Under the pieces are notes generated by a model that worked only from the letters and a program-made list of their open reading frames with translations, did no database searches and was not told where the DNA came from. This document shows positions 1-64,000 of a stretch of 64,000 bases of DNA, one piece after another; the stretch's first letter is position 1, and every line of letters starts with the position of its first letter. The translations under genes were made by a program, and so were the position numbers. Origin of the DNA: an uncultured Burkholderiales bacterium (GTDB lineage: Bacteria; Pseudomonadota; Gammaproteobacteria; Burkholderiales; SHXO01); the NCBI GenBank assembly GCA_964386195.1, contig CAYLTE010000003.1, forward strand, positions 99 through 64,098, read 5' to 3'.

Positions 1-850
1 GCGCAGGTGCCGCCGGTGGAGCGACGGGCGCAGGTGCGGGCGGAGCGGGCGGGGCAGCCGGAACGGGGGCTGCCGGCGCCGCAAGCTGCGGTACGACTTG
101 CCGGACGGGGTTCACAATGTTCTTGACATCATCACCCTTGGCACGCTCCTGGACCTTGGCGTACTCTTCCGCCGTCAGGAACCGGTTGAACGAGAACAGT
201 GTCTTCGGGTACGCCGCGGTGGTGTCGAAGGTCACGTTGGTGACCACCGCGTTAACGGAGATGTTGCGCTCGCTCAGCGCCTTGACATACTTACCCCAGT
301 CACCCAGCGAGGTCGGCGTGATGGCGAAGCCCAGGGCCTCGTACGCGAGATCCTGACCTGGCAGCATGGCCAGGCGCTTCTCGTCGGAGCACGCCTTGAT
401 CTCCTTGCCAGTGACCTTGGATATCTTCGAGCCCCACTGGTTCTGCTTGCAGGTCGCGCAGTTCGGCGACTGCGGGGCCAGGATGTGCGAATCCGGCACC
501 TGGCCGTTCTCGGACGAGCAGGTCGGCTCCTTGTCGTCCCCCGGCTGGTACTCGCCTTCGTAGAATTTCTTCGAGAGGTCCGGGTTCGCTGCGACCACGA
601 CGACCTCCAGCACCATGCGGGGCAGGGCTGGTTGGCCGGGCTGTGCTGGCATCATCAGCGTGACGGTCTCGCCGCCCTTGACGATGTGGAACTTACTGCC
701 CTTGATGCTGATCCGCGGGAAGCCACCAGTCTTGATGCCGCCGGCCGCGGCGGCGTTGTAGGCCGCGATGGCGGCGACGGCTTCTGCTGTCTGCAGGTGC
801 GCCGGGAGTTGGATGTTTGCGGGGAGGATTGCTACGGAAGTGCCGGACAT
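1..850 (-). CDS. early protein, 3' end outside window; Cys cluster and Pro/Ala-rich tail; possibly ssDNA-binding or recombination-associated (function uncertain)
   Basis: ATG at complement 848-850 preceded by GGAGAA. The frame stays open to position 1, so it is absent from the ORF track. Translation starts MSGTSVAILPANIQ...FPRISIKGSKFHIV, contains ...CSSENG...CATCKQNQWGS... and ends in a PAAPVPAAPPAPP tail. Confidence 0.6.
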   Translation of the reverse strand, partial: MSGTSVAILPANIQLPAHLQTAEAVAAIAAYNAAAAGGIKTGGFPRISIKGSKFHIVKGGETVTLMMPAQPGQPALPRMVLEVVVVAANPDLSKKFYEGEYQPGDDKEPTCSSENGQVPDSHILAPQSPNCATCKQNQWGSKISKVTGKEIKACSDEKRLAMLPGQDLAYEALGFAITPTSLGDWGKYVKALSERNISVNAVVTNVTFDTTAAYPKTLFSFNRFLTAEEYAKVQERAKGDDVKNIVNPVRQVVPQLAAPAAPVPAAPPAPPAPAPVAPPAAPA

Positions 851-866
851 AAAGTTCTCCAGAGTT

Positions 867-899
867 AAAAAGAAAAGGCGCCTGGGTCGTCAGCTCAGG
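867..899 (-). terminator. possible weak intrinsic terminator or attenuator
   Basis: Imperfect hairpin CCTGAGC..GACCCAGG (881-899) followed on the minus strand by CGCC then TTTTCTTTTT (867-876). The stem is imperfect and the U-tract is offset. Confidence 0.3.
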
Positions 900-924
900 T
901 TAAGTGTGACGCACGCCCGAAAAA

Positions 925-1410
925 TTACTTGCCCTTGCCGCGACGCCACTGCAGGTCGCGGAACGAGTCCCACTTGACTCCGGGCGGCGGCGCGTTGTTG
1001 GTCTCGATGTACTCGCCGACCGCGGTCTTGTTCACGGCCTTGTTCAGCAGGTTCCAGTTGCCGGCGGCGCGGATGTGCTGCTTGATCTGTGCCCAGGCCG
1101 CTTCGAGGCCCGGCAGCGGCGGCACCTCCACGATGTAGTCCAGAGTCTCCTCGAAGTTCACCACGCCAGCCGAGGTCTTTGCCTGAAAGAAGGCTTGGTC
1201 ACCGCTGGCGACCTTGTACTGCTGCATGTTGCCGTTGTTCATGAAGTCCTTCACGAACGTCTCGCAGAGCTTCTGCTCCTCCAGCAGGGGCTCCAGTTCT
1301 GCCTTGTGCCGCCCCTGGGCGAGTGCGATCTCTTCAGCCAGCGCAAAGCGGCGCTCCATTGCTTGCGCAGCCAGTTCGCTGTCCGTCATTTGCTGTTCAG
1401 TGTCTGCCAT
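925..1410 (-). CDS. hypothetical early protein (161 aa)
   Basis: ATG at 1408-1410 with GGAGGGG RBS; coding-like composition; no motif recognised. Confidence 0.8.
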   Translation of the reverse strand: MADTEQQMTDSELAAQAMERRFALAEEIALAQGRHKAELEPLLEEQKLCETFVKDFMNNGNMQQYKVASGDQAFFQAKTSAGVVNFEETLDYIVEVPPLPGLEAAWAQIKQHIRAAGNWNLLNKAVNKTAVGEYIETNNAPPPGVKWDSFRDLQWRRGKGK

Positions 1411-1465
1411 AACCCCTCCGTGGGTTGTGAGATAAGTCTGACAAGAGCTTTACTGAGAAAGTTCC

Positions 1466-1642
1466 CTAACCCTTTGGGGCGGAGTGGAATATGTCATATA
1501 CCATTCCGCAGTTTGCCACAGCGTAGCCCAGGAACGCTACCGTCATCCCGGGACGCGCGCCGACATAGTAGGCGAAGGCTGCAGCCACGTACAGCAAGCC
1601 GCCGACGCCGAAAAGGACGGCGATCCAGTGTGCAAAAGTCAT
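1466..1642 (-). CDS. small membrane protein (58 aa)
   Basis: ATGA overlap with the helicase stop (1639-1642). Product MTFAHWIAVLFGVGGLLYVAAAFAYYVG... has two hydrophobic helices. Confidence 0.6.
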   Translation of the reverse strand: MTFAHWIAVLFGVGGLLYVAAAFAYYVGARPGMTVAFLGYAVANCGMVYDIFHSAPKG

Positions 1643-3222
1643 ATCAGTTCCTCTCCGCGTTCCACCATGTCCATCAGGATACCCTGCGTACTCTGCCTGG
1701 TCTCCAGGCGTTTGTACATCTTCCGCTCGATCGCACTGCCCGCCAGCCCGATGATGTTGGCCACGTACTTCTGTCCCGGGCGGGTGATCCGGCCGTTCGC
1801 CTGCTCGAAGATCTTGTTCGAGTCGATCGGCGCATACCACACGATCGTGCTGGCTTCCGTCAGTGTCAGCGCATGCGCCATGCACTGCGGATGAGCCACC
1901 AGGACGCTCGGGTCGGGCTTCTGCTGGAAGTCACCGAAGATCTGATCGCGCTCGTGCTTGGGAACGTCTCCGTACACCACAGCGCAAGACCAGTGCTTGC
2001 TGATCTCCCGCTGCAGCATGTTCGTGACCTCGGTGAACGGCACATACACGATCACTTTCTCGTTACACTGCTCGATCAGTTTCAGAAGTTCCTCAACCCG
2101 CGTGCCGGCGTCGATCTCGTGCGGCTTGCCGTCCAGGTCATAGACCACCCCGCAGGCAATCTGCAGCAGCTTGGAACGCTTTACACCTTCATTGACCGCC
2201 GAGATACGCCCGCCCTTGATCTCAGTGTACAACTCGCGGTTCAGTTCCTTGTAGTGCTTGGTCTGCTCAGCGGACAATACGACATCGCGCTGCGAGTGGA
2301 GTTCCCCAGGCAGGTCCAGGCAGTCGTCGCGCTTGTACCGGATGGACGGGCGCATCGCCTCGAAAACGATCTTGTTCGCTTCTGGCCGCTCCGTCCACAC
2401 GTAGACCGACTGGTGCTCCATCGTCAGGTTCCTGAACGTGGAGAAGTACTTGGGCACGGTGTTCGGCGTGATGAGCTTGCACTGCCCATACACGTCGGTG
2501 GGCTCCTGCGGGCGTGGTGCGCCGGTGAGACCCCAGACCCACGGCTTCGGGGGGCGCTTGGTCTTGGGGTCCGGCCACAGTAGCGCATTCAGGGACTTCC
2601 ACTTCGCCGTCTGCTTGTTGCGGTACTCGGCAAGCTCGTCAATGATCCAGATGTCAATGTCGTCCCGCAGTGCGAGTTCTTTCTCAACGACCCCGATGCC
2701 CTCGTGATTGATGATGTAGAAGTCGTAGGGCTGCGCCAGCAGCTTCTTGCGGCGCGCGGCTGACCCGTGCAGCACGACTGCCTTACGATGGCGGAAGTGG
2801 TAGAAGAGCGTATCCGCCCAGGCACGCTCCAGCGAGGACAGCGGCGCGATGATGATCGCCTTGCGCCCCGCCTTGACCTGCATCAGATAGTCCGCTGCCC
2901 ACGCGGCAGTCAGCGTCTTTCCCGTACCGATACCGTTTAAACAGTATGCGTGCGGGTTCGAGAGGAGGAAGCCTGCGGTGACCGGCTGGTGCTCGAACGG
3001 CTTTGGCACCAGCGACTGCTCGCGCGGCCAGTGATAGTAATACTCGATCGGCGACGGCGGCCGGAGCCCCATCGCTGCCAGCCGGATGCAGGAGTCCAGG
3101 TCATGCGGCATCCCCACGTTCCCCCCGCCCAGATCAAAAGCAGTGGGGATGGTCTGCAGTATCTGGGCGGGGTTCGCAACCGTCGCGAGGAGGCCGCGGA
3201 TGTCGGGGTGGACTTGAAACAC
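1639..3222 (-). CDS. SNF2/DEAD-like superfamily 2 helicase
   Basis: Walker A GIGTGKTLTA, DEAH-like IIDELAEY, C-terminal GRITRPGQ helicase motif. Start is ambiguous: GTG at 3222 overlaps the upstream TAG, and the ORF is open to 3264. Confidence 0.88.
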   Translation of the reverse strand: MFQVHPDIRGLLATVANPAQILQTIPTAFDLGGGNVGMPHDLDSCIRLAAMGLRPPSPIEYYYHWPREQSLVPKPFEHQPVTAGFLLSNPHAYCLNGIGTGKTLTAAWAADYLMQVKAGRKAIIIAPLSSLERAWADTLFYHFRHRKAVVLHGSAARRKKLLAQPYDFYIINHEGIGVVEKELALRDDIDIWIIDELAEYRNKQTAKWKSLNALLWPDPKTKRPPKPWVWGLTGAPRPQEPTDVYGQCKLITPNTVPKYFSTFRNLTMEHQSVYVWTERPEANKIVFEAMRPSIRYKRDDCLDLPGELHSQRDVVLSAEQTKHYKELNRELYTEIKGGRISAVNEGVKRSKLLQIACGVVYDLDGKPHEIDAGTRVEELLKLIEQCNEKVIVYVPFTEVTNMLQREISKHWSCAVVYGDVPKHERDQIFGDFQQKPDPSVLVAHPQCMAHALTLTEASTIVWYAPIDSNKIFEQANGRITRPGQKYVANIIGLAGSAIERKMYKRLETRQSTQGILMDMVERGEELI

Positions 3223-3443
3223 TATTTTACCTTGCGCTCCAACAAGGTCTGACAGTCGATGCACCGGACCTTGCCCAGCGCAAGTCGTGGCGCCGGGATC
3301 TCGATCCCACAGTCCTCTGAGACGCAGTGCGCCCCATCAAAGTCCGGATGAGTCTCTGGCGCGCTTTTGCCACGGGCGCGACGCTCTGCGTCCGCCAGGC
3401 AGGTTTCGATTGTTTCGCCAGCAATATCGGCAGGATCAGCCAT
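3222..3443 (-). CDS. TraR/DksA-family C4 zinc-finger protein
   Basis: CVSEDCGIEIPAPRLALGKVRCIDCQ four-Cys motif in a ~73-aa protein, typical of phage TraR-like proteins. ATG at 3441-3443 overlaps the VRR-NUC stop by 8 nt. Confidence 0.85.
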   Translation of the reverse strand: MADPADIAGETIETCLADAERRARGKSAPETHPDFDGAHCVSEDCGIEIPAPRLALGKVRCIDCQTLLERKVK

Positions 3444-3813
3444 GTTTCTTTTCCTCAAGGAGCATTAAAATTTGTCGTTCGAGGTATTCGATATCCTCGA
3501 AACTGTCGCAGCACGCGGCAAAGCCCCCCGCATCAATGATCGCACGTAAGTTGTTTGCTTGGTGCTTGCTCATACCGCGATCCTTCTCCCCCCGCCGCCC
3601 GGGAGCTTTGGCTTCCACCGACACAAACAGGCCGATGCGCTTGCCTACCATCTCTGGCGTCACGACAACAGGTACACAACCGATGCGATCATGGATACCC
3701 TGCACGCCCAGCCCATTCTGACTCGGTGCATAATGCCACGCGCCGCGACGATCGTACCACGGTTTGACAATCTTGTCTTTGACGTGGTTCTCAGTCTCGA
3801 TTTTAATTTTCAT
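3436..3813 (-). CDS. VRR-NUC domain nuclease
   Basis: GIHDRIGCV...LFVSVEAKAP (D...E.K catalytic pattern) and appropriate size; ATGA coupling to the upstream gene. Confidence 0.85.
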   Translation of the reverse strand: MKIKIETENHVKDKIVKPWYDRRGAWHYAPSQNGLGVQGIHDRIGCVPVVVTPEMVGKRIGLFVSVEAKAPGRRGEKDRGMSKHQANNLRAIIDAGGFAACCDSFEDIEYLERQILMLLEEKKHG

Positions 3814-4001
3814 ATGGTTACCTCGAAGCGTTTACCTTGGTGGTGCTTGGTTAAATGCCAGCCCGAGCAATGCGGACACGAGTATACCCAAAGTTTCTTT
3901 TCACCAGGATACTTCTCCAGGGACTCCATCCCTGCGGCACGTGCTTGGCACTCATCCGTGTAGCGCCGCTTGCGCAGACAGACCAGGTTTGCGCGGATCA
4001 T
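3810..4001 (-). CDS. small hypothetical protein with CxxC pair (63 aa)
   Basis: ATGA overlaps at both ends; contains CPHCSGWH. Confidence 0.65.
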   Translation of the reverse strand: MIRANLVCLRKRRYTDECQARAAGMESLEKYPGEKKLWVYSCPHCSGWHLTKHHQGKRFEVTI

Positions 4002-4495
4002 AGGGGCCGCAGTTGCGCATTCGCTGGTAGATAGAGCGGGTGCGCCGGTGTGCCGTTCTTGTTTACGCGCAGTGCCTGCAGTACCGGCGCCGTACGCAAT
4101 TGGCGGAGCATGGAAATCACCTCGGCATCGCGGCCGAATAATTTGCCGTGGTTACCCCAGGCGCAAATGATGTAGCGGGCCATCATGGCTGCAGATATCA
4201 GATAGCGATCATTGTCCGGACCTATCGCCCGCAACCGACTCATGCGGGCCAATACTGCTGGATCCGTAGCGCGATACGCGAACAAGTTTACCACTTGCAG
4301 CCAATTGCACTGCAGCCGGCGCGCAAAATCCTTGCACCTGCGGATGGTCGGATCATCGACGTGCGCGTCGGCAGTAGAGGGGTTGAGCATAATGAACAGA
4401 CAAGTTGGCCCAACCACTGACCCATCCAGCGGCGCGCCCACAGGGCGCTGGAGAAAGTAACGGTACTGCTGGCACGGGGAGATAACTGCAGTCAT
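3998..4495 (-). CDS. DUF1643-like protein
   Basis: N-terminal C.QYRY.L.R...LFIMLNPSTAD...DPTIRRC pattern recalled from the DUF1643 family. Confidence 0.78.
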   Translation of the reverse strand: MTAVISPCQQYRYFLQRPVGAPLDGSVVGPTCLFIMLNPSTADAHVDDPTIRRCKDFARRLQCNWLQVVNLFAYRATDPAVLARMSRLRAIGPDNDRYLISAAMMARYIICAWGNHGKLFGRDAEVISMLRQLRTAPVLQALRVNKNGTPAHPLYLPANAQLRPL

Positions 4496-4782
4496 TTCGG
4501 CCGGCGCCCGACGATCACGCCGTTTATGGCGACGAACTTTGTACCCGGGAACCGGCAGCGGCCGACAGCGGCCATCTCGTCCCGGTACGCCGGCGTGCAG
4601 TCCGTGCAGAATGTGAAGCCGGGGGCAGCCGTCAACTGGGCCAGCACCTTGTACTTGCCGTAGTCCTCTTTGGAGTCAAAGCAAGCCGGCGTTTTCGCCG
4701 GCAGCGGGGCGGTGGAGCCTCCCTTCAAAGGCCGGCGTTTCGCACCGGCGGGGAGCATCCAACTGGGGTGCTGGTCTTTCAC
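4492..4782 (-). CDS. hypothetical Cys-containing protein
   Basis: GTGA overlap with the nuclease stop at 4779-4782 (alternative ATG at 4758). C-terminal FTFCTDCTPAYRDEMAAVGRCRF. Confidence 0.6.
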   Translation of the reverse strand: MKDQHPSWMLPAGAKRRPLKGGSTAPLPAKTPACFDSKEDYGKYKVLAQLTAAPGFTFCTDCTPAYRDEMAAVGRCRFPGTKFVAINGVIVGRRPK

Positions 4783-5489
4783 GAAGTCGCCCCCTTGTAC
4801 TTGACAGCCGCCACTGGGCATTTGCCTTCGCGGTTGGCGTCGCAGTAGCCGCACGCGCGCGGCGTCGGCGTGCGCGGGTAATCGCCGGCTTTCCACATGA
4901 TTTGCATGCGCTCCACGTCCGGCAGGAACGTCTGCCACATATCCGGGAGATCGCGACGATGGTAGAGCTTCGGAGAGATCTGGTTATGCCGCAACCAGAT
5001 GTACGCCGTGTCGATCACATCGACATCTGGATACTGGTGGAAGCCCACTGCGGCAAACAACCGAAGCTGATCCTCATCGATCCACATCTGGCCGTTCTTC
5101 CAGTCACCCAGGAACGCATAGGTGCCGTTGATGATAGCGAAGTCATATATCACGCGAACCCACGCATTGTCCCAATCTTTGTACCCGCACGGACGGAACG
5201 AACGATCCAGCGCGAGTTGTAACTGCGTGAGCTTAACGCCCGGGGACTGCAGGATCATCTGGGCCAGCCCTTCAAACTGCTGGTATTTCTCCGGCAGCGC
5301 GACACCCTTCGAGATACGTGCGGTCAAGGCATTGTCCACCTCCGTGCCAGCACGCATCGCCGCGGTCTCGACATACTCGCAGCGGTCTGGGTGACCTTTA
5401 GGCGCTACAGCAGTGTGCCACAGCTTAGCGGGGCACTCCTTGAACGTCTTGAGGCGCGAGAAAGACCACGCCAGATGGGTTGTTGGCAT
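4779..5489 (-). CDS. PD-(D/E)XK (Cas4/RecB-like) nuclease with C-terminal Cys cluster
   Basis: N-terminal SFSRLKTFKECP, a central D...D.K-type core (IYDFAIINGTYAFLGDWKNG) and C-terminal CGYCDANREGKC. Confidence 0.8.
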   Translation of the reverse strand: MPTTHLAWSFSRLKTFKECPAKLWHTAVAPKGHPDRCEYVETAAMRAGTEVDNALTARISKGVALPEKYQQFEGLAQMILQSPGVKLTQLQLALDRSFRPCGYKDWDNAWVRVIYDFAIINGTYAFLGDWKNGQMWIDEDQLRLFAAVGFHQYPDVDVIDTAYIWLRHNQISPKLYHRRDLPDMWQTFLPDVERMQIMWKAGDYPRTPTPRACGYCDANREGKCPVAAVKYKGATS

Positions 5490-5611
5490 TATTGGTTTTC
5501 CTCGTTGGCCAGATCACACAAGAAACACTGGCATGTATAGCTCGTAACCCATCCTTCAATAACGTCTTCCGGACGTGCGAGGTATCCCAAGGAATAGAAA
5601 TAATCACTCAT
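5489..5611 (-). CDS. small ORF (40 aa), not in the ORF track
   Basis: ATG at 5609-5611 overlaps the upstream stop by 8 nt, and its TAA overlaps the nuclease ATG (TAATG). Product MSDYFYSLGYLARPEDVIEGWVTSYTCQCFLCDLANEENQ. It fills an otherwise empty 114-nt gap. Confidence 0.5.
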   Translation of the reverse strand: MSDYFYSLGYLARPEDVIEGWVTSYTCQCFLCDLANEENQ

Positions 5612-7421
5612 GACTCGCCCTCCATTGTCCATTGATGATGTTGACCAAGCTCCGCTTGCCGTTCGCATAGATCAAGCAGTGTGTATGCAGCCACGAGGAC
5701 GGACCTCGATTGTACTCCAGCGTCAGCCGGGAACTGGTGCCGACCTGGTATGCGCCCTCCATGATCCCGGGCGAGTGCGAGTGCCCGATGATCGTACGCT
5801 CGCCGATGCGGCTGAAGCCCTTGCGTGACCCGCGTGCACCATTGGCGCCCTGATCGCCGTGGTAGCCGACCTCGATACCACAAATGCGGAAGCTCTCGTC
5901 CCGCGCCAGGAAGTGTGTGCGGGATGCGCACTTCATCTTCTGCTTCGCCCAGTAGACGAAGGGGTCGATGGTCTGCGCCCCCGACTCGCCCATCCTGGTA
6001 CCGAGCATCATGGCCTCGAACGTGCGCGCCCAGAACACACAGTTCACCGGGTCCGTCTTCGGGTTCGCCTCGCGCACCCAGCGTGCGATCACGTCGGGGT
6101 GGTTGGAAGGCACGAACACGTTCCGGCAATCTTTAGGCGTGCAGCGATCCACAAAATCGAACGTCTTCTGCAGGGCATTCTCGACGTTGTTCAGCCCGGC
6201 GTGGTGCTTCGCATACTCGATGAACGGGTTGTCGCGGTGGTGGTGGTTGCGTGCGTAGCCATCGTGAATATCATGCCACACCAAGTACGCGGGCTTCAGG
6301 GCGGCCACGATGCCGGCGGGGCCAAAAGTCGCCTCGACTACGCGCGGATCCACGAACTCCTCGTGTGTGTCGCCCATGACCAGTCCGGCAAGTTGCTCGA
6401 CCTTCCGCACTTTCTCGCCGGCGTACTCGCGGTCCAGGTCCATAAACGAGCCATCCTTGACGGCGTTCAGTTGTCGCAAATGAAAGGTCTTGCCGACGAT
6501 CTCCACGATACAGGCACCGTACGTGTGATGGAAGTCGCCCTTCTTGCCGGCCTTCGTTGGCGAGTAGTTCTTCATCGTTACCGCGCCCGTGGTCGTCATG
6601 ATTTTGGGCAGCTTCGCCTGCGGCGTCGGCACAGTGTTCAGTTCCAGCTTGGGGTGACCGATAATAGCAGAGTTCGCGCCGGAAATCGACTCGAAGCCCT
6701 GCAGCGGGGCGGATGCCGTAGGCTGGGTCTTGATGTCCGCCAGCAGCATGAGGTTGGGGTTCAGGCGCATGCGCTTGTCGAACAGGTACGGCGCCAACTC
6801 AGGCGCCCACCAGTCGTCGCTGTTCGCAGCCTTGCTCCAGTGGGACGTGGGGTTCTTGTAGCGGTACGGGATCACCAGCAGTTCGGCGGCGTTGTGCTTG
6901 CAGTACGTCAACAGCGACTGCAGGAACGCCTTATGCACCGGCGTCGCGTTCTGCGCAGCCGTGATGACGAAGCGCTTCACCTCTGCGGGCGTCTGCAGCG
7001 CGCGATGCCGCTGAGTAACTTGCGCCGCATCAAGCACTGCTGCCTTGGCTGGCATCTTCTTGCCGCGCGGTTTCACCGTGGAGGATAGCCCAAACGCCGC
7101 CGCGCGATTGATTCGCGCCCGCAGCGTTTCGCGCGGCATCTTTAACGCCCGGGCCGCGGCACTCAAGCTGCCATGGCGGGTAACCGCATTCAGCGCAGCT
7201 TGTGCAAGTCGCTTTGGCAGTCGGGTCATTCGCACCGGTGCAGCGCAGTCTGCTGGCGCGACCGTTGGTTTCAGGTTAAGTGCCCGGGCGCGGGCAGCAC
7301 GGGACTGCAACGTGGCGCGCGGGATCTTGGTTGCGCGCTCCGCCGCAACGGCGCCGCCATGCTTTGTGATGGCGTCCAGCGCGGCCTGAGCAACTTCGCG
7401 AGATAAGGGGGTCGTGGTCAT
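5604..7421 (-). CDS. calcineurin-like metallophosphoesterase with tandemly duplicated N-terminal HTH-like module
   Basis: Motifs GDTHEEFVD, WHDIHDG, PSNHPD, GYHGD and GHSHSPG in canonical order. The N-terminus carries two ~48-aa repeats (AQAALDAITKHGG...PRATLQSR and AQAALNAVTRHGS...PRETLRAR). ATGA coupling at 7419-7423. Confidence 0.8.
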   Translation of the reverse strand: MTTTPLSREVAQAALDAITKHGGAVAAERATKIPRATLQSRAARARALNLKPTVAPADCAAPVRMTRLPKRLAQAALNAVTRHGSLSAAARALKMPRETLRARINRAAAFGLSSTVKPRGKKMPAKAAVLDAAQVTQRHRALQTPAEVKRFVITAAQNATPVHKAFLQSLLTYCKHNAAELLVIPYRYKNPTSHWSKAANSDDWWAPELAPYLFDKRMRLNPNLMLLADIKTQPTASAPLQGFESISGANSAIIGHPKLELNTVPTPQAKLPKIMTTTGAVTMKNYSPTKAGKKGDFHHTYGACIVEIVGKTFHLRQLNAVKDGSFMDLDREYAGEKVRKVEQLAGLVMGDTHEEFVDPRVVEATFGPAGIVAALKPAYLVWHDIHDGYARNHHHRDNPFIEYAKHHAGLNNVENALQKTFDFVDRCTPKDCRNVFVPSNHPDVIARWVREANPKTDPVNCVFWARTFEAMMLGTRMGESGAQTIDPFVYWAKQKMKCASRTHFLARDESFRICGIEVGYHGDQGANGARGSRKGFSRIGERTIIGHSHSPGIMEGAYQVGTSSRLTLEYNRGPSSWLHTHCLIYANGKRSLVNIINGQWRASHE

Positions 7422-8110
7422 CAGGCTTGCTTGTCGTTCTCTTCCATCGGTTCGACCTTGACCCACTCCGCCGGCGTGGTCATCAGCAACTCGACCCCGC
7501 GCTCCAGGCGCTCCAGGGAGTCATTGTTCCAGAGTTGCCGTTCGCCGGGCAGGATGGTCAGCGGCACTGCGCTGGCGTGCGCGCTGGCAATAACGCCTTC
7601 GCCGCGATGAACATGCCAGATGTTTCCGCCGAACCGGTCGCCGAACGCGCCAGTCTTGATCCATTCGCGCTCATTCTCGAAGCGCGTACCGCACTCGACA
7701 AAGTGCTGCGGCGCATGCTCAGGGTACTGGTAGATCTTCTGCAAGCCGAAGATGAAGTCTTCCGCGCGGTCCAGCCAGTAGTTCGGGGTCTGTGCGCGGC
7801 GATACTCGGTGCCCCACCATTGGAGGACCTGGCGCGGTGACAGCGGAGTATCGCCCGAGTCAATGAATTCCTTCAGCACGTTCGTGAACCCAGAATCAAG
7901 GCAGTTCTCGCCCGCGAGTTCCGCGAGCGGTATTTCCTTGGTCTCGCGATTCCGCAACAGCGACTCGTCTTCAAGCGCGAATGCGTTGCGCACCTCGGCG
8001 TACAGCGCATCGCTGAAGGCAAACTTCACGAAGCCGAACGTACGGACCAGGATGTCCGCGACTGAGTCTTTTCCGGCGCCTGCCGGTCCTGCGAGTCCAA
8101 TGACAATCAT
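7421..8110 (-). CDS. P-loop kinase, deoxynucleoside-monophosphate-kinase-like
   Basis: MIVIGLAGPAGAGKDS Walker A at the N-terminus; GGAGGG RBS. Family assignment is from recalled similarity to phage dNMP kinases. Confidence 0.72.
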   Translation of the reverse strand: MIVIGLAGPAGAGKDSVADILVRTFGFVKFAFSDALYAEVRNAFALEDESLLRNRETKEIPLAELAGENCLDSGFTNVLKEFIDSGDTPLSPRQVLQWWGTEYRRAQTPNYWLDRAEDFIFGLQKIYQYPEHAPQHFVECGTRFENEREWIKTGAFGDRFGGNIWHVHRGEGVIASAHASAVPLTILPGERQLWNNDSLERLERGVELLMTTPAEWVKVEPMEENDKQA

Positions 8111-8126
8111 ATACCCTCCAGAAAAA

Positions 8127-10121
8127 TTACTTCGCCTCGTACCACGTATCACCGATGCCGCTGTCCGATGCCAGCGGGATGTCCTGCCCCCACACTGGTC
8201 GCTGCTTCATCGTCGCTGCCATAAAGTCCCGACACTGCTCTGCAAATTCTTCCGGCACCACGCACACGATGTTGTCATAACACTCCGTCGCGACCTTGTA
8301 GCCGGCCTCGTGTATGGCGATCATCTGCGCACCGACGATCTCTTGCTCTAGAAGCTGCGCGACGTTGTTGGTTGCTGAGCCTCCGTAGATGTGAACGCGC
8401 GACCTGCCATCCCAGTAGGTCGCCTCGCCAGAGTCAGACCGCTGCAGTCCAGGATAGTTCAACCGTGCGCCCGAGGGAGCGACGATGCACTCCTTCTCGG
8501 TGTAGAGCACGCCGCGCGGGCCAAAGTGTACCCGCTCGCCGCGGATCATGGCGTTGATGACGCCCTCCATCGTGGACCACAGTCCGGTCTTGCTGTCCGA
8601 GATCTGCCGGTTCGACTGGCGCCAGAGTTGCACAATACCATTGGTCACCGCGCAGTGGATCAGTCGGTCGCCCATCTCCAGCCGACTCGGCATCTGCGAT
8701 ACGGTCTCGACATTCTTGGGGTTGTTCAGGAAGCGCGTGGGATCGATCTGCATCGCCACCATATCGCGCTCGGTGAACTGGATCGGGGGTGCGCCCAGGT
8801 GTCCCTTCAAGAAGTTGAAAGCAGCAGTGTACCACCCTTGCTGGAACAGAAAGCTCAGTTCACTGATCTTACCCACCTGACCGGGGATGAAGTCTTCCTC
8901 AGGGCGCTTCTTGCGATCAACAGGGCGCCCGTAGATACGCGTGGCAAACTCCGAGTACACGTCCCGACCCTGGGCGAACGCCTCAACCTTGTCCTGCTGC
9001 CCTGCGAGCCAAGCGGTCAGGCGCGCCTGAATCTGAGAGGAGTCTGCGGACACGACTTTGCAGCCCTCCGGCGCGCGAATCGACCGTTTGATGACCGTCA
9101 TCTGTGGGTTGGCCTTGTTCACAGAGGTCAGGTTCATCCAGTTCATGCCGTCGCCCGCGGATGCCCGCTGGGTATGCGTGCCGTTCGACTTGATGTACAC
9201 CGGCAGCGGCCCGCGTCGCGCGCAGTCCAGGAAGCGCTGGGCGCGCGTCTCGATGATAGTGGACTTCACAGACAGGCGCGTCTCCGCGAGGAACCGAATA
9301 TCCTCATCCTGATCCTCCAGCAACTCCTGCATGCCGGGGTCCGTCTTGGCGAACGCAAAGATCGTCTTCGGAGAGCCGTCCGGATTGGGCTTACCCAGCT
9401 TGGTCGGCGCAGCGCGGCCATGCAGCTTCAGTATCTGTGCGAACTTGTCGGAAGAACTGAACAGCGACTTGTCATAGCCACACTTGGCGAGCAACGCCGC
9501 CTTGCGCTCTTGCTCAGCGAGCACGGCCTGCTCCAGCAGGGCTACGTCCCCCTGGAACACGGGCTCGGTAAACATCCGGGTCTTCAGATCAATCAGCTTC
9601 AGTTGCTGCTCCGTGCACTGCGGCAGGTACAGTTGTGCCAGTGCGTATTCGCCGTCGCAGTCTTCCATGCAGTACGACGTGAAGTTGTGAAGCTCGTCCC
9701 GGGAGAAGTCCTCCAGGTGTTTGCCCTTGGCCATGCCAAGAACTTCCACCCGCTTCACGCCCAGGTTGTGCCGGCGCAGGCACGAGCCCAGATCATGCGG
9801 TACCTTCGGACCATCCACGATACTCGACATGGGGATGGTGTCCAAGATGAACCCGGGCGATACGCCGTACTTCCAGTACAGGATCGCCGCATCGAACTGC
9901 GCGTGATGGCTCAGAAGTGCCGTATTCGGCCAATCCACCTCTTCGCGAATGAACTGTTCCGCGCGCTCAGGCAGCACCCAGAAGGAAGGCTGCGCGTTAA
10001 ACTTGAAGCCCCAGATCAGCACCTCGAACCTGGGGTCGCGAATGTACGCCTCGTTGGTCATCTTGCTCAACGAGTATTCCGAATCGAAGTAGGTCTCGGC
10101 GTCCGCGGTCAGGATGTCCAT
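8127..10121 (-). CDS. family A DNA polymerase with 3'-5' exonuclease domain
   Basis: Exo I ADAETYFDS; motif A VSADSSQIQARL; motif B GKISELSFLFQQG; motif C ECYDNIVCVV. ATG at 10119-10121 with AAGGAA RBS. Confidence 0.92.
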   Translation of the reverse strand: MDILTADAETYFDSEYSLSKMTNEAYIRDPRFEVLIWGFKFNAQPSFWVLPERAEQFIREEVDWPNTALLSHHAQFDAAILYWKYGVSPGFILDTIPMSSIVDGPKVPHDLGSCLRRHNLGVKRVEVLGMAKGKHLEDFSRDELHNFTSYCMEDCDGEYALAQLYLPQCTEQQLKLIDLKTRMFTEPVFQGDVALLEQAVLAEQERKAALLAKCGYDKSLFSSSDKFAQILKLHGRAAPTKLGKPNPDGSPKTIFAFAKTDPGMQELLEDQDEDIRFLAETRLSVKSTIIETRAQRFLDCARRGPLPVYIKSNGTHTQRASAGDGMNWMNLTSVNKANPQMTVIKRSIRAPEGCKVVSADSSQIQARLTAWLAGQQDKVEAFAQGRDVYSEFATRIYGRPVDRKKRPEEDFIPGQVGKISELSFLFQQGWYTAAFNFLKGHLGAPPIQFTERDMVAMQIDPTRFLNNPKNVETVSQMPSRLEMGDRLIHCAVTNGIVQLWRQSNRQISDSKTGLWSTMEGVINAMIRGERVHFGPRGVLYTEKECIVAPSGARLNYPGLQRSDSGEATYWDGRSRVHIYGGSATNNVAQLLEQEIVGAQMIAIHEAGYKVATECYDNIVCVVPEEFAEQCRDFMAATMKQRPVWGQDIPLASDSGIGDTWYEAK

Positions 10122-10363
10122 CGCGGTTCCTTGACCAGTTGGATGCGGACATCTCGTACGATTTTGCGCCCCTGGCGAATACACAGCAAACGGATATACC
10201 CCTTCTCATAAATATCGGGGAAGGTCGCACGTACGCGCATGAATTCTCCGATCGACAACTTGATTGCGCGCACATTAACCCCGCCGCGCCACATCAGATA
10301 AAGCCAACTGGCGATGTGGTGCCCGAGTGAAGGCCGCGAGAGCGGCAGCGTACCTTGGCTCAC
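10109..10363 (-). CDS. hypothetical protein (84 aa)
   Basis: ATGA coupling to the upstream gene and a 13-nt overlap with the polymerase start; locally lower GC and protein-like sequence. Confidence 0.6.
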   Translation of the reverse strand: MSQGTLPLSRPSLGHHIASWLYLMWRGGVNVRAIKLSIGEFMRVRATFPDIYEKGYIRLLCIRQGRKIVRDVRIQLVKEPRWTS

Positions 10364-11061
10364 GCGGTATTTCCTCGCCGCTTCGTGGGAATGAACTTGC
10401 GCTTCCAGCGATTGAATGCACGCATGAACGGAAAGCGCGCGCTCTCCAGATTCTCCATTTTCTCCAGCAGCCCTGTTGCCATATATGCCTGAGTCTCGTC
10501 CATGAACACGGCTTCGCTGTATCGCTGCGCCGCCAGCGCTGCCGCAATGGTCTTGCGTGCGTCTGCGGGCAGCGCTTCCGTAAGGGTATCCATCGCCTCA
10601 CGATACTGGGGCAACAGGTAATACATGGCGTGCGCGATCTCATGCTCTATCACCGAGGTCTGCTGCGTCACTGCCCCGATGATATAAAACTGCCCGCGCT
10701 GATGCTGCTGAACCACCGTGGCGATGCGCGCAAAACGAATATCCCAAACGGACAACTCCGGCAGCGGTAGCTGCAGGAACGCTTCGACGGCCTCGCCGGG
10801 GATGTTGTACCCCTGGAAGTCCTCGAAGTACGAAAACATATGTGGCGCGGGCTCATTTTCCTGTCGGGTTTCTCCGATGTACCAGTGCATGAATTGGCTC
10901 AGCGTAAAAGCCTTACCGCGGAACTCCGGGTTTCCCGACTCGTAGAATTCCTGCGGGCGGATGAACAGCAGGCCAAGATCGACGGGGCTGTCCGCAGTGA
11001 CCAGCCAGGCGCCGGCTTTTGCAATGCGCTCGATGGTGAAGCCGTCCACGTGGAACTTCAT
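10360..11061 (-). CDS. hypothetical protein with HExxH motif (possible metallopeptidase)
   Basis: HEIAHAMYY motif; ATGA coupling at 11058-11061. Confidence 0.7.
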   Translation of the reverse strand: MKFHVDGFTIERIAKAGAWLVTADSPVDLGLLFIRPQEFYESGNPEFRGKAFTLSQFMHWYIGETRQENEPAPHMFSYFEDFQGYNIPGEAVEAFLQLPLPELSVWDIRFARIATVVQQHQRGQFYIIGAVTQQTSVIEHEIAHAMYYLLPQYREAMDTLTEALPADARKTIAAALAAQRYSEAVFMDETQAYMATGLLEKMENLESARFPFMRAFNRWKRKFIPTKRRGNTA

Positions 11062-11603
11062 TCTGCATCCTTGTAGAACAGCGGGCAGACTTCGAAGAAT
11101 CGCGCGATGAACTGCTGCTTCGCTTCCGCGGGGGTCCAGCAGAATAGTTGGCGATTGGCAGGCGCGGGGGCCGACTCCGCGCCATACCACGCTGCAGCCG
11201 ACAAGCCCGGGACTGTGGGTAGCAGTACTTCGCGCTCGCGCATCAGCATGGCCTGGTCTGCGACATGCACCTCTTCCGGAAGCTGGCGCGGTAGATCAAA
11301 CTTTTCCGCGATCACGGCCCAGTTCAATGCCTCCAGGTCCGCATAGTTCTCCAGGTGTCGCTTCACCGGACTGGCTACGTCCGTCACATACGCTTCCGTG
11401 GCGTCATGCAGCAGTGCCACCAGGGCAAGTTCCTCAGGCACGCAGTGTGACACATGCACAGAGTGCTCCGCCACAGAGTAAAATGTGCGCGCGTGTCCTG
11501 TGAAGCGGCACTGCATCGACAGCGAGTGTGCAATGTCAATCAGCGCCACCTCGTTCATGCGCGGGTCCAGCGGCCAGTAGACGCCGCCGGAGTACCGCTG
11601 CAT
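11058..11603 (-). CDS. HD-domain phosphohydrolase (YfbR-like 5'-nucleotidase type)
   Basis: VAEHSVHV ... LLHDATEAYVTDV (H...HD...D pattern). Confidence 0.8.
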   Translation of the reverse strand: MQRYSGGVYWPLDPRMNEVALIDIAHSLSMQCRFTGHARTFYSVAEHSVHVSHCVPEELALVALLHDATEAYVTDVASPVKRHLENYADLEALNWAVIAEKFDLPRQLPEEVHVADQAMLMREREVLLPTVPGLSAAAWYGAESAPAPANRQLFCWTPAEAKQQFIARFFEVCPLFYKDAE

Positions 11604-11623
11604 GAAGCTGCCCTTGCGCGCGG

Positions 11624-12430
11624 TCACGGGGCGGGCCGACGTTCCGGTGCGACGTGCAAGAGCACGTAGGCCATCGGGACCAGGTAGGGCATGTTGTAGA
11701 CCAGGTTCCGGTCCTCGGCCGCCGGCAGCGGGTACGGGAGCTTGACCACCTTCTCTTCCTCGGCGGTGTGAATGGCATCCCACTCCGCTGCGGCGGTCAT
11801 CACGGCGAAGTGATGGACCCAGATGCTTTCTTCCTCGGACGGATAGAACTCCTCCGTGCGGAAGTGCAGCCAGCGGTCAGCGCTGATGTAGACGCCGGCC
11901 TCCTCGCCAAACTCGCGGGACATCGCCTGGCACCGGCGCTCGCCGGGCTCAACCTTGCCGCCAATGCCGTTGTACTTGCCGGCCTGCCAGTCGGGGCGAA
12001 GTTTCTCGATCAGCGCGACTTCTTTGCCGTCCGGGCTGAAAGCGTAGCCCACGACGTAGTCAGCAAAGCCGGGTTCGGGCGTGTCCGCATCTGCGCGCTG
12101 CGCCGCATCCGGCTCCTTCAGTACGAGCGCAGGGGGCGTCTCGGCTGCGGCAAGCCCGTACACTTCCCCTGCGTCTACGCGGGCAACCTGGATACCTTCT
12201 GCGGTATTTTTCAGGAGGGAGATCGCGGCGCCCGAGGTCGCCACATCACGGCCGGTGCTTGTGCCTGCGGCCGTCGTGCCTGCAGCGAGGATTGCCTGCA
12301 CGCGCGCCTCCACGTCTGACAAGTCCGCAGGAGGAGCCTTCGCCTCGCGAGTCACGGCAAGCCCGGCGATCGACGCGGGAACGGTGGCGACATCATTTTC
12401 TGCAATGTTGTGGGCCTCTTGCTCGTTCAT
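11624..12430 (-). CDS. Nudix hydrolase with long Ala/Thr-rich N-terminal extension
   Basis: Nudix box GGKVEPGERRCQAMSREFGEEAGV (GX5EX7REUXEEXGU). Confidence 0.85.
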   Translation of the reverse strand: MNEQEAHNIAENDVATVPASIAGLAVTREAKAPPADLSDVEARVQAILAAGTTAAGTSTGRDVATSGAAISLLKNTAEGIQVARVDAGEVYGLAAAETPPALVLKEPDAAQRADADTPEPGFADYVVGYAFSPDGKEVALIEKLRPDWQAGKYNGIGGKVEPGERRCQAMSREFGEEAGVYISADRWLHFRTEEFYPSEEESIWVHHFAVMTAAAEWDAIHTAEEEKVVKLPYPLPAAEDRNLVYNMPYLVPMAYVLLHVAPERRPAP

Positions 12431-12431
12431 A

Positions 12432-13634
12432 TCATCCTTTCACGCACAGCACCTGCTTCAGGGTGTGCTCAATGTCCACCAGTTCTACCTGGGCAGCCAT
12501 CACCGCGTCGATGGACTTGTACGCGGCGGGGGTTTCGTCAATCACCTCGGCATCCTTGCGACACTCCACGCCTGCAGTATCGCGGGCATGATCTTCCAGT
12601 GTGAAGCGCTTGCGCGCCTCATTGCGACTCATCGCGCGGCCGGCACCATGCGAGCAGGAGCAGAAGCTGTCCCGGTTCCCCTTGCCTCGGACGATAAAAG
12701 ACTTCGCACCCATACTGCCGGGGATGATGCCCAGTTCGCCCGCTTTAGCCGACACTGCGCCCTTCCGCGTGAGTAGAACATTCTCGCCAAAATGGCGCTC
12801 GAACGACGCGTAGTTATGGTGGCAATTCACTGCCATCTCGCCGGCAACCTCGACCGGCTGTACAAAATGCCGTTGAACCGCTAGCAGCGTTGCGTGCATC
12901 ATCTGGCGGCGGTTCTCCGCAGCGAAGCGCTGCGCCCAGTGCAACGCTTCCATGTATTCTCCGAAGTGCTGCGAGCCCTCGGGGATATACGCCAGGTCTG
13001 CATCCGGCAGGTTGATGAACCAGCGGCGCATGTCCTCCTTGGCCTTCTCGATAAAGTACTGCCCGATCGCGTTGCCAATGCCGCGCGAGCCAGAATGCAG
13101 CATCACCCATACCCGCTGGCGCTCATCCAGGCACATCTCGATGAAGTGGTTGCCGCCGCCAAGTGTGCCAATATGATGCGGTGCCCGCTGGGCTGCCCGC
13201 TCCAGCTTCTGATGTTTCGTTGTCGGCTTGGTCAGCCCGGCATACCAGGCACCATATCGCGGCGAACTGTGCGCGCCACGGTCATTCGGGCCGCCATTGT
13301 CAGTACGGCCGTGCGGGACGGCAGCTTCGATTGCACTGCGGATAGCGAACAGATTGTCCGGCAGGTCTTCCGCCGTCAAGTTAAGCGGCACGGCCATCAT
13401 GCCGCAGCCGATATCCACGCCCACTGCGGCGGGGATAATCGCCCCGCGGGTTGCGATCACACTGCCGACCGTCGCGCCCTTGCCGTAATGCACATCCGGC
13501 ATAACGGCAAGATGGGAATGGATGAAGGGCATCCGGGAAATATTGTACAGTTGCTGGCGGGCCTGGTCTTCAACCGGAACCCCGTCAGTGAACATCTTGA
13601 TCGGCACGCCACCTTCGAGTTTTTCAACCTGCAT
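12432..13634 (-). CDS. rtcB: RtcB-family RNA 3'-phosphate/5'-OH ligase
   Basis: Colinear RtcB signatures: MPDVHYGKG, GVDIGCGM, GTLGGGNHFIE, HSGSRG, NCHHNY, GSMG, SCSHGAGR. ATG at 13632-13634 with GAGG RBS; the ORF-track start at 13646 is a TTG. Confidence 0.93.
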   Translation of the reverse strand: MQVEKLEGGVPIKMFTDGVPVEDQARQQLYNISRMPFIHSHLAVMPDVHYGKGATVGSVIATRGAIIPAAVGVDIGCGMMAVPLNLTAEDLPDNLFAIRSAIEAAVPHGRTDNGGPNDRGAHSSPRYGAWYAGLTKPTTKHQKLERAAQRAPHHIGTLGGGNHFIEMCLDERQRVWVMLHSGSRGIGNAIGQYFIEKAKEDMRRWFINLPDADLAYIPEGSQHFGEYMEALHWAQRFAAENRRQMMHATLLAVQRHFVQPVEVAGEMAVNCHHNYASFERHFGENVLLTRKGAVSAKAGELGIIPGSMGAKSFIVRGKGNRDSFCSCSHGAGRAMSRNEARKRFTLEDHARDTAGVECRKDAEVIDETPAAYKSIDAVMAAQVELVDIEHTLKQVLCVKG

Positions 13635-13642
13635 AATCTGCC

Positions 13643-13855
13643 TCAATGATAAGTCATCTGGTCAGGCACACGGCACAGCCCGATGGACACAAGATACGCT
13701 GCCTGCTCCAGCAGTGCAGAGGGGACGCACTCCGCCTCGATCATGTCCTGCATCAGAATCACGATCTCCCAGGTGGACAGCAGCCCCGCCCGGAACGCGT
13801 GCCAGCGGCGCATCGGCACAGGCTCCCGGTAGTGCATGACATAGGCTTCGCTCAC
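13643..13855 (-). CDS. hypothetical protein (70 aa, GTG start)
   Basis: ORF abutting rtcB; no motif recognised. Confidence 0.55.
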   Translation of the reverse strand: MSEAYVMHYREPVPMRRWHAFRAGLLSTWEIVILMQDMIEAECVPSALLEQAAYLVSIGLCRVPDQMTYH

Positions 13856-13866
13856 GCAGCTTCGCC

Positions 13867-14337
13867 TTACCGGCCCTTGTACAGGTGCGGCGTGCGCAGC
13901 GCGGCGTTGTGCCGCTTCAGGTCGCGGTACTTCATCTTAGGCGTGCCGCGCTTCAGCAGGGTCGGGTACGGTACTGGGTACAGCGTGGTCTGCACCACGT
14001 GCTCCAGCTTGCCCGTCTGCTCGTTCTTCTGCAGGACATGCACCGGCGAGCGCGGGGTCTTGCCGTCTGCACTCATGATAACCTTGGTCACGGTGCGCGA
14101 GACCACTCGCCGACGCGCGCCCACGATGGGGCGCAGGATGGGGCCGAAGCGTCGGCACACCTGCTCGAAGTTCGGCTTCAGTTTGCGATCCACCGGGCCA
14201 AGCTCGCGAATCACCCGCTCGCGCGTCTCGAATGTGGGCATGCGACCGATGTGATGCAACTTCGGCTTCTCGTACTCCGGAATGGTTTTGCCGGGCTTAT
14301 ACCCGGCTTTGTGTGCAAGACTCGTGACGTGTTGCAT
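13867..14337 (-). CDS. hypothetical basic protein (156 aa)
   Basis: ATG with GGAGGGG RBS; Lys/Arg-rich. Confidence 0.7.
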   Translation of the reverse strand: MQHVTSLAHKAGYKPGKTIPEYEKPKLHHIGRMPTFETRERVIRELGPVDRKLKPNFEQVCRRFGPILRPIVGARRRVVSRTVTKVIMSADGKTPRSPVHVLQKNEQTGKLEHVVQTTLYPVPYPTLLKRGTPKMKYRDLKRHNAALRTPHLYKGR

Positions 14338-14497
14338 AGCCCCTCCAAGGGTTGTGTGTCAGAAGATCTGATCGAACAGCAGGGCGGCCAGGAGTCTGAA
14401 AGGCACTCGGTCTGTGCCTCTTCGCTCGGGGACTCGACCCACCGCGACGAGTGCCCGATCGGGGTAACACTTCGCCGCGCTCCTGCCATAACTGCCC

Positions 14498-14689
14498 CTA
14501 CTGCTCGATCACATCTTCCGAAGTTACCGGATACAACTCTTCCCGTAGTGCCCCAGACCTGGACAGTAGCCCGGCCTGGCCTTTCGCGGTCTTCAACTCC
14601 TGCCAGTCATCCAGTCCAGGAACATGAAAACTGGCGGGTTCACTTTTGTCCAAGCGCTCCGCCTGGAGATATTGCGAGATCATTGTCAT
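14498..14689 (-). CDS. hypothetical acidic protein (63 aa)
   Basis: ORF in the operon direction, flanked by untranslated gaps; no clear RBS. Confidence 0.5.
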   Translation of the reverse strand: MTMISQYLQAERLDKSEPASFHVPGLDDWQELKTAKGQAGLLSRSGALREELYPVTSEDVIEQ

Positions 14690-14731
14690 ACAAACTCAGA
14701 CTGCGCTACCCTTGGGAAGTTCCTTTCAGGA

Positions 14732-14762
14732 GCGCCCCACCAACCGCGCGAAGGTGGGGCGC
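14732..14762. other. strong GC hairpin (10-bp perfect stem) in an untranslated gap
   Basis: GCGCCCCACC (14732-14741), an 11-nt loop, then GGTGGGGCGC (14753-14762). No U-tract on either strand. Confidence 0.6.
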
Positions 14763-14886
14763 TGATTCTCAGGGATGAAGTATGCGGTGAGTTAGGCTTT
14801 CATGGGCGGCTCCTCCAGGAAATTGAAGCTGGCGATCTCAAGTCAGGCTGCACTGCTCAGATAAGACCTGGGCGTGCCGGCAAAGT

Positions 14887-15396
14887 TCAGTTCCTCCCAC
14901 CCACTTTCGCAAGCAGCGCGGACTCAGCCATCCGCAGGTAATGCGACTTGCCGCCGCCCGCAGCGCCACCGTAGAGAATCTTCGTCGCCTCCATCCTGTT
15001 CAGCCTGTCCTGAAGGTGCTGGGCGTGGAGGCGGAGGGCGCCAACGTATTTTGCGTAGTCGCCCGCATAAACAACGTCACCGAATTGTGAGAACTTGTAG
15101 CCATCTTGATTCGGCTCCTCCGGCCTCCCCTTCGCGTTCTCGATGGCGCAGAGGCGTTTGCGGTGTTCTAGCAGTTCTGTTGCCAGAGAGCGAACCAGCG
15201 CGGCAGGGTGGATTTCCGCCAAAGTCTCAATCGTTTCGTCCTCTTTAATGTGCCTATCTGTTGCGACATCCAGCGTCGGCGCTTCGTGAGGGGCGGTAGG
15301 ATTGACTTTAATTCCGCATTTACTGCGGGCTTCTAACTCAGATTTACAATGCTGGAACGCTGGGCCGCGGTCGCCGCAGTAATTACAAAAAGACAT
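14887..15396 (-). CDS. hypothetical protein with N-terminal CxxC and a C-terminal orphan P-loop-like string
   Basis: MSFCNYCGD...; C-terminal ILYGGAAGGGKSHYL about 20 aa before the stop; AAGGAAGG RBS. Confidence 0.65.
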   Translation of the reverse strand: MSFCNYCGDRGPAFQHCKSELEARSKCGIKVNPTAPHEAPTLDVATDRHIKEDETIETLAEIHPAALVRSLATELLEHRKRLCAIENAKGRPEEPNQDGYKFSQFGDVVYAGDYAKYVGALRLHAQHLQDRLNRMEATKILYGGAAGGGKSHYLRMAESALLAKVGGRN

Positions 15397-15397
15397 C

Positions 15398-15805
15398 TCA
15401 CACCTTCCTTTCTGTCGGCAGAGGGGGCAGCGGTTGCCAGCCAATTAGTTTTGGTCCGCAATGCTCAATGAATGACCGGTGCTCGTCTTGCCATTGCTCA
15501 GACGGTTCCGGGTAGTTCATTTCGGCAAGCGGTTGTTTCTTCCCTAGTCCGCGCCACAAACCATTAGTCACCAGAACAAACTCGTTTTCTGGCGCAGTCT
15601 CAATCGGCATCCACCCGCCATCATCCTTCTCCGCAAGCGCGGCGGTGATGCGGGCGCGACGGTTCCACATTTCTGGCTCAGCGCAAGCAGCGCATTCCTC
15701 ACACTCGACGTAATGCCAGTCTTTGCCGTCGCCTGTCTTGCCGAGACTTCTCGACACCAGTGCGCTCCCACAAAACGGGCACGGCAGCAGTTCATCGTTT
15801 GCCAT
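15398..15805 (-). CDS. Lar-like restriction-alleviation zinc-ribbon fused to a DUF551-like C-terminal domain
   Basis: N-terminal LLPCPFCGS...YVECEECAAC matches the recalled Lar family pattern. C-terminal GGWMPIETAPENEFVLV is DUF551-like. GAAGGAG RBS. Confidence 0.68.
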   Translation of the reverse strand: MANDELLPCPFCGSALVSRSLGKTGDGKDWHYVECEECAACAEPEMWNRRARITAALAEKDDGGWMPIETAPENEFVLVTNGLWRGLGKKQPLAEMNYPEPSEQWQDEHRSFIEHCGPKLIGWQPLPPLPTERKV

Positions 15806-16859
15806 GTTCGGACTCCTTCTTCCCGGCAGTGGCGCGGAGTAGGGCAGCGTTACGTTCGACGGATTCTTGCTCTGCATCGTGATACTGTGGAAGCAGTTTC
15901 CCGCCGCAATACTGGCACCATGCTGCATCGTTTTGATGCGGCCCGCCATCTGTAAATTCAAACACATGCCCGCAGGATGTGTTCCACGGCCCATCGGAAT
16001 CCTGCATCCACACGCAATGTGATTCTGCCACCGGCACCCGCACATGCGTCTGCTCGGATTGGGGTGCAGGCAGTATTGTGTCGCCAATATACGACGCGCC
16101 GACCGGCCCCATCGGGACCTTGCTGTAATCCTCTACATTGACCTGATCGGCTGCGCGGGTGATGGCTTCGCGGCACATCGCTATCACAGCATGGTCGCCT
16201 CGTTCTTTCTTGTTTTTGATGCATTCAACCAGAATACCCTTGCAAATCTCCGCCGCCCGCAGCATCCCCTCACGCACTCCTGACGGCGGGGCGGTGTAGA
16301 GGGGGCGTAACTCGTAATCCGCCCTGTCTTTAAGACACTTAGCTGTAGCCTCGTCTGCGTGTTGCCAAATTGACGGCCCTTCTTCTGGATCAATATAGCG
16401 TTGCTGCCACGCCACCGGCTCCCCCTGCGGCTGCGCTTCCTGCCAGTAGGCGCATCGTTGCTGATTGCTGGCGGCACACTTGCACGGAGGGGCTACGCAA
16501 CGACCCTGCGGCTGCGCGGAAAGGGCTTTGCGGCAATCAATCAGCAATCGCTCCAATTCTCTCGGCGGCATACTCATGTGTAGTTCAGCCGCAATGCTGG
16601 CGGCCCGTCGCTGCAAATACTCGGCGTCTATGCGGGCGTCCAGCCGCTTCACTAGTTCCTCGCGCTCACTCATGGCTTTCTCCTTTGACTGCGCGGCGGT
16701 GAGGGTGGCAAACATGGTTACAATATCTTTGCGACAATTAGCCCTCTCGTCATCAAGTCGCTTACATTCTTCTCCGTGTGCTGTTTCGTAATTCGCTTGA
16801 ATTGCCTCAAGCTCGTCTAACAGCGCCACCAGCGCGTCGGTGTCAGCGGGGGCGGTCAT
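15792..16859 (-). CDS. hypothetical Cys-rich protein (355 aa)
   Basis: Long ORF in the operon with ATGA coupling downstream; coiled-coil N-terminus; no family recognised. Confidence 0.75.
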   Translation of the reverse strand: MTAPADTDALVALLDELEAIQANYETAHGEECKRLDDERANCRKDIVTMFATLTAAQSKEKAMSEREELVKRLDARIDAEYLQRRAASIAAELHMSMPPRELERLLIDCRKALSAQPQGRCVAPPCKCAASNQQRCAYWQEAQPQGEPVAWQQRYIDPEEGPSIWQHADEATAKCLKDRADYELRPLYTAPPSGVREGMLRAAEICKGILVECIKNKKERGDHAVIAMCREAITRAADQVNVEDYSKVPMGPVGASYIGDTILPAPQSEQTHVRVPVAESHCVWMQDSDGPWNTSCGHVFEFTDGGPHQNDAAWCQYCGGKLLPQYHDAEQESVERNAALLRATAGKKESEHGKR

Positions 16860-17032
16860 TTCTTCACCACTTGGTAATGTGTGTAAACTTTTTCAATCTT
16901 CACGCCAATATGAGACATGAGTAGCTCTAACTTTGCTTCCAGTTCTCGCCGCTCCTGCTTGCTATCGTCAAGGCGCTTATCAAGCCATTCCAATTGGCGC
17001 TCAAGTTGTTCTACTCGCTTATTTGAGAACAT
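16856..17032 (-). CDS. small coiled-coil protein (58 aa)
   Basis: ATG at 17030-17032 with GGGAGGGAGGGG RBS. Product MFSNKRVEQLERQLEWLDKRLDDSKQERRELEAKLE... Confidence 0.6.
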   Translation of the reverse strand: MFSNKRVEQLERQLEWLDKRLDDSKQERRELEAKLELLMSHIGVKIEKVYTHYQVVKK

Positions 17033-17507
17033 CTTCCCCTCCCTCCCGCGCTGTGGCGGCGTCGATTGCTGCGTCAAGTTCAGTGCCTATAAGCGGTTGC
17101 CAGCCGCCATGAAAACCATCCCAAAATTCTAGTTTCCATCTTTGCCAACGGGCAGAATGTTGCGGAACATCACCAGCAAGCCACCTATACCGCCTCGCAT
17201 CCGCCTCCAACTCCCTGCAACTGGCCTCGACTTTCTCGGCGCGTTTAATGGCATCGACTATCTTTAGTGTTTCGCCGTCTTCCGCATACACTTCGTCTGC
17301 AAGTCTTGTGTATTGCTTTTCCATTAACTGTCGTTTCTCCCTCTCCCTCTCCCTCTCCCTCTCCCTCTCCCTCTGCGCCTCGGCCTGATATGCGGCCAGT
17401 TCGCGCTCAAGCTGGCGGGCGTGTTCTCGCCACGCCTTAAATCGCACCCCCCATTCTTCACGATTCCACAATGCGTCCGTCCTCGGCGTTGCGCTCTGGT
17501 CGCTCAT
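17019..17507 (-). CDS. hypothetical protein containing an (RE)6 repeat
   Basis: ATGA coupling at 17504-17507; QREREREREREREKRQ is encoded by the microsatellite at 17336-17375. Confidence 0.7.
   Translation of the reverse strand: MSDQSATPRTDALWNREEWGVRFKAWREHARQLERELAAYQAEAQREREREREREREKRQLMEKQYTRLADEVYAEDGETLKIVDAIKRAEKVEASCRELEADARRYRWLAGDVPQHSARWQRWKLEFWDGFHGGWQPLIGTELDAAIDAATAREGGEDVLK
17336..17375. repeat. hexanucleotide microsatellite (CTCTCC) x ~6.5
   Basis: Read directly: tctcc ctctcc ctctcc ctctcc ctctcc ctctcc ctctg. Confidence 0.95.
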
Positions 17508-17707
17508 TTCGGCACCACCTTCCCGTTCCAGTGGTGGGGCTTCGCGGCCAGGTTGATGCAGACTGTGCGGGGGCGCTGTGAGACAGGGATGCCGCCGTGC
17601 GCCTGCTTCACCTGCGCAGCGGCTTGTTCACAGGCGAACACGTTACCGAACGGACCGATCTGCGCAGGCGGTTGGCCGATCAGAAAAATCACCAGTATAT
17701 ACTTCAT
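17504..17707 (-). CDS. small protein with N-terminal hydrophobic/signal-like segment (67 aa)
   Basis: MKYILVIFLIGQPPAQ...; ATGA coupling at both ends. Confidence 0.6.
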   Translation of the reverse strand: MKYILVIFLIGQPPAQIGPFGNVFACEQAAAQVKQAHGGIPVSQRPRTVCINLAAKPHHWNGKVVPK

Positions 17708-17958
17708 CCGCGCACCGCCTTCTGCCACTCGACAAGCATTGACCGGGGATTACACCAGGAGTTCTTCTGGCGGGGCTTCAGGGAGTTCACACACAGCAGC
17801 TTGGCTGGCGCGGGTACGTCGTTCAGGTGGATCACATTCACGGCGCCCGGGATGTGCCCAGGGTGCGCGCGGTAGCAGTCGTACACCCGCCAGGCCCCGC
17901 GCTTGCCGCGGAACGTGCCGACCTCGGGATGGTAAGTGCAGATCACTCGGTATGTCAT
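17704..17958 (-). CDS. hypothetical protein (84 aa)
   Basis: ATGA coupling at both ends. Confidence 0.6.
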   Translation of the reverse strand: MTYRVICTYHPEVGTFRGKRGAWRVYDCYRAHPGHIPGAVNVIHLNDVPAPAKLLCVNSLKPRQKNSWCNPRSMLVEWQKAVRG

Positions 17959-18509
17959 TTCAGCCCCATCATTTTGTTCACGGCCGTTCTCAAACCAGCC
18001 GGCACCGGCAGGGTTTTCTTCTCCGGCACCTTCGGGAAAAACTCTTCACCTTCCGGCCAGAGTGTCCGCAGTTTCTCAAGCGTGCTGACCGTCTCCAGCA
18101 GCGTCTGCAGGTGCAGTTCGAGTTTGCGCCGATCCGCATGAATACCCTGGTGAAGCTGCACAATAGCTGCTGCGCGCGGAAACAGTGCGTCGCCTTTCTT
18201 AATGGTGAACTGTTCCGCTATGTGCGCAGGCATCGGGCGCTCGTGGGACATCGCAAGGAGCCTGCAGGGGGACTCAGGCTTGTTACCCCAGTGCGTGAAC
18301 CCGTCACAAGAAATGTGAATTTCACGCTGCCAGCGGAACCAGTGCTTCTGCAATTTTGCTGTTATCGGGAAGACATCGCCGAACTCGCGCATATACAGCA
18401 CATCCGCAAGTTCCTGCCGTTTCTGCTCCAGTGCCGCTTCCCGTTGTGCGAACGTATGTTGCAGGCAGTTCGCGATAATCGCAGCGCGTAATTGCTTGGT
18501 CAGTTTCAT
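17955..18509 (-). CDS. hypothetical protein, tentatively Nmad5-like (184 aa)
   Basis: MKLTKQLRAAIIANCLQHTFAQREAALEQKRQELA...LWPEGEEFF resembles my recollection of the nucleotide-modification-associated domain 5. Unverified. Confidence 0.65.
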   Translation of the reverse strand: MKLTKQLRAAIIANCLQHTFAQREAALEQKRQELADVLYMREFGDVFPITAKLQKHWFRWQREIHISCDGFTHWGNKPESPCRLLAMSHERPMPAHIAEQFTIKKGDALFPRAAAIVQLHQGIHADRRKLELHLQTLLETVSTLEKLRTLWPEGEEFFPKVPEKKTLPVPAGLRTAVNKMMGLK

Positions 18510-18697
18510 GGCAAATCTCCTATTCGATCCCCCCACTCCCCGCCAATCTTCTCAGCAGGGACCGCTTGACAATACCGGTGCGAGTAGATCAGCTTGTTCG
18601 CCGGCAACGTGCGCGGTACCTCCTCCCACTGCCAAGAGCGGCGCCACCAGTAGACGCCGGGCTGCTCCGGCACGGTCTTCGACCAGTTCACGCGCAC
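18506..18697 (-). CDS. hypothetical Trp-rich protein (~63 aa, GTG start)
   Basis: ORF coupled downstream by ATGA; the start is ambiguous between two GTGs. Confidence 0.5.
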   Translation of the reverse strand: MRVNWSKTVPEQPGVYWWRRSWQWEEVPRTLPANKLIYSHRYCQAVPAEKIGGEWGDRIGDLP

Positions 18698-18852
18698 CCC
18701 CGCGCCCGCACGATGTTACCCGTGGCGATGGCGTGCCGGCACAGCAGTTCCGCCTCGCTGAGACTGTCCGGCGGCTGCGTGCTGCGCACGTAGATGCTGC
18801 CAGCCGCTGCTGCAGCGAACAGCAGGGCCAGGATGATGTGCTGAAGTTTCAT
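18688..18852 (-). CDS. small signal-peptide protein (54 aa)
   Basis: MKLQHIILALLFAAAAAGS...; ATGA coupling upstream. Confidence 0.55.
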   Translation of the reverse strand: MKLQHIILALLFAAAAAGSIYVRSTQPPDSLSEAELLCRHAIATGNIVRARGCA

Positions 18853-19328
18853 TCGCGCACCTCCCGCGTGAAGTGTTTGATCTGTTCCCACGTCTGTCCA
18901 CCCAGCACGCTGCGCTCGAACGCGGCTTCATCCGGGAACTCGCCTTCCGCGCTACCGTGCGTGTAGTTGTCGTAGTCCACGAGGAACTGTCGCGTCACCA
19001 CCTTGGCCGTGTCCGGCCGCTGATGAACGGCGACCCGCACCTCGCGCACGCAGCCCATGCTCGCGGCGATGTAGACATCGATCTGCAGACCACCGCCCTT
19101 GGGCTGCGTGCGCGCCTTCCGCACATAGTGGCTGTTCATCAAGGCAGTGCCGGGGAACTTGTCCTCCGGGAACAGCGCGGCCCCATCCAGCCCGTCGATC
19201 AGCTTGGTCCCTGCCGGCAACACCCGGCCAGTAACGTAGGCGACATAACCCTCGCCGCACTGCACCGGCACCCAGCCGGGGCGCGGAATATCGCCTTTCA
19301 TGAAAACTGCTACGCGTCGTGCGCTCAT
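18849..19328 (-). CDS. hypothetical protein (159 aa)
   Basis: ATGA coupling at 19325-19328. Confidence 0.7.
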   Translation of the reverse strand: MSARRVAVFMKGDIPRPGWVPVQCGEGYVAYVTGRVLPAGTKLIDGLDGAALFPEDKFPGTALMNSHYVRKARTQPKGGGLQIDVYIAASMGCVREVRVAVHQRPDTAKVVTRQFLVDYDNYTHGSAEGEFPDEAAFERSVLGGQTWEQIKHFTREVRE

Positions 19329-19576
19329 GCTTGTCCTTTCCATTGATCGTGATCCAGTTTTGCAGCCACCCAGGCCCCATGCTCCGTGGTGTAGGGCCTC
19401 GACCGGCCGCCAGAAGCGGGATGATACCACTCCCACGCCCCATGCAGCGGGTAAATGACATACCCCGCCGCCTGCACCTGCTGCTTCCATCCCAGCACCG
19501 CCGGCACGGGCTGCGGTGTCGGTTGCGCCTTGATCCCGCAGAACGCCAGTGCTGCTGCGCGCAGTGCAGTGAACAT
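19325..19576 (-). CDS. hypothetical protein with signal-like N-terminus (83 aa)
   Basis: MFTALRAAALAFCGIKAQ...; TAATG coupling upstream. Confidence 0.6.
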   Translation of the reverse strand: MFTALRAAALAFCGIKAQPTPQPVPAVLGWKQQVQAAGYVIYPLHGAWEWYHPASGGRSRPYTTEHGAWVAAKLDHDQWKGQA

Positions 19577-19779
19577 TAAAGCCCCCCTTTCGCTTGGTTG
19601 ATCTGCGAGTCAGTCAGCCGATCCATGCGCACATAAGTTCGCACGGCAGACCGCAGCGCGTCATCAGACGCCCGGAACAGCCCGGCCGCATTGGTCCTTG
19701 GGTCTTGCTGGAGCACCGCCAGCAACTGCTCGCGCGTCAACTGCAGGATGGTGCCTTCGAGAGCGGGTGAAATTTTCAT
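19576..19779 (-). CDS. hypothetical protein (67 aa)
   Basis: ATGA coupling upstream. Confidence 0.6.
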   Translation of the reverse strand: MKISPALEGTILQLTREQLLAVLQQDPRTNAAGLFRASDDALRSAVRTYVRMDRLTDSQINQAKGGL

Positions 19780-20150
19780 TTCATCAACTCCGCGTAGTCT
19801 AAGTCCTCGATCTGCGCCAACTGCAGACCGGCCCAGGCTGTGCGAATCTCCGTGCCGAACTTCGCCACCAGTGCCTGCGCGTAGAGGAACTCCATGCGCA
19901 CAGACAGTAGATCAACGATCTGATACTGGTCCGGCTGCCGCAAGGCCCCCGCAATCGCCTTGACCGTGAAGAGCTTGGCCGCAGTCGCCTTGCTGATGCC
20001 GGCGCGTGAAGAGAGGCTTCGACGGTGCTGCACTTCGCCCTTAAGGCAGATGCGATACAGCCGGGTTTTCTCGTCCACGAGCCCGCGCTGCATATCCGGC
20101 AGTCGATCGTATGCCTGTTCGATCAGCGCTAATTGTTCCTTGCGGGTCAT
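19776..20150 (-). CDS. hypothetical protein (124 aa)
   Basis: ATG at 20148-20150 with GGAGGA RBS. The longer 294-aa track ORF is a repeat shadow. Confidence 0.7.
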   Translation of the reverse strand: MTRKEQLALIEQAYDRLPDMQRGLVDEKTRLYRICLKGEVQHRRSLSSRAGISKATAAKLFTVKAIAGALRQPDQYQIVDLLSVRMEFLYAQALVAKFGTEIRTAWAGLQLAQIEDLDYAELMK

Positions 20151-20152
20151 GG

Positions 20153-20734
20153 TCAGTCCTCCAACCGCAGCCCGCGCTGCTGCGCGATTGCGATAAATGT
20201 CGGTATCATCAGCTTGGTTAACGTCCGATCTGCCGCATGCGTCTCCCAATGCTTGATGATCCGCCCCAACGGCCACCAGCGACAGCCGGAAGCAACATAG
20301 GCCACGCCACCAACATCGCACAGCGCGCGCCGATAGCCGTCCACGTGCCCTAAGTCTATCGCCCATGTGACCCCGTCGCCGAGCTGGACCCGGTTGCCGA
20401 GCGTGACCCCGTCGCCGAGCTTGACCCGGTTGCCGAGCGTGACCTCGTCGCCGAGCTGGACCCGGTTGCCGAGCGTGACCTCGTCGCCGAGCGTGACCCA
20501 GTCGCCGAGCGTGACCTCGTCGCCGAGCTTGACCCAGTCGCCGAGCTTGACCCAGTCGCCGAGCTTGACCCGGTTGCCGAGCTTGACCCGGTTGCCGAGC
20601 GTGACCCCGTCGCCGAGCGTGACCCCGTCGCCGAGCGTGACCCGGTTGCCTGCTGCGCACTGCGGATGCCCCGGACTCACATACCCGCCTGAAGCGTTTT
20701 TGTCCCAGCTACGAATAATGGCTGCGGTCAGCAT
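20153..20734 (-). CDS. hexapeptide-repeat (beta-helix-type) protein, 193 aa
   Basis: About 16 consecutive xVxLGD/N hexapeptides (NRVTLGDGVTLGDGVTLGNRVKLG...), flanked by unique N- and C-terminal domains. Confidence 0.8.
   Translation of the reverse strand: MLTAAIIRSWDKNASGGYVSPGHPQCAAGNRVTLGDGVTLGDGVTLGNRVKLGNRVKLGDWVKLGDWVKLGDEVTLGDWVTLGDEVTLGNRVQLGDEVTLGNRVKLGDGVTLGNRVQLGDGVTWAIDLGHVDGYRRALCDVGGVAYVASGCRWWPLGRIIKHWETHAADRTLTKLMIPTFIAIAQQRGLRLED
20369..20650. repeat. 18-bp tandem repeat array, ~15.7 copies, two interleaved unit types
   Basis: Units gacc(c/t/a)cgtcgccgagc(g/t)(t/g) and gacccggttgccgagc(g/t)t, read directly. In frame with the 20153-20734 CDS. Confidence 0.95.
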
Positions 20735-20735
20735 G

Positions 20736-21101
20736 TCAGCCCCTTTGTTGTGCCTGCATGGCATAGAACTGCCGCGCATGGGCCAGGATTGCGTCAGCGT
20801 GCGTCAGCACTTCCTCGTGCTGAGCCTTGACGGTCTTCTCCGTGCACCGGCCGGGCGTCTGCAGCACGGTTGCGAAAAAGTCCCCGCGGCCGCTGCCCAT
20901 CCCCAGCGCGTGCACGTGGAAGGTATCGCCCTGCCAGATAACGCGCGCCACGGTGCAGATACCGCCGTTGTAACCCTTCGCAGTCTCGATCTGCAGAACA
21001 CTCTTGCCCGGCTTGCCTTCGCGCCCACCATGGGCGACCACATCCGGGATATCGATCTGCGTCAGTGCGCGCCAGCCGTTTTTTCCTTTGGTCAGTTCCA
21101 T
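20736..21101 (-). CDS. hypothetical protein (121 aa)
   Basis: ATG at 21099-21101 with AGGAG RBS. Confidence 0.7.
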   Translation of the reverse strand: MELTKGKNGWRALTQIDIPDVVAHGGREGKPGKSVLQIETAKGYNGGICTVARVIWQGDTFHVHALGMGSGRGDFFATVLQTPGRCTEKTVKAQHEEVLTHADAILAHARQFYAMQAQQRG

Positions 21102-21181
21102 CCGATACTCCTGAGAAAGTAAATCAAAGGCGCTGCAATCGCAACGCCGGAAATCGTGCACGCCAGCAGGGCGAGTATCAC
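21092..21181 (-). CDS. possible 29-aa hydrophobic peptide (GTG start)
   Basis: GGAG sits 6 nt upstream of the GTG. Product (M)ILALLACTISGVAIAAPLIYFLRSIGWN. Overlaps the next start by 10 nt. Confidence 0.4.
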   Translation of the reverse strand: MILALLACTISGVAIAAPLIYFLRSIGWN

Positions 21182-21190
21182 TTGATGCTC

Positions 21191-21412
21191 CTATGTGTGC
21201 ATCATGTTACGCACCTGCAGCCCGGCAAGCTCGATGCGCGCAGACTGGTAGGTGAAGTGCCGCCGGCCGGTCTGACTCGTGCGGCAGTCGAACACGGCAA
21301 AGTCGCCATCACCGAAGCCGATGATCGTGTAAGGATACGTGCCGCCGATACTGTGACCGCGCAGACCCGGTTGCACGGCCGCATGGCCTCGGGTTTCGCT
21401 TGTCGTGTTCAA
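21191..21412 (-). CDS. hypothetical protein (73 aa, putative TTG start)
   Basis: TTG overlaps the upstream TGA (TTGA) with GGAGGG 7 nt upstream. The protein-like C-terminus is ...YTIIGFGDGDFAVFDCRTSQTGRRHFTY... Confidence 0.45.
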   Translation of the reverse strand: MNTTSETRGHAAVQPGLRGHSIGGTYPYTIIGFGDGDFAVFDCRTSQTGRRHFTYQSARIELAGLQVRNMMHT

Positions 21413-21636
21413 TCCTGCGCCCTCCGGATGTAGATGTGCTCCTCGCGCTTCCACTCGTATTCCGTGCTGCCCAGCAGCGCGCAAATCGTCGGCAGGTGCT
21501 CGCGGATGTCGCCGTTCGGCTTGGCGGCGAGCGGATACTGCACCCATGCGCCAGCCCGTCCGGCGCGCGCTTGGTTCACCGGGCGCCCTTCCGCTTTGAT
21601 ATCGTTTAAACGCTTCATTGTGTTCAAGTCGTGCAT
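21409..21636 (-). CDS. hypothetical protein (75 aa)
   Basis: ATG with GGAGAA RBS. Confidence 0.65.
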   Translation of the reverse strand: MHDLNTMKRLNDIKAEGRPVNQARAGRAGAWVQYPLAAKPNGDIREHLPTICALLGSTEYEWKREEHIYIRRAQD

Positions 21637-21754
21637 GATTTTCTCCAGTGCGTTTTTCTAAGCAGGGACCGTGCCAGCACGTCCCCACGGGCTACGGCCG
21701 TTCAGCTACCCTCGAAAAGTGACAATCTACGGCACATTGTGACGCAAAATTTTG

Positions 21755-22135
21755 TCACATCCGCACCTGCATCACCTTGCCGGCATGCACGCCACGCGCC
21801 ACCTTGAACCCGGACACGTGCCGGCCCTCGGCGACGCACTGCCGTACGTTGCGCTTTTGCGTGCTGCCCTCGACGTGCTCCGGGTTTACGCACCAGCCGT
21901 TGTTGCAACTGTGCGCGCCTACCTTACGCCGGGCCGCATTCTTGCCCCAGCGCATGCCGTGCACAAACTGGGCGATGAACCTCGCAACCGTGATCCACTT
22001 CGCCTTGCCGGCGAGTCTGACCGCGATACGGGGCCGGTTGACGTTGTTGTAACTCCCGGTCCAGCGCCAGCACTCGCCCTCCGGGACGGAGTTAGCTAGC
22101 AGGCGCTGCACCGGGTCTGCATAGACCTTGGCCAT
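21755..22135 (-). CDS. HNH homing-type endonuclease
   Basis: ECWRWTGS...AHSCNNGWCVNPEHVEGSTQKRN (HNH_3-like pattern). Confidence 0.85.
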   Translation of the reverse strand: MAKVYADPVQRLLANSVPEGECWRWTGSYNNVNRPRIAVRLAGKAKWITVARFIAQFVHGMRWGKNAARRKVGAHSCNNGWCVNPEHVEGSTQKRNVRQCVAEGRHVSGFKVARGVHAGKVMQVRM

Positions 22136-22737
22136 TACTCAGCGCCCTCCACCTGCAGCGGTTGCCGGTAGTCGTCGCATGCTTCGTTCGGGCACAGTGG
22201 CGCGCCCATGTCCAGCCACTTCGCCGTAACGCGCACGGTATAGCCACAGACTGCGCATTCACATTTCTTCAGGCGTGTTGTTTGTTTCTTGTCGCCGTTG
22301 GTCATGCTTTGCAGCTTGGCATGAGGATACGCCCCCAGGGTCTCGACTATGGCGCGCAGCTTCACCTCCAGCGCTTCGCCGGCATGCGTGCTTGTCATGC
22401 GTCCTTCCAGACCAATCGCCGTCGCGCAGCGCTTGAAGTCCTTGCCATGCTTCGCTTCGAGACCGACCGTTGCATGCACAAGCTCATGGGCCAGAACGTC
22501 CAGCACGCGCACCGGGTCCGCAAGGGCGGGACTGATGAACACCTCGAATACTTTACCCTCGCTTGCCTTGTCACTCCAGCACTCGCCAATACGTTGCTTC
22601 TTCTTGGCCAACGCCGACTTGGACGGCCAGCCGCATGTGACCTTGACGTTGTCCGGGACCGTATGCCCGGCCTCATGGAACACCGGCCGCAGTGCTGCTA
22701 TGCCGGCCTCCAGCCATGCTTCACGTGTTTGCGTCAT
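22135..22737 (-). CDS. SprT-like zinc-metalloprotease-fold protein with C-terminal zinc ribbon
   Basis: LAHELVHATVG (HExxH) plus CECAVCGY...CPNEAC. Confidence 0.72.
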   Translation of the reverse strand: MTQTREAWLEAGIAALRPVFHEAGHTVPDNVKVTCGWPSKSALAKKKQRIGECWSDKASEGKVFEVFISPALADPVRVLDVLAHELVHATVGLEAKHGKDFKRCATAIGLEGRMTSTHAGEALEVKLRAIVETLGAYPHAKLQSMTNGDKKQTTRLKKCECAVCGYTVRVTAKWLDMGAPLCPNEACDDYRQPLQVEGAE

Positions 22738-22895
22738 GCTGCCTCCCGGTTCAGTTTGCGCACACGCGCCAGCGCTACGCGCTTGCTGCTGCAGCGCTGG
22801 ATTACTTCCGACGTGCATCCGGATTCACTGCGCTTTCGCACAGTGTAGCCGCGCGCCTCTTTTTGGATGAAATACGGACCGCCTAAAATGTTCAT
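22734..22895 (-). CDS. small basic ORF (53 aa), not in the ORF track
   Basis: ATGA overlaps at both ends (22892-22895 and 22734-22737). Product MNILGGPYFIQKEARGYTVRKRSESGCTSEVIQRCSSKRVALARVRKLNREAA. Confidence 0.55.
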   Translation of the reverse strand: MNILGGPYFIQKEARGYTVRKRSESGCTSEVIQRCSSKRVALARVRKLNREAA

Positions 22896-23140
22896 TTCTC
22901 CTGCCCTCCGAAAAGCACATCATACAGGTTATCAGTCCGGCGCATGGTCCGGGACCGCCGGCCGTTTCGCTTCAGCACTGCGACACGTGCACCATACTCC
23001 CGGCCGTAGCGCACCAGTCCGCGCGACTGCAGTGCGCGAAGCTGGCGCGATACCTGAGGCGTGACGATCATCACGCCGCCCATGGTGCGCAGTGCGCGAT
23101 AAGTCTCGCGCTGCTGAGGTGTCATTCGCTTAAACGACAT
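22892..23140 (-). CDS. putative winged-helix DNA-binding protein (82 aa)
   Basis: ...VSRQLRALQSRGLVRYGREYG... looks like a wHTH recognition helix and wing. Confidence 0.55.
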   Translation of the reverse strand: MSFKRMTPQQRETYRALRTMGGVMIVTPQVSRQLRALQSRGLVRYGREYGARVAVLKRNGRRSRTMRRTDNLYDVLFGGQEK

Positions 23141-23378
23141 AGCGCCCCCGCTCCCGAAGCAATTCAACATATGCCTGCTCCAGCAATCCAGCCGACTTGC
23201 GATAAGGATTGCCGAAGTAATTCAAATCCGGCACTTTCTTATAGCCGTCAAACCAGCCCGGCCCACGTGTATCCGCGCGCTGGCAGTGCGCTTGCGCAGC
23301 CTCCAGCGTGACGCGTGCTTTAATCAGCACGGTCGGTCCGGACTGCTGAAACCGCACAATATCGTATAACTGCGTCAT
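23130..23378 (-). CDS. hypothetical protein (82 aa)
   Basis: ATGA coupling upstream. Confidence 0.6.
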   Translation of the reverse strand: MTQLYDIVRFQQSGPTVLIKARVTLEAAQAHCQRADTRGPGWFDGYKKVPDLNYFGNPYRKSAGLLEQAYVELLRERGRYVV

Positions 23379-23626
23379 GATTTCCCCTCCGGCATTTTGC
23401 CAGTGCGGAATACCCGGCGCGCTTCGCCAAGCTTACCCGAAAACCAAAATACGCGCTCACCAGTTTCAATCCCATGCGCGCGCACATGGAAGCAAGCTCC
23501 CTCATGCCACAGGGCCAATCGTAGCCAGCCGTGCCGACGATGTTGAACATATCCACATGCCAGCGCATATACGGACAAGTCGCCGTTTTTATTGCGGAAG
23601 CGGTCCGCGTTAGCGCTGGCAGTCAT
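23375..23626 (-). CDS. hypothetical protein (83 aa)
   Basis: ATGA coupling at both ends. Confidence 0.6.
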   Translation of the reverse strand: MTASANADRFRNKNGDLSVYALACGYVQHRRHGWLRLALWHEGACFHVRAHGIETGERVFWFSGKLGEARRVFRTGKMPEGKS

Positions 23627-23814
23627 GCGACCTCCAGACCTGCCGCAGTCATGCCGTCCACCAGTGCGCCGATATAACGCGGCTCAACGGCCAGCGCGAG
23701 CCCCAGATACTGCGCATCCTCTTGCACATTGTCGCGTATCCAATCGCGTGCCGCATCCGTTACCGGGCGCACAAGGCACAGGCTTCCGTGATTCTCTACC
23801 GTTGCATCAAACAT
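23623..23814 (-). CDS. hypothetical protein (63 aa)
   Basis: ATG at 23812-23814 with GAGGGG RBS. Confidence 0.55.
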   Translation of the reverse strand: MFDATVENHGSLCLVRPVTDAARDWIRDNVQEDAQYLGLALAVEPRYIGALVDGMTAAGLEVA

Positions 23815-23884
23815 GATGTATCCCCTCTGAAGTATGACGCAGTAGCGCGTCCCGGTGCAGCCTGTCACGCTGCACGAAGCCGGG

Positions 23885-24433
23885 CTATTGAAACTGTTCA
23901 GCGTCGAACGCGTCCATTGCAGCGCTGAACCCGTCCGGGTCGCCCTCCGTGTAATTCCAATCACTGATTATATCGACTCCATTGCCGCCGATGATCAATA
24001 CGCCGTGCACGTTAAACCCAGCCTTACGAAAACGCAGGGAAGACTCATCGACGGAAAACACGTGTTCCATAGCCCGCTTGATTGCTTCGCGTTCGCCGCC
24101 GTTGCGTATCCGGTGCAGTTCCTCACCATCGTGCACGCTGTGCACTGCGAAGCCGGCGCGCTGCAGGTGCGCAATCAGGTTAGCGACAATGCGCCGCTCG
24201 ACGTAGCAATGCGCCGGCAGGATGCGCCCTTTGTCGCCGTCCAGTTCCGGGACGCTATCAACCGGGAAAACCTCGAATGCCGACGTTGCGCGTTCCAGCG
24301 TGCTGCGCAGTGTTTCCGCATGCGCCGCGTCGATGCAGTCAATGACGATGCGGCCGGACTGGTTTTCCCCATGCACCGAGTAGACTGCGGACCCGTCAGG
24401 CAGTGCGCCGGTTACGATACGAAACGGTTTCAT
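23885..24433 (-). CDS. hypothetical protein (182 aa)
   Basis: ATG at 24431-24433 (MKPFRIVTG...), AAGGGG upstream. Confidence 0.7.
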   Translation of the reverse strand: MKPFRIVTGALPDGSAVYSVHGENQSGRIVIDCIDAAHAETLRSTLERATSAFEVFPVDSVPELDGDKGRILPAHCYVERRIVANLIAHLQRAGFAVHSVHDGEELHRIRNGGEREAIKRAMEHVFSVDESSLRFRKAGFNVHGVLIIGGNGVDIISDWNYTEGDPDGFSAAMDAFDAEQFQ

Positions 24434-24522
24434 GTATGTGCCCCTTATCAGATTGAAGGATGATGCAGGGGCAATAATAGCATGGCCGTTTAAACGCATG
24501 CAACAATTATTTTCTGCAGGCG

Positions 24523-25134
24523 CTACCCTTTGCCCGCTAGCGCGCGCAGTGCGTCCCGGGCGATGCGCCATTGTCCCAGAGGCTGCAGGACGCGGTACGC
24601 GCGTTCACAGGCCATGCAGGACGCGCTGAGCCCATCCCGGCGCCGGGTGACTACCCGGTAGTCACTGGCGGGCTTGACGTGCCAGCAATCGGCGCAGCGC
24701 TTGCCTTGGGCCTTGATCCTTTCCTGCTCTGCCATGCGTGCCTGTTCCCGTTCGAGGATGCGCGCCAGCTTGGCCCGCTGCGCATACTCGGCGGACGTGA
24801 CTTTGACGGGTGCCACAGGTGCTACGCCCTTCGGCCGGCGCCCCTTCCGGCGCCTCAGGCAAGAGTTACAGGTATCGCCCTTGCGTGCTTCGCCCGGGAA
24901 CCATGCGAAGTAACTGGCCGGTCTCGCCTTGTGACACTTGGCGCACTCCCGGGTGTATGGCATGGCGCGCAGTGCCTTGACCCGGGCGTACCGGAGCGCA
25001 GCGCGCATGGCCTGAGTATCCCGGAATGCGCCGGTGATGCAGTAGTCACAGCGCTTGGCGTCATGGGTGTAGCGGGTTAGCGGGCGTGCTAGGCCGCACT
25101 GAATGCAGAGTTTAGCGGGCTTGCGGTAGCGCAT
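24523..25134 (-). CDS. first leftward gene: Cys-rich (multiple CxxC) basic protein
   Basis: GGAGG RBS. CIQCG, CDYC, CAKC, CNSC, CADC and CMAC pairs suggest several zinc ribbons. Confidence 0.7.
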   Translation of the reverse strand: MRYRKPAKLCIQCGLARPLTRYTHDAKRCDYCITGAFRDTQAMRAALRYARVKALRAMPYTRECAKCHKARPASYFAWFPGEARKGDTCNSCLRRRKGRRPKGVAPVAPVKVTSAEYAQRAKLARILEREQARMAEQERIKAQGKRCADCWHVKPASDYRVVTRRRDGLSASCMACERAYRVLQPLGQWRIARDALRALAGKG

Positions 25135-25154
25135 TGGAGCCTCCGAGAGGGAAA

Positions 25155-25195
25155 ACTATCACGATTTGGGACAGACTATCATCGGGACTATCACG
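25155..25195 (-). promoter_or_regulatory. three direct copies of (C/A)GTGATAGT-like motif facing the leftward operon
   Basis: Plus-strand actatcacg (25155-25163), actatcatc (25175-25183) and actatcacg (25187-25195), 20-60 nt upstream of the leftward start codon. Confidence 0.55.
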
Positions 25196-25435
25196 CTGTT
25201 TCGCGTGTAAGTCATTGAATAGTGAGACATGGAGTTAATAAAACAGTTCGCAGCACTAGGTGCACAGGTTATGAGCGGTTTTTATTATCTGGGAGGGTGG
25301 CAGTCACGCTGGATACAATCGCGCACGCTCGCGCACGCGTACTTCTAAAATGTAATGTATGGTATTCATGATAGATAGCCGTTTTCATATACACATCAAT
25401 GGCTTATCGTAACTCCATGACGATTGTAGGGACAT

Positions 25436-25452
25436 GGATAGTCCCACTATCC
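25436..25452. promoter_or_regulatory. perfect inverted repeat GGATAGT-ccc-ACTATCC (operator-like)
   Basis: Read directly; shares its core with the flanking direct motifs. Confidence 0.6.
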
Positions 25453-25578
25453 GCTGTTAAAACAAGCACTTAGCCCACTCGCCCCTCTGGCGCCCTCGTG
25501 CTGCAGCCTCACTGCGCACCATCGCCACATGTCACGCGGTGAAAACGCGCCGCATTCGCCACACATCGCCGGCCAGAA

Positions 25579-25736
25579 TCGTGATATTCCTCGCACATTC
25601 AATGACTTAGCTGCAGCGCAGTCTCGCTGCGGGACAGCGGTATATCGTGATAATCACTGCAGAATCAACGAGTTACGAGCGTGCTGCAGCGGGACAGGCA
25701 GACAGCGAAACGGCGGGACATTCGATCGGCGGGACG
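25579..25736 (+). repeat. imperfect ~64-bp direct duplication (TCGTGATA ... GCTGCAGCGGGACAG) plus two further GCGGGAC copies
   Basis: TCGTGATA at 25579 and 25645. GCGGGACA at 25629, 25689 and 25713; GCGGGACG at 25729. Palindrome GTGATAATCAC at 25647-25657. Confidence 0.7.
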
Positions 25737-25903
25737 GGGCTTGGGGGGCCAGGCGCGCGGGGTGGCGGTCGTGTTACCCCCGCTCGCAGATCGCAAGCCA
25801 TTTTTACTATCCCGTAAAGAAATTTACAAAAATATTCCGCTATGTAAAGTGATTTACGCCTCAAGGGGTAGCGTAAAATTTTTTACCTTGTCATACTGTT
25901 CTC

Positions 25904-26101
25904 ATGAGTACAATTTTTTTGCTGCCTTCGCCGGACCTTGTTCTTCGGCTTGAGACCCGCGCGCAGATCCGTCGAAATGCGATTACGCGCAAAAGCGTTC
26001 AAGACGGAGCACCGGATCGGATCGCAGATCTGCTTGAGGAAGCGGCAGCCGAGCTCCGCCGTGTGAATGCTATTCTGGAAAAATTAAATCATGCTGCGTG
26101 A
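25904..26101 (+). CDS. hypothetical protein (65 aa), first rightward ORF
   Basis: ORF with no clear SD; short leader if the TAAAAT -10 is used. Confidence 0.45.
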   Translation: MSTIFLLPSPDLVLRLETRAQIRRNAITRKSVQDGAPDRIADLLEEAAAELRRVNAILEKLNHAA

Positions 26102-26315
26102 ACCACTCACGTTTGACAACGCCACTGGGCGAATTATTGATCCCGTAGCCCCCGTGCAAATAGAGGACATCATTGATAAAGGTGCTCCCTCTGCGCGGGC
26201 GGCCGCGGGCTTCGGCCCGACGCGAAAAATGCTGGATACCGCGCCAATCCACACCGCCCCCTGGCTGACGCCGGAATTGGCGGAGCAGGAAATGGCGATC
26301 GGAGGCTTCAAGTGA
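26091..26315 (+). CDS. hypothetical protein (74 aa)
   Basis: Overlaps its neighbours by 11 nt and 4 nt in the operon direction. Confidence 0.55.
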   Translation: MLREPLTFDNATGRIIDPVAPVQIEDIIDKGAPSARAAAGFGPTRKMLDTAPIHTAPWLTPELAEQEMAIGGFK

Positions 26316-26821
26316 GCGAGCCCACAAACGCGCTACCGGAAATCTCCACGCAACGGCAGGCGCAGCGACTGCAGGCGATCCCAGCCGTGTACAAGACCCA
26401 GTACGGTCGGCTCGCGATGGAGCTCGCGCTGAAGCTGGATGAGCCTGCGACAATATTCGCAAAGCACGGGTACGATCAGGACGGCGCACTGGCCCTGCTG
26501 GACACCGCAGAATTCACCGCGCTGCTGGTCAACGCGGAGAAGGAAGTCAAGGAATCCGGGCTGTCGTTCCGCACCAAGGCCCGCGCGATGGCAGAGGATC
26601 TGCTGACGCACGGTTACGAGATCGCGACCGACGATCTGGCCAGCGCCAGTGTGCGCGCGGACCTGATCCAGTGGTTTGCACGCATTGGCGGGCTCGAACC
26701 GCCGAAAGCGGACGGAAAAGATTCGGGTAGCGGCGGCGGGATCAACCTGACGCTGAACTTTGCAGGCGCACCGCCGCAACACGTTGTTGGCGGCGAAACA
26801 TTGACCATTCAAGGAAACTGA
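26312..26821 (+). CDS. possible terminase small subunit (169 aa, GTG start)
   Basis: Position upstream of terminase large, size, helical N-domain and Gly-rich C-tail. No diagnostic motif. Confidence 0.45.
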   Translation: MSEPTNALPEISTQRQAQRLQAIPAVYKTQYGRLAMELALKLDEPATIFAKHGYDQDGALALLDTAEFTALLVNAEKEVKESGLSFRTKARAMAEDLLTHGYEIATDDLASASVRADLIQWFARIGGLEPPKADGKDSGSGGGINLTLNFAGAPPQHVVGGETLTIQGN

Positions 26822-27261
26822 TGAGCTACTTTGTTGACTTCATGCGCGAGAGCAACTGGATCGAGGGCATCAAGCGCCCGCCGACTCAGGAGGAAGTTAC
26901 GGCACTGAAAGATTTCCTCGCAGTGCCGGTCGTGACGGTCGCCGCGCTGCAGGACTTCGTGAAGGTGTGCCAGCCGAACGCGTCCGTGCGCGCGCACCTG
27001 GGCCAGGACGTTCGCGTCGGCAACCACGTCCCGCCGCCCGGTGGCAAGGCCCTGGTCGAGGAGTTCAAGGCGCTGCTGAAGAAGATCAACGCCGGCGCAC
27101 TGAACGCTTACCAGGGGCACTGCGCGTACGAGACGCTTCACCCGTTCACCGACGGCAACGGTCGCTCGGGCCGTGCACTGTGGCTGTGGCAGATGCGCGG
27201 GGACGCGCCGCTCGGGTTCCTGCACACGTTCTACTACCAGACGCTGAGCGCACTGCGATGA
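26821..27261 (+). CDS. minimal Fic-domain protein (146 aa)
   Basis: Canonical Fic motif HPFTDGNGRSGR. N-terminal SNWIEG matches the (S/T)xxxE(G/N) inhibitory-helix motif. Confidence 0.88.
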   Translation: MSYFVDFMRESNWIEGIKRPPTQEEVTALKDFLAVPVVTVAALQDFVKVCQPNASVRAHLGQDVRVGNHVPPPGGKALVEEFKALLKKINAGALNAYQGHCAYETLHPFTDGNGRSGRALWLWQMRGDAPLGFLHTFYYQTLSALR

Positions 27262-27506
27262 GCGCCCGCGTGTTCGTGCATCCGCGGTGCTGCACGCCGC
27301 CTGCTTCGACTGTGTTCGAGAGCACGTTGCTGCAGCACGGGTTCGACCTGAAGCAGGTCATGATCGGCCCGCGGACGCCCGGCGGGAACCGGGAGCTTGT
27401 CCGTCTGGTCGAAGAGGAAGGTGTGAAGCAGGTGTTCGAGCGCATGGACGGCACGCGGTTCGCGCACCGCATGGGGCAGATACACAGTGCGCCGGAGGTG
27501 GCGTGA
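27258..27506 (+). CDS. hypothetical protein (82 aa)
   Basis: ATGA coupling to the Fic stop. Confidence 0.6.
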   Translation: MSARVFVHPRCCTPPASTVFESTLLQHGFDLKQVMIGPRTPGGNRELVRLVEEEGVKQVFERMDGTRFAHRMGQIHSAPEVA

Positions 27507-27685
27507 TGACGATATGGAGCACCGACACAGGCCCCGCGCCGGGCGTTGACAAAGTACGGCACGGCGAGTTGCCTGCGCCAGTGTTTCCGCTCCGGCCCCT
27601 AATGTGCGCGGAGTGCCAGGCAAAGCTTGCTCGCGGAGAGTCTGCGATATGCGGATGCGTGCTGTCGCAGCCGGTGATTTCATGA
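27506..27685 (+). CDS. hypothetical protein (59 aa) with CxxC...CGC
   Basis: TGATG coupling; contains MCAECQAKLARGESAICGC. Confidence 0.5.
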   Translation: MTIWSTDTGPAPGVDKVRHGELPAPVFPLRPLMCAECQAKLARGESAICGCVLSQPVIS

Positions 27686-27891
27686 TCCCTGATACCGGCA
27701 TCCGCAGCGCACGCTGGGTCATGCGCAGCCTGAACGGCTCACTGTGGGCCACGCGGGATCGCTACACCACCGCGCAGGTGCGGAAGTTCCAGCTTGCGAC
27801 ACCGGTGCGCCCGATCGAGGGCATCGCAGCGCACATCGTGAAGTCTGGCACGCTGAGCGCGGCCGACAAGTACGGACTGGGCCTAGCATGA
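27682..27891 (+). CDS. hypothetical protein (69 aa)
   Basis: ATGA coupling at both ends. Confidence 0.55.
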   Translation: MIPDTGIRSARWVMRSLNGSLWATRDRYTTAQVRKFQLATPVRPIEGIAAHIVKSGTLSAADKYGLGLA

Positions 27892-29375
27892 TCGACATGA
27901 ACATCAGCTTCCCGCCCACTGTGTCCGCGTACATGCAGTCGGACGCGCGGCACCGGTACATCGTCGGGCCGTTCGGCTCGGGCAAGACGGTCGGGAGCAT
28001 CACAGAGTTGATCCGCCGCTGCGCCATGCAGAAGCGATCGACACTAACCGGCAAGCGCAAGAGTCGCTGGGCCGTGGTGCGCAACACCATGCCGGAGCTT
28101 CGCGAAACGACGATGAAGTCGTTCTTCGACTGGTTCCCGGATGGTTCGATCGGGCGGTACATGAGCACGACGAAGACCTACCACGTGAACCAGGGCGACA
28201 TCGAAGCCGAGATCGTGTTCTGCGCGTTGGACGATGAGCGCGACGTGAAGAAGCTCCTGGGTATGGAGCTTACCGGCGCGAACCTGGCCGAGTTCCGCGA
28301 GATCCCCCGCGCGATCGTGGAGACGCTGGACGGCCGCCTCGGGCGGTACCCACGGATCACCGAGGGCGGCCCCTCCTGGGTCGGCATGTGGGGGGACTCG
28401 AACATGCCGGAGGAAGAGTCGTACTGGTGGGCGAAGATGGAAGGGCGGAACCCGGACGACATCAAGAGCGCGATGCCGAACGACTGGGCGATATTCAAGC
28501 AGCCCGCGGCGATGATCCGACACGGTGCGAACACAGCCACGACCCGTGCAACGTACACGCTGAACCCGCTCGCGGAGAACCTGGCGAACCTGCCGGCGGA
28601 CTACTATCCGAACCTCGTCAAGGACAAGAACGACGACTTCATCCGTGTCAACGTGCTGATGGAGTACGGGCGCACCAAGGGCGGCAAGCCGGTGCACCCC
28701 GAGTTCGATCGCTCGATCCATGTGGCGCCACGAGTGATCGTGCCCAACCCGGAGCTTGTGCTGCTGTTGTGCGCGGACTTCGGACTGACCCCCGCCATGG
28801 CGCTGAAGCAGCAGGACGCGTTCGGGCGGGTGCTGACCCTGGACGACATCGCGTGCTTCGACATGGGGATCGAGAAGGCGCTGGACCTCAAGATGATTCC
28901 GCTGCTGAAGAAGAAGTACGAGGGCTACGAGATCGTCGTCACGGGCGACCCGTCCGGCGAGAGGCGCTCGGACAGCGATGAAACTACGTGTGTTGACATT
29001 TTCAAGTCCCGTGCGTACAAGAAGTACTTTCGCAAGGTGCGCATGGCTTCGACCAACGCGGCACTCGCGCGCCGGGAGGCGACAGATCACTTCCTGACTC
29101 CGCGGCCGGCAGCGTATCTCGTGAGTCCGAACTGCGAGGCGACCATCGCCGCGCTGGGCGGGAAGTTCATGTACAAGAAGCACAAAGATGGCCGACACTC
29201 GGAAGAGATCGACAAGAACGATGAGTCGCACATCGGCGAGGCCAACGAGTACGGAGACCTGTACTTCAAGGAGGGGCGTCGTAGGAAGGCGGAGCAGCGC
29301 CCGGACCAGTTGAACTGGGAAGAAGCATACCGGGCACAACGCACCACGGGCAACCACTACGCGCAACCGCGCTGA
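27888..29375 (+). CDS. terL: terminase large subunit
   Basis: Walker A GPFGSGKT and Walker B-like VFCALDDE, with C-terminal nuclease-like acidic motifs. Immediately upstream of the portal gene. Confidence 0.88.
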   Translation: MIDMNISFPPTVSAYMQSDARHRYIVGPFGSGKTVGSITELIRRCAMQKRSTLTGKRKSRWAVVRNTMPELRETTMKSFFDWFPDGSIGRYMSTTKTYHVNQGDIEAEIVFCALDDERDVKKLLGMELTGANLAEFREIPRAIVETLDGRLGRYPRITEGGPSWVGMWGDSNMPEEESYWWAKMEGRNPDDIKSAMPNDWAIFKQPAAMIRHGANTATTRATYTLNPLAENLANLPADYYPNLVKDKNDDFIRVNVLMEYGRTKGGKPVHPEFDRSIHVAPRVIVPNPELVLLLCADFGLTPAMALKQQDAFGRVLTLDDIACFDMGIEKALDLKMIPLLKKKYEGYEIVVTGDPSGERRSDSDETTCVDIFKSRAYKKYFRKVRMASTNAALARREATDHFLTPRPAAYLVSPNCEATIAALGGKFMYKKHKDGRHSEEIDKNDESHIGEANEYGDLYFKEGRRRKAEQRPDQLNWEEAYRAQRTTGNHYAQPR

Positions 29376-29385
29376 AGGATGAAAG

Positions 29386-31431
29386 ATGGCTGATACGGTA
29401 CCTGAACTGAACGAAGAGCAGATGAAGAGTCTTGGGCATCGCTTGCAGTCGCTGTTCCTCGTGCACAAGACTGATCGAAAGGCCGCGGAAGAAAAATGGC
29501 TGAAGAACATGCGCCAGTTCCGCGGGATCTACGATCCGGATGTTGTGATACCGGCGGACTGCTCCAAGGCGTACCCGAAACTCACCCGCCGGGTGGTGAT
29601 CGGCACGATGGCCCGCCTGATGCAGATGCTATGGCCGCAGACCGAGAAGAACTATAGTGTGCAGCCTTCGCCGATGCCGTCGCTCAGCACGGAGCAGTTG
29701 CAGGAAGTTCTGGACGCCCTCGTCGCGCAGAAGGCAGAGGAGCAGCAGATCGACCCGAAGGATGTCGTGTGCACGGATGAGGAGATCGAGAAGGCCATCG
29801 TGGAGTACGCGAAGGGCAAGGCCGAACGCATGGAGTTGAAGATCGATGATGATCTGCAGGAGATGGGGATCATCACGATCGCGCGCCGGGTGGTGTTCTC
29901 GGCAGTGCTGTACAACCTGGGTATCATGATTGGCCCGCTCAACAAAGAGGTCAAGGCCCGCACGTGGACCAAGAACCCGAACACCGGCAAGTATGAGGCG
30001 AAGGAGGTCACGCAGTACAAGCCACTGTACGAGTTCCAGCCGGTATGGGAGCACTATCCCGACATGACTGCGAAGTCACTGGATAAGCAGTCCGGCGCGT
30101 TCGATCGGCACTGCATGACGCGCTCCATGGTGGAAGAACTTGCAGACCGTCCGGACTTCATGGGTGATCGCGTCCGCGCATGGTTGCGTACACACCTCAC
30201 GGGAAACTACCAGCCGCTGTGGTGGGAGACTGAGATCAAGGGTGAGCCCAAGAGCGACAAGACTACCGTGCAAAACGAAGCAGGTCGCAAGTACGAGGTA
30301 CTGTCGTACTGGGGCGAGGTTACCGGCCATGAGCTTGCCGCTTGCGGCGTGACGATCGCGGCTGCGGACCTGGGCCGGACATTCTGGGGGAACGTCTGGC
30401 TGATCGATAGCACGGTCATTAAGTGCAAACTTGCTCCGATAGGGCAGGATGTCAAGCAGCACCATTACTTCGTGTTCGAGGAAGATGATCTGTCGATCCT
30501 CGGCAACGGCCAGTGCGACACGATGCGTGACTCGCAGATCTCCTTGTGCGAGACCACACGCGCAGGCCAGGACAACTTGAGCGTCATTGGTCCGATGGTT
30601 GAGGTCAATGATGATCTGCTGACTCCCGGGCAGGACACGAAGATTCGCAAGCACAAGACGTTCCATCGGGAAGACACGGGTGCCAGCGCCGCATATCCGG
30701 CGGTGCGGGACATCAGCGTGAACAGCCACCTGACGGACATTCTTGCCTGGCGCGCCGCGCTGCTGGACTTCGCGAACCAAGAGTCCGGACTCCCCCCGCA
30801 GTCGATGGGGGATGTGTCACAGGGTGGCTCGGAAGCACTGCGCACGCAGGCGAACGCCAGCATGTTCCTTGGGGCCGCGGCGCTGCCGGTGCGGGATACG
30901 GTGCGGAACTACGACTCATTCACGGTTTCGTACATTTCCGCACTGGTGAAGTGGAACAAGAAGTTCGCGCCCAACCCCAGCCGCGACGGGGACTATCACA
31001 CCATCGCCCGCGGCTCCACCAGCTTGATCGCGAAAGAAGTCCTGGGCGCATCGCTTGACCTCCTGCGGCAAACGCTGTCGGAAGACGAACTGCCGCACAT
31101 CAAGTCGCGCAAGCTGCTTATCGCGCGCCTGAAGGCTCGCGACATTCCGGTGGATGAACTGTTGGAGGATGAGGAAAAGGCGAACCAGACTATCGCGCGG
31201 AACGCTGAGGTACAGCAACGCGCGCAGGCCCTGCAGGAGTCGGAGGTCGAGGCCAAGGTTCGAGGCGTGCTGTCGAAGGCCGTGCGTGACATCGCGGCGG
31301 CTCGCAAAGATGACGCTTCGATCAGCCAAGGTGCCGCGCAGCTTCTGCTGGAAGCGCTGGAGCAGGGCGATGCAAACCGGATAAAAGAGATCGCAGCAAC
31401 CAAGACGGAGGCCGCAAGTGGCAATAGTTAA
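29386..31431 (+). CDS. portal protein
   Basis: 681 aa, directly after the terminase; N-terminal ...KWLKNMRQFRGIYDP... is typical of portals; acidic C-terminus. Confidence 0.85.
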   Translation: MADTVPELNEEQMKSLGHRLQSLFLVHKTDRKAAEEKWLKNMRQFRGIYDPDVVIPADCSKAYPKLTRRVVIGTMARLMQMLWPQTEKNYSVQPSPMPSLSTEQLQEVLDALVAQKAEEQQIDPKDVVCTDEEIEKAIVEYAKGKAERMELKIDDDLQEMGIITIARRVVFSAVLYNLGIMIGPLNKEVKARTWTKNPNTGKYEAKEVTQYKPLYEFQPVWEHYPDMTAKSLDKQSGAFDRHCMTRSMVEELADRPDFMGDRVRAWLRTHLTGNYQPLWWETEIKGEPKSDKTTVQNEAGRKYEVLSYWGEVTGHELAACGVTIAAADLGRTFWGNVWLIDSTVIKCKLAPIGQDVKQHHYFVFEEDDLSILGNGQCDTMRDSQISLCETTRAGQDNLSVIGPMVEVNDDLLTPGQDTKIRKHKTFHREDTGASAAYPAVRDISVNSHLTDILAWRAALLDFANQESGLPPQSMGDVSQGGSEALRTQANASMFLGAAALPVRDTVRNYDSFTVSYISALVKWNKKFAPNPSRDGDYHTIARGSTSLIAKEVLGASLDLLRQTLSEDELPHIKSRKLLIARLKARDIPVDELLEDEEKANQTIARNAEVQQRAQALQESEVEAKVRGVLSKAVRDIAAARKDDASISQGAAQLLLEALEQGDANRIKEIAATKTEAASGNS

Positions 31432-31657
31432 GCAAGAGCAGTACGAGTGCGAGGTGGCGATCTTCGCCCACCGCCACGAAGCCTCGGCCGTGAAGTGGCG
31501 GCAGTGGCTGCTGGCGTACCAGGCAGATCTCAACAGCAAGTGGCCGGACGCCACGGGTGACGATCTGATGAAACTGCAGGGCGAAGCAAAACTGATCCAG
31601 CGCCAGTTGAAGATGCTGGAAAAAGGTCCGACGATTAAACAGGAGGCAGTGCAATGA
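31418..31657 (+). CDS. hypothetical head-module protein (79 aa, GTG start)
   Basis: GGAGG RBS; lies between portal and scaffold. Confidence 0.6.
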   Translation: MAIVKQEQYECEVAIFAHRHEASAVKWRQWLLAYQADLNSKWPDATGDDLMKLQGEAKLIQRQLKMLEKGPTIKQEAVQ

Positions 31658-32703
31658 CCCAGGCAACAGAAGTGACCGAGCAGGATTTTGACAAGGCGTT
31701 TGCGGAAGCCGCGACTACCGCGGAGACCTCCGTACAGGCAGCGCCGGCCGACACGAAAACCGTAGCGGATACGACGGCTACTGAAGAGAAGCCTGCCCCG
31801 GCTTCAACGGAAGAAACAGCAGAAGCCAAGGCCGCCCGAGAGGCGACAGAAAAGGCTGCGGCAGACGCCGAGGCCAAGGCGGCTGAAGAGGCGCGCGTCG
31901 CTGCGCTTACTCCGGAGCAGCGGGCGGAGGAGACTGCCAAGGCGGAGGCCGAGGCGAAAGCGGCGGCGGATGCTAAAGCTGCGCAGGAGCGGATTCAGGC
32001 GCAGGCGGAGGCTGAAGCAAAGGCGCGCCAGGAGGCCGAGGCGAAAGCCGCCGCTGATAAAAAAGCGGAGGAGGACAAGGCGCGCCAGGAGGCCCTCGAT
32101 AAAGAGTTGGCGCCCTACCAGCCGAGCGAGGAGGAAGCCAAGGCGCTTGAGAACTTCAAGAAAGAGTGGCCGGAACAGGCCGCCGCGCTGGAAGCCCGTC
32201 TGAAGGCAGCGGACCAGGACACCAAGAAAAAGATTCATGCCGCTGTTGCCGCGGCGCTGAAGGAGGTCGCCCCTCGCGTTGCCGCGGTAGAGGAGATTGC
32301 CCTGAAGCAGGCGCAGGAAGCGCACCTGGCCGCTATCCGCAAGGCGCACACCGACTTCGATACGCTGGTGGACAAGATCCCCGACTGGATCAAGACACAG
32401 CCGGCCATGTTGCAGCCGACGCTGCAGAAGGCATACGAGGAAGGCGATACGCAGAGCGTGATTGATTTGTTCACTCTCTATAAGTCGTCGGTCAAACCGG
32501 CGGCTTCCAGCGGCGAGACTGCTGCAGAACAAGCTGCACGTGAAGCGAAGGAGGCGGAAGAGAAGAAGGCCCGCGAAGATGCCGCTTCGCTCGCGCCGGT
32601 GAAGTCCACGCGCACGGTTGTCGGCCCGAAGGGGTCAAAAGACCCGAACGACTTTGATGGTGCATTTGCCGAGGCCGCAGCGGAAGTCGAGGGTAAAAAG
32701 TAG
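31654..32703 (+). CDS. scaffolding protein
   Basis: AGGAGG RBS; Ala/Glu/Lys-rich low-complexity helical protein between portal and capsid genes. Confidence 0.75.
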   Translation: MTQATEVTEQDFDKAFAEAATTAETSVQAAPADTKTVADTTATEEKPAPASTEETAEAKAAREATEKAAADAEAKAAEEARVAALTPEQRAEETAKAEAEAKAAADAKAAQERIQAQAEAEAKARQEAEAKAAADKKAEEDKARQEALDKELAPYQPSEEEAKALENFKKEWPEQAAALEARLKAADQDTKKKIHAAVAAALKEVAPRVAAVEEIALKQAQEAHLAAIRKAHTDFDTLVDKIPDWIKTQPAMLQPTLQKAYEEGDTQSVIDLFTLYKSSVKPAASSGETAAEQAAREAKEAEEKKAREDAASLAPVKSTRTVVGPKGSKDPNDFDGAFAEAAAEVEGKK

Positions 32704-32720
32704 TTGTGGGTAGCGCGGAT

Positions 32721-32768
32721 GCGATGTCGTGTGGCATGATTGATATACGATCATGAATACGACATCGC
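32721..32768 (+). other. compound stem-loop in the scaffold-downstream gap
   Basis: Outer 10-bp stem GCGATGTCGT/ACGACATCGC and inner 6-bp stem CATGAT/ATCATG around a 9-nt AT-rich loop. Confidence 0.7.
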
Positions 32769-32797
32769 CTTCGGGCGCAACCAAGGAATAACACGCG

Positions 32798-33586
32798 ATG
32801 GCTATCAACCGGCTTTTTGTCCGCAGCGCGCAGGTCAGCAACTCCGTCAAGGCGATGTGGGATTCGTTCCTGAATCTTATTGACTCTTCGGCACTGTCCA
32901 GCAAGTTCATATTCACGGAAGATTTTCATGGCACCTGGGCCATTGGCGATGCCGGCCCGGCGGACTATTTTTCTTCGACAGCCGGCTCCGGCACTGGTAA
33001 CCAGGTGGCGACGACCATTGCCAATTCGATCAACGGCGAAGTGACGTTGAAGAGTGCCAGTGACGACGGTACGCACGCGGCGAACTGCTCCTCGCTGACC
33101 GGCATCAATCTGGCCTTCAAGGCAAACCAGGGTGGTCTCGCAATGGAGGCGCGCCTGAAATTGAGCGATGTCTCTGAGGCGGTCCTGTTTGTCGGTTTCA
33201 CGGATACGATCAGCACCACAGTCGAACTGCCGATTTTCCTGAATGGCGCAGACATTGACTCGGACGCCACGAATGCCTGCGGCGTGGGCTACGACGTTGA
33301 CGGTACGATCAAGCAGTTCTTCCACGGCGGCGTCAAAGCGGATGTGGATACGGTGCCGGCTTATTCCGGCGGCGCACCGGTGGACAACGTGTACTTCACG
33401 GTCCGTGTCGAGGTCTCCGCGACCGGCGCGGTCCAGGGCTTCATCAATGGTCAGGCGATCGGCACCCCGGTGTCCAATGCGGTCACGATCACGACTGCGC
33501 TGACCCCGGCGATCATCGTGGGCAATCGCAGTGCGAACCAGGTCGTTGCGACGCTCGACTACTTCCACGTGGAACAGAACCGGTAA
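32798..33586 (+). CDS. head-module structural protein (262 aa), beta-rich; possible capsid-associated/decoration protein
   Basis: Position between scaffold and major capsid; no motif recognised. Confidence 0.65.
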   Translation: MAINRLFVRSAQVSNSVKAMWDSFLNLIDSSALSSKFIFTEDFHGTWAIGDAGPADYFSSTAGSGTGNQVATTIANSINGEVTLKSASDDGTHAANCSSLTGINLAFKANQGGLAMEARLKLSDVSEAVLFVGFTDTISTTVELPIFLNGADIDSDATNACGVGYDVDGTIKQFFHGGVKADVDTVPAYSGGAPVDNVYFTVRVEVSATGAVQGFINGQAIGTPVSNAVTITTALTPAIIVGNRSANQVVATLDYFHVEQNR

Positions 33587-33677
33587 TTTTTCCAGCAAAT
33601 GCTTCCGCTCGATCCCATAGTAGGGTCGGCTACGGCAAGATAAACGTAACCAACTTTACTCATCAAGGAAAACTGCT

Positions 33678-34670
33678 ATGGCAACCTCCCCGCAAGTTTA
33701 CGGCGACATCACCCCGCGTACCGCTGCGTATGCCATCGCCCCGCTGCTGAAGCGCGGCCATGAGGAAATGATCCTGGAGAAGTTCGGCCAGACTTTCCCG
33801 CTGCCGACCAAATCCACCATCGTCGCCAAGTTCCGTCGCTACGAGGCCCTGCCGCTCGCGACGACCGCCCTGGTTGAAGGTGTGACCCCGGCGGGCACCA
33901 AGCCGACCATCACGGACATCACCGCCACCCTGGCTGAGTACGGCGACTTCATCCCGTACAGCGGCTTCATGCTGGACACGCACGAGGATCCGATCCTGAA
34001 GGAATACGGCGCCCTGTGCATGCAGCAGGCCGCGGAGACTGTCGAGACCATCCGCTACAACGTGCTGAAGGCCGGCTCGAATGTGGGCTTAGCCAACGGC
34101 ACTGGCCGCGGCGATGTGAACACGCCGATCACCCTGGCTGCGCAGCGCACTGCGACGGCGGCCCTGCTCCGCCAGCGCGCGAAGTACATCAAAGAAGTGG
34201 TGTCCTCGAACCCCAACTTCCGTACTGAGCCGGTGGAAGCCGCGTTCGTGGCCATCGTCCACTCGGACGTGACCAACGACATTCGCAACATGCCCGGCTT
34301 CATCCCGGTCAAGCAGTACGGCTCGGCGAGCCCCTGGGCCAACGAGATCGGCTCTGTCGAGGATGTGCGCTACGTGCGTTCGACCCTCTTCACTCCGTTC
34401 GCGGACGCCGGCGGTGCCAAGGGCGCGATGCGCTCCACGACTGGCACCAACGCCGACGTTTACCCGGTGCTGTACCTGGCGCAGGACGCGTACGGTATCG
34501 TCCCGCTGAAGGGCGCCAACGCGATGTCGCTGATCGCGCACAACCCGGGTTCGTCCGGCACTGCGGATCCGCTGAACCAGCGCGGCACCCTGGGCTGGAA
34601 GATTGCGCAGACCAGCGCGATCCTGAACGACCTGTGGATCTACCGCCTGGAAGTTGCGGTCACGGCGTAA
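33678..34670 (+). CDS. major capsid protein, N4-gp56 family type
   Basis: PRTAAYAIAPLLKRGHEEMILEKFGQ...KFRRYEALP...LVEGVTPAG...DTHEDPILKEYG...QAAETVE matches the recalled conserved blocks of that family. Confidence 0.9.
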   Translation: MATSPQVYGDITPRTAAYAIAPLLKRGHEEMILEKFGQTFPLPTKSTIVAKFRRYEALPLATTALVEGVTPAGTKPTITDITATLAEYGDFIPYSGFMLDTHEDPILKEYGALCMQQAAETVETIRYNVLKAGSNVGLANGTGRGDVNTPITLAAQRTATAALLRQRAKYIKEVVSSNPNFRTEPVEAAFVAIVHSDVTNDIRNMPGFIPVKQYGSASPWANEIGSVEDVRYVRSTLFTPFADAGGAKGAMRSTTGTNADVYPVLYLAQDAYGIVPLKGANAMSLIAHNPGSSGTADPLNQRGTLGWKIAQTSAILNDLWIYRLEVAVTA

Positions 34671-34682
34671 CACATGACGGCG

Positions 34683-34696
34683 GGGGCTTAGGCCCC
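34683..34696 (+). other. short GC hairpin just after the capsid gene
   Basis: GGGGC-ttag-GCCCC, 13 nt after the stop; no U-tract. Confidence 0.4.
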
Positions 34697-34733
34697 TGTC
34701 GCATCACACCCATTTTCGACTCAGGAGACTCAC

Positions 34734-35144
34734 ATGGCTGCACCCACCGTAGTCCGCACCAACGATAACGGCGCCCCGAACCGTACCCAGATCGTTTTCA
34801 AGGGTACGTACACTGCCGCGTCGGATGTCTATGACGCGAACGGCATCACGATGGACGCCGGCGTCATCACCATCAAGCTCGGCTTCGTACCGTCGCGCGT
34901 CATGGTCAAGAACGTGACCGACCGCCTGACACAGGAGTGGTTCAAGGGCATGAACCAGGGCGACTTCCTGGAGACCGTCGCTGCTGGGGACCAGACCCTG
35001 CAGACGGATGACCAGATCGTCGTGACCGAAGACCCCTCGGGCTCGGCACCGGTGCGCTACAATCCGACTGCCACGCTGACCATCACGGCGGCGGGTGGCG
35101 CGATGACCGACAACGACACGGTGATCGTGATCGCTGAAGGCTGA
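34734..35144 (+). CDS. head-module protein (136 aa)
   Basis: AGGAG RBS; immediately follows the capsid gene. Confidence 0.7.
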   Translation: MAAPTVVRTNDNGAPNRTQIVFKGTYTAASDVYDANGITMDAGVITIKLGFVPSRVMVKNVTDRLTQEWFKGMNQGDFLETVAAGDQTLQTDDQIVVTEDPSGSAPVRYNPTATLTITAAGGAMTDNDTVIVIAEG

Positions 35145-35191
35145 TTGAGATCATGACCTGCAGAGCACCGCAGGTCATTTCGGGAGTGCAC

Positions 35192-35464
35192 ATGAACGGC
35201 ATGCGGTGTCGCATTTCGGTCGAAGCCTTGGAGAACGGATTCGAGGTTGAAGTACCGGATATGGAAGCCATGAAGAAAAACATGGCGGAAAAGCGCAAGC
35301 AGAAGGGGTATGAATCTTATACTCCGTACGCGGGCGATTTCACGAAAAAGTACGCAGCAAAAAACGTGAAGGAAGTCATCAAGCTCGTGAACGGTGCGCT
35401 CAGCGGCCTGCCGGAAATGGACTTTGATACGGCCTTCAAAGAGGCGAGCAAAGCAGTTGCTTAA
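35192..35464 (+). CDS. hypothetical protein (90 aa; ORF open from 35153)
   Basis: GGGAG RBS 5 nt before the ATG at 35192, a better site than 35153. Confidence 0.55.
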   Translation: MNGMRCRISVEALENGFEVEVPDMEAMKKNMAEKRKQKGYESYTPYAGDFTKKYAAKNVKEVIKLVNGALSGLPEMDFDTAFKEASKAVA

Positions 35465-35479
35465 ACTTGGAGACGAGAC

Positions 35480-35995
35480 ATGACCGACGAAAACAACGAG
35501 TTTGGAATCCCGGGCAGCGAGCAGTTTGAGACTCCGGAGCAGCGGCGCGAGCGTCTGCAGCGCGAAGCGGATCGGCTGATCGCGGCGGAAGTCGAGAAGG
35601 AAGAAGTTGCGCAAATGGTGGCTGAGGCCCGTGCGAAGCGTGCCGGCGCCAACTTGCCCACCGATACGGACGGCTTCCGGAAAGAATACGTGTACGTGAC
35701 CGTGTTCGAGGGCAGTCAGCCGTTCGACCTGCCGTACGTCCCCCTGGGCATCAACGGCTTCGTCATCAAGGTTCCGCGCGGGCAGGAGGTCATTCTGCCG
35801 AAGGAATTCGTGACGGAGTGCCTGCAGAACGCAATCCAGGAAGTGACCGTGCGCAGTCAAGGCGGCCTCATCACGCGGCCGGTGCATCGCTTCCCCTTCA
35901 ACGTCCGCGGCGAGGCGACTGAAGAAGCCTATCGCGCATTCCAGAGCAAGCAGAAGAACCTGGCGCGCGAGCAGACGATGGCTCAGACACAGTAA
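35480..35995 (+). CDS. hypothetical structural-module protein (171 aa)
   Basis: GGAGA RBS; in the late operon. Confidence 0.7.
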   Translation: MTDENNEFGIPGSEQFETPEQRRERLQREADRLIAAEVEKEEVAQMVAEARAKRAGANLPTDTDGFRKEYVYVTVFEGSQPFDLPYVPLGINGFVIKVPRGQEVILPKEFVTECLQNAIQEVTVRSQGGLITRPVHRFPFNVRGEATEEAYRAFQSKQKNLAREQTMAQTQ

Positions 35996-36031
35996 TCTTG
36001 AACCATAGGACGGCTTAGGTGTCTTATCTAC

Positions 36032-36691
36032 ATGAAAGCAAGCGGCGTTTATGAAATTCTAAACACCGTTACCGGCCGACGCTATATCGGGTCGGCTGTT
36101 TGTTTGTCTGCCCGCGAAAAGCAGCATTTTTCCGCTTTGCGTCGGAATAAGCATCATAATATAAAATTGCAGCAGTCGTTTTTTAAGCATGGTGCCTCAG
36201 CTTTTAAATTTTTGCCAATTTTGACTTGTTCTAAGCGCATGCTGTTTTTTTATGAGCAGCAGCTTCTTGACAAAGTTTCCCCCGAATACAATTTAAGTCC
36301 TACGGCGGGCACTCCGCTCGGTGTTAAACACTCTGCAGCAAGCCGTGCAAATATGTCTGCGGCGCATAAAGGGCGCGGCCAGACTCGGGCAGTATTACAA
36401 AAAATGTCGGATACTTTGCGTGGGCGTGCGATGCCGCTTGCACAGCGCGATAAGATACGGGCTGCGCATCTCGGAAAGAAAATGAGCCCCTCCGCAGTAG
36501 AAAAGTCAGCGCGGGCGCGCAAAGGCCGAAAATTATCTAGTGAGCATCGGGAGAAGCTGCGCTTGTCCTTACTCGGGAATACGTACGCAAAGGGGGGGAA
36601 AGGGCGAACTCTTTCTGACGTACACCGCGCCCGGATAAAAATGTCCGCGCGGGCGCGAAACAATCTCCCCGTAGTGGATATTGTATTATGA
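36032..36691 (+). CDS. GIY-YIG homing endonuclease with NUMOD3-like repeats
   Basis: GVYEILNTVTGRRYIGSA (GIY...YIG) and repeated H.GRK.S.E.R.K motifs. The gene is visibly AT-richer than its flanks. Confidence 0.88.
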   Translation: MKASGVYEILNTVTGRRYIGSAVCLSAREKQHFSALRRNKHHNIKLQQSFFKHGASAFKFLPILTCSKRMLFFYEQQLLDKVSPEYNLSPTAGTPLGVKHSAASRANMSAAHKGRGQTRAVLQKMSDTLRGRAMPLAQRDKIRAAHLGKKMSPSAVEKSARARKGRKLSSEHREKLRLSLLGNTYAKGGKGRTLSDVHRARIKMSARARNNLPVVDIVL

Positions 36692-37446
36692 CGCTACAAG
36701 AAATGCTTACATACTGCGCTGAGCAGTATCTCGATGATCGCGTAGAACTTGTTGACGGTGATCCGGACGAGCTTTGGAGTGACTCCTTCCTCGTCCGGCA
36801 GTTCAATGAGGCGCAGCGGCTACTCGCGCACGGCGCTTGGTGCATTATCGAGTATGGGGTAGCTCCGGCGGGGGTTGTCACCCTGGTTACGGGGCGGGAA
36901 CTGTACCCGCTGCACAAAAGCATTTTGAAGGTCTACGATGCGACGCCGACGACGCAGACTGCGCCGCTCGGGCGTACCGACGACATTGCCTTGCGTACAC
37001 CCCGAGCGCCCGGGATGGACGCCTACACGCTGGGTGAAGCTGCGGCGCTGGCTGGGGCCTCAACTACGTACGCGGGCGCTCCGCTGGCGATTGCGACGGA
37101 TGCGGCGACAAAGACCATGCGTGTTTACCCGGCGCCCGCGGCTGAACAAAATGGGCTGCAAGTCTTACTGAAAATTGCACGGCTGCCGATCAAGCAGTTG
37201 TCGCTTGACAAACTTACAGCGTGTCCCGAGGTGCCTGAAGAGTGGCACCTGGCATTGTGCGAGTTTGCGGCAGGTAAAGCACTGACGCTCCCCAACGTGG
37301 ATGCGGAGCAAAAGCCTGAAGGGCGGCGCCTCCTGGACGAGTTTGACAAGACAGTACGCGAAGCGCGCCGCGCCCGACAGCGCATGGAGATTAACGACTC
37401 CCGTTGGGGCTTTAACACCGCAACGTCGTTACTTGGCCGGCGGTAA
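36688..37446 (+). CDS. virion structural protein (252 aa), possible head-tail adaptor
   Basis: Position after the head genes; ATGA coupling. Confidence 0.65.
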   Translation: MTLQEMLTYCAEQYLDDRVELVDGDPDELWSDSFLVRQFNEAQRLLAHGAWCIIEYGVAPAGVVTLVTGRELYPLHKSILKVYDATPTTQTAPLGRTDDIALRTPRAPGMDAYTLGEAAALAGASTTYAGAPLAIATDAATKTMRVYPAPAAEQNGLQVLLKIARLPIKQLSLDKLTACPEVPEEWHLALCEFAAGKALTLPNVDAEQKPEGRRLLDEFDKTVREARRARQRMEINDSRWGFNTATSLLGRR

Positions 37447-37448
37447 CC

Positions 37449-38684
37449 ATGGCGCTCGATCCTCGCGAGGGCCTGTCAGAATTCACCGAGTTCAAGGGCC
37501 TGCGCAACACTGTTGACGCACATGACTTTGGCCCGGGTGACTTGTCGATCGCGCTCAATGTCGATATTGACGATGCGGAGACGATTGCGCGCCGAAAAGG
37601 CTACAGCACGGCGGTCGTGGTTGGGGTAGATCGCGATTTGTTCGCGCATGGCGCGCTCTGCGTGGGGGTGGGTAGCAATACACTGAAGCGGATCTTGCCA
37701 GATTACAGCACGATCGAGCTTCGTTCTGGCTTACCTGCCGGGCGAGCATTGAGTTATTGCCCAGTTGCGGATCGCATTTATTACAGCGCAGGTGCCCTGA
37801 CGGGCGCAGTCTCCGCGGCAGGCCATCGCTCTTGGGGGCTGGTACCTCCGGCCCTGGGTACGCATGTTGTGTCCGGGGGTGGGCTACTCGCTGGGCGGTA
37901 TCAGTGGACCGCGACGTACGTGCGCAGCGACGGGCAGGAGTCCGGCGCACCACTGGCGCGCGTAGTCGATGTTCCGACCGGCGGCGGGTTCACAGTAAGC
38001 GTTCCTGCATCCAGCGATCCCGATGTTGTTGCGAAGTGGGTGTATGTCTCCACTCGGGACGGGCAGACGCTGTATCGTTACACCGTCGTTGCCAATGCGA
38101 CTACGGAGATTCCGGTGCTGAGCGCACTGCCGGCAACCGTTCCACTCGAAACACAATTCCTGGTTCCATCGTCCGCACTGGGCAGCATATCCCACATGGC
38201 CTACGGCAATGGTCACCTGCTGGTCGCGGTGGACAACCGGCTGTTCGTATCGGAGCCGTACGCGCCGGAGCTTTTTGATCCTCGGAAGGTCTATCCGTTC
38301 CCCGATCGGATTACCCTGGTATCCTTCCTGGAAGACGGCGCCTGGATTGGGACGGACTCGCAGATTGCTTGGATCGCCAATGCAGATATTGATCGTTGGG
38401 AGTTCAAGCAGCGCGCGAAGTACGGGGCAATCCCGGGGACGGCAGTACTTCACTCCGCAGAGGATATCGGCGAGGGCGAATCGAAGCTGCCTGCAGTACT
38501 CTTTGCGAGTGCAGAGGGCCTCTGCGCGGGGCTGGCGAATGGGCAGTTCGTGAATTTTACAAAGGGGCGCTTTGCGTACCCGAAGCAAGCGAAAGGTGCC
38601 GGGGTAGTGCGAGACTACCGAGGCAGCGTACAATATTTGGTATCTTTGAACGGTCCGGAGACTCCGGGCAACACGGCGAATTAA
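37449..38684 (+). CDS. virion structural protein (411 aa)
   Basis: Long late-operon ORF, beta-rich. Confidence 0.75.
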   Translation: MALDPREGLSEFTEFKGLRNTVDAHDFGPGDLSIALNVDIDDAETIARRKGYSTAVVVGVDRDLFAHGALCVGVGSNTLKRILPDYSTIELRSGLPAGRALSYCPVADRIYYSAGALTGAVSAAGHRSWGLVPPALGTHVVSGGGLLAGRYQWTATYVRSDGQESGAPLARVVDVPTGGGFTVSVPASSDPDVVAKWVYVSTRDGQTLYRYTVVANATTEIPVLSALPATVPLETQFLVPSSALGSISHMAYGNGHLLVAVDNRLFVSEPYAPELFDPRKVYPFPDRITLVSFLEDGAWIGTDSQIAWIANADIDRWEFKQRAKYGAIPGTAVLHSAEDIGEGESKLPAVLFASAEGLCAGLANGQFVNFTKGRFAYPKQAKGAGVVRDYRGSVQYLVSLNGPETPGNTAN

Positions 38685-38716
38685 ATCCACACACCTAAAA
38701 ACACAGGAGCAGCGCA

Positions 38717-39502
38717 ATGTCCATTCAACAGTCCACCGGTCTCCGGAACCACTTGCAGCAAGGCGGTTCGTTCCGCAGCGCCTTTCAGGGCGGCAAACTG
38801 AGCATTTACTCTGGCGCGCAGCCCGCGAATGCGGATGCTGCCCCCAGCGGCACCTTGCTGGTCACCATCACGGATGGCGCCGGTGCGCATACGCCCGAGG
38901 TTCAGGCGACAGGCACGATCACGATCGCCGGCACATCCGGCACGATCACCGGCATCACCCTCGGCGGCGTGCAGATCCTGGGGGCTACCGTTACCTGGGC
39001 AAGCTCGAATGACAATACAGCGGCCCTGATCGCCGAGCAGATCAACAAGTTCCACGGACACAAGATTGTTACGGCCAGTGCGGCCGGAGCGGTTGTCACC
39101 CTCAAGGCACGCCTAGGCTTCGGCGCCTCGATCAATGGCATGGTGGTGACCTCCACCGAGTCGGGCGGCGATATTGCCGCGACCGATGTGAACATGGGCA
39201 GCGGTGTCGCCGGCGTGAATTCCGCAAACGGCCTGAATTTTGATGATGTTGTCGCGGGCTTGCTGGTCAAGCGTACGGGGCAAACGTGGTCGGGTGTTGG
39301 CGCCGCGGACGGCACTGCCGGCTGGTTCCGGCTGCGCGGCCCCATCGCGGACAATGACTCTGCGGACAGCGCCGGCTCGTTCACACGACTGGATGGCAAC
39401 ATTGCTACCTCCGGCGGCGATATGAACGCCTCCACGACCACGCTGGCTTCGGGCGCGACGCATACGATCAGCACCTTCTCGCCGCTCGAACCGGCAGCGT
39501 AA
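38717..39502 (+). CDS. virion structural protein (261 aa)
   Basis: AGGAG RBS; Gly/Ala/Thr-rich. Confidence 0.75.
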   Translation: MSIQQSTGLRNHLQQGGSFRSAFQGGKLSIYSGAQPANADAAPSGTLLVTITDGAGAHTPEVQATGTITIAGTSGTITGITLGGVQILGATVTWASSNDNTAALIAEQINKFHGHKIVTASAAGAVVTLKARLGFGASINGMVVTSTESGGDIAATDVNMGSGVAGVNSANGLNFDDVVAGLLVKRTGQTWSGVGAADGTAGWFRLRGPIADNDSADSAGSFTRLDGNIATSGGDMNASTTTLASGATHTISTFSPLEPAA

Positions 39503-39543
39503 CTGATGTCGCGCGCAGTGTCGCGCGGTAACTGAGGACGCGT

Positions 39544-40461
39544 ATGTCGGCGAATTTCATTGCCACGTTCAGTTTGCCGAGGGTGACCCTCTCGGCAACT
39601 GCCGCGTTTGTTGGTACCGGAGCTTCGTTCACACTCCCGAAGGGGACGCTGACCGCGACCCTGGAGAGCAACTGGCTTCGTGCGTCTCCAATATTGCCGC
39701 GGCTGCAGCTTACCGCCCAGCTTCAGGCCGGCGCCGCACTCAGTGCAGAGCCGCGTCTGCCGTCCGCCCGGCTTACGGCACAGTTCTTGCCTGCCGTTAT
39801 CCTTTCAGCAACACCGACACTGCCCAAGCTGCGCCTGTCTGCGCAGGCGCTTATTGGTGGGTTGCTTACTGCCGCGCCAGAGCTTCCGGCGACTACGCTC
39901 ACTGCACAGCTTCGCTCGGACGCGGCCTTGCAGGCGGCATTCACACTACCGCGCATCCGCCTGTCGGCAGAGCTTGTTACGGCGGCTTCCGCTGCGTATC
40001 GCACCTGGGCACTGAACCTGCGCCGCAATGCCCTCACGGAGTATGACAATTTCGATTTCAATTCCTACGCGATATTCAACGGCCAGGTGCTCGCGTGCGG
40101 ACCTGCTGGTGTTGTTGTGCTCGGCACGCAGGACTTGGATGGCGCAGCGCCGATCGACGCGGAATGGCGTACTGGACAGTCAGACTTTGGGTTCTCCCAG
40201 CACAGCCGCGTACCGCGCCTGTATGCCGCAGGCTCGCAGGACGGGGATCTGCACTTCAAGGTCATTACAAAAGAGCAGGGCGCACGCACGTACTTGCTCC
40301 CGTGGAATCATATCACGGAGCATACGCAGCGCCGCGTGCCGATTGGCAAAGGGCCGCGCAGCCGCTTCTGGCAGTTCGGTGCTGCGAACGTCGCCGGATC
40401 TGACTTTTCCACAAGCTCGGTGATGGCCTACCCCACGAAGCTCCGCCGGCGCGTCTCGTGA
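39544..40461 (+). CDS. virion structural protein with seven N-terminal ~20-aa repeats; possibly tail-tubular-A-like
   Basis: Repeats with core (F/P)xLPxxxL(S/T)A. The tail-tubular guess rests on position only. Confidence 0.7.
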   Translation: MSANFIATFSLPRVTLSATAAFVGTGASFTLPKGTLTATLESNWLRASPILPRLQLTAQLQAGAALSAEPRLPSARLTAQFLPAVILSATPTLPKLRLSAQALIGGLLTAAPELPATTLTAQLRSDAALQAAFTLPRIRLSAELVTAASAAYRTWALNLRRNALTEYDNFDFNSYAIFNGQVLACGPAGVVVLGTQDLDGAAPIDAEWRTGQSDFGFSQHSRVPRLYAAGSQDGDLHFKVITKEQGARTYLLPWNHITEHTQRRVPIGKGPRSRFWQFGAANVAGSDFSTSSVMAYPTKLRRRVS

Positions 40462-42278
40462 GCCTTCGGCTGCAGATTGAACCGGGCGGAGAAAAGTACT
40501 TCAGCTTCGCCAAGCGGAAGCTTGACGCGCTGAAGCAGATGATGGTGCGGTCGAGGCTTCAGCATTTTTCGCGGCATTTCAAAATCAGCGAATCCGAAAG
40601 TATTTGGATAAAGTCGATCCGCGTTCGGGACGGCGTTTTTCTCGACTGGATTCGTATTACTGCGAGGGCAGTCGGAGGCTTGTTTGAGCTTATAAATGCG
40701 GACGAGCTTGTGGTGGTGAGGGATTTGGAGACCGACCCGTACACGGATGAGGAGCAGGCCATAGTGGATCAGGCGGACGCCGACCTGGCCGCGCGTATCA
40801 TAACGATCGACGAATACAACGCCATCGTTGACGCCCTCAACGTGACGCCGTTGATCGATCCCGCGCTGTTGGACCCGGCAGCAACGAACTACGGTCTGGT
40901 TTTACCCGACCGCGTGCTTCTGGGTGATGAGACGTTCGACACGTCCAAGCTCCTGAACGACAGCTTCAAGCGCCAGCACCCGACGGAGTACGCAAACCTG
41001 GATTGGTATGCGCACCCGCTCGGGTCAGGGATGTTTTATATCCACCGCTCCAGGTTCGTGTATTCCCCGAGCATCGAAGGCGGGACCATGGTGGTAGTGC
41101 GTTCCAACACGAACTACGGGACAGCGTCGTCCGATATCACGGAGGCCACCACGGTTATATGGGTTTCCCAGATCAAGAGGAAGACGCAGGCGGTTGAGTT
41201 CGGGGCTGCGCAGGGCGCGGACCCAGACTTCGTCATACGTCTGACCAAGCAACCGTCTGTGGTCGGCCCCGTCACCGCGGTGTACGGTCTTAGCACAGCT
41301 GTGGGGCGCGACCTTCGCGTAGCTGTGCCTTACCGCACATCGGAGACCGATGTCGGTGTTCGTACTTTCCGTCCTGGGGAGGCAGCAGTAGATAGCCTGA
41401 GCACGGCTTTCCCAGTTGGGTATTCGGCCTCAGGCTACGTAGCCTTGAACCGGTCGGATACATACCTCTTGGCCGTCGGGTACGATGATAATTTCGCCAG
41501 CAAAGCCGTCCTGAAACGGGACCGCCAAGGCGTGGAGGAGGAGATTTTTTCCTACGACTTTGCTGAAGCCGCGAACGGGGCAATACCTCTCGTACTACGT
41601 GTGACGGACCATGGTTACGGGGCAGCGTTTTCTGGGCAGGATGCATCTGAGGGGCTTCGCCCGGTGTATTTTGCTTCGGCGGCGGGTATAACAGAGCTGT
41701 ACGACGCCACTTTTCAGCCTTTTAATCTTGGGGGTTTTTTGCACCAGGGCCAGGTCGATATCAGTTCCGAAGGCGTGGCTGCGTTCGCCCATATGGGCCC
41801 CAATCTGGCATCGGAATCCGCGGGCAACTACCTGGTGGTGAAGATAGACGGCGTCTCGGTCTACCGCATAGCCGGACCGGCAGGCACGTTGTCATCCCTC
41901 AACAGTACTCTCTTTGTCCGCTGGACGCCGGACGGGCGCTACCTTGTGGTCCAGCACAGCAACGCCGTGTTCCGGGTATTCTCCCGGGACGGGACTCAGG
42001 TTTTTGTCGGGACCGGTTGGCCGTCCGTCGCGGTTACGGCGGGGCGAATCCTGCCCGGCACAGTCGTCACAGCCGGCGGGGTCACAACCAGAACCTACAC
42101 CCTGCAGGCGGAGTTCGCGATCGACGCGGACACGCCGCTGGCCAGGGACAAACTCATGACCGTTGTCGAGGACGGCACGGACATCACGGTCACATTCGGC
42201 GCCACGGTCGAACGTCCGCGGATCTGGGATGCGGCGTTGGGCGGGGGAATTTGGGAGACCGCCGCAGTGTTAGACTAG
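40458..42278 (+). CDS. virion structural protein (606 aa), possibly tail-tubular-B/nozzle-like
   Basis: GTGA coupling, size and position. Confidence 0.7.
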   Translation: MSLRLQIEPGGEKYFSFAKRKLDALKQMMVRSRLQHFSRHFKISESESIWIKSIRVRDGVFLDWIRITARAVGGLFELINADELVVVRDLETDPYTDEEQAIVDQADADLAARIITIDEYNAIVDALNVTPLIDPALLDPAATNYGLVLPDRVLLGDETFDTSKLLNDSFKRQHPTEYANLDWYAHPLGSGMFYIHRSRFVYSPSIEGGTMVVVRSNTNYGTASSDITEATTVIWVSQIKRKTQAVEFGAAQGADPDFVIRLTKQPSVVGPVTAVYGLSTAVGRDLRVAVPYRTSETDVGVRTFRPGEAAVDSLSTAFPVGYSASGYVALNRSDTYLLAVGYDDNFASKAVLKRDRQGVEEEIFSYDFAEAANGAIPLVLRVTDHGYGAAFSGQDASEGLRPVYFASAAGITELYDATFQPFNLGGFLHQGQVDISSEGVAAFAHMGPNLASESAGNYLVVKIDGVSVYRIAGPAGTLSSLNSTLFVRWTPDGRYLVVQHSNAVFRVFSRDGTQVFVGTGWPSVAVTAGRILPGTVVTAGGVTTRTYTLQAEFAIDADTPLARDKLMTVVEDGTDITVTFGATVERPRIWDAALGGGIWETAAVLD

Positions 42279-42352
42279 CAGGTTCCCGCGCCCGCGGTTA
42301 TCAGGTATACTGTTCACATCATCCCATTCTCGCCCGGAGCAGGCATAGAATA

Positions 42353-43579
42353 ATGGCAACTGTCGCTGAACTTCAGTCCGCAGCTTCTGCGGCAGCTACC
42401 GCCACGCTGGCGCAGGCAAACACGTTTCTGGAGGCGTTGACTAACGCGGCCAACGTGGAGTTCAGCAACGGCTTCAACATTGATGAGTTGCTGCCGGACA
42501 GTTACAACTATGCGTCGGTGCCCGAGGTCAACTTCCCCGTGGTCGCTGGCGGTCTTCGCCCCACACTCTCTGGCCTGGATGTAGGCGGCGCGCCGGAAGC
42601 GCCGGCGGTGAGCATCATGGCCCCTGGCGATATTGCACTACCCGCGGACGATCTCCTGGCCCCCACCAACCAGTTCACGTACTTCGAGGCGGCATACGCC
42701 TCTGTGCTGCTGGATCCGCTCAAGGCCAAGCTGCTCGAAGACCTCACCAATGGTGGCTATGGTATCGACGTGGCGGATGAAGCGGCGCTGTTCCAGCGGG
42801 CGCGGGACCGAGAAGCCGAAGCCACGATGACGCGCATCTCCGCCGCCGGGCGAACCATGGCTGCCCGCGGATTCCCGCTGCCGCCGGGTGAACTGGCCGT
42901 GACGATCGACCGCGCGTATCAGGAGTTCCAGAACAAGGCGTCTGACGTGTCGCGCGACATCTTCACGAACAGCGCCGCGCGCTTCGTGGAGAACCGGAAG
43001 TTCACGATCGAGCAGGTCAAGGAACTGGAGCAGATCCTGATCGGCTTCCACAACTCCGTGCAAGAGCGCGCGCTGAACGTAGCGAAGGCAACCGCGGAGG
43101 TGGCACTGGCGGTCTACAACGCGCTGGTACTGCGCTACCGCACCCGTTTGGAGGCGGCCAAGATCGCGTCGGACGTGCAGCGCGACAAGCTGCAGGCCGA
43201 AGCGGAGCGCGCTCGCGCCGTCGTGGATATCTTCCGCGGGCAGTTGTCCGCGTATGAGGCCAATCTCCGCCGCGCGGTTGATACAGCCCGCATGCAGGTT
43301 GACCTGTACAGCGCGGATATTGCAGCCAACCGGAACCTGACTGATGGGTTGATCGCGCGAGCGTCGCTGCAGCAGAAGGTGCTGGAGGCGACCGTGCAGC
43401 AGAACATCCAGATCTCGGCCCTCGCTGTCGAAAACGCCAAGGCAAAACTGCTGGCGACTGTGCAGGGGCTGCAGTTCCAGACGGAAGCGGTCAAGTTCGG
43501 TGCGGAGAAGTTCTTCGCAACCCTGACTGCGATGTACGGCTCGATCAACAGTCTCTCGGTGCAGAGCGCCACGGAGTAA
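42353..43579 (+). CDS. internal virion/ejection-type coiled-coil protein (408 aa)
   Basis: ATG at 42353 (MATVAELQSAASAA...); long helical C-half. The 520-aa track ORF extends upstream through the preceding gene's end. Confidence 0.7.
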   Translation: MATVAELQSAASAAATATLAQANTFLEALTNAANVEFSNGFNIDELLPDSYNYASVPEVNFPVVAGGLRPTLSGLDVGGAPEAPAVSIMAPGDIALPADDLLAPTNQFTYFEAAYASVLLDPLKAKLLEDLTNGGYGIDVADEAALFQRARDREAEATMTRISAAGRTMAARGFPLPPGELAVTIDRAYQEFQNKASDVSRDIFTNSAARFVENRKFTIEQVKELEQILIGFHNSVQERALNVAKATAEVALAVYNALVLRYRTRLEAAKIASDVQRDKLQAEAERARAVVDIFRGQLSAYEANLRRAVDTARMQVDLYSADIAANRNLTDGLIARASLQQKVLEATVQQNIQISALAVENAKAKLLATVQGLQFQTEAVKFGAEKFFATLTAMYGSINSLSVQSATE

Positions 43580-43582
43580 CAA

Positions 43583-44863
43583 ATGGCACTTCCAAAAATC
43601 GAACCACTTACCGGCTTTGGTTATCAGGGGAATATTGACGACTTCCTCGCCAACCCACGCAACGCCCCCGCTGGTGCACGTGTCACCTCTACGACTCCCG
43701 CAACTCTGCCCGCAACGGGTGCAGGGTACAAGGCCGGCAAATTGCTCGGCAAAGCCACGCGGCTTGGCGCGAAAGTCGCAGGCCCGCTCGCCGGTGCAAC
43801 GCAGTTGGTCAGTGGTGTCGCGGACGCTGTAGCGAACGGGCCGTCCGTTAGCAATGCGATCCAGACCGGCGTGGGCGTAGCGTCCACGTTCAGCCCGCCG
43901 GCGCGCGCAGTTGCGACCGGGATGACGTTGGCCAACATGATCCCGGATGCCGCCTATAAGGCTGTACTGGGAATCAAGGACACGGACATCACAGGTCCGG
44001 CAACGAAGGAGTTCCTGGCACGCGGCGGAGTTTCTGGCGCAGCGGCCGGAGGTACCATGACAGGCGCCGTTGGGGGTGAACTCGCGGAGCCCGCAGCGGC
44101 ACCGGTTGCCGCGGAGAGTGCGGCGACACCAGTTACTATGGCACCTTCGTGGCGCCCCGCGCCGCTTCCGGGGCAGAATACTTACGTTGAGCGCCCCGGC
44201 GTTCGCGGCATCGGCGGCATCGGAGGCGTGGGTAATACGCAGATCTCGGGTTCGCCGGCGACCAGCACGAACATTGGCAACACAGCAGGCAACTTCATGG
44301 GGGCGCTGATTGGCCTCAAGCAGATCTCCGGCGACAATGCACAGAAGCTGGCGCAGCAGCGTGCGGCGGCAGCAGCACTTACTGCACAGGGTACAGCAGG
44401 TCGAGGTGCTGCGGCGATGGGCACGCTGCAGTTGTCGCAGCAGCTTGCGGCGGAGTACCTGAAAAAGAACCCCGGCGACTTTGCTGGCGCAGCGGCCGTG
44501 CTGCATGGGCGGTCGCAGGCCAGCAAGAAGACCATCCCGGTTGGGGGCGTCGGGATGAACCCGGCGAAAGATCCTTCGCTGGTCTTCGATCCGCAGTCCG
44601 GCACGACCTCGTTGGTGCGCCCGACGCAGGAGATCACGTTGGCACAAGCCGTGGCCAGCGCGAAGAAGGCGGGCACCTACAAATCCGACGCCCAGGTCCG
44701 TGCGGACCTCGCGAAGATGCCCAATTACAAACTCGTGGAGGACAATGCCGGCGGCTTTATTGCAACCGCTGAGCAGAAAGCGCAATCTGCCCGTGCGCGG
44801 GCCGAGTTCGACGCATTGCCCCCGCATGTGCAGGCCATGATTTTAAAACAAACCGGAAACTAA
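43583..44863 (+). CDS. internal virion protein (426 aa), Gly/Ala-rich
   Basis: Position just before the giant gene. Confidence 0.7.
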   Translation: MALPKIEPLTGFGYQGNIDDFLANPRNAPAGARVTSTTPATLPATGAGYKAGKLLGKATRLGAKVAGPLAGATQLVSGVADAVANGPSVSNAIQTGVGVASTFSPPARAVATGMTLANMIPDAAYKAVLGIKDTDITGPATKEFLARGGVSGAAAGGTMTGAVGGELAEPAAAPVAAESAATPVTMAPSWRPAPLPGQNTYVERPGVRGIGGIGGVGNTQISGSPATSTNIGNTAGNFMGALIGLKQISGDNAQKLAQQRAAAAALTAQGTAGRGAAAMGTLQLSQQLAAEYLKKNPGDFAGAAAVLHGRSQASKKTIPVGGVGMNPAKDPSLVFDPQSGTTSLVRPTQEITLAQAVASAKKAGTYKSDAQVRADLAKMPNYKLVEDNAGGFIATAEQKAQSARARAEFDALPPHVQAMILKQTGN

Positions 44864-44867
44864 TTTA

Positions 44868-47800
44868 ATGGCCCTTGATCCGTTCGGCCCGAGCGAAGGT
44901 CTCGATCCGTCCGTCCCCGTAGCTGGCCTCGATCCTTTCGCACCTGACCCCGCCGCCCCGGGTGCGTTCAGTAAAGGCATCCGTGTCGGCGTTGGCGGTG
45001 TCAAGTCTACACTCTACGGCACGGGCGCGCTTGCCGCCCGCGTGGTGGGGGCGAAAGATCTTGAGCAGGCCGCGCTTACTAAAGCCGCTGCAGCGCAGGA
45101 AGAAGTCGCTGGCGACATTCAGACGATCGAGCAGGTGGATTGGACGGATCCGAGTTCCATTGCGAACCAGTTCAAGTTCCTGCTCGGACAGGCGATCCCC
45201 TCGATCGCGACCACTGTTGCCGGCGGTGTCGTTGGCCGCGGTGTCGGCACCGCACTGTCCCGACGCATGGCCGCCCCGGCTGCCGCACAGGTACAGCGTG
45301 CGAGCACGATCGCCGGCGCAGCAGTCCCTAGTTTCTCAATGGGGGCAGGCAGCATCTTCCCGGAAGCTCTGGAGACTGGTGCTGAGAATCCTGCCGCCCG
45401 CGCCATTGCCGGCGGTACCGCAACCGCCGCACTGGATCTGCTTCCCATCCTGGCCGCTGAGCGTTATTTGAAAGCCGCCGGTAAAGGCGGGGTGGGCTCG
45501 CTACTGAAGGGTGCTGCCAAGGGCGCTCCGGTTGGTGCCGTGCTGGAAGGCGCACAAGAGACCGCACAGTCTGCCGTGGAACGCCTGGCCGCAGGACTGC
45601 CACTGAGCGGTCCCGAGGCACTGTCCGACTATCTCAACTCGTTTGCCGGTGGTGCCGTGCCGGGCTCCGTGATTGGCGCCGGTGTTGGTGCAGCCCGCGG
45701 GCGTCGTGGTGCACAACCCACACCCGAGCCGTTCCAGCCCCCAGCCGCGCCGCCGGTTGAGGAGCAGCCGCAGCCCCTGCCGGAGATTCTGCAAGGACCG
45801 GCGCTGGAGCAGCAGTTGTCTGACCAGGCGCTGTTCGCATCACTGAACCCGCCGGCAGACGTGCTGCCGCCCGCCCCGGATGCAGGCCCCGAGGTCACGC
45901 CGCAGCCTGGCTACAATCGCGCGATGGCGCCTGTGGCACAGGAGGCGGATTTTACTACGCTTGAAACGCTCCGGGCGCAGAAGCGCGATGCTGACGCGCG
46001 CCAGGCAGAACTGACTGCAGAACTGTCACGACCGGAAGGGCAGCGCCGTACCAAGCAGGAGATCACGCGCGAGCAGATGGACTTGCGTACCCAGATTGGG
46101 GCGCTTGATACCCAGATTGGGCAGTTGACACAGACGATCCGTAACCGCTTCGCCGCCGAGGATGCGGCTGCTGCGATTGAGGCTGCGCCGGATAAGGCGC
46201 CGGCGGCCGAACCCTTCTTCACCGAGTCTGGAGCGTTTAAACGCCCACAAGGTCAACCGACCGAGGCCGCGGAGCTTGAGGTCGCCCGCCAGAAACGATC
46301 GGTGGGCGCGTTGGTCTCCGCTCGCGAAGCCAAGCTGCTGCGGGATGCTGACCGGGCAGCACCGCCGGCGCCCGCAGTCATGCCGGTCACTACAAACCAG
46401 CCGCGCGAGCGCTTCAAGCAGGAGTCCCCGGCACGCCGTGCGGAAGTGATCGAAGGCGTGGCCGCGCAGTCGGTGGAGGATCACCTGAAGGGGCTCAAGT
46501 TCCGCAAGGGCACCGAGCCCCAGGCGGCCCAAGCACTGCGTAAAGCAGTGGCGGAGGCGGCGACTGCGCCGACCATTGAGGCCGCAGAGAAGGCGATCTT
46601 TGACGCTGCGATCAAGGCCCTGTCCGGCAAGGTGAACAAGGCGGACGCAGAGACCTTCGCGGAGAGCGTCGCCAAGGACGTTCGCTCCGCGCCGACGTTT
46701 TACTCGCAAGCCGCTGCCGCACAGCGCACTGACGTGATTGAGTTCTCGCACTGGGGCGACGCTACCACGCAGACCGATCCCGCGCGTATGGGCACCGGTG
46801 TCAAGGGCGCTGACTGGGCTCTCGCACAGGAAGTGGGGCTTCAGTACACCTCTGCCGTGGTCCGCGGTGCGCCGTACCGCGAGCCCGCGGTGCAGGGTAA
46901 GCCGGAGCGCGTGGGCACGCTGGCTGCAGATCGCGTTTACTCCGCCCGGACCGACGACCCGCTGCTGATCCAGGCGAAGGCAGACCTGCGTGCGCAGGGC
47001 ATCTTCAACGATGCGCTTGCGTGGATGCAGTATGCCAAGGCGGTTCGTGACCTGGGCTACGACGCGATGCTGTACGCCAATGGGCAGCTTCGTATCTTCA
47101 CGCCACAGCGCGTTCGCGCAGCCTCTCGCGCTGCTGTAGCGCCGAAGAAGCTGTCTGACCTGACGGCAAAGCTGGCGCCGATCGTAGCGACACATGCAGC
47201 GGCTGGCGGATCGTCCACCAATCTCGTGACAGGGCAGGATCTTGGCGGCACGGACAACTATACCGTATCGGTGCACAAGAACCGAGAGCGCACGTTCAAG
47301 CAAGCCCCGACAGAGGCGGACCTGCGCAAGTACGTCGAGGACAATGCCGACCTTCTGGCAGATCCGCAGAACATCCTGGGTACCTGGTATAACCGAGCGG
47401 ACAAGCTGCACTATGTTGACGTGTCCCGCACCGTGCGCGACCTCGCGACCGCACTGGACCTCGGGCGCAAGAACAAGCAGCACGCGATCTTCTACCTGGG
47501 CACGTTCGATGAGATCCCAGTGGGCAACGCGGAGGTCTACGGGCTGTCCCAACTCTACGCACAGCAGATGAGCCTGCCGCCGGCCGTCGCGCTGGAGTAC
47601 AAGCAGGTGCCGGTTGAGCGCATGACACTGGTGGCGGAGGCGTACGACTGGCTCCGCGACAATGCGACCGCGCTGGATGTTCGCATCCAGAACGTGTACG
47701 AGACCTTTGTGCAGGAGACAGAGAAGCAGTTCGAGTTCATCTCCAGGCACATCCGCATCGAACCGTGGCGCCAGGAGGGGCAGCCCTACGCGAACTCCCG

Positions 47801-50800
47801 CGCCATGATGGACGACGTTGCCAAGAACAAGCACCTGTGGGTGTATGAAGGTGGTGATCCGCATCCGTTCATGACGGCAGAGCAGAACTGGAAGTTCCGC
47901 GCAGTGCACGATCTGTTCGGCCACGCGAAGACCGGCTTCGAGTTCGGCCCCCGCGGAGAGTTCAACGCGACTCGCGCGCATGCGCAGATGTACACCGAGG
48001 AAGCCTGGCCCGCGTTGGTCACCGAGACGATCGGGCAGAACGCCTGGGTCAACTTCGGCGCGCAGAACGCAGGGCTTCCGGCGGCGCAGCGCGCGTATGC
48101 TGTGCAGAAGGCGGACCTGCTCCCGGAGAGCATGTGGCGTGACCTGCTGGAAGATCCGATCGAAGCGCGCGTCGCGTCTGTTGACCAGCACGAGCGAGTC
48201 ATGGCGGAGAAAGGTCAGCGACTGATCGACCGCATCCGTGGGATGATCGGAGACGCGCCAGTTGACATCAACGTGTTCGAGGCGAAGCCCGGGCAGCCGC
48301 TGGGTTACTACCAGGGGCGTGTCGGCAAGATGAAGGCAGTCATCGCGATGGCGACAAACGCCAAAGATGAACTGTCCATCGCGGACCACGAAGGCTTCCA
48401 CGCGCTTGAGGACATGGTGCTGGAGGGCCGCGAGAAGAGCATCATCAGTCGGCAGTTACGGCCCGGGGCGACACTGTTCAAACGCCTCGCCGAGAAGACC
48501 CGTGCGTATGACGCTGCGAACGGCACGCGACTGACGGACGAGATCCTGTCGGTACCGCAGGAGGCTCGCGCCTACGGGTACGAGTTCTGGCGTCGCGGTG
48601 AACTGCAGGTTGATGGCGCACTGGCAACCGTGTTCGAGAAGATTCGCAACTTTATCGAGCGGATTGTCAACTTTATCGACGGGCTGGGGTTCCAGTCGGT
48701 CGAGGATATCTTCCGCATGATCGAGCTTGGTGCGATGGCGAGCCGGGCGAAGCGGGCTGGTGGGGCGAATGCGCAGTACTCTCAAGCCAGTGCGGACGGT
48801 CAGATTACAATTACGCGCCCGGTAGATGGTTCATACAGCATAAAACTGAACGGGCGCGAAATCGGTACGGCGAATTTATCCGAGAACAAAGACTATCTGG
48901 TAAGCGTTATTATCGAGGAAAAATATCGGCGTAAAGGCTACGGTTCTACGCTGTATGATTTTATTGAGCAAGACATCGGCCGACGGCTGATACCAAGCCC
49001 CCGGCACCAATCCCCGGCGGCGAAAGCGCTTTGGGCAAAACGGAATAAGACCGCCGCCGACCAAACCAAAACAACCGCATTCAAGAAGTGGTTCGGCGAT
49101 AGCAAGGTGGTGGACGCCGAGGGTAAGCCGCTGGTGGTGTATCACGGCACGGTTGGCGACTTCGCTGAATTCAAGACTACCCGCACCGGAGAATTTGGCC
49201 CGGCAATCTACACTACCGCTGACGGTAACGAAGCCGCGCAGTATGGTGTTGGTGCCGGTTCTCGTCATCTGTCGCAGCCGCCAGTAAGCGTGATGCCAGT
49301 ATATGTGAGCCTGCAAAATCCATTTGTTGATGGCGTGGAGGCGTATTGGAAGCGCTTTGGCCGCGAGGACAGCACTGACGCAGAGGCTGTTCAGCGCGCC
49401 ATCGCCGCAGGCTTTGACGGCGTTATTGCCACCCGCAAGGAGTGGAATGATAAAACGCTGACGCACTACGTCGCCTTCAAACCCGAGCAGATCAAATCTG
49501 CCGTAGGCAACCGCGGCACGTTCGATCCGAAGAACCCGAACATTCTCTACTCCAAGGCCGCGATGCAGCTTGACCGGGAGATGGCCAAGGGCGGGCAGGA
49601 GCGCGCGCAGGAGTATCTGGCGGCAGCCGATCTCATCAACGACGCCTATCAACACGGCCCGGACAACGTGTTCAAGACCGCGTTTGGCGCCCTCAAGTCG
49701 GAACTCGGTGGCGACCTCTCTCGCTGGTTCAAGCGCAACATCCTGACACCGAACTTCACCAGCCGCTACTCGGAGGGCTTCAAGAACGTCTTCACGACGC
49801 TGAACACCTACGACCGGTACCGCTCGATCCTCATCAAGACCATGCTGAAGGAGAAGATGCCGGCATGGTACGACGCGTCTGCAGACGATCAGAAGGTAAC
49901 CTTCAAGGCCCTGCTGGACCGCACGGTCAAGGGCATGACGGTGGACTCCAGCGAGTACCAGGCGCTGATGGCGAACCTGACGACCGAGCAGCGGGCACTG
50001 TTCCGCTCGGCCTCCAGCATGATCGAGGGCTTCCTGCGCGCGGAACTGGAGTCGGACAAGGTGACCTATCGCCAGCTTCTAACCACCCCGGGCGAGTATG
50101 AGAAGTGGCTGGCAGACCGCACGACCCAAGTGCAGGAGATGATCGACAAAGGCTACGTCCCCCTGCGCCGCTACGGAGACCACACCGTCGTCATCATCAA
50201 GACGATCACCGGCAAGGACGGCAACCCGCAGGATCTGGTCGTCGCGCGCCAGGGCTTCACACGCGCAGCAACGGCAGAAGTCGCAGGCCAGATGTACAAG
50301 GACGAGATCGCGCGCACCGGTGCGGACCTTCGCGTTGAGGTGGGCTACCAACACAAGGCCGCCCGGGACACGACGATCTCGGTGCAGCAGTTCCTTGACA
50401 CCGCGCGCCGCAACGGCGTACCCCTGAACCAGCTTGAGCGCGAGCGGATCGTCAAGGCGCTGACCTCAGCGGAGTCGCTGACGCGAAACCGCATGCTGCA
50501 TCGCGAGGGCACTGCAGGTTACTCGGAGGACGGGCTCCGCGTGCTGAACGAGTTCGGCGTCGGCATGGCGGGCAAGATGGCCTACGCGAAGTTCGCCTCC
50601 GCCGTGGATGCCGCGTCTGAGGGATATCGCGTGACTGCCGACATCATCGACAACGAACCGATGATCTCCGTGGACGAGTCGATCAACGCGGTCACCGGCA
50701 AGCCGAACAATCTCTGGGCTGCGGAAGGCCCGAAGGCCGGCTTCCACCGCAACCTCGCGGACGAATTGACCGACTTCGTGCTGGTCCCCGATCACACGGG

Positions 50801-52343
50801 GGGATGGTCTCGCAACCTCCGTGGTGCGGCGATGATGTACTTCCTCGGCGGTTCCATCTCCGGTGCGATGGTCAACACCATGTCCGTGCCGATGCTGGTC
50901 GTGCCGCAACTGTCCATCAGCACCAACTACTACAATGCGATGGCGACGACGCTGTCGGCATGGAAGACGACCTGGGCGAACCAGGCGGTCCTGCGTGACA
51001 CCGCGAAGCTGAAGGATGCAGTGGCCTATCCTATCCCCGACATTGATCGCGTGCCGGGGCTGCGGCAGGCGCTGGTGCAGGCGGCGGAGGACGGCCGCAC
51101 GATGGACACCGAGATCCACGGTATCATGGGCATGGCGCAGGGCACGATGTACTCGCAGTCTCGCGGGGTTCAGCGCGCGATCGAGACCTGGATGGCGCCG
51201 TTCCGGATCTCGGAGCAGACCAACCGGATTACAGCGTTCATCGCTGGCTACAAGGTGGGGCAGGAGAACAAACTCACCGGCCGCGAACTGTACAACTATG
51301 CGGCGGAAATGGTTGATAGCACTCAAAATAATTATAATGAGTCAAACAGGCCCGGTATCGCGCGGAACCACATTTTCGCGCTGATGTATATGTTCAAGTC
51401 GTTCCCGATGTTCATGGTCGAGGCGGCGGTGCTGATGCACAAGGCCAACCCGGCGGCAGCCCGCAACATGCTGCTGGGCATGGTGGTCATGACCGGCGTG
51501 CAGGGCCTGCCGTTCGCTGAGACGCTGATGGACCTGATCGACACGATTGCGCAGAAGATCTTCGGCTCGCCGTTCAATAGCCGGCGTGCGATCCGCAACT
51601 TCGTCAAGCAGGGTTCGGAGGCGATCGTGGGATACGACCTGTCCAGCCTGGTGCTGCGCGGGGTCATCAACGACGTGCTGGGCATGAGCGTGGCCTCGCG
51701 GATCGGCGCGGGCGACTTTGTCCCCGGCACGCGCCTGGGCACTGCAGATGCGGAGCAAGGGCGCCTGCTGGAGGACATGCTCGGCGCCCCGTACGCGATG
51801 CTGAAGGACACCCTTACCAACGCTGGTAAATTGGTGGGCGGGGTCACCACAGGCGACTGGCGCGACGCAGTGGACGCGCTGCGCGCTGGCGGCCCGGTCG
51901 CGGTACGGAACATCATCAAAGGCACTGAGCAGTTGACCGAGGGCTACGCCTCCGACAGCAAGGGGCGCCGACTGATCGATGTGAGCACCCCGGAAGCCCT
52001 GTGGCAGTTGACCGGGATGGCGTCTGCGCGGCTCGCGAAGGCGTACGACTACGACCGCATCGACAAGCAGACGATGGCGTTCTACAGTCAGGTCCGCACG
52101 GACATGCAGCGGCAGTTGGTGAAGGCGGTTCGAGACGGCGACGAGGCCAAGGTGCAGGAGACTTGGGATGCTGCGCGCGCGTGGGATGAGACCTACCCGG
52201 ATATGCCGCTGCGCCTGAGCCCCTCGGCGATCCGCCGCGAGGTGGTGATGTCCGGGCTGCGGCTGGATGAGCGGACGATGCGCCTGCTGCCCCGAGCACT
52301 GCGAGGAACCAGCCTCGCGGCCGAGGGTATCGAAGGCGAGTGA
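44868..52343 (+). CDS. giant (2491 aa) multi-domain virion protein of the polyvalent / PLxRFG type
   Basis: One uninterrupted ORF. HExxH (ADHEGFHALED, nt 48387-48401). GNAT-like IIEEKYRRKGYGSTLY. ART-like block LVVYHGT...GPAIYTT...HYVAFKPEQIKSAVGNRGTFDPKNPNILYS. YVPLRRYGDH, a PLxR(F/Y)G motif (nt ~50160). Several hydrophobic helices in the C-terminal third. Confidence 0.9.
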   Translation: MALDPFGPSEGLDPSVPVAGLDPFAPDPAAPGAFSKGIRVGVGGVKSTLYGTGALAARVVGAKDLEQAALTKAAAAQEEVAGDIQTIEQVDWTDPSSIANQFKFLLGQAIPSIATTVAGGVVGRGVGTALSRRMAAPAAAQVQRASTIAGAAVPSFSMGAGSIFPEALETGAENPAARAIAGGTATAALDLLPILAAERYLKAAGKGGVGSLLKGAAKGAPVGAVLEGAQETAQSAVERLAAGLPLSGPEALSDYLNSFAGGAVPGSVIGAGVGAARGRRGAQPTPEPFQPPAAPPVEEQPQPLPEILQGPALEQQLSDQALFASLNPPADVLPPAPDAGPEVTPQPGYNRAMAPVAQEADFTTLETLRAQKRDADARQAELTAELSRPEGQRRTKQEITREQMDLRTQIGALDTQIGQLTQTIRNRFAAEDAAAAIEAAPDKAPAAEPFFTESGAFKRPQGQPTEAAELEVARQKRSVGALVSAREAKLLRDADRAAPPAPAVMPVTTNQPRERFKQESPARRAEVIEGVAAQSVEDHLKGLKFRKGTEPQAAQALRKAVAEAATAPTIEAAEKAIFDAAIKALSGKVNKADAETFAESVAKDVRSAPTFYSQAAAAQRTDVIEFSHWGDATTQTDPARMGTGVKGADWALAQEVGLQYTSAVVRGAPYREPAVQGKPERVGTLAADRVYSARTDDPLLIQAKADLRAQGIFNDALAWMQYAKAVRDLGYDAMLYANGQLRIFTPQRVRAASRAAVAPKKLSDLTAKLAPIVATHAAAGGSSTNLVTGQDLGGTDNYTVSVHKNRERTFKQAPTEADLRKYVEDNADLLADPQNILGTWYNRADKLHYVDVSRTVRDLATALDLGRKNKQHAIFYLGTFDEIPVGNAEVYGLSQLYAQQMSLPPAVALEYKQVPVERMTLVAEAYDWLRDNATALDVRIQNVYETFVQETEKQFEFISRHIRIEPWRQEGQPYANSRAMMDDVAKNKHLWVYEGGDPHPFMTAEQNWKFRAVHDLFGHAKTGFEFGPRGEFNATRAHAQMYTEEAWPALVTETIGQNAWVNFGAQNAGLPAAQRAYAVQKADLLPESMWRDLLEDPIEARVASVDQHERVMAEKGQRLIDRIRGMIGDAPVDINVFEAKPGQPLGYYQGRVGKMKAVIAMATNAKDELSIADHEGFHALEDMVLEGREKSIISRQLRPGATLFKRLAEKTRAYDAANGTRLTDEILSVPQEARAYGYEFWRRGELQVDGALATVFEKIRNFIERIVNFIDGLGFQSVEDIFRMIELGAMASRAKRAGGANAQYSQASADGQITITRPVDGSYSIKLNGREIGTANLSENKDYLVSVIIEEKYRRKGYGSTLYDFIEQDIGRRLIPSPRHQSPAAKALWAKRNKTAADQTKTTAFKKWFGDSKVVDAEGKPLVVYHGTVGDFAEFKTTRTGEFGPAIYTTADGNEAAQYGVGAGSRHLSQPPVSVMPVYVSLQNPFVDGVEAYWKRFGREDSTDAEAVQRAIAAGFDGVIATRKEWNDKTLTHYVAFKPEQIKSAVGNRGTFDPKNPNILYSKAAMQLDREMAKGGQERAQEYLAAADLINDAYQHGPDNVFKTAFGALKSELGGDLSRWFKRNILTPNFTSRYSEGFKNVFTTLNTYDRYRSILIKTMLKEKMPAWYDASADDQKVTFKALLDRTVKGMTVDSSEYQALMANLTTEQRALFRSASSMIEGFLRAELESDKVTYRQLLTTPGEYEKWLADRTTQVQEMIDKGYVPLRRYGDHTVVIIKTITGKDGNPQDLVVARQGFTRAATAEVAGQMYKDEIARTGADLRVEVGYQHKAARDTTISVQQFLDTARRNGVPLNQLERERIVKALTSAESLTRNRMLHREGTAGYSEDGLRVLNEFGVGMAGKMAYAKFASAVDAASEGYRVTADIIDNEPMISVDESINAVTGKPNNLWAAEGPKAGFHRNLADELTDFVLVPDHTGGWSRNLRGAAMMYFLGGSISGAMVNTMSVPMLVVPQLSISTNYYNAMATTLSAWKTTWANQAVLRDTAKLKDAVAYPIPDIDRVPGLRQALVQAAEDGRTMDTEIHGIMGMAQGTMYSQSRGVQRAIETWMAPFRISEQTNRITAFIAGYKVGQENKLTGRELYNYAAEMVDSTQNNYNESNRPGIARNHIFALMYMFKSFPMFMVEAAVLMHKANPAAARNMLLGMVVMTGVQGLPFAETLMDLIDTIAQKIFGSPFNSRRAIRNFVKQGSEAIVGYDLSSLVLRGVINDVLGMSVASRIGAGDFVPGTRLGTADAEQGRLLEDMLGAPYAMLKDTLTNAGKLVGGVTTGDWRDAVDALRAGGPVAVRNIIKGTEQLTEGYASDSKGRRLIDVSTPEALWQLTGMASARLAKAYDYDRIDKQTMAFYSQVRTDMQRQLVKAVRDGDEAKVQETWDAARAWDETYPDMPLRLSPSAIRREVVMSGLRLDERTMRLLPRALRGTSLAAEGIEGE

Positions 52344-52374
52344 AAAGCCCGTATAATGGATGCAAGGAATTGAC

Positions 52375-52995
52375 ATGACCTGCGCGACCTCCGATATCAC
52401 GATTCTCAAGGGCACGACTTTCGCGCGCACGCTACGCTGGGAGTCTGCCCCCTTGGTGTACAAGGCGATTACGGGGATCACCAAGGCCGCGCCGGTAGTC
52501 ATTACGGCAACAGGGCATGGCTTGGTGGACGGCTGGCGCGCGGCGGTACTGTCCGCCGGAGGCATGCGAGAGATCAATGCAACAGTGCGGGTGAAAGGGC
52601 AGGTGCCGGCCGCGGATCAGTTCCGCAAGGTGACATACGTTGATGCAAACTCCATCGCGTTCAACGAGGTTAATTCCCTCGACTTCACGGCGTATACGTC
52701 CGGGGGTGCCTTGGTGTATTATACCCCGGTGGACCTTGCAGGGTTTACTGCGCGCATGCAGATTCGTGCAACGGCAAACGCTACCGGAGATCCGCTGGTA
52801 TCGCTTACCACAGAGAATGGTGGAATCACGATTGACAACACCGCGAAGACAATCGATCTCCTGATCGCTGCTACAGCGACAGCCGCGCTGGATTTTGTTT
52901 CTGGCGTGTACGATCTGGAGATGATTTCCGCAGGGGGAGTTGTGACGCAGTTGGTTGCCGGAAAAGTACTCGTGCAGGAAGAAGTGACTCGTTAA
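52375..52995 (+). CDS. tail-module protein (206 aa)
   Basis: AGGA RBS before the ATG at 52375. Confidence 0.7.
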   Translation: MTCATSDITILKGTTFARTLRWESAPLVYKAITGITKAAPVVITATGHGLVDGWRAAVLSAGGMREINATVRVKGQVPAADQFRKVTYVDANSIAFNEVNSLDFTAYTSGGALVYYTPVDLAGFTARMQIRATANATGDPLVSLTTENGGITIDNTAKTIDLLIAATATAALDFVSGVYDLEMISAGGVVTQLVAGKVLVQEEVTR

Positions 52996-53015
52996 TTTTG
53001 TAAAGGAGCCTTACC

Positions 53016-53384
53016 ATGGCAAGCAATAAAGTATTCAATTTTGGTCCGGTCGCGCTGACAAACACGCTGACCACAAACATTCTCAATCCTGCTGCGGCTT
53101 CCGGCGGCGTCAATGGGGGATCCAGCGGGCAGTACATCATCCTGCGGCACATCCGCATCGTCAACAAGACGGCGGGCGCAGTGACGTTCTCCTTGTGGAA
53201 AGGCGCGACCGGCGCCAACGCCGCCGGCACAGAAGTCGTGGGTACGGGGCTGTCGGTTGCCGCAAACTCGGCATATGACTGGTACGGCATCATGCGCTTC
53301 GATACCGCGGACTTCCTGGTCGGCGGCGCGAGCGCGAATACCTCCCTGTCGATTCAGGGCGAGGGTGAAGTCGGCGTCGCCTAA
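53016..53384 (+). CDS. tail-module protein (122 aa)
   Basis: AGGAG RBS. Confidence 0.65.
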   Translation: MASNKVFNFGPVALTNTLTTNILNPAAASGGVNGGSSGQYIILRHIRIVNKTAGAVTFSLWKGATGANAAGTEVVGTGLSVAANSAYDWYGIMRFDTADFLVGGASANTSLSIQGEGEVGVA

Positions 53385-53386
53385 GC

Positions 53387-53773
53387 GTGGAAGACGATCT
53401 GTTCATCGCCACGACCGACTCAGCGCAGCCGGTCGTTGTCGATTTACCCGAGACGACCGTACTGATACAGGCGGAGGCGCATCCGCTCGCAGTTGAAGTA
53501 CCTGCGCTCAGCGTGGCCGCGATTGAGCAGGTGCAGCATGTAGTGATAGAGACCTTGCAGCCCAGCGTGATTACGGTGGGTGAGCAGGGTCCGCCGGGGC
53601 CACAGGGACCGCAAGGCCCGGCAGGAAGCGGCGGAGGCGCCACTACTGCTACGGGTGGCATGGGTATGGACGGGCAGGATGGTGAAGACGGTTTTATTTT
53701 GATGGTGCCGACGCCCGTTGTTGCTGGTGGTGTCACGAGCGATATTTATGCGTTCGCCGCCGCTCATGGATAA
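53387..53773 (+). CDS. small collagen-like repeat protein (128 aa, GTG start)
   Basis: GEQGPPGPQGPQGPAGSGG followed by a GMDGQDGEDG module, the same module seen in the next gene. Confidence 0.65.
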   Translation: MEDDLFIATTDSAQPVVVDLPETTVLIQAEAHPLAVEVPALSVAAIEQVQHVVIETLQPSVITVGEQGPPGPQGPQGPAGSGGGATTATGGMGMDGQDGEDGFILMVPTPVVAGGVTSDIYAFAAAHG

Positions 53774-53776
53774 TTT

Positions 53777-55222
53777 ATGATTCGGCTCAATAACACCACT
53801 CGCAAACTGATCGCTGCGCTGGGCGGTTCAGTTGTTGTAAACCAACTGCCGATCTCGGTCAGCTTCTCTGACCATACTGCCGCGTCCTATACAGGGGCGA
53901 TGCAGTTGTCGGCTACGAATGACGCAAATCCGGTAGATATCTGCAACGCGCCTGCAAGCGGTGCAGTGCGTGACATTGATTATATCAGTGTGAAGAACCG
54001 GGACACCGCGCCCGCCACGATCACGATCTCATATGACGACAACGGTAGTGTCTCTGCGATCGTAGCGATCTTGCTTGCGGCCGGTGATCACCTGACTTAT
54101 GTACACGGCTCCGGCTGGCAGGTGCTGAATGCCAGCGGGCAGCTACTTACTTCAGGCGCCCAGGGCGCCCAGGGCGAGCGCGGCGCAACCGGTGCTGCAG
54201 GCATGGATGGGCTGGATGGCGAAGACGGAATGACCGTCGTCGGGCCGCAAGGCGCAACCGGGGCCACCGGCGACACTGGCCCGCAGGGGGTGCAAGGGCC
54301 AATAGGCCCGCAAGGCGCGCCCGGCCTGGATGGCGAGGATGGTAGTGACGGCATGCCTATCCCGGGGCCACAGGGCGTTCCTGGCCCGCAGGGACCGCAA
54401 GGGGCAACTGGCGCCACTGGCGATACGGGCGCTACTGGTGCCACCGGGGATACTGGGCCGCAAGGTGATACGGGACCAATCGGGCCGCAAGGTATGCTCG
54501 GGCTAGATGGCGAAGATGGTAGTGATGGCATGCCCATTCCCGGACCGCAGGGCGCGACGGGGCCGCAGGGACCGCAAGGCGCTACTGGTCCTACGGGGGC
54601 TACCGGCCCGCAAGGTCCGATGAGCGTATCGATTCTCCCCGGAGAAGATGGGGAAGACGGGATTACTATCCCGGGCACGCAGGGCGGTGGCGGCGGCCCG
54701 AGCAGCATCGGCAAACATTCCGTATTTATTCCTGCGGCGGGCATGATCTCGCGGATCACTGCGGGTGCAGAGTATTCCCAGGGCGAGACGACCACCAATC
54801 GCATACAGATGGCCGGGTTTTTGTTTGACGGCACTACACAAGAGCACGTTCAGTTTTATCTTGGTGCGCCTAAAAGTTGGGATAAAGGCACGGTAGTCGC
54901 ACGCTTTCTTTATGCGCCGACTACGACTTCTTCTACCGCAACCCGTTGGGAAATTGCTGCACGGGCCTTCGGGGATGGTGATGCGCTCGATACTGCGTTC
55001 GGCACGGCAGTAGGTGTAGACACTAGCCATACTACGGCGAATCAAGTCGAGGTTTCGGCTTCGACCAGTGCGCTCACGGTCGCAGGTACGCCGGTGACAG
55101 ACGACCTCCTGATATTCCAAGTTAGCCGCGCGCCGGCAAACGCAGGAGATACCTACACAGCCGATGCGCGGTTACTTGGCGTCTGGGTAGACTTTACCAC
55201 TGACGCGGCTACGGACGACTGA
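53777..55222 (+). CDS. collagen-like tail fibre protein
   Basis: About 175 aa of GXY triplets (nt 54155-54690), interrupted by DGxDGxDG(M/I)x(I/V)PG modules, with globular N- and C-domains. Confidence 0.85.
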   Translation: MIRLNNTTRKLIAALGGSVVVNQLPISVSFSDHTAASYTGAMQLSATNDANPVDICNAPASGAVRDIDYISVKNRDTAPATITISYDDNGSVSAIVAILLAAGDHLTYVHGSGWQVLNASGQLLTSGAQGAQGERGATGAAGMDGLDGEDGMTVVGPQGATGATGDTGPQGVQGPIGPQGAPGLDGEDGSDGMPIPGPQGVPGPQGPQGATGATGDTGATGATGDTGPQGDTGPIGPQGMLGLDGEDGSDGMPIPGPQGATGPQGPQGATGPTGATGPQGPMSVSILPGEDGEDGITIPGTQGGGGGPSSIGKHSVFIPAAGMISRITAGAEYSQGETTTNRIQMAGFLFDGTTQEHVQFYLGAPKSWDKGTVVARFLYAPTTTSSTATRWEIAARAFGDGDALDTAFGTAVGVDTSHTTANQVEVSASTSALTVAGTPVTDDLLIFQVSRAPANAGDTYTADARLLGVWVDFTTDAATDD

Positions 55223-55224
55223 CC

Positions 55225-56124
55225 ATGATGCCCGCGATGCAGCAGGTAGTAAGGGCGGTGCCGCACCGTAGGGTTGCGACATTCTCCGGCGCGAACGTCA
55301 ATTTGTTCACGGCTACCGGGTCCAAGTCTTTTCAACACGAACTGTGGGCCAAGACGGCGGGAACGCTTTCCTCAGCGTCCCCTGCTACGCCCGCGTTTCA
55401 GTCAGGGAGCTTTGTTACTGGCACTCACGTCCGCGTCATTATCAATCACCAGATCACCGGGGCTACGGGTGCTACCGGCGGCACGGGTAGTCAGGGAGCG
55501 AGCGGTGTTGGCGGCGCCGGCGGTAAGGGGGCCACTAACGGCGCCGATGCTGTTGGTGGCAGCAGCGGCGGCACTGGCGCAACAGGGACAACAGGCGGCA
55601 CTGGTGGTATTGGGGGCGTCAGTCTTGCCGCTACCACAAAGATATTCGTAGATAACCGCAGTACCCTTCAAGGTGGGTCGGGCGGCGCTGGCGGCGCTGG
55701 CGGCGCTGGAGGTTGGGGCGGCGGCGGTGGTGGTGGCGGCGGTGGCGGGGGACGACGCGATGATGGAGAGGTAGCCTACCCCGTTGGCGGTGGCGGTGGC
55801 GGTGGCGGCACTGGGTCGTCTACGGGCACTCCGGGCGCAGGCGGCGGAGGTTTCCCCGGGGGAAGCGCAGGCTCCGGCACTGTAGGCGGGGCAGGTGGTG
55901 GCTCCGGCGCAGGCGCGGGGGGTAATGGTGGTGCGTTAAATACCGCCGGTGCGGCAGGTGGCGCGGGCGTTGTGGGATGGGGTACAAACGGGGCTGGTGG
56001 CCCGGCTGGCGGTGTAGGCGCAACGGGCGCAACGGGCGCAACGGGCGCACAAGGCAACGCGGTCACGGGCGACAGCAACATCACATGGATTAACACCGGA
56101 ACGCGGAACGGAGGCATATCGTGA
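55225..56124 (+). CDS. glycine-rich fibre/tail protein
   Basis: GATGATGGTGSQG..., a poly-Gly run of about 12 (nt ~55717-55752) and a second run of 8. C-terminal NITWINTGTRNGGIS. Confidence 0.75.
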   Translation: MMPAMQQVVRAVPHRRVATFSGANVNLFTATGSKSFQHELWAKTAGTLSSASPATPAFQSGSFVTGTHVRVIINHQITGATGATGGTGSQGASGVGGAGGKGATNGADAVGGSSGGTGATGTTGGTGGIGGVSLAATTKIFVDNRSTLQGGSGGAGGAGGAGGWGGGGGGGGGGGGRRDDGEVAYPVGGGGGGGGTGSSTGTPGAGGGGFPGGSAGSGTVGGAGGGSGAGAGGNGGALNTAGAAGGAGVVGWGTNGAGGPAGGVGATGATGATGAQGNAVTGDSNITWINTGTRNGGIS

Positions 56125-56504
56125 ACTTGAAATTCAAGATTATCAGCGTGGATGAGGCCGAGCAGTCCATCGTCGTCCGCTTCTACACCGACAAGATCAC
56201 CGAGCAGATGCTGGTGAACGAGAAGGACGCAGAGGGAAATATCCTGCGCTGCCGCACGGACATGAATATCACCTTCCCCGACGCGGAGACGCGCCCCAAA
56301 GGCGATGCGCTTGAGTCCTACATCTTGCGCCATGCGCCGGTTCAGTTCTTCAACTTGAAGGAGCAGGTAGCAGACAGCCGTGTGGATACGTCGATGGGTG
56401 ACATCGCCGCGCTGGTGGGGGTGGAGCAAACGAGGACCGTGGACAGGCTGGAAGGCCAGTTCATCCTTCGGGACAAGGTGACGACCACCGAAAAGGCGAG
56501 GTAG
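56121..56504 (+). CDS. hypothetical protein (127 aa, GTG start)
   Basis: GTGA coupling to the fibre gene. Confidence 0.6.
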   Translation: MNLKFKIISVDEAEQSIVVRFYTDKITEQMLVNEKDAEGNILRCRTDMNITFPDAETRPKGDALESYILRHAPVQFFNLKEQVADSRVDTSMGDIAALVGVEQTRTVDRLEGQFILRDKVTTTEKAR

Positions 56505-56506
56505 CC

Positions 56507-57526
56507 GTGCGGGTCATCGACTACACCGCCGATCCCGCCACGCTGTCCCGGCTTCGCTTCGCTGGGGCGGACATCGAGCCCGTGCTCGCGCTGCGCCGGG
56601 TTCCCGCCGTCAGCATGGTGGGGAAGGGGGCAGTCATGCGCGGAGGGCAGTGGCCCGGTTTCCTGAGCCTGTTTCCACTACCGGCGTTCCAGCAAAACGC
56701 GATCACGTTCCCGGAGTTGATGCGGGCGACGGCAGCGGCCCTGTTGGCCGAGGGCAAGGAAATCCACTTTGCGTGGTCTGGCGGACTCGACTCCACGGGG
56801 GCGCTGCTGGCGTTGAAGGATGTCGGAGCGACAAAGGCGCAGGTGGCGGTCCACTACACCGACGCCTCTGTGGAGGAGTACCCCGCTCTGGTGCCATTCG
56901 TGGAACAGAACTTCGTCGCAGTGAAGGAGGCGGCGGTTTCCCCACATACACACGACTGTTTGTGGGTGAACGGCGAGGGCGGAAATCAACTGTTTTTCCC
57001 GGTCCGGCGCGAGAAGTTTGACGCGATGCGGGCAGATCAGTCGAACGAAGCCCCGTGGGAGAGTTATTTCTTCCGTAGCCCTGGTATCGCGGAGGCGGAC
57101 AAACAAGCCGTGCGCTACCTGATGGCGCTGTGCCCTTTCCCGGTCAGCACCGTGGAGCAGGCGCAGTGGTGGCGGGTGTTCTACCTGCACTGGCAGCACC
57201 TCGCGTTGCGGCAGGGGCGCACGCTCGCACAGGCGGAGTTCAACGAGTTCAGGCAATCGGCGCGACCGTTCTTCATGACCGAAGCGTGGCAAGTGTGGTC
57301 GATGGCGTACATGGCCACCAAGCAGCCCGATGATAGTTATCTGATGCTCAAGCGCCCGCTGAAGGATTACATACAGTCGGTGTATCCGGACGACGAATAC
57401 TATAACGGCAAGGCCACGCAGCCTTCGAGCACCGGCGTGAACCTGCCGGCCGTGCCGTACATTCGATTCGAGGACGGGTCGGTGGCGACGACGGACGCAG
57501 AAACCATGGAGAAAGTACAAGCATGA
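56507..57526 (+). CDS. PP-loop ATP pyrophosphatase, asparagine-synthetase-C-domain-like, no glutaminase domain
   Basis: EGKEIHFAWSGGLDSTGALLAL contains the SGGxDS PP-loop in an AsnB-like context. GAGG RBS, GTG start. Confidence 0.78.
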   Translation: MRVIDYTADPATLSRLRFAGADIEPVLALRRVPAVSMVGKGAVMRGGQWPGFLSLFPLPAFQQNAITFPELMRATAAALLAEGKEIHFAWSGGLDSTGALLALKDVGATKAQVAVHYTDASVEEYPALVPFVEQNFVAVKEAAVSPHTHDCLWVNGEGGNQLFFPVRREKFDAMRADQSNEAPWESYFFRSPGIAEADKQAVRYLMALCPFPVSTVEQAQWWRVFYLHWQHLALRQGRTLAQAEFNEFRQSARPFFMTEAWQVWSMAYMATKQPDDSYLMLKRPLKDYIQSVYPDDEYYNGKATQPSSTGVNLPAVPYIRFEDGSVATTDAETMEKVQA

Positions 57527-58314
57527 AGAAGCTGATTGCGGCCCTGCTGATGGCGTTCGCCCTAGCGGCGCACGGGCAGAAGTACACCGTCATCTCTGCC
57601 TCGTCCGGTGGTGACCTCGGCGACCTGATCCGCCATACGGCGCTGGCGCGCGTTCCGCACGTACACGAGCCTTCGCCGGGCGGCGACGGTTTGATCGCCC
57701 CCAGCAAGTTCGCCGCCAAGCCCGCCGGCAAGTATCTGCTCCTCAGCGGCCTGATGACGCAGCAGGTCGTAGGGCCGCGGCTGCACCCGGAGCGGGCAAA
57801 CTATTCGGATGCGGATCTTGTGCCCATCACATTGCTGGCGATGACGCATTTTGTCGTGGTCGCACATCCGCAGGCGGCGTTTCCGCACGGCCGCATTGCG
57901 GTGGCGGGCAGCAACGCGCAGTTTGTCGTGCGGCTGATCGGGAAGCAGATTGGAATGCCGTTAGAGCCGGTTGCGTATAAGGGCATCGCGCACGGCATTC
58001 TCGACGCTGCCCGCGGCGACGTGGAGTTCGCGCTGGTGCAAGTGGGGACCGCACAGCCGCATTTGGCCGCCGGTCGTGTACGCTTGGTCGGAGAGTTCCC
58101 GGAGATTCCTGCCGCATTTGGGCTGTATGGGCAGCGCGGGATGTCCGCACACGAAGTGGTGCAACTGGTCCGGGCAATCGCGACCGCATTGCAGATGCCC
58201 AGCGCGAAGCAAACGTATGCGGAACAGTACCTGCGAATGCCGGAATCCCTCGGGCCGAAGCCATTAATACAGCTTATAGAAACCCAGCGAAAATCTTATG
58301 GAGACTTGAAATGA
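57523..58314 (+). CDS. secreted periplasmic-binding-protein-like protein, divergent Bug/TctC family
   Basis: Signal peptide MKKLIAALLMAFALAAHG. VAYKGIAHGILDAARGDVEFAL and PHLAAGRVRLVG align by eye with the Bug-family VPYKG..PA..DLLGGQVD and ..GKLRALAV blocks. Confidence 0.7.
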   Translation: MKKLIAALLMAFALAAHGQKYTVISASSGGDLGDLIRHTALARVPHVHEPSPGGDGLIAPSKFAAKPAGKYLLLSGLMTQQVVGPRLHPERANYSDADLVPITLLAMTHFVVVAHPQAAFPHGRIAVAGSNAQFVVRLIGKQIGMPLEPVAYKGIAHGILDAARGDVEFALVQVGTAQPHLAAGRVRLVGEFPEIPAAFGLYGQRGMSAHEVVQLVRAIATALQMPSAKQTYAEQYLRMPESLGPKPLIQLIETQRKSYGDLK

Positions 58315-58616
58315 TCGAGCGCCGCGCGGATGACCCCCGTTTCAAGAAGCTGTTCCACGAAGTCGGCCAACTGAAGTCCCAGCATCAGGAAACTATTCAT
58401 AAGCTGGAATTGAACACCAAGGCCACTCTGGAGGTCAAAAAGAACACGGACGACATTGTTGCGGCCTGGAAAGCCCTGTCCGGCGGCTTGCAAGTACTGG
58501 GGTGGCTGGGCACGGTGGCAAAGTTCACGGCAATGTTGGCCGGCGCCGTTACCGCGATCAGTGCCGCATGGTATGCGATTCTGCATTTTGGCAGCGGACC
58601 CACCCCACCGAAATAA
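58311..58616 (+). CDS. membrane protein (101 aa), lysis-cassette associated
   Basis: GGAG RBS, ATGA coupling, C-terminal hydrophobic helices GLQVLGWLGTVAKFTAMLAGAVTAISAAWYAIL. Confidence 0.65.
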   Translation: MIERRADDPRFKKLFHEVGQLKSQHQETIHKLELNTKATLEVKKNTDDIVAAWKALSGGLQVLGWLGTVAKFTAMLAGAVTAISAAWYAILHFGSGPTPPK

Positions 58617-58626
58617 GGAGATCCTT

Positions 58627-58953
58627 ATGTTCCGCACGCTGCTTGCCGCCCTGCTGTGCTCCGCGACCTGGGCTGTCGCCGCTGAAGTCTCCGCCACGTA
58701 TGAGGTCGAGGGGCACGGTACCGTCGTGGTTACCCTGACCGACACACCCTGCGTTGACGAAGCGATCCTGGCCAACGTCAAGCCGGAGTACCATGCACAG
58801 TTGTTAGCCGGGCGAGCGACCGTTGCCGGCACGCCCCGCGGGTTGTGCTGGAGCGGCGAGGCCAGTCCTGGCGAGGTGTTCGTTATCGATGCGCAGGGCT
58901 CGTACGGCCTCATCCCCATGACACTGTTCAAAGCAGTGGGCACCGGCATCTGA
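58627..58953 (+). CDS. secreted or lipoprotein-like protein (108 aa)
   Basis: AAGGAG RBS; MFRTLLAALLCSATWAVAAE is a signal sequence with a possible lipobox Cys. Confidence 0.65.
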   Translation: MFRTLLAALLCSATWAVAAEVSATYEVEGHGTVVVTLTDTPCVDEAILANVKPEYHAQLLAGRATVAGTPRGLCWSGEASPGEVFVIDAQGSYGLIPMTLFKAVGTGI

Positions 58954-59372
58954 TGAAGTGCGTACTGCAGCGTACGGAGTCCGGCGACCAAGGTACCTTC
59001 GGGCGCCTGGTACTGCCAGACGGCATGACCTTCTTTACGGGGGAACTCCCGTGGCGCGAGAACCGCAGCAACGTTTCCTGCATCCCGGCTGACACCTACG
59101 AGTGCCGCTGGACCATGAGCCCGCGGTTTCGCCGGATGATGTACATCCTGCTGGGTACTTCCCCGCGGGCGGGGATCCGCAAGCATAGTGCGAACCTGAT
59201 GGGGGACAAAGCTAAAGGGTATCGCGCGCAGTTGAACGGGTGTATTGCTCTTGGCGAACGACTGGGCTGGCTGGACGGCCAGAAGGCACTACTGCTGTCA
59301 GCGCCGGCCATGCGTAGGTTCGAGACCGCCATGGCGGGGCGCCCATTTACTTTGGAGATACGCGATGTTTGA
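58953..59372 (+). CDS. DUF5675/YkuD-like protein, candidate peptidoglycan peptidase (endolysin candidate)
   Basis: CIPADTYEC...GIRKHSANLMGD...QLNGCIALG resembles the H-x(~17)-GC(I/V) L,D-transpeptidase-fold motif. Adjacent to the holin. Confidence 0.65.
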   Translation: MKCVLQRTESGDQGTFGRLVLPDGMTFFTGELPWRENRSNVSCIPADTYECRWTMSPRFRRMMYILLGTSPRAGIRKHSANLMGDKAKGYRAQLNGCIALGERLGWLDGQKALLLSAPAMRRFETAMAGRPFTLEIRDV

Positions 59373-59922
59373 GACAATTCTGGGCAGTATCCTCGGTGGC
59401 GGTGCAACCGGCCTGCTGGGCATCATTGCACAACGCTGGGCGGACTATAAGAACAAGCAGTTGGACATCGAACTGACGAAGACCAAGTTCGAGCACGAGC
59501 GGGACATGCGCCGCGCTGATGCGGAGATCATGGCTCAGGAGTGGGCGGCCCGCACCAAGGTGGCGGAAGTGGAAGCCGCGGGCAAGGAAGCGGTTGCTGA
59601 TAGCCAGGCGTTCGCCGCGAGCTTCGCGATGGAGCCCACGCGTTACAGCGAGGGCGTGAAGCCCACGCGCGGGCAGGGCTGGGTGCTGGTGGCCTTGGAT
59701 GCCGTACGTGGGGCGGTGCGGCCGGTTCTCACGGTCTATCTCTGCGTGCTGACCACGCTGGTCTATGTGCAAGCGCGTGAGCTTCTCGCCGGCGAAGATC
59801 TGACACCTGACAACGCGATTGAACTGGTCCGCCTGGTCATCAACACCATCCTGTACCTGACGACAACCTGCGTCCTGTGGTGGTTCGGCACCCGAAATCG
59901 CGGAACCGCCAGTACAAAATGA
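59365..59922 (+). CDS. holin (3-TM, GTA-holin-like)
   Basis: MFETILGSILGGGATGLLGIIAQRWADYKN... followed by two further TM helices; GGAG RBS. Confidence 0.68.
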   Translation: MFETILGSILGGGATGLLGIIAQRWADYKNKQLDIELTKTKFEHERDMRRADAEIMAQEWAARTKVAEVEAAGKEAVADSQAFAASFAMEPTRYSEGVKPTRGQGWVLVALDAVRGAVRPVLTVYLCVLTTLVYVQARELLAGEDLTPDNAIELVRLVINTILYLTTTCVLWWFGTRNRGTASTK

Positions 59923-60275
59923 CCACTCGCGGAAAAGATCGGCATATAAAATCCGAAAAACGCCGGCTATATCTGCGCGGATATCATCGACGCTGGGCGT
60001 GGAAAAATAAATTCGGAATATCCGCGGATCGCGTCGAACAAATGCTCGCGGAGCAAGATGGACGCTGTGCAATATGTTATCGCGAATTCGATTTTGATTC
60101 ACAAGGCCGCGGCAGAAGTGAACTAGTTCCGCATGTAGATCACGATCATCAGAGCGGTAAAGCTAGGGGTCTGTTATGTAATGGATGTAATGTGTCTATT
60201 GGCCGGATGGGCGAAAGCATCGAGACCTTTGAGCGCGCTATCATATATTTACGCAAAGCAAAAATCAGCACCTAA
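59919..60275 (+). CDS. endonuclease VII-type HNH endonuclease
   Basis: CAICYREF...HVDHDHQSGKARGLLCNGCNVSIG; AT-richer than its flanks; ATGA coupling. Confidence 0.85.
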   Translation: MTTRGKDRHIKSEKRRLYLRGYHRRWAWKNKFGISADRVEQMLAEQDGRCAICYREFDFDSQGRGRSELVPHVDHDHQSGKARGLLCNGCNVSIGRMGESIETFERAIIYLRKAKIST

Positions 60276-60298
60276 ATAATTTTTAATCGGAGATTGAC

Positions 60299-60706
60299 AT
60301 GGCACAAGTAATGATTAAGACCCCCGGCGAGGTGCTGGGCCGCAACAGTCTGACCAACATCCCGGCCAGTGGCAACACTGAACTGCTGGAACTGGACACG
60401 CGGGATATCGATCGGCTGTCGATCGAACTGGTGATGAGCGCCAACCAGGCTCTTGACGCCTTTGTGATGCAGGCCAAGATCCACCCCGACTCCAGCTACG
60501 TGACGATCACCAGCGCGATCACGGCGACCCCAGGCGGGGTGGTCATTGCTGCCAGCGGGGCGCTGGCTTCCTTGGCCGCCGGCGCGACGGGCTGGGCGCT
60601 GCTGGACGTTCGGACCTTCTTCTCGGTGAAGTTCCTGGCCTCTGGCGCCACCAATGACACCGCGGATGTCACGATCCGCGCTCGCGGCGTACGTGGGGCG
60701 CAATAA
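60299..60706 (+). CDS. hypothetical protein (135 aa), last rightward gene
   Basis: GGAG RBS in an AT-rich leader. Confidence 0.7.
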   Translation: MAQVMIKTPGEVLGRNSLTNIPASGNTELLELDTRDIDRLSIELVMSANQALDAFVMQAKIHPDSSYVTITSAITATPGGVVIAASGALASLAAGATGWALLDVRTFFSVKFLASGATNDTADVTIRARGVRGAQ

Positions 60707-60710
60707 AACA

Positions 60711-60736
60711 GCGGCCTTCGGGCCGCTTTCTTTTTT
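60711..60736. terminator. bidirectional intrinsic terminator
   Basis: GCGGCC-ttcg-GGCCGC followed by TTTCTTTTTT on the plus strand and by TGTTTTATT on the minus strand. Confidence 0.8.
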
Positions 60737-60812
60737 GGTTGCGGGAGAGGGATTTGAACCCTCGACCCTCTGGGTATGAACCAGATGCTCTGCCAGGCTG
60801 AGCTATCCCGCG
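60736..60812 (-). tRNA. tRNA-Met(CAU) with initiator-type C1xA72 acceptor end but elongator-like body
   Basis: Hand-folded cloverleaf CGCGGGA-TA-GCTC-AGCCTGGCA-GAGC-A-TCTGG-TTCATAC-CCAGA-GGGTC-GAGGG-TTCAAAT-CCCTC-TCCCGCA-A-CCA. Confidence 0.85.
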
Positions 60813-60820
60813 ATTGATCT

Positions 60821-60896
60821 TGGCAGACACCCAGGGAATCGAACCCCGCGCAGTCGGATTTGGAGTCCAACTCGCCACCTTGGGACATTGGCGCCT
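60821..60896 (-). tRNA. tRNA-Trp(CCA)-like, with a defective D-stem
   Basis: Acceptor AGGCGCC/GGTGTCT (two G:U pairs). Anticodon arm TTGGA-CTCCAAA-TCCGA. T-arm CGGGG-TTCGATT-CCCTG. CCA encoded. D-stem TGTC/GCGA pairs at only 2 of 4 positions. Confidence 0.62.
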
Positions 60897-60912
60897 GCAG
60901 TACTTTTACAAC

Positions 60913-60989
60913 TGGTGCCCGAGGCATGGAGTCGAACCTGCGACCGTCCGCTTACAAGGCGGGTGCTCTACCGGCTGAGCTACAAGGGC
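60913..60989 (-). tRNA. tRNA-Thr(UGU)-like, with a bulged T-stem and two acceptor mismatches
   Basis: D-arm GCTC-AGCCGGTA-GAGC is perfect and the anticodon arm CCCGC-CTTGTAA-GCGGA pairs at four of five positions (27C/43A unpaired). T-arm GCAGG-TTCGACT-CC(A)TGC has an extra A. Acceptor GCCCTTG/CTCGGGC is mismatched at 5:68 and 6:67. Confidence 0.62.
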
Positions 60990-61120
60990 AAAATTAAGTG
61001 GGCACTCTCGCCCGGTCACGGTAGCAGTTCAGCACTATTTCTTGCCGCTTGCGCGACTCATGCCTGGAAGTCACCGTTTATCCGCTGAACAAGTCAGACT
61101 GCGCTCGCAGTAGAAAGTTC

Positions 61121-61174
61121 AAAAAGAACCTCCCGCGCGAGAGGAGGCAGTGCTTGGAGGGGCCGCGCGGGAGG
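61121..61174 (-). terminator. intrinsic terminator ending the primase operon
   Basis: On the minus strand, a perfect 11-bp stem CCTCCCGCGCG ... CGCGCGGGAGG with a 24-nt loop, followed by TTCTTTTT. Confidence 0.72.
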
Positions 61175-61223
61175 TGTTGACCGGAGCCAACAAGACTAGT
61201 ATGGCAGATCCCGCGTCGGCCCG

Positions 61224-61289
61224 CTACCCCGCCTTGTTCAGCGCTTTCCGGATGTCGAACGGGACCAGATGTATTTTTTGTTTCATCAT
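61224..61289 (-). CDS. possible 21-aa peptide coupled to the primase stop
   Basis: AGGAGG lies 5 nt upstream of the ATGATG that overlaps the primase TGA. Product MMKQKIHLVPFDIRKALNKAG. Confidence 0.35.
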   Translation of the reverse strand: MMKQKIHLVPFDIRKALNKAG

Positions 61290-64000
61290 GCCTCCTGAGC
61301 AAGTTTGGTTGAGAACTCCGGGATATCCGCCCGGATCTTCCAGCACGGTACTTGCTGCCCGCTGGACAGGTCCGTGCCAGCCCCCAGGATCTTCCGATCG
61401 TCCGCGTTCAGCAGTATCCCTGCGTCGTACAACTCCTTCTTGATCTGGTTCGGGTTCTGGTGTTTCTTGCGGAGCCAGTGCATGATGTGCGACCGCGTGA
61501 TCCACAGGGTCGCATTGTCCTTCTCATAGCGCTGGGACAGCGCGCCTCGGGTCGGCCGGGCGTTGGAGGCGCTCATGCCCTCGTTCAGCTTGGTGACGAC
61601 CAGACGCTCGCCGACGTGCGCGTCCAGGTACTCGCCCAGGAGCGTCATGGGGGTCACGACGTTCGCTGCGACCTCACCGCGCATGCGCCGGGTCTCCTGT
61701 AGCAGCCAGGGGCGAATGCGCTCGGGATCGAACTGGATGATGCCCCACTGCTTCGCGAGGCGCCCGCCGATGAGTGTCAACGCCGCAGCTTGCGACCAGA
61801 ACCGTTCCTTCTTTTGCATCTGGAACTCGCGCTCCAGCCGCTCTATCTCCGCAGGAATCGCGACGCGCAGGTGATCCTGCTCCATGACGAGCCGGCGAAT
61901 ATATTCCCCGCCGGCGACGCCGTAGTGCTGCTCCACGTAGTTGTGCAGCAGCCCGGCGAACTCCAGGAACGGCGCGGACCGAGGGAACTCGAACTCGAAC
62001 AACCGCATCGACTCGGCTTCGGGGTTGACCTTGGCTTCCTGCAGTTTGGCGTTCAGGGGATCATTGCTGGAGGTCACGAGGATGGTTTGCCACTTCGCAC
62101 CCTCGCGGGTCTCGCGCGTACGGGTCAGCACGTCGCGCCCCTTGCCGGTGGGGATCATGTAGATAAGGTCGCGCAGCACATCGGGCTCGATCGTCGTGAT
62201 CTCGTCCATGTAGGCGGGGATGGAGTTGTACGTCCCGAGCCGCTCCACCCGCGCGTTGACCGTGGAGTCCTGCCCGATCCAGGTGTCCTTCCAGTAGCCG
62301 TAGACCGAGGCCATCATCTTGCCGCAGGTTGACTTGCCGATGCCGGTGTCGCCAAGCGCCGAGACGGTGAAGCCGTCGCGCCCGCAGAGTTGCAGCAGCG
62401 GGGCAGCAAAGGCAGTCAGCAGCATGAACGCGTGCGGCTCGCAGCCGGGGAGGTCGAACACTTGCGTGGCGGCGCTCCAGTCGGCCAAGTTCCCCTTCTC
62501 CTTGAAACCGTCCAGGAAGCTCGCCGAACGTGTAGCAGATCCCGCATGGATGATCTCGCCGGTCTTCAGATACATGCGGTCACCCAGCACGAACTTGGCG
62601 TTGTTGTCTTTCCACCCCATGCTGCGAAACAGCCGTCGCACCTTGGTTTCGAGTTTGACCTTGCGCAGGTATGCGTCCATGTACATCACCATTCGGTTTC
62701 GGATCAGCGGTTGAATATGCACGTCCCGGAGCGCCGCCTCGAATTCCGCGGGCTTCGCCAACAGGGACGACTGGATCGAGTGCTCCATCCAGCCTTCCTG
62801 CGGGAGGTAGTGGCGCATGCGGAACACTTCGTGCCCGACCGCTTCATCAAACAGCACGTCCGTGGGGAAGCAGTCGTACTCATAGATCTTGTGGAGGATG
62901 CCATCTTCCTCCACGAAGATACCGCCGCCTTCCTCGGGGGCACGGCGTGTGAACGGCGCGGGCGGGTTCGGGAGCGCGACCTGGATTACCGGGCCGGGTG
63001 CGCCTCCAGGGCTCGCCGGCGGGGCCGCCACAGAGATAGTCGGAGGCGCTGCGGACTTGATTTCTGCGCCCAACTGAACAGGAGACGATATTTTCCCGCG
63101 GAAAGGGCACGTCTCGCAGCCGCCAGGGTTGCGAGACTCGAACGTGCTGCAAAGTGTTGGCCCCAACGACTGAGACCGAATCTGCTGAATTTTCTGCTCA
63201 GTCTCGGCTTCGCTGTATCCGGCATAGCCTTTACTCCACTCATGGATGAGTTCATCGCCCTCAATCGAATGCGTCATCAACTGGATGCCGGCGTACCAGT
63301 AGGGCTCCGGGATGTCACCACGAGTGTCCCGCATGCGCGCCAGTTGCAAGCACTTGTCGGCGGCCTTCTGTGCGCTGCACGGCGGGAAGTCCCGCTGGAT
63401 CGCGAACTGCTCGTTCAGTGCCTCCTGCTTGGTCTCACGGGACTTGATCGTGTCCGGCGCCTTGACCTTATGCTGCTCCAGGGCGGCCATGACGCGGCGG
63501 TGAAAGTCCGCGTACACCAGATCCGGAGCGTCGGCAACCACTTCAACGGGCTTGGGGTTGTGTGCGTCCTTGCGATTGTAGGTGCCGACCGGACGCAGTA
63601 CTCGCGCAGAGTCACTCGTGCAGCCGTGGTCTGCCCGGAGCTTCAGGTGGATCGCCAGCGCCTTCAGTGCTGCTGCGGTCTGGTTCCACTGGGTCGGGTT
63701 GATCTCCTCGGTTAGCGTCCAGTAGACGTGGATGCCGTAGCCAGAAGAGACCACCATCGGCTGCGGTAGCCCGCTCTCTTCACAAAACTTGACCAACCCG
63801 TCCACCGCTTCAAGCTGATCGGCATACTTCGTGGGGACACCTGCCTCAACGTCCAGATCCGTCCAGAACGCTTTGAGCGCGCGGACATTCTTCTGGACGC
63901 GTACTTGCCGAATCGGCTCCCCCTTTTTATTGACGCCCATGATGAAGGGCTCACGGTACGCCGCGCAAGCATGATACGCGGTGACGCCTTGGGAGTCGAA
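61286..64000 (-). CDS. bifunctional primase-polymerase (AEP) / SF3 (D5-like) helicase, 5' end outside window
   Basis: AEP-like FWTDLDVE and SSGYGIHVYW; Walker A GDTGIGKSTCG; Walker B-like IPAYMDEIT. The frame stays open upstream of the first ATG (63940) to the window edge (…FDSQGVTAYHACAAYREPFI). Confidence 0.9.
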   Translation of the reverse strand, partial: FDSQGVTAYHACAAYREPFIMGVNKKGEPIRQVRVQKNVRALKAFWTDLDVEAGVPTKYADQLEAVDGLVKFCEESGLPQPMVVSSGYGIHVYWTLTEEINPTQWNQTAAALKALAIHLKLRADHGCTSDSARVLRPVGTYNRKDAHNPKPVEVVADAPDLVYADFHRRVMAALEQHKVKAPDTIKSRETKQEALNEQFAIQRDFPPCSAQKAADKCLQLARMRDTRGDIPEPYWYAGIQLMTHSIEGDELIHEWSKGYAGYSEAETEQKIQQIRSQSLGPTLCSTFESRNPGGCETCPFRGKISSPVQLGAEIKSAAPPTISVAAPPASPGGAPGPVIQVALPNPPAPFTRRAPEEGGGIFVEEDGILHKIYEYDCFPTDVLFDEAVGHEVFRMRHYLPQEGWMEHSIQSSLLAKPAEFEAALRDVHIQPLIRNRMVMYMDAYLRKVKLETKVRRLFRSMGWKDNNAKFVLGDRMYLKTGEIIHAGSATRSASFLDGFKEKGNLADWSAATQVFDLPGCEPHAFMLLTAFAAPLLQLCGRDGFTVSALGDTGIGKSTCGKMMASVYGYWKDTWIGQDSTVNARVERLGTYNSIPAYMDEITTIEPDVLRDLIYMIPTGKGRDVLTRTRETREGAKWQTILVTSSNDPLNAKLQEAKVNPEAESMRLFEFEFPRSAPFLEFAGLLHNYVEQHYGVAGGEYIRRLVMEQDHLRVAIPAEIERLEREFQMQKKERFWSQAAALTLIGGRLAKQWGIIQFDPERIRPWLLQETRRMRGEVAANVVTPMTLLGEYLDAHVGERLVVTKLNEGMSASNARPTRGALSQRYEKDNATLWITRSHIMHWLRKKHQNPNQIKKELYDAGILLNADDRKILGAGTDLSSGQQVPCWKIRADIPEFSTKLAQEA

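Follow-up and report, generated by a model that had tools for sequence, protein, structure and literature searches.

Short conserved repeats in the gap between the two divergent arms of an environmental phage genome appear, from sequence comparison, to be binding sites for a protein specific to the phage's clade and not dispersed promoters, since the sites are confined to one region and no phage RNA polymerase was found. The gap occupies positions 25135-25903 (769 nt) of the window, by which we mean the whole 64,000-nt stretch of DNA analysed. We judge the chances about even that the repeats form an operator array controlling divergent transcription, and a role for this array in the early/late switch is plausible.

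Contained in the window is the greater part of a phage genome of lytic type, at about 60% G+C, whose genes form two arms.

25134 down to 1, minus strand: leftward arm, beginning at the zinc-ribbon gene
24523-25134, minus strand: multi-zinc-ribbon gene, first of the leftward arm, 203 aa with three CxxC...CxxC zinc ribbons
From 25904, plus strand: rightward arm, encoding small proteins, a conserved 169-aa protein and a Fic-like protein, then virion and packaging genes
27744-29375, rightward arm: large terminase gene
60.7-63.9 kb, same strand as the leftward arm: primase-helicase gene (884 aa) and three tRNAs

Beyond the zinc-ribbon protein, the leftward arm encodes small unknown proteins, SprT-like and HNH proteins, a hexapeptide transferase, RtcB, a family A DNA polymerase, an exonuclease and a helicase. 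The rightward arm also encodes the portal, the major capsid protein and a 2491-aa virion-type protein. The replisome is T7/P4-type, with genes for a family A polymerase and a primase-helicase. Among the window ORFs scanned we detected no RNA polymerase gene, an Rfam scan of the whole window returned tRNAs only, and the DNA of the gap matched none of 50,697 phage records.

The phage belongs to a clade of ~64-kb environmental podovirus-like phages from groundwater and soil metagenomes, a widespread clade in which almost nothing is known so far about gene control. It looks strictly lytic, as a search of 185,579 GTDB genomes for prophage relatives returned a single distant match. Its nearest cultured phages are the Pseudomonas phages KPP25, phiR18 and Rollin and the Rhizobium phage RHph_TM3_14A, at 27-35% protein identity. 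We set aside synteny with Rollin, KPP25 and RHph_TM3_14A as a guide on account of this identity and a differing gene arrangement; a literature search found no transcription study of these three phages among the ten papers it listed.

All motif copies listed in a preliminary description of the gap, made from the sequence alone, are present, and their enrichment is strong. On the plus strand ACTATCAC/T occurs at 25155, 25175 and 25187, and TCGTGATA at 25579 and 25645. The 6-mer core had been expected less than once by chance. Across 2000 dinucleotide-preserving shuffles of the 769-nt region, GATAGT on both strands averaged 0.32, as against six copies observed, and its frequency in the rest of the window, proposed earlier as a check, is 0.17 per 769 nt. 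CGTGATA occurs four times in the gap (0.13 expected) and TGATAnT five times (0.42 expected). The observed count was reached in none of the 2000 shuffles for GATAGT and TGATAnT, and in a fraction of 0.0005 for CGTGATA. In an unbiased k-mer count, too, ACTATC ranked with the top 6-mers and CGTGATA with the top 7-mers.

The motif is confined to the gap. A position-weight scan of the window, following the earlier proposal of a motif search across the window and relatives, placed its top four matches there; nothing comparable lay at gene starts elsewhere, and a single outside site (15876-15887) falls within an ORF. No other intergenic position in the 64 kb carries a site. Seven plus-strand copies of GGGAC were considered as a separate motif family and rejected, because the left-cluster copies are not conserved in the relatives L104, L106 and L107 and the right copies belong to a conserved G-rich block.

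Comparison with close relatives resolves the motif copies into five core sites and several weaker ones. Relatives were drawn from metagenomes by anchoring on the large terminase, the 169-aa protein and the zinc-ribbon protein. One locus, L099 from SRR15237804, is 100% identical. The same motif is found in three phages (L104, L105/L106 and L107), whose neighbouring proteins are 62-72% identical to those of the window. In a four-way alignment (A8) of the intergenic region of the window and these three phages, 35% of all intergenic columns are invariant, against 43 of 53 columns across the five core sites. Invariant columns below refer to this alignment.

25155-25166, minus strand: core site L1, plus strand ACTATCACGATT, leftward AATCGTGATAGT; 10 of 12 columns invariant
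25174-25182, minus strand: core site L2, GACTATCAT; 8 of 9 columns invariant; 20 nt from L1
25187-25195, minus strand: core site L3, ACTATCACG; 6 of 9 columns invariant; 12 nt from L2
25367-25375: weaker site in the AT-rich stretch, CATGATAG
25436-25452, no strand assigned: perfect palindrome GGATAGT-ccc-ACTATCC
25578-25610, plus strand: module M1, a core site ATCGTGATATT (25578-25588; 10 of 11 columns invariant), 10 nt and an IHF-like TCAATGACTTAG (25599-25610); part of direct repeat D1
25645-25676, plus strand: module M2, a core site TCGTGATAATCA (25645-25656; 9 of 12 columns invariant), then AATCAACGAGTTA; 66 nt after M1
25806-25812, minus strand: ACTATCC copy

The five sites share the consensus (A/G)(C/G)TATCA(C/T)G(A/C)T, or RSTATCAYGMT. 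A motif family had been described as CGTGATA/GATAGT; the family is real, but the core conserved in A8 is TATCA(C/T)G (CGTGATA read on the opposite strand), and GATAGT is no more than the edge of this core. L1 stands 21 nt ahead of the leftward ATG and shortly before a GGAGG ribosome-binding site. The spacings of 20 and 12 nt on the left and 66-67 nt on the right are retained in L104, L106 and L107. This conservation shows the sites to be under purifying selection with fixed spacing; they are restricted to this region.

Conservation also separates the stronger copies from the weaker. The preliminary description held that copies point along the operon they flank; this is borne out for the five core sites, three direct on the left and two inverted on the right. 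The palindrome is present, but its right half (25446-25452) is not conserved among the same-motif relatives, with 3 of 7 columns invariant; only the left half, with 4 of 7, is conserved. Both additional half-sites exist, the first at 25369-25375 and not at 25368-25374. That copy, TGATAGA, is kept as CATGATAAT in two of the three relatives. The copy at 25806-25812 is not conserved in L104 or L102 and is probably incidental or lineage-specific.

The core sites lie among further conserved elements, several of which resemble sites for the DNA-bending protein IHF.

25208-25220, minus strand: inverted IHF-like element, TAAGTCATTGAAT, a perfect reverse complement of 25597-25609 (inverted pair I6); 7 of 13 columns invariant
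25221-25275, no strand assigned: conserved non-coding block, ...GACAT...AAAACAGTTCGCAGCACTAGGTGCACAGGTT...; 24 of 34 columns invariant for 25237-25270
25340-25407, plus strand: AT-rich stretch, 72% A+T over 60 nt, the AT-richest segment
25395-25407: IHF-like element ending the AT-rich stretch, CATCAATGGCTTA; 10 of 12 columns invariant
25713-25805, plus strand: G-rich block with a G-run, C-run, short hairpin and T-run (GGCGGGAC...CTTGGGGGG...CCCCCGCTCGCAGATCGCAAGCCATTTTT)
25814-27, 25844-57 and 25873-86, plus strand: three GTAAA-N4-TTTAC dyads about 30 nt apart (D11, I7)

The element TCAAYGNNTTR (TCAAYGNNTTA) occurs four times in the region, against 0.02 expected, and nowhere in the other 63 kb. 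All relatives conserve it, mostly preceded by a T-rich or AT-rich tract; every relative examined has an AT-rich stretch with TCAATGG after it, and A+T reaches up to 83% there. Position 25664-25676, within M2, matches the IHF consensus WATCAANNNNTTR perfectly, and 25395-25407, 25597-25609 and the reverse complement of 25208-25220 each depart from it by one mismatch. Three or four of these elements are putative IHF sites.

Conserved elements continue to the right of the modules. The G-rich block is conserved in 11 loci (alignment A3). RNAalifold found four pairs and no compensatory changes in its G-run/C-run portion, giving no evidence for a structured RNA; on this result and the tRNA-only Rfam scan, we also rejected a structured RNA for the repeats. 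In relatives the dyads take the form GTAAA-N4-TTGAC(A), and they may be sigma-70 -35-like regions or sites for a conserved dimeric factor. A promoter-like site in the relative L013, GTAAAGTTATTGACA-18-GATAAT, is identical.

In more distant relatives the layout persists and the repeat differs. Source metagenomes of relatives with other motifs include Ga0210377, ERZ1292632 and ERZ1292642. Measured from the first rightward ATG of the window, the right-hand sites lie at -322 and -256 and TCAAYGNNTTR at -305 and -239; further left come a central group at about -460 to -535 and the left cluster at -717 to -749. Conserved elements lie at -297/-242 in L001, -315/-239 in L003, -263 in L004 and -273 in L022, and L001 and L003 also carry the site-plus-IHF-like module at ~-300 from their own first rightward ATG. 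These four loci share the layout with CYGCCTWA instead of TATCAYG as the repeat, in 6-8 copies against 0.1-0.17 expected, with zero copies in the remaining 6-12 kb of the loci. L002 carries four tandem GGTCCCTCA copies. L010, L023, L024 and L102 seem to carry other variants again, on weak, post hoc statistics (P about 0.01).

The repeat itself is an exchangeable specificity element, as L102 shows most clearly: it keeps the flanking conserved DNA but has other repeats at the M1 and M2 positions. These are of the CTAAC/CCTTAT type, and the IHF-like elements and downstream conserved block align; at M2, CCTAAC/GCCTTATA stands in place of the core site beside a retained IHF-like element. The motif is not tied to the packaging arm: a neighbouring right-arm protein is 71% identical to that of the window in L102 and 70% in L104, yet the two carry different repeats. 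The genes just to the left, the zinc-ribbon gene included, travel with the motif. Such exchange, in which site sequence differs and layout is kept, is expected of lambda- and Mu-type operator switches.

The preliminary description had offered two functions for the motif. Binding sites for a phage-specific factor accord with the conserved islands at fixed spacing and with the different repeats that relatives carry at the same positions. Phage-specific promoter elements do not hold up: the motif is absent from other intergenic DNA, no RNA polymerase was detected, and the relatives' CYGCCTWA and GGTCCCTCA are not -10-like. Nor does the motif resemble the promoters of T7- or N4-type phage RNA polymerases, as it occurs in one region and the ORFs scanned include no such polymerase.

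The predicted promoters of the two arms differ in their relation to the sites.

25889-25906, plus strand: rightward core promoter, an extended -10 TGT CATACT (25889-25897), exactly 6 nt, then ATG at 25904

Fourteen loci (the 11 of A3 and L102-L104) keep the TG, the 6-nt gap, and an A and a T at hexamer positions 2 and 6 (A2, T6), giving the form TGn, hexamer NANA(C/A)T, exactly 6 nt, ATG. An extended -10 exactly 6 nt before the ATG implies a leaderless mRNA starting at the A of the start codon; by this geometry, rightward transcription would start at the ATG itself. The promoter lies outside the array, and no core site overlaps 25889-25897. On the left, a single stretch of -35/-10-like geometry precedes the leftward gene, and the cluster, which stands 21-61 nt ahead of that gene's ATG, overlaps it. 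The GATAGT of L3 could be the -10 of a weak leftward promoter, with a -35 ATGACT at 25215-25210 and a 17-nt spacer; it matches 8 of 12 consensus positions. This nnGACT-17-GATAG(T/C) geometry recurs in L104 (AGGACT) and L107 (GGGACT).

If the array is an operator, a sequence-specific DNA-binding protein encoded by the phage clade would occupy five high-affinity-looking sites and two or three weaker ones over about 500 bp, among three or four IHF-like bending sites. On the leftward (early) operon, the left tandem sites would span the predicted -10, the start point and the leader, with L2 near +1 and L1 near +20, shortly ahead of the ribosome-binding site. Binding there would shut off the leftward operon; were the adjacent zinc-ribbon protein the binder, this would be autoregulation. 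Such a layout is classical for promoter shut-off. M1 and M2, each embedding a rightward -10-like GATAWT and then an IHF-like site, might be weak upstream promoters that are occluded likewise, or anchors for a loop to the left cluster through IHF-type bending. The leaderless extended -10 promoter of the packaging and structural arm would stay outside the array. What we infer in this model is which protein binds, where the promoters lie, that IHF binds and which way regulation runs.

Several observations count against the operator reading. The right modules lie 250-320 nt upstream of the rightward core promoter, too great a distance for M1 and M2 simply to occlude that promoter. The predicted leftward promoter is weak. 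No recognisable HTH or RHH repressor fold was found beside the sites: in lambda and Mu switches a regulator of recognisable fold adjoins the operators, whereas the neighbour here is a zinc-ribbon protein that has no fold match.

The zinc-ribbon protein is a reasonable best candidate for the binder, ahead of the wHTH-like product; we would give it roughly one chance in three. Its gene is the only one beside the site cluster in all same-motif phages, and homologues of 92, 72 and 62% identity adjoin the same TATCAYG cluster. Family matches are weak only, to Lar-like and EndoVII zinc ribbons. An AF2 model is of moderate confidence (pLDDT 71.6), and a Foldseek search of it against the PDB gave no significant fold match (best E = 0.2). 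The N-terminal ribbons are clade-specific and the C-terminal ribbon is common across clades: the latter alone forms the first leftward gene in L010, L023 and L024, and the N-terminal part is found in L004 and L022. The co-variation of protein and motif is confounded with phylogeny. Against this candidate, the N-terminal ribbons are fairly similar in L023 and L024, whose repeats, tentatively read, are different. The first leftward gene of L013 is not a zinc-ribbon gene.

Other candidates fared worse. The wHTH-like product (22892-23170), proposed earlier as a binder alongside the zinc-ribbon protein, was rejected, because L105 keeps the motif yet lacks a homologue of it in the syntenic interval. 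The 65-aa first rightward product (25904-26101) was considered as a ribbon-helix-helix binder and rejected because its near-invariant family core occurs in unrelated contexts and another gene replaces it in L104, which keeps the motif. Searches found no HTH or RHH family match among the ORFs flanking the sites, no Cox/Apl-type or ribbon-helix-helix protein by family search, and no Pfam, PHROG or PDB-sequence match for the conserved 169-aa protein (26312-26821).

A bolder version of the operator reading, which we consider quite unlikely, makes the zinc-ribbon protein a modular DNA reader. Its N-terminal ribbons would read the exchangeable 9-12-bp sites and its C-terminal ribbon TCAAYGNNTTR or GTAAA-N4-TTKAC, and a nucleoprotein complex of ~500 bp would couple early-arm shut-off to firing of the late leaderless promoter, and possibly to origin activation. 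If true, such a reader would give strictly lytic phages a regulator of a new class, one whose specificity can be swapped. The natural site swaps at fixed positions are a built-in specificity experiment that could identify the regulator. They could also show lytic phages diversifying regulatory or origin specificity as temperate phages diversify immunity. The comparison maps the control region of the clade, with its exchangeable sites, conserved IHF-like partners and extended -10 leaderless promoter.

The main alternative is a replication origin, a reading we find doubtful although the AT-rich segment, IHF-like sites and direct repeats fit it equally well. Iteron-like sites for a phage initiator would flank an AT-rich unwinding element, with IHF-type bending to aid melting; candidates for the initiator include the zinc-ribbon protein and the C-terminal portion of the 884-aa primase-helicase. 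The motif would be clade-specific because initiator and sites co-evolve, and it does travel with the left arm, the carrier of the replication genes. All relatives have direct repeats, inverted copies, IHF-like sites and a core of 72-83% A+T in genomes of ~60% G+C. The cumulative GC-skew minimum also falls here, but it is not independent evidence, since the direction of transcription switches at the same place.

Details of the sites weigh against an origin. Typical iterons are 17-22 bp long with a phasing of ~22 bp, unlike these sites of 9-12 bp at 12-, 20- and 66-nt spacings. The picture for repeats beside an unwinding element is mixed: three direct sites and an AT-rich stretch are both present, ~150 bp from each other, and 13-mer repeats did not turn up. 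A distance of 150-260 bp separates the strongest sites from the AT-rich core, and the left three abut the ribosome-binding site. No consistent DnaA box occurs in the region at up to one mismatch, and no Rep-type initiator domain was detected nearby. What the features do match is the general architecture of iteron origins (PMC4980987). One complex may serve both operator and origin functions.

Returning to transcription, we think it very unlikely that the copies are simply -10 elements (GATAGT, GATAAT, GATATT) of outward host sigma-70 promoters that have no dedicated binder. All five core sites do hold a hexamer with A2 and T6 facing the flanking operon, and L3 shows the nnGACT-17-GATAGT geometry. 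Conservation, however, reaches past the hexamer to TATCAYGAT and its flanks, and -35 elements are poor or absent. In sigma-70 consensus scans none of the five sites passes, although their hexamers carry A2 and T6. Three -10 boxes at 12- and 20-nt spacing would make little promoter sense, and the GC-rich repeats that relatives carry at the same positions are not -10-like and lack A2.

A packaging site of cosB or pac type, with small-terminase binding sites and an IHF site upstream of the packaging genes as at lambda cos, is scarcely credible: the region does lie 1.8 kb upstream of the large terminase gene with repeats in both orientations and IHF-like sites, and several relatives' metagenome contigs end in or near it, but the motif is independent of the right arm (L102 at 71% and L104 at 70% carry different repeats), family searches identified no ORF as a small terminase, the region is internal both in the 64-kb contig behind L024 and in this window, and the ends of the relatives' contigs are spread across several hundred nt with no pile-up. 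Such scatter lends no support to a fixed physical genome end in the region; the breaks more likely reflect a hypervariable left arm.

A close parallel to the operator reading is phage Mu, in which operators O1-O2-O3 lie with an IHF site between the divergent promoters Pe and Pc. In both cases divergent promoters, here predicted ones, are split by short repressor sites, or candidate sites, in both orientations with an IHF or IHF-like site inside, and the heteroimmune phages Mu and D108 likewise differ in site sequence and keep the layout. Unlike Mu, the window yielded no Mu-type repressor, transposase or lysogeny gene, and the phage looks lytic. The array here is longer, at ~500 bp with three or four IHF-like sites, and its binder is a candidate only.

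Short tandem sites for small regulators are also known from P2 Cox, the 186 Apl boxes and the WATCACW heptads of pSM19035 omega. There, as here, units of 7-9 bp stand about one helical turn apart, direct or inverted, at promoters. The TATCACG core resembles the omega heptad, a resemblance that is probably coincidental. The present copies differ in not being contiguous, and no Cox/Apl-type or RHH protein was detected. For the candidate binder, there is a likeness to Ogr/Delta of P2 and P4, zinc-finger late activators which show that phages do have zinc-ribbon transcription factors. Ogr and Delta are small phage proteins with CxxC zinc-binding motifs that act on phage promoters. The candidate, by contrast, has no sequence-family match to them, comprises three ribbons in 203 aa, and is encoded by the first early gene and is not a late activator.

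The iteron origins of pSC101, R6K and RK2 oriV combine direct and inverted repeats, an AT-rich segment and an IHF site (PMC4980987). The gap shares direct and inverted copies, an AT-rich segment, IHF-like sites and repeat sequences specific to the replicon, and its repeats stand beside a gene start, as in repA autoregulation in pSC101. It differs from these origins in that its sites are half the iteron length, are not phased at 22 bp and come without DnaA boxes or a detected Rep-family gene, in a phage with a T7/P4-type replisome. The array is of a known general kind, that of operator and iteron arrays with IHF sites, in an unstudied clade and with a candidate binder that is possibly unusual.

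The control region between the two arms (25135-25903) contains conserved elements in addition to its TATCAYG-core repeat sites, and these extend to the start of the first rightward gene:

25221-25275, non-coding block with strong conservation (AAAACAGTTCGCAGCACTAGGTGCACAGGTT): across four phages, 24 of 34 columns are invariant
25713-25805, G-rich block, asymmetric between the strands, in which GCGGGAC repeats occur with G6 and C5 runs, a short hairpin and a T-run
25814-25886, GTAAA-N4-TTTAC dyads (5 bp, perfect), three copies spaced about 30 nt apart
25889-25906, rightward, extended -10 element (TGn-NANACT) and first rightward gene start, conserved in the window and 13 related loci

The extended -10 element lies exactly 6 nt from the gene start, and this geometry is invariant in all 14 loci. 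So short a gap implies, as read from sequence, that the mRNA of the packaging and structural arm would be leaderless. The dyads are positioned upstream of this core promoter and overlap it; relatives carry them as GTAAA-N4-TTGACA.

Comparison with L106, a metagenomic relative that shares the motif, reveals a sharp mosaic junction. Where the window has 25800-25903, L106 (1934-2010, reverse strand) lacks the entire rightward promoter block and carries AT-rich DNA plus an Endonuclease_7-family gene in its place, starting directly after the conserved T-run. The G-rich block is kept in 11 loci, and compensatory changes are absent. It might act as a weak terminator, or be prone to forming R-loops or a G-quadruplex. 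The block at 25221-25275 could not be matched to any promoter, RNA or site.

The rightward promoter opens onto a set of small genes preceding the large terminase. The first (25904-26101) encodes a 65-aa product whose family has an almost invariant core (RKSVQEGAPDRIADLLEEAAAE), lacks any Pfam domain, and turns up in unrelated genomic settings as well, such as adjoining smpB on a 77-kb contig. Between the gene for a conserved 169-aa protein and terminase lies a Fic/DOC-like protein (26821-27261), kept in six relatives (L009, L010, L013, L100, L102 and L103). A further conserved gene (27258-27506; product of about 84 aa, MSARVF...), missed by longest-ORF calling, is found upstream of terminase in all relatives. 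Its divergence pattern is unlike that of its neighbours: between relatives L004 and L001 it shows 37%, versus 85% for the 169-aa protein.

On the leftward arm, a sigma-70-like promoter (TTGCAT-18-TATTAT, with a preceding TG; 24470-24503, minus strand) sits directly downstream of the zinc-ribbon gene, so transcription of the genes that follow may not depend on the control region. The top motif match outside that region, CAGTATCACGAT (15876-15887, minus strand), directly precedes an ATG that lies in frame in a second Lar-like zinc-ribbon ORF (15398-16087).

The leftward arm also encodes an RtcB-type RNA ligase (12432-13646, minus strand), and a tRNA cluster (Met, Trp, Thr; 60736-60989, minus strand) lies where the two arms converge. 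Together, the two could constitute a tRNA-repair counter-defence.

Follow-up and report, generated by a model that had tools for sequence, protein, structure and literature searches.

The stretch of DNA analysed here (the window, 64,000 nt from a contig assigned to an uncultured Burkholderiales bacterium) carries an overlap-coupled chain of short phage genes that leads to the gene for the large terminase subunit, TerL (27888..29375, + strand, 495 aa; phrog_2, E=4.5e-15). The chain opens with orf74 (26091..26315, +, 74 aa), which has a homologue in the related phage L091, and continues with orf169 (26312..26821, +, 169 aa), the Fic gene that is the subject of this analysis (26821..27261, +, ATG start, 146 aa) and three further ORFs, s82 (27258..27506, +, 82 aa), s59 (27506..27685, +, 59 aa) and s69 (27682..27891, +, 69 aa). 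Neighbouring genes overlap by ATGA at the Fic/s82, s59/s69 and s69/TerL junctions, and by 1 nt, within TGATG, at orf169/Fic and s82/s59. Use of the ATG at 27888 as the start of TerL is backed by homologues of 489-501 aa in the relatives L091, L092, L093 and L174. Directly 3′ of TerL, here and in all lineage relatives, is a gene for a portal/connector-like protein (29386..31431, +, 681 aa; phrog_332, E=4.4e-14). No + strand terminator-like site is found between orf74 (26091) and TerL, and promoter-like sites are present at 25261 and 25823. Late expression of the Fic gene along with the packaging genes, as supposed in the initial annotation, is putative.

The three small same-strand ORFs after Fic are present as the initial annotation had described them. 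Their GC3 values are 0.86 for s82, 0.81 for s69 and 0.68 for s59, with coding support being weaker for the last. An antisense ORF (27234-27752, − strand) from a crude gene caller was rejected, GC3 and homologues in relatives favouring the three + strand ORFs. A lineage-conserved small protein upstream of TerL, s82 has 15 homologues and no family match; s69 has no family match either, and no relatives except the closest, L003 and L091, have a homologue of it. The remaining one, s59, has the pattern CxxC...CxC and is a variable cassette.

Fic had been placed between the putative small and the large terminase genes. The large subunit stands; for the small one orf169 is a candidate, by position alone, with no match to any Pfam, PHROG or NCBIfam family (a PDB profile search was also run). 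It is conserved across the phage lineage, all of its 20 homologues being in related phages. Its AlphaFold (AF2) model is all-helical and weak (pLDDT 61), and the small terminase (TerS) structures 7joq, 7uxe and 2ao9 that are among the top Foldseek matches of this low-confidence model have non-significant E values of 0.4-4.

The Fic protein and its predicted inhibitory motif

The 146-aa ORF encodes a real Fic-type protein, with support far beyond chance. The Pfam Fic profile (PF02661) scores 29.8 bits (E=1.1e-6), against a gathering cut-off of 24 bits; GC3 is 0.86, which supports coding; and residues 107-118, HPFTDGNGRSGR, form a complete Fic active-site motif, H107 to R118 satisfying HxFx(D/E)(A/G)N(G/K)RxxR. 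The AF2 model (pLDDT 93) has the Fic fold; it comprises seven helices, and a hairpin is formed around residues 55-69. Its top 50 Foldseek matches in the PDB are all Fic proteins (probability 0.99-1.00, TMq 0.45-0.65), the best of them being class II enzymes, 8cil, FICD, SoFic and CdFic, with TMq of about 0.6, and a search of BFVD with the same model gave distant viral Fic proteins only. The perfect Fic motif of the initial annotation is thereby confirmed, and the checks proposed with it, HMM and structure prediction, support the Fic family and the Fic fold respectively, with class II proteins matching best.

Before the Fic core, on the same chain, is SNWIEG (residues 11-16, S11xxxE15G16). In the layout predicted from AF2 secondary structure, an inhibitory helix (alpha-inh, residues 3-14) that includes S11 ends at E15/G16, the hairpin corresponds to the flap, and a C-terminal helix beyond the Fic motif ends in YYQTL. 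The earlier assignment of SNWIEG to the (S/T)xxxE(G/N) inhibitory-helix signature is upheld by profile-profile alignment. When the family profile was aligned by hhalign with 45 canonical class II Fic proteins of ~400 aa, taken from genome loci and picked for having the inhibitory motif (a mild circularity, with the local-mode alignment also covering the motif), Prob was 99.6-99.8. ESNxIEG of the phage family (ESNWIEG in the window's protein) was paired with aSSxIEG of the class II proteins, HPFTDGNGRSGR with HPFxDGNGRxGR, and YYQTL with YYxxL. A phmmer search with the N-terminal 70 residues gave no match among PDB sequences. As judged from predicted fold and motifs, the phage protein is a compact, single-domain Fic enzyme of class II type.

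Conservation of the motifs is pronounced. Across 41-54 diverse members of the ~145-aa family, E10, S11, I14, E15, H107, N113, G114 and R115 are invariant, as are P108 and S116; in the family as a whole the inhibitory motif has a nearly invariant Ser and Glu, and G16 is conserved in at least 90%. Both strict motifs are present in 108 of the 120 top homologues. Since about 10% of members depart from them, for instance with Cys for Gly in the Fic motif or with S, R, D or Q for G16, activity may vary across the family. In published work on Fic enzymes the inhibitory glutamate represses AMPylation (PMC3667792), and the same residue is needed for deAMPylation, having been termed a signature of bifunctionality (PMC6408439). 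As a class II inhibitory glutamate, E15 would be predicted to contact the second Arg of the Fic motif at the gamma-phosphate site, and its change to Gly would release AMPylation.

The family is large. Homologues of the phage protein number more than 4000, most of them precomputed as PF02661, and the ~145-aa family itself forms 769 clusters (50% identity, E<=1e-30). It occurs in phages that range from 33% to 67% GC, with its regulatory and catalytic glutamate kept invariant. Among 50,697 deposited phage genomes a full-length member is found in one, Roseobacter phage RDJL6 (Xiamenvirus; UFK26723, 44% identical across 94% of the query). That gene, annotated merely as hypothetical, is away from the terminase. 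It belongs to the early/replication region, where small ORFs flank it on one side and an exonuclease-like gene on the other. A genome-contig scan gave, among the matches listed, at least two full-length members, located on short MAG contigs of Acetobacteraceae; the matches listed were mostly generic HPFxDGNG Fic proteins and carry little weight for bacterial distribution. Megablast of the 24-32 kb region against deposited phages gave no match, and a literature search found no paper on this phage-borne minimal Fic family.

Cargo in the slot before TerL

In five relatives the interval between orf169 and TerL is occupied by 3-8 changing small ORFs, with content that is different in each. Fic is among them in L091 (TerL 92% identical) and L174 (68%); it is absent from L092 (75%), L093 (60%) and L177 (50%), all three of which keep the orf169...TerL frame and the portal gene. 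The ORFs that accompany Fic in the window vary as well. L092 and L177 have s82 without Fic, in L174 the two are parted by a 71-aa ORF, and s59 is exactly missing in the 94%-identical relative L003, with a partial homologue in L091. In L011, with a replication module syntenic with that of this phage, Fic adjoins DNA polymerase instead. The Fic gene is exchangeable cargo at a variable site ahead of TerL, not packaging machinery. Given that at least three members of the lineage have Fic (58-79% identity) in the pre-TerL slot, the position may nevertheless confer a lineage-specific benefit.

A broader survey took in 78 non-redundant viral loci, with a crude ORF caller applied to 6 kb on either side of each Fic gene. 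Genes for replication and nucleotide metabolism predominate, the large neighbours being mainly helicases, primases, DNA polymerases, methyltransferases and integrases. TerL (phrog_2) accounts for 5 of 77 large ORFs downstream and 2 of 66 upstream, and these terminases are of other types than the window's. Two is the most that any Pfam family contributes to the 141 immediate neighbours, and blastp clustering of neighbours gave none that is shared. When the window's TerL, portal and small ORFs were compared by tblastn and phmmer with 80 IMG/VR loci, nothing was found besides Fic. Prophage copies are placed in early accessory regions, and other phage copies are near ThyX, Gad2 or DNA pol A. An association with RtcB, adjacent to Fic in L063, was considered and is not claimed, as it occurs in only 1 of ~80 loci.

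These distributions bear on the suggestion that Fic is functionally tied to DNA packaging, by modifying the terminase, the portal or a host factor for packaging, with a small downstream ORF as its modulator. Some observations speak for it: Fic is overlap-coupled into a chain that reaches TerL with no terminator-like site between, the same slot is used in L091 and L174, and SoFic of E. coli is under the control of AS1, a small protein encoded downstream (PMC12249575). However, L092, L093 and L177 have the same TerS-like/TerL/portal frame but no Fic, TerL is rare next to Fic across the family, and neither the 78 loci nor the lineage relatives revealed a conserved linkage to terminase or portal of the sort expected for a packaging-module component. 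The modulator fares no better. Of the candidates, s82 is also found where Fic is lacking, s59 can be dispensed with and s69 does not extend beyond the closest relatives; none of the three is near Fic in 80 other viral loci, and (S/T)xxxE(G/N), sought in orf74, orf169, s82, s59 and s69, is in none of them. Nor is there, as a class I FicTA antitoxin would require, a motif-bearing small neighbour or one conserved across the family. A packaging-linked function is largely refuted and highly improbable; the gene is the generic moron, without packaging linkage, that the initial annotation had itself named as the outcome that would count against it. The ORFs s82, s59 and s69 are probably other cargo or lineage genes and not dedicated Fic regulators.

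Proposed function and known Fic systems

The reading we prefer, with a probability of about 0.75, is that the protein would be an AMP-transferase/deAMPylase gated by its glutamate, with a conserved host protein and not the packaging motor as its substrate, and carried as accessory phage cargo. The Fic gene is one representative of a large accessory family of phages and prophages, and the orf169-TerL position a hypervariable cargo slot heading a rightward operon. On one chain the protein combines a complete nucleotide-transfer active site with an N-terminal Ser-x-x-x-Glu-Gly helix. In characterised Fic enzymes this motif keeps ATP from binding productively, and its glutamate is the catalytic residue in AMP removal, from which a glutamate-gated enzyme is to be expected here. 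The substrate in infection would be a highly conserved bacterial protein. Taken alone, the window offers nothing out of the ordinary: its cargo slot is variable and holds an accessory gene that is recognisably of the Fic family. Fic enzymes are already known as bacterial toxins, effectors and, lately, anti-phage defence proteins.

The direction, addition or removal of AMP, might be either. That the enzyme AMPylates a conserved host protein, so shutting down or redirecting a host process, can be entertained tentatively, at less than even odds. The cis glutamate would then do no more than temper activity, or would be displaced after auto-AMPylation. All the ATP-binding and catalytic residues of HxFx(D/E)GN(G/K)RxxR are intact, and the flap hairpin and a conserved VRVG..PP segment are typical of target-binding Fic domains. 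The spread of the family over phages of such different GC content argues for a universally conserved target. Single-domain Fic proteins with the glutamate are, moreover, able to AMPylate (PMC6408439, PMC3667792). The invariance of the glutamate in the phage family does not fit comfortably, and neither does the lack of any conserved regulatory domain or partner to lift inhibition. Secreted Fic effectors selected for strong AMPylation, such as VopS and IbpA, usually are without the inhibitory glutamate.

The same invariance is what would be expected if the phage enzyme mainly removes AMP set by host Fic abortive-infection or toxin systems, the glutamate being needed for deAMPylation in FICD and EfFic (PMC6408439). 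By analogy, the proteins so restored might be EF-Tu, the target of SoFic, or GyrB/ParE, those of FicT-type toxins, and translation or replication would be kept going. With 14 residues before E15 and 28 after the Fic motif, the protein has no room for the SoFic-like N-terminal dimerisation helix and C-terminal domain, and in SoFic both of these are required if it is to AMPylate and be toxic. SoFic mutants that are monomeric no longer AMPylate and keep constitutive deAMPylation (bioRxiv 10.64898/2026.07.09.737422; PMC12249575), and a Fic toxin-antitoxin complex has been reported as a GyrB deAMPylase (PMC13327609). Also in keeping are the early accessory regions in which the family is found, once beside a Gad2-family gene, a copy beside the RNA repair enzyme RtcB, and SoFic as the closest PADLOC model. 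However, the argument is wholly by analogy, monomerised FICD AMPylates more, the opposite of SoFic, and NmFic-like small single-domain proteins AMPylate after relief of auto-inhibition. Such a role for the window's protein is on the unlikely side. Quite unlikely is the extension to the ~145-aa family as a whole, i.e. that it might be a dedicated counter-defence deAMPylase, a class II core that has shed the dimerisation and C-terminal domains, retains the catalytic glutamate and erases host-set AMP on EF-Tu or on gyrase/topoisomerase IV. If the family does undo immunity that hosts base on AMPylation, it would constitute a new anti-defence enzyme class, as well as a minimal scaffold for studies of the AMPylation/deAMPylation switch.

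A further use of AMPylation would be abortive, as with SoFic, the phage-borne enzyme shielding the infected cell or lysogen from rival phages. The PADLOC models for SoFic and PDC-S04 match the core of the protein, and the family occurs in prophages, which are frequent carriers of defence genes. Those matches, though, span just the ~60-residue catalytic core, and the protein is without the N- and C-terminal domains on which the toxicity of SoFic depends (PMC12249575). With the gene being inside early lytic operons, with no sign of its own transcription unit, and in apparently lytic phages, this one included, exclusion of rivals is improbable.

The preferred reading, of a glutamate-gated enzyme directed at a conserved host protein, is best appreciated beside known systems. 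Class I FicTA modules and Doc/Phd of phage P1 are likewise Fido-fold systems on mobile elements, and Doc is phage-encoded. However, in class I the inhibitory helix comes from a separate antitoxin, whereas here the motif is in cis, and Doc, which works as a kinase, departs from the usual motif. The metazoan class II enzyme FICD/HYPE is among the top fold matches, and its N-terminal inhibitory glutamate toggles between AMPylation and deAMPylation; it has TPR and transmembrane segments, dimerises via the Fic domain, has BiP as its target, and is ~18% identical to the phage protein.

SoFic (Shewanella oneidensis SO_4266, EcSoFic) is representative of a type with Fic_N, Fic and wHTH in about 370-400 aa, and is the best PDB sequence-profile match. 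Common to both are the Fic fold, HPFxDGNGRxGR, a same-chain N-terminal alpha-inh with SxxxEG, and a YYxxL helix that follows the core. At 146 aa, where SoFic has about 370, the phage protein is without dimerisation helix or C-terminal wHTH, and its full-length architecture is not that of SoFic (~360 aa): the PADLOC SoFic match pairs residues 64-122 with positions 145-209 of a 361-position profile, and the NCBIfam SoFic model, with its cut-off at 550 bits, gives a score of 22. From Glu to His the spacing is 88-95 residues in the phage family and 125-136 in SoFic-type class II proteins, and one gene is phage-borne while the other is a chromosomal defence or regulator gene. Small, stand-alone and glutamate-bearing like the phage protein are the class III enzymes NmFic and EfFic, of about 190-200 aa, and the class II enzyme CdFic (solved construct 235 aa). 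The phage protein is 45-90 residues shorter than these, sequence likeness is restricted to the motif region, and its inhibitory helix is N-terminal where that of the class III NmFic and EfFic is C-terminal. For EfFic, bifunctionality as an AMPylase/deAMPylase has been demonstrated (PMC6408439).

The gene chain around Fic

The 146-aa Fic gene product is encoded at 26821-27261 (+) within an overlap-coupled chain that starts at orf74 (26091-26315 (+), 74 aa), continues through orf169 (26312-26821 (+), 169 aa), Fic, s82 (27258-27506 (+), 82 aa), s59 (27506-27685 (+), 59 aa) and s69 (27682-27891 (+), 69 aa), and reaches the large terminase subunit, TerL (27888-29375 (+), 495 aa; phrog_2 match, E=4.5e-15), after which comes a portal/connector-like gene (29386-31431 (+), 681 aa; phrog_332 match, E=4.4e-14). 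Promoter-like sites are present upstream of the chain at 25261 and 25823, and no terminator-like site was found on the + strand from 26091 to TerL. The junctions Fic/s82, s59/s69 and s69/TerL are ATGA overlaps, and those of orf169/Fic and s82/s59 are TGATG; the three tiny ORFs described after Fic in the initial annotation are present. GC3 favours the + strand reading (TerL 0.87, Fic 0.86, s82 0.86, s69 0.81), with weaker coding support for s59 (0.68) than for its + strand neighbours.

Spurious long antisense ORFs with lower GC3 are typical of high-GC DNA, and two such, of 172 aa (27234-27752 (-)) over the small ORFs and 488 aa (28044-29510 (-)) over TerL, mislead a simple gene caller; their GC3 is below that of the + strand genes and they were rejected. 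In the window phage as a whole (~65 kb), helicase, DNA polymerase A, RtcB-type ligase and primase genes are on the - strand and structural genes on the + strand, the structural region including a single ORF of 2491 aa (44868-52343 (+)), for which the only matches are two function-unknown PHROGs (phrog_21376, phrog_11358).

By position only, orf169 is a candidate small terminase. It has no profile match in Pfam, PHROG or NCBIfam, its model is weak (pLDDT 61) with the TerS structures 7joq, 7uxe and 2ao9 among top but non-significant fold matches, and every one of its 20 homologues is in a relative of the window phage.

The interval between orf169 and TerL

What lies in this interval differs from relative to relative. 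In the viral locus L091 (TerL 92% identical to that of the window) there are Fic, s82, a short s59, s69 and ~500 bp more, and in L174 (68%) five small ORFs, Fic, a 71-aa ORF and an s82 homologue. Fic is absent from L092 (75%; 58- and 61-aa ORFs, an s82 homologue and a 51-aa ORF), from L093 (60%; six unrelated small ORFs) and from L177 (50%; 76-, 82- and 143-aa ORFs, an s82-like 126-aa ORF, and 42- and 71-aa ORFs). L003, with 92-94% DNA identity to the window, is without exactly the s59 cassette, s82 and s69 abutting there, so that one gene has been cleanly gained or lost as a cassette at the overlap junctions; s59, which carries CxxC...CxC, is dispensable. L011, from a 63.8-kb viral contig (IMGVR_UViG_3300002461_000106), shares at 1034-12380 a colinear replication module with window 4779-14337 (-), with DNA pol A 49% identical and three further genes in common; its Fic, 51% identical, is immediately upstream of the DNA polymerase, where the matching window interval has RtcB and no Fic. 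These differences mark the orf169-TerL interval as a hypervariable cargo slot and Fic as mobile cargo, although Fic did not enter this phage lineage very recently, since its GC3 equals that of TerL. In L091 the extra ~500 bp (1666-2163), which separate the s69 homologue from TerL, hold an AT-richer, uncalled ~160-aa ORF absent from the window, again pointing to cargo uptake by the slot.

There is no support for one of the small downstream ORFs being a dedicated modulator of Fic, the part that AS1 plays with E. coli SoFic (PMC12249575). None of s82, s59 and s69 has a family match among Pfam, PHROG, NCBIfam and PADLOC profiles, none contains (S/T)xxxE(G/N), and no homologue of any was found near Fic in 80 other viral loci. 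The small family of s82, specific to this phage lineage, is sited just upstream of TerL whether Fic is present or not (L092 1569-1817, L174 7001-7246 and L177 3963-4343, in the last as the C-terminal portion of the 126-aa protein), and s82 may be more packaging-linked than the other small genes; s69 is restricted to the window's closest relatives.

The Fic family and its neighbours

A word-indexed search gave >4000 Fic homologues, with a median length of 148 aa among the best 120, and when 1.84 billion cluster representatives were searched exhaustively with a profile, 769 clusters reached E<=1e-30 and 1284 reached E<=1e-10. The family alignments show no variation at E10, S11, I14, E15, H107, P108, N113, G114, R115 and S116. 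Both strict motifs are present in 108 of the top 120 homologues, deviations being mostly G16 to S/R/D/Q or a Cys at the canonical Gly/Ala position of the Fic motif (HPFTDCNGRSGR), the latter in ~12% of viral copies (e.g. L048, L053, L059, L060, L064, L072, L080, L083). Contigs bearing members span 33-67% GC, and among 50,697 deposited phage genomes a full-length member occurs just once, in the early region of Roseobacter phage RDJL6, where it is annotated hypothetical. Fic is a very compact Fic protein, an accessory gene carried by many unrelated phages; no published description of a phage-borne ~145-aa Fic family was found in the literature searched.

Neighbours were surveyed in 78 non-redundant IMG/VR loci (+-6 kb flank, all ORFs >=330 aa scanned against PHROGs). 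Of the large downstream ORFs (n=77), 5 matched TerL (phrog_2), 3 phrog_10250 and 2 a portal family, and the remaining annotated matches were to integrases, DnaB, DNA polymerases, primases, helicases, methyltransferases and exonucleases. Upstream (n=66), 2 matched TerL, and helicases, DnaB, primases, polymerases, RecE-like exonucleases and ribonucleotide reductase predominated. No Pfam family recurred more than twice among the 141 ORFs immediately flanking Fic, and blastp clustering of all ORFs gave no neighbour common to Fic loci. The proposed tie to DNA packaging is supported neither by this survey nor by the comparison of related phages, where Fic is present in two and absent from three; by its linkage Fic does not qualify as a DNA-packaging component, and a packaging-specific function is highly improbable.

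Other settings vary. In one phage Fic lies within a group of small ORFs that follows DNA pol A, in one chromosomal prophage it is between a Cro-like switch region and an integrase, and in another it is beside MazG-like, methyltransferase and dCTP-deaminase genes. The Fic-bearing early operon of L084 (174-2663) has Pfam matches to Sequestin (PF21825), MarR, Gad2 (PF26128) and ThyX; Gad2 is a known phage anti-Gabija protein, and the operon's content would fit an anti-defence neighbourhood. The window's RtcB-type RNA ligase (12432-13646 (-); phrog_1075, E=3e-150) has a 66% identical counterpart in L063 (7073-8272), ~640 bp downstream of a Fic homologue; with RtcB near Fic in 1 of ~80 loci, no association is claimed.

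Class and putative activity

The reading of a minimal Fic enzyme with an intact motif (HPFTDGNGRSGR, residues 107-118) is borne out by the Pfam Fic score (29.8 bits, cut-off 24) and by an AlphaFold2 model from 54 homologues (mean pLDDT 93; seven helices, a hairpin at ~residues 55-69), for which the best solved-structure matches are all Fic proteins (probability 0.99-1.00), the top ones being of class II: Coxiella Fic2 (8cil), FICD, SoFic and CdFic (TMq ~0.6). SNWIEG (residues 11-16), proposed in the initial annotation as an inhibitory-helix signature, probably is the class II motif as judged by profile alignment: hhalign of the phage family against 45 canonical bacterial Fic proteins (lead sequence 399 aa), each chosen with an inhibitory motif 125-136 residues ahead of the catalytic His, gave Prob 99.8 globally and 99.6 locally (E=1e-24), pairing ESNxIEG with aSSxIEG, Fic motif with Fic motif and C-terminal YYQTL with YYxxL. 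On this match the phage Fic is, in layout, just the core of a SoFic-type class II enzyme, and it fits the Fic family and the sequence-level definition of class II.

The inhibitory glutamate keeps ATP from binding productively, and AMPylation is freed once this residue is removed (PMC3667792); deAMPylation in FICD and EfFic depends on it as well, and it is a proposed signature of bifunctionality (PMC6408439). In the phage protein the complete active site and the cis N-terminal SxxxEG helix are both strongly conserved. Fic would be a glutamate-gated AMP-transferase/deAMPylase acting on a universally conserved bacterial protein, with a probability of about 0.75. Host-directed AMPylation is a tentative form of such activity, small glutamate-bearing Fic proteins being able to AMPylate. 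A counter-defence deAMPylase, suggested by analogy, is the more doubtful form. Two facts favour AMP removal as the direction of the reaction: the glutamate is invariant, and the phage Fic is without two parts on which AMPylation and toxicity depend in SoFic, the dimerisation helix and the C-terminal domain, monomeric SoFic retaining constitutive deAMPylation (bioRxiv 10.64898/2026.07.09.737422; PMC12249575). However, FICD on monomerisation behaves in the opposite way to SoFic, and this, together with the AMPylating small proteins, is why the higher probability is kept for the general statement of a glutamate-gated enzyme. With the packaging tie unsupported, it is the putative counter-defence role that gives Fic its remaining interest.

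In class I FicTA the antitoxin acts in trans, and the phage Fic, which has no trans antitoxin, is not of that type. With 14 residues before E15 and a chain that stops 28 residues after the Fic motif and therefore lacks a wHTH C-terminal domain, it also differs in architecture from the SoFic defence system, in which 72 residues precede E73 and such a domain is present.

What the first reader, a model, noticed from the sequence alone, without database searches (positions are those of the whole stretch)
60736..60989. Three tRNAs (Thr-UGU, Trp-CCA, Met-CAU), all with non-canonical architecture
Hand folding gives three adjacent minus-strand tRNAs between two terminators.

The CAU tRNA has the C1xA72 mismatch and CGCGGG.../...CCCGCAACCA ends that are hallmarks of bacterial initiator tRNA. 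It lacks two other initiator identity elements: only two of the three consecutive G:C pairs in the anticodon stem (29:41 is U:A), and C11:G24 instead of A11:U24. It is therefore a hybrid.

The Trp tRNA has a D-stem that pairs at only 2 of 4 positions. The Thr tRNA has a bulged A in the T-stem and two adjacent acceptor mismatches.

Either these are decaying pseudogenes, or they are deliberately altered variants, for example escaping host tRNA-targeting nucleases while remaining decodable. That second reading would fit the co-encoded RtcB.
Basis: partly seen in the sequence, partly recalled or inferred. Interest (0 to 1): 0.7.

Follow-up and report, generated by a model that had tools for sequence, protein, structure and literature searches.

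The report
Phage cassette of three variant tRNAs
Three odd-looking tRNA genes in a phage genome are not decaying copies: each belongs to a conserved, virus-carried tRNA lineage, including an initiator tRNA changed at the site where bacterial VapC toxins cut it.

Summary
ARAGORN finds Thr(UGU), Trp(CCA) and Met(CAU) at exactly the stated coordinates, between terminator-like hairpins, in a ~65 kb phage genome that also encodes RtcB.

The pseudogene reading is not supported, because each oddity recurs in other viral sequences with base-pair covariation.

- **Met.** It is initiator-like (C1xA72 and all acceptor formylation determinants). This loop occurs in 101 viral contigs but only 23 of 185,579 bacterial species genomes; the four sites examined lie next to phage genes. 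Near-identical tRNA pairs differ only at 32 and 38, or at 26, 29:41, 32 and 38. VapC cuts tRNAfMet between A38 and C39.
- **Trp.** It belongs to a family of 90 distinct viral sequences with A or C at position 8, a G·U-rich D stem shifted by one base, and a covarying 6-bp anticodon stem.
- **Thr.** The T-stem bulge recurs in six viral tRNAs with compensatory changes. U5xC68 is seen only here.

Escape from tRNA-targeting host enzymes is plausible but is an inference. It has positional support only for Met.

The parts
60913..60989 (-). tRNA-Thr(UGU), 77 nt, CCA encoded. It has G1-C72 and C2-G71, U5xC68, U6xU67, C27xA43, and a one-base bulge (A) between 62 and 63 in the T stem.
   Evidence: ARAGORN; Rfam 50.2 bits. 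The bulge at the same place recurs in 6 distinct viral Thr(UGU) genes, where the T stem is 100% paired and 3 of 5 pairs change on both sides. U6xU67 is shared with L485.
60821..60896 (-). tRNA-Trp(CCA), 76 nt, CCA encoded. It has A1-U72, G73, A8 instead of U8, A9, D stem UGUC/GGCG (two G.U pairs), one linker A, a 6-bp anticodon stem and a 4-nt variable region.
   Evidence: ARAGORN; below the Rfam tRNA threshold. It belongs to a family of 90 distinct viral sequences sharing this core.
60736..60812 (-). Initiator-like tRNA-Met(CAU), 77 nt, CCA encoded. It has C1xA72, G2:C71, C3:G70, G4:C69, A73, C11:G24, A26, U29:A41, G30:C40, G31:C39 and loop UUCAUAC (U32, C38).
   Evidence: ARAGORN; Rfam 64.1 bits. 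The loop class occurs in 101 viral contigs and in only 23 stretches of 185,579 bacterial species genomes.
61128..61148 (-). Terminator-like hairpin plus T run that closes the upstream primase operon. It is conserved in relatives L103-L107.
   Evidence: sequence comparison.
60990..61127 (-). Leader of about 138 nt between the upstream hairpin and tRNA-Thr. Blocks of it are conserved in L103, L104 and L105, including a GTTCAG...CTGAAC inverted repeat. It is absent in L106/L107. Its role is unknown; it may be a promoter or processing leader.
   Evidence: no Rfam family matches it; no sigma-70-like promoter was found.
60710..60727 (.). G+C-rich hairpin with T runs on both strands. It is a bidirectional terminator-like site shared by the tRNA cassette and the converging plus-strand late genes.
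12432..13646 (-). RtcB RNA ligase (404 aa), on the same strand as the tRNAs.
   Evidence: Pfam PF01139, E=3.4e-127, 425.6 bits.
61286..63940 (-). DUF927 primase/helicase-like gene directly upstream. Its start lies beyond the window end: the full product P0001 is 949 aa. It was used as the marker to find related phages.
   Evidence: Pfam PF06048; 220 homologues.

Best explanation
This is an accessory tRNA cassette of a ~65 kb tailed phage. It sits at the 3' end of the leftward replication-gene block and is bracketed by intrinsic-terminator-like hairpins. All three genes are most likely expressed, processed and charged. Each is a member of a virus-borne tRNA lineage whose departures from the bacterial consensus are maintained by selection.

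**Met.** The CAU tRNA is an initiator. It keeps every acceptor-stem determinant for formylation and the essential G30:C40 and G31:C39 pairs. Its anticodon arm is remodelled at the nucleotides that give bacterial tRNAfMet its special loop shape: C32 to U, A38 to C, and G29:C41 to U:A. C38 is the base on the 5' side of the bond that VapC toxins cut.

**Trp.** This tRNA keeps the Trp identity set (CCA anticodon, G73, A1-U72) but has a rebuilt core: no U8, a G.U-rich D stem, a 6-bp anticodon stem and a short variable region.

**Thr.** This tRNA keeps G1-C72, C2-G71 and the anticodon, but carries a bulge in the T stem.

**Proposed function.** The cassette keeps initiation and Trp/Thr decoding running in infected cells by supplying tRNAs that are poor substrates for host enzymes that cut or modify the host's own tRNAs. 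RtcB would serve as a second line that re-ligates cut tRNAs.

**Shown versus inferred.** Shown: the genes, their structures, their conservation and covariation, and the restriction of the Met variant to viruses. Inferred: expression, charging, formylation, and any resistance to a nuclease.
For: **Real genes in a phage.** Shown.

**The cassette is modular.**
- The closest relatives, L104 (88% primase identity) and L106/L107 (80%), carry Thr+Met with no Trp.
- Other relatives carry no tRNAs or different sets.
- In the window the Trp gene plus its spacer is a clean insertion before the shared GATCAAT spacer.
- The same trio is adjacent in the viral contig L460.

**Met.**
- The pattern GGTTCATACC...CCCGCAACCA occurs in 101 IMG/VR contigs, giving 84 distinct tRNAs.
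- Their stems are mostly paired: 89-100% of sequences at each stem position (acceptor 2-7, anticodon and T stems 92-100%, D stem 89-93%). Position 1:72 is mismatched in 67 of 84.
- The pattern occurs in only 23 stretches of 185,579 species genomes, scattered over many taxa. All four sites examined lie beside portal, terminase, DnaB-like, antiterminator, NinI-like or head-protease genes.
- L061 and L311 are identical except at positions 32 and 38. L052/L282 and L027/L369 differ only at 26, 29:41, 32 and 38.
- The window differs from L106 at 26, 32 and 38 within an otherwise identical anticodon arm, plus five differences elsewhere in the tRNA.
- VapC cleaves tRNAfMet between A38 and C39 (PMC4105405). 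VapC homologues from several bacteria, including an alpha-proteobacterium, do the same (PMC8522696).
- Cm32-A38 and the A37.(G29-C41) triple define the initiator-specific loop conformation (PMC2528185).
- The middle G:C pair is the essential one, and the flanking pairs can vary (PMC5389676).
- The formylation determinants C1xA72, A73, G2-C71, C3-G70 and G4-C69 (PMC9976931) are all present.

**Trp.**
- In 16 homologues, 98.9% of cells are paired and all 7 acceptor pairs covary.
- With 90 distinct sequences from at least 120 contigs: the anticodon is CCA in 88, position 73 is G in 86 of 87, position 8 is A or C and never U, and the sixth anticodon-stem pair forms in 90 of 90 (GC 57, CG 17, AU 8, UA 4, UG 3, GU 1).

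**Thr.** The bulged T stem is 100% paired in six sequences, with compensatory changes on both sides of the bulge. The bulged base itself varies: A, U, C or G.

**Precedent.** Phage tRNAs that evade anticodon nucleases through loop substitutions are described in PMC10264068.
Against: - No host is identified, so no host tRNA or host nuclease could be compared.
- The Thr and Trp anticodon loops are canonical (CUUGUAA and CUCCAAA). The documented loop-mutation escape route therefore does not apply to them, and no enzyme is known that would be defeated by their core changes.
- Canonical-loop initiator-like tRNAs are also common in viral contigs: at least 120 contigs, and 13 versus 2 in a sample not selected by loop. 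The closest relatives of this phage have the canonical loop. The variant loop is therefore optional.
- VapC determinants at positions 32 and 38 were not available to me; the two papers that tested them are not held.
- The window's Thr has two adjacent acceptor mismatches. One of them (U5xC68) is found in no relative, and the tRNA folds no better than shuffled sequence (z = +0.68). This copy may be impaired.
- The end chemistry left by VapC-type PIN nucleases may not suit RtcB. This rests on my own knowledge and was not checked.
Confidence: 0.45

Rival explanations
1. The cassette is plain translational supply. It raises the dose of initiator, Trp and Thr(ACA/ACG) tRNAs for phage protein synthesis (codon or dosage compensation, or replacement after general host tRNA decay). 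The sequence peculiarities are neutral lineage markers or adaptations to phage-specific processing, not escape from any defence.
For: - The tRNA cassettes at this locus vary freely among relatives: none, Thr+Met, Pro+Leu+Met, Pro+His+Leu+Met. That is typical of dispensable accessory genes.
- ACA plus ACG make up 48% of Thr codons in the window's ORFs.
- Canonical-loop initiators are at least as common in viruses.
- The Thr and Trp loops are canonical.
Against: - Met and Trp each have a single codon, so codon-bias compensation cannot explain two of the three genes.
- Neutral drift does not explain tRNA pairs that are identical over 75 of 77 positions and differ only at 32 and 38, or only within the anticodon arm.
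- Neutral drift also does not explain why the same 18-nt arm, AUCUGGUUCAUACCCAGA, sits on at least five different backbones.
- It does not explain the near absence of the loop from bacterial chromosomes.
Confidence: 0.3
2. The variants exist to change decoding rather than to escape attack. The remodelled initiator arm would alter IF3/P-site discrimination so that phage start sites (GUG, UUG, weak or leaderless) are favoured. The rebuilt Trp core would change the reading of UGA, by analogy with D-arm (Hirsh) and anticodon-stem-length effects on tRNATrp.
For: - The changed positions (29:41, 32, 38) are those that build the initiator-specific loop conformation thought to underlie initiator discrimination (PMC2528185, PMC5389676).
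- Anticodon-stem length of tRNATrp(CCA) has been linked to UGA reading (PMC13092985, abstract only).
- The Trp family has an invariant, unusual D arm and a 6-bp anticodon stem.
Against: - There is no sign of recoding. Long ORFs read through with the standard code, and TGA is the commonest stop in the crude ORF set (33 of 55).
- Start-codon usage could not be judged reliably from mechanical ORF calls.
- No experiment addresses a 6-bp stem.
Confidence: 0.12
3. One or more of the genes are decaying pseudogenes, or tRNA-like remnants that are no longer charged.
For: - Trp fails the Rfam tRNA threshold, and its minimum-energy fold is not a cloverleaf (z = -0.14).
- A homologue in Bacillus phage Mater is annotated 'tRNA-Pseudo'.
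- The window's Thr has a private U5xC68 mismatch next to U6xU67 and weak folding energy.
Against: - The Trp family (90 distinct sequences) keeps its anticodon, G73, the T loop and all helices, with abundant compensatory changes.
- The Met family does likewise.
- The Thr bulge is flanked by compensatory changes.
- Decay would not preserve pairing. Only the window-specific U5xC68 in Thr remains compatible with recent damage.
Confidence: 0.08
4. The tRNAs serve lysogeny. They would either be attP-associated copies or replacements for a host tRNA gene destroyed on integration (tRNA-dependent lysogeny).
For: - The phenomenon exists in actinobacteriophages (PMC10865867).
- One relative (L108) has an integrase at the position where the window has tRNAs.
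- The variant initiator occurs in prophages.
Against: - No integrase family was found among the 30 window ORFs scanned.
- Three complete tRNAs of different isotypes are present, and none is next to a recombinase.
- The scan of window ORFs was not exhaustive.
Confidence: 0.03

Closest known systems
Bacterial initiator tRNAfMet (E. coli metZ/metY type)
   Same: It shares the CAU anticodon, the C1xA72 mismatch, G2:C71, C3:G70, G4:C69, A73, the CGCGGG.../...CCCGCAACCA ends, G30:C40 and G31:C39, and a TTCAAAT T loop.
   Different: It has U32 and C38 instead of C32 and A38, U29:A41 instead of G29:C41, C11:G24 instead of A11:U24, and A26. The loop type is essentially absent from bacterial chromosomes outside prophages.
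Phage tRNAs that evade anticodon nucleases by anticodon-loop substitutions (van den Berg et al. 2023, PMC10264068; T5 tRNAs against PARIS and retron systems as cited in PMC11245113)
   Same: It is phage-encoded, keeps the anticodon of the host target, and for the Met tRNA carries a substitution at the base next to a known cleavage bond (A38|C39 of VapC).
   Different: That paper states that phages generally avoid encoding tRNA-fMet, so an initiator variant class is not described there. Thr and Trp here have canonical loops and differ in the T stem, acceptor stem or core instead. No resistance has been shown.
Natural '1st A:U' initiator tRNAs of alpha-proteobacteria and some mycoplasmas (PMC5389676)
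   Same: Only two of the three G:C pairs are kept: 29:41 varies, while 30:40 and 31:39 are retained.
   Different: Those keep a purine:pyrimidine pair (A29:U41) and the canonical CUCAUAA loop. The window has U29:A41 together with U32 and C38.
'tRNA-Pseudo (UGG)' of Bacillus phage Mater, KM236245 133743-133819
   Same: It has the same D-arm motif CAUGUUCCAAGGCUGGCGA, a CCA anticodon, G73 and a sixth anticodon-stem pair.
   Different: It is annotated as a pseudogene in a 164 kb Herelleviridae phage of a Firmicute. The window's copy lies in an unrelated 65 kb high-G+C phage.
tRNA-Sec and tRNA-Pyl (tRNAs with a 6-bp anticodon stem)
   Same: They share the 6-bp anticodon stem and shortened variable region. 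The best Rfam clan match for the Trp gene is tRNA-Sec.
   Different: The anticodon is CCA, the acceptor stem is 7 bp and the D stem 4 bp, and G18G19 and TTCGA are retained. The score of 32.6 bits is below that family's threshold of 47. It is not a member.

Membership tests
Bacterial initiator tRNA (tRNAfMet) | CAU anticodon and A73 | tested here: met
Bacterial initiator tRNA (tRNAfMet) | Unpaired 1:72 (C1xA72) plus G2:C71, C3:G70 and G4:C69, the formylase determinants (PMC9976931) | tested here: met
   Read from the sequence; cmscan flags only 1:72 as unpaired.
Bacterial initiator tRNA (tRNAfMet) | Three consecutive G:C pairs at 29-31:39-41 | tested here: not met
   The pairs are U29:A41, G30:C40 and G31:C39. 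The essential middle pair is present (PMC5389676). Among viral initiator-like tRNAs, 29:41 is G:C in only 17 of 89 variant-loop and 29 of 117 canonical-loop sequences.
Bacterial initiator tRNA (tRNAfMet) | Purine11:pyrimidine24 (A11:U24) | tested here: not met
   The window has C11:G24. In the viral variant class the counts are A:U 38 and C:G 25 of 84.
Bacterial initiator tRNA (tRNAfMet) | Loop CUCAUAA with the C32-A38 pair and the A37.(G29-C41) triple (PMC2528185) | tested here: not met
   The loop is UUCAUAC, and 29:41 is U:A.
Bacterial initiator tRNA (tRNAfMet) | Formylated and used in the P site for initiation | not testable with these tools
   This needs formylation and initiation assays.
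Nuclease-evading phage tRNA (anticodon-loop mutation class, PMC10264068) | Phage-encoded, with the same anticodon as a host tRNA known to be a nuclease target | tested here: met
   The phage context is shown. tRNAfMet is a VapC target (PMC4105405, PMC8522696).
Nuclease-evading phage tRNA (anticodon-loop mutation class, PMC10264068) | Substitution at or next to the cleavage site in the anticodon loop | tested here: inconclusive
   Met: met, because C38 replaces A38, the base on the 5' side of the VapC bond (PMC4105405). Thr and Trp: not met, because their loops are canonical.
Nuclease-evading phage tRNA (anticodon-loop mutation class, PMC10264068) | The host encodes the nuclease, and the phage tRNA resists it | not testable with these tools
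Canonical tRNA (Rfam RF00005) | Score at or above the 29-bit gathering threshold | tested here: inconclusive
   Met scores 64.1 and Thr 50.2: met. Trp: not met. Nine of ten Trp-family members in other loci also fall below the threshold.
tRNA pseudogene | Loss of pairing and identity elements without conservation in relatives | tested here: not met
   The helices covary and the identity elements are kept in the Met, Trp and bulged-Thr families. The exception is U5xC68 of the window's Thr, which is seen in no other sequence.
Bacterial tRNATrp | Identity set for TrpRS: CCA anticodon, G73, first acceptor pair A1-U72 (PMC9976931) | tested here: met
   The window has all three. Across the family, CCA occurs in 88 of 90 and G73 in 86 of 87.
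Bacterial tRNATrp | Standard core: U8, 4-bp Watson-Crick D stem, 5-bp anticodon stem, 5-nt variable loop | tested here: not met
   The family has A or C at position 8, D stem UGUY/GGCG, a 6-bp anticodon stem and a 3-4 nt variable region.
tRNA-Sec (RF01852) | Gathering score of 47 bits and a UCA anticodon | tested here: not met
   The score is 32.6 bits and the anticodon is CCA.

The most novel reading that the evidence does not exclude
Tailed phages of many lineages carry two so far undescribed classes of 're-engineered' tRNA.

1. An initiator tRNA whose anticodon arm is rebuilt at 29:41, 32 and 38. This removes both the initiator-specific loop conformation and the A38|C39 VapC site while keeping formylation and P-site determinants. 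It would be a dedicated counter-measure to the widespread VapC-type attack on translation initiation.

2. A tRNATrp with a rebuilt core (no U8, G.U-rich D stem, 6-bp anticodon stem). It escapes, or decoys, an unknown host factor that recognises the body of tRNATrp.

The window's cassette combines both classes with RtcB.
Probability: 0.3. Interest if true: 0.75.

Novelty: new variant of a known kind. Interest (0 to 1): 0.62.

Why it matters
Phage tRNAs are increasingly seen as counter-defence tools, but the published cases concern elongator tRNAs (Lys, Tyr, Arg and others). One survey states that phages tend not to encode tRNA-fMet.

This locus leads to a phage-restricted initiator tRNA class found in over 100 viral contigs. 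It is changed at exactly the nucleotides that build the initiator-specific loop structure and flank the VapC cleavage bond. Natural 'isogenic' pairs differ only at positions 32 and 38. That makes a clear hypothesis directly testable: VapC resistance, formylation and initiation competence of the variant.

It also shows that a large viral tRNATrp family, which standard models miss or label as pseudo, is under strong structural selection. That bears on annotation of viral tRNAs and on which parts of the tRNA core are really indispensable.

Tried and rejected
- **Mis-spaced first scan.** My first viral scan for the Met tRNA used a wrong fixed spacer and found nothing. It was my error, corrected.
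- **Single-protein search for relatives.** Searching viral contigs with the primase alone found nothing. An alignment-based search was needed.
- **Cultured relatives.** Megablast of 24 kb of the window against cultured phages gave no relative. The only cultured phage with similar Thr and Met genes is EBPR siphovirus 2.
- **Single-sequence folding.** It was uninformative for Trp and Thr: z = -0.14 and +0.68, and the Trp minimum-energy fold is not a cloverleaf.
- **tRNA-Sec reading of the Trp gene.** Rejected: sub-threshold score and CCA anticodon.
- **Codon compensation.** ACA is 12% and ACG 36% of Thr codons. This is indecisive without a host genome, and irrelevant for Met and Trp.
- **Integrase or attP role.** No integrase was found in 30 scanned ORFs.
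- **toxSAS FaRel2 as the reason for the Thr acceptor mismatches.** FaRel2 reads G1-C72, C2-G71, G4-C69 and Pu5-Py68 of tRNAThr/Gly (PMC11245113). I considered this only a lead. This lineage already has C4-G69, and U5xC68 is seen only in the window.
- **Papers not held.** The two papers that define VapC sequence requirements on tRNAfMet (PMC3088637, PMC5763043) are not held.
- **Literature searches.** They found no description of either variant class. This is absence from the held library only.
Full report
**Observation**

ARAGORN finds three tRNA genes in the window and no others.

Rfam's tRNA model gives these results:
- Met scores 64.1 bits, with only 1:72 unpaired.
- Thr scores 50.2 bits, with 5:68, 6:67 and 27:43 unpaired and an inserted base in the 3' strand of the T stem.
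- Trp does not reach the 29-bit threshold. Its best clan match is tRNA-Sec at 32.6 bits, below that family's 47.

Terminator-like hairpins flank the cassette at 61148-61128 and 60710-60727.

- The Met loop is UUCAUAC (U32, C38) instead of CUCAUAA.
- The Trp D stem pairs fully (U.G, G-C, U.G, C-G) if its 3' strand is moved by one base, and a sixth pair (G:C) then extends the anticodon stem.

**Context**

The window is nearly all of a 64.9 kb contig (P0001) of a tailed phage. It encodes a DUF927 primase, a family-A DNA polymerase, helicases, a PD-(D/E)XK nuclease, endonuclease VII and a collagen-repeat protein. It also encodes RtcB at 12432-13646, E=3.4e-127.

No cultured phage is close. The primase has 220 homologues, many on contigs of 60-69 kb.

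The tRNAs lie just downstream of the primase operon. That spot is variable in relatives:
- L104 (88% primase identity) and L106/L107 (80%) have Thr(UGU) followed after 7-8 nt by Met(CAU), with no Trp.
- Others have Pro+Leu+Met, Pro+His+Leu+Met, Pro+Leu+Tyr+Leu, or Thr alone.
- One relative (L108) has an integrase at that position.
- Most have nothing there.

In the window, Trp and its upstream spacer sit as a clean insertion in front of the GATCAAT spacer that L104 has between Thr and Met. An unrelated viral contig, L460, carries the same three types side by side.

**The Met tRNA**

It has C1xA72, G2:C71, C3:G70, G4:C69 and A73. These are the determinants of the formyltransferase (PMC9976931). 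It also has G30:C40 and G31:C39. In E. coli only the middle G:C pair is indispensable and the flanking pairs can vary. A:U at 29:41 is the natural state in alpha-proteobacteria (PMC5389676).

*The loop class is viral.*
- A scan of IMG/VR for GGTTCATACC, 25-29 bases, then CCCGCAACCA gave 101 contigs and 84 distinct tRNAs.
- Position 1:72 is C:A 43, U:A 17, G:A 14, A:A 10.
- Position 11:24 is A:U 38 and C:G 25.
- Position 29:41 is U:A 30, A:U 26, G:C 18, C:G 9.
- The stems are mostly paired (89-100% of sequences per position), and the anticodon and T stems show many pair types.
- In many loci it is the only tRNA.

They also occur in the canonical-loop ones.

*The loop is close to virus-specific.*
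- The same pattern occurs in only 23 stretches of 185,579 species genomes, scattered over unrelated taxa.
- All four sites I examined lie next to phage genes: portal, terminase and head genes; DnaB-like helicase and antiterminator; NinI-like phosphatase; head protease.

*Natural near-isogenic pairs exist.*
- L061 and L311 are 77-nt tRNAs identical except C32U and A38C.
- L052/L282 and L027/L369 differ only at 26, 29:41, 32 and 38.
- The window and its relative L106 share the same anticodon stem and differ at 26, 32 and 38. They have five further differences elsewhere in the tRNA.
- L460 has the intermediate state C32/C38.
- The same arm, AUCUGGUUCAUACCCAGA, sits on at least five different backbones.

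These positions are not arbitrary. VapC toxins of Shigella and Salmonella cut tRNAfMet between A38 and C39 (PMC4105405). VapC homologues of Leptospira, Haemophilus and the alpha-proteobacterium Bosea do likewise (PMC8522696). In the crystal structure of E. coli tRNAfMet, the Cm32-A38 pair and the A37.(G29-C41) triple define the initiator-specific loop conformation (PMC2528185).

The survey of nuclease-evading phage tRNAs says that phages generally avoid encoding tRNA-fMet (PMC10264068). I found no description of this class in the library.

The variant is optional. Canonical-loop initiator-like tRNAs are also frequent in viral contigs. In loci not selected by loop the counts were 13 canonical, 2 variant and 1 intermediate.

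**The Trp tRNA**

A scan that fixed only the anticodon arm and T loop returned 16 distinct homologues with the same strange D arm. On their alignment:
- The proposed structure pairs 98.9% of cells.
- All seven acceptor pairs change on both sides, as do three of the five T-stem pairs.
- The sixth anticodon-stem pair is GC 9, AU 4, GU 1, UA 1, UG 1.
- The shifted D stem is 100% paired but almost invariant.

A second scan fixed only the D arm and left the anticodon free.
- The anticodon is CCA in 88.
- Position 73 is G in 86 of 87.
- Position 8 is A in 58 and C in 29, never U.
- The sixth pair forms in 90 of 90, with four Watson-Crick types.
- The variable region is 3-4 nt.
- The acceptor stem is 7 of 7 paired in 84 of 87.

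The Trp identity elements (CCA, G73, A1-U72; PMC9976931) are present in the window's copy.

Rfam misses nine of ten family members. The single cultured example, in Bacillus phage Mater, is annotated 'tRNA-Pseudo, UGG', and ARAGORN does not call it.

This is a conserved, non-canonical viral tRNATrp family, not a decaying gene. What the rebuilt core achieves is unknown.

**The Thr tRNA**

Of 109 distinct viral Thr(UGU) genes sharing its anticodon arm, six have a single bulged base between 62 and 63: the window, L104, L485, L554, L586 and L587. In these six:
- The T stem is 100% paired.
- Pairs 50:64, 51:63 and 52:62 change on both sides.
- The bulged base itself varies.

The bulge is therefore an inherited, tolerated or selected feature.

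L485 has the same GCCCUUG...CCAUGCCUAGGGCA ends, with U6xU67 but U5-A68. L104 and L106 have fully paired acceptor stems. U5xC68 is thus seen only in the window. It may be a recent, possibly harmful change.

The ThrRS elements G1-C72, C2-G71 and the anticodon are intact.

**Mechanism and rivals**

I put about 0.85 on the statement that these are functional, selected phage tRNAs and not pseudogenes. The window's Thr is the weakest case.

I put about 0.45 on the specific reading that the departures make them poor substrates for host tRNA-targeting enzymes, with RtcB as a repair back-up. That reading has positional support only for Met. For Thr and Trp the loops are canonical, and the idea rests on analogy with toxins that read the acceptor stem or body (PMC11245113).

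The rivals are:
- plain supply of tRNAs (0.3);
- altered initiation or decoding properties (0.12);
- decay (0.08);
- a lysogeny-linked role (0.03; PMC10865867; no integrase found).

Codon usage cannot decide without a host genome.

**Comparison and novelty**

The general idea, that phage tRNAs are altered to evade host nucleases, is known. The two classes reached from this locus appear undescribed in the literature I could search:
- a phage-restricted U32/C38 initiator;
- a rebuilt-core tRNATrp.

The Met gene fails three of the classical initiator criteria (three G:C pairs, R11:Y24, loop). I therefore describe it as initiator-like and do not file it as a standard tRNAfMet.

**Limits**

The host is unknown. 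There are no expression, charging or cleavage data. The pattern scans fix part of each sequence and are capped at 120 rows, so family sizes are lower bounds and frequencies are approximate. Only 4 of the 23 bacterial-genome sites were inspected.

Noticed in passing
window 60990-61127 (minus strand); L103, L104, L105: A leader of about 138 nt lies between the upstream terminator-like hairpin and tRNA-Thr. Blocks of it are conserved in the closest relatives (TTGTTCAGCGGAT.AACG and GGCAAGAAATAGT.CTGAAC, containing a GTTCAG/CTGAAC inverted repeat). It is absent in L106/L107, where Thr follows the hairpin directly. No Rfam match and no sigma-70-like promoter were found.
   Followed up: partly
L460 2467-2711: An unrelated viral contig carries the same trio side by side: Thr(UGU), an initiator-like Met and the odd Trp. 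Its Met loop is CUCAUAC (C32 with C38), an intermediate between the canonical and variant loops, and its discriminator is U73.
   Followed up: partly
L061 vs L311; L052 vs L282; L027 vs L369: These are natural near-isogenic initiator tRNA pairs. Two 77-nt genes differ only at positions 32 and 38. Two further pairs differ only at 26, 29:41, 32 and 38.
   Followed up: yes
L693 (Bacillus phage Mater KM236245) 1493-1569: A member of the odd tRNATrp family is annotated 'tRNA-OTHER / tRNA-Pseudo, codon UGG' and marked as a pseudogene. ARAGORN does not call it. The strand given in the feature table of this locus is opposite to the strand on which ARAGORN finds the neighbouring tRNAs.
   Followed up: partly
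L006, L012, L014, L027, L033, L041, L042, L048, L052, L060, L063, L091, L092, L094, L099, L102: In many viral contigs the variant initiator is directly adjacent to tRNA-Arg(ACG), often with Gly(UCC). Arg(ACG) was the second most frequent tRNA in these loci (20 copies).
   Followed up: no
window 11624-13646 (minus strand): RtcB (12432-13646) is immediately followed on the same strand by a 268-aa protein with a NUDIX domain (11624-12430).
   Followed up: no
L108 7396-8433: A relative with 70% primase identity has a tyrosine integrase (PF00589) downstream of the primase, where the window has the tRNA cassette. No integrase was seen in the window ORFs scanned.
   Followed up: partly
window 44868-52343 (+) and 53777-55222 (+): There is a 2491-aa ORF of unexamined function. 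There is also a 481-aa protein with collagen triple-helix repeats (PF01391, E=5.9e-21), presumably tail or fibre components.
   Followed up: no
window 20153-20779, 22135-22818, 15398-16087 (minus strand): Three further ORFs gave Pfam hits: a hexapeptide-repeat transferase, an SprT-like protein below threshold, and a weak, sub-threshold Lar (restriction alleviation) hit.
   Followed up: no
L001 (EBPR siphovirus 2, JF412297) 4275-4350: The only cultured or named phage with similar Thr and Met genes has the same UUCAUAC loop and C1xA72 ends. Its T loop reads UGCAAAU (G at position 55). The same T-loop variant occurs in a few other members of the class.
   Followed up: no
L112/L113 3214-3324, L104 3783-3858: Relatives of this phage have initiator-like tRNAs with other 1:72 mismatches (U1xU72, C1xU72). 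L106 does not encode the CCA end.
   Followed up: no
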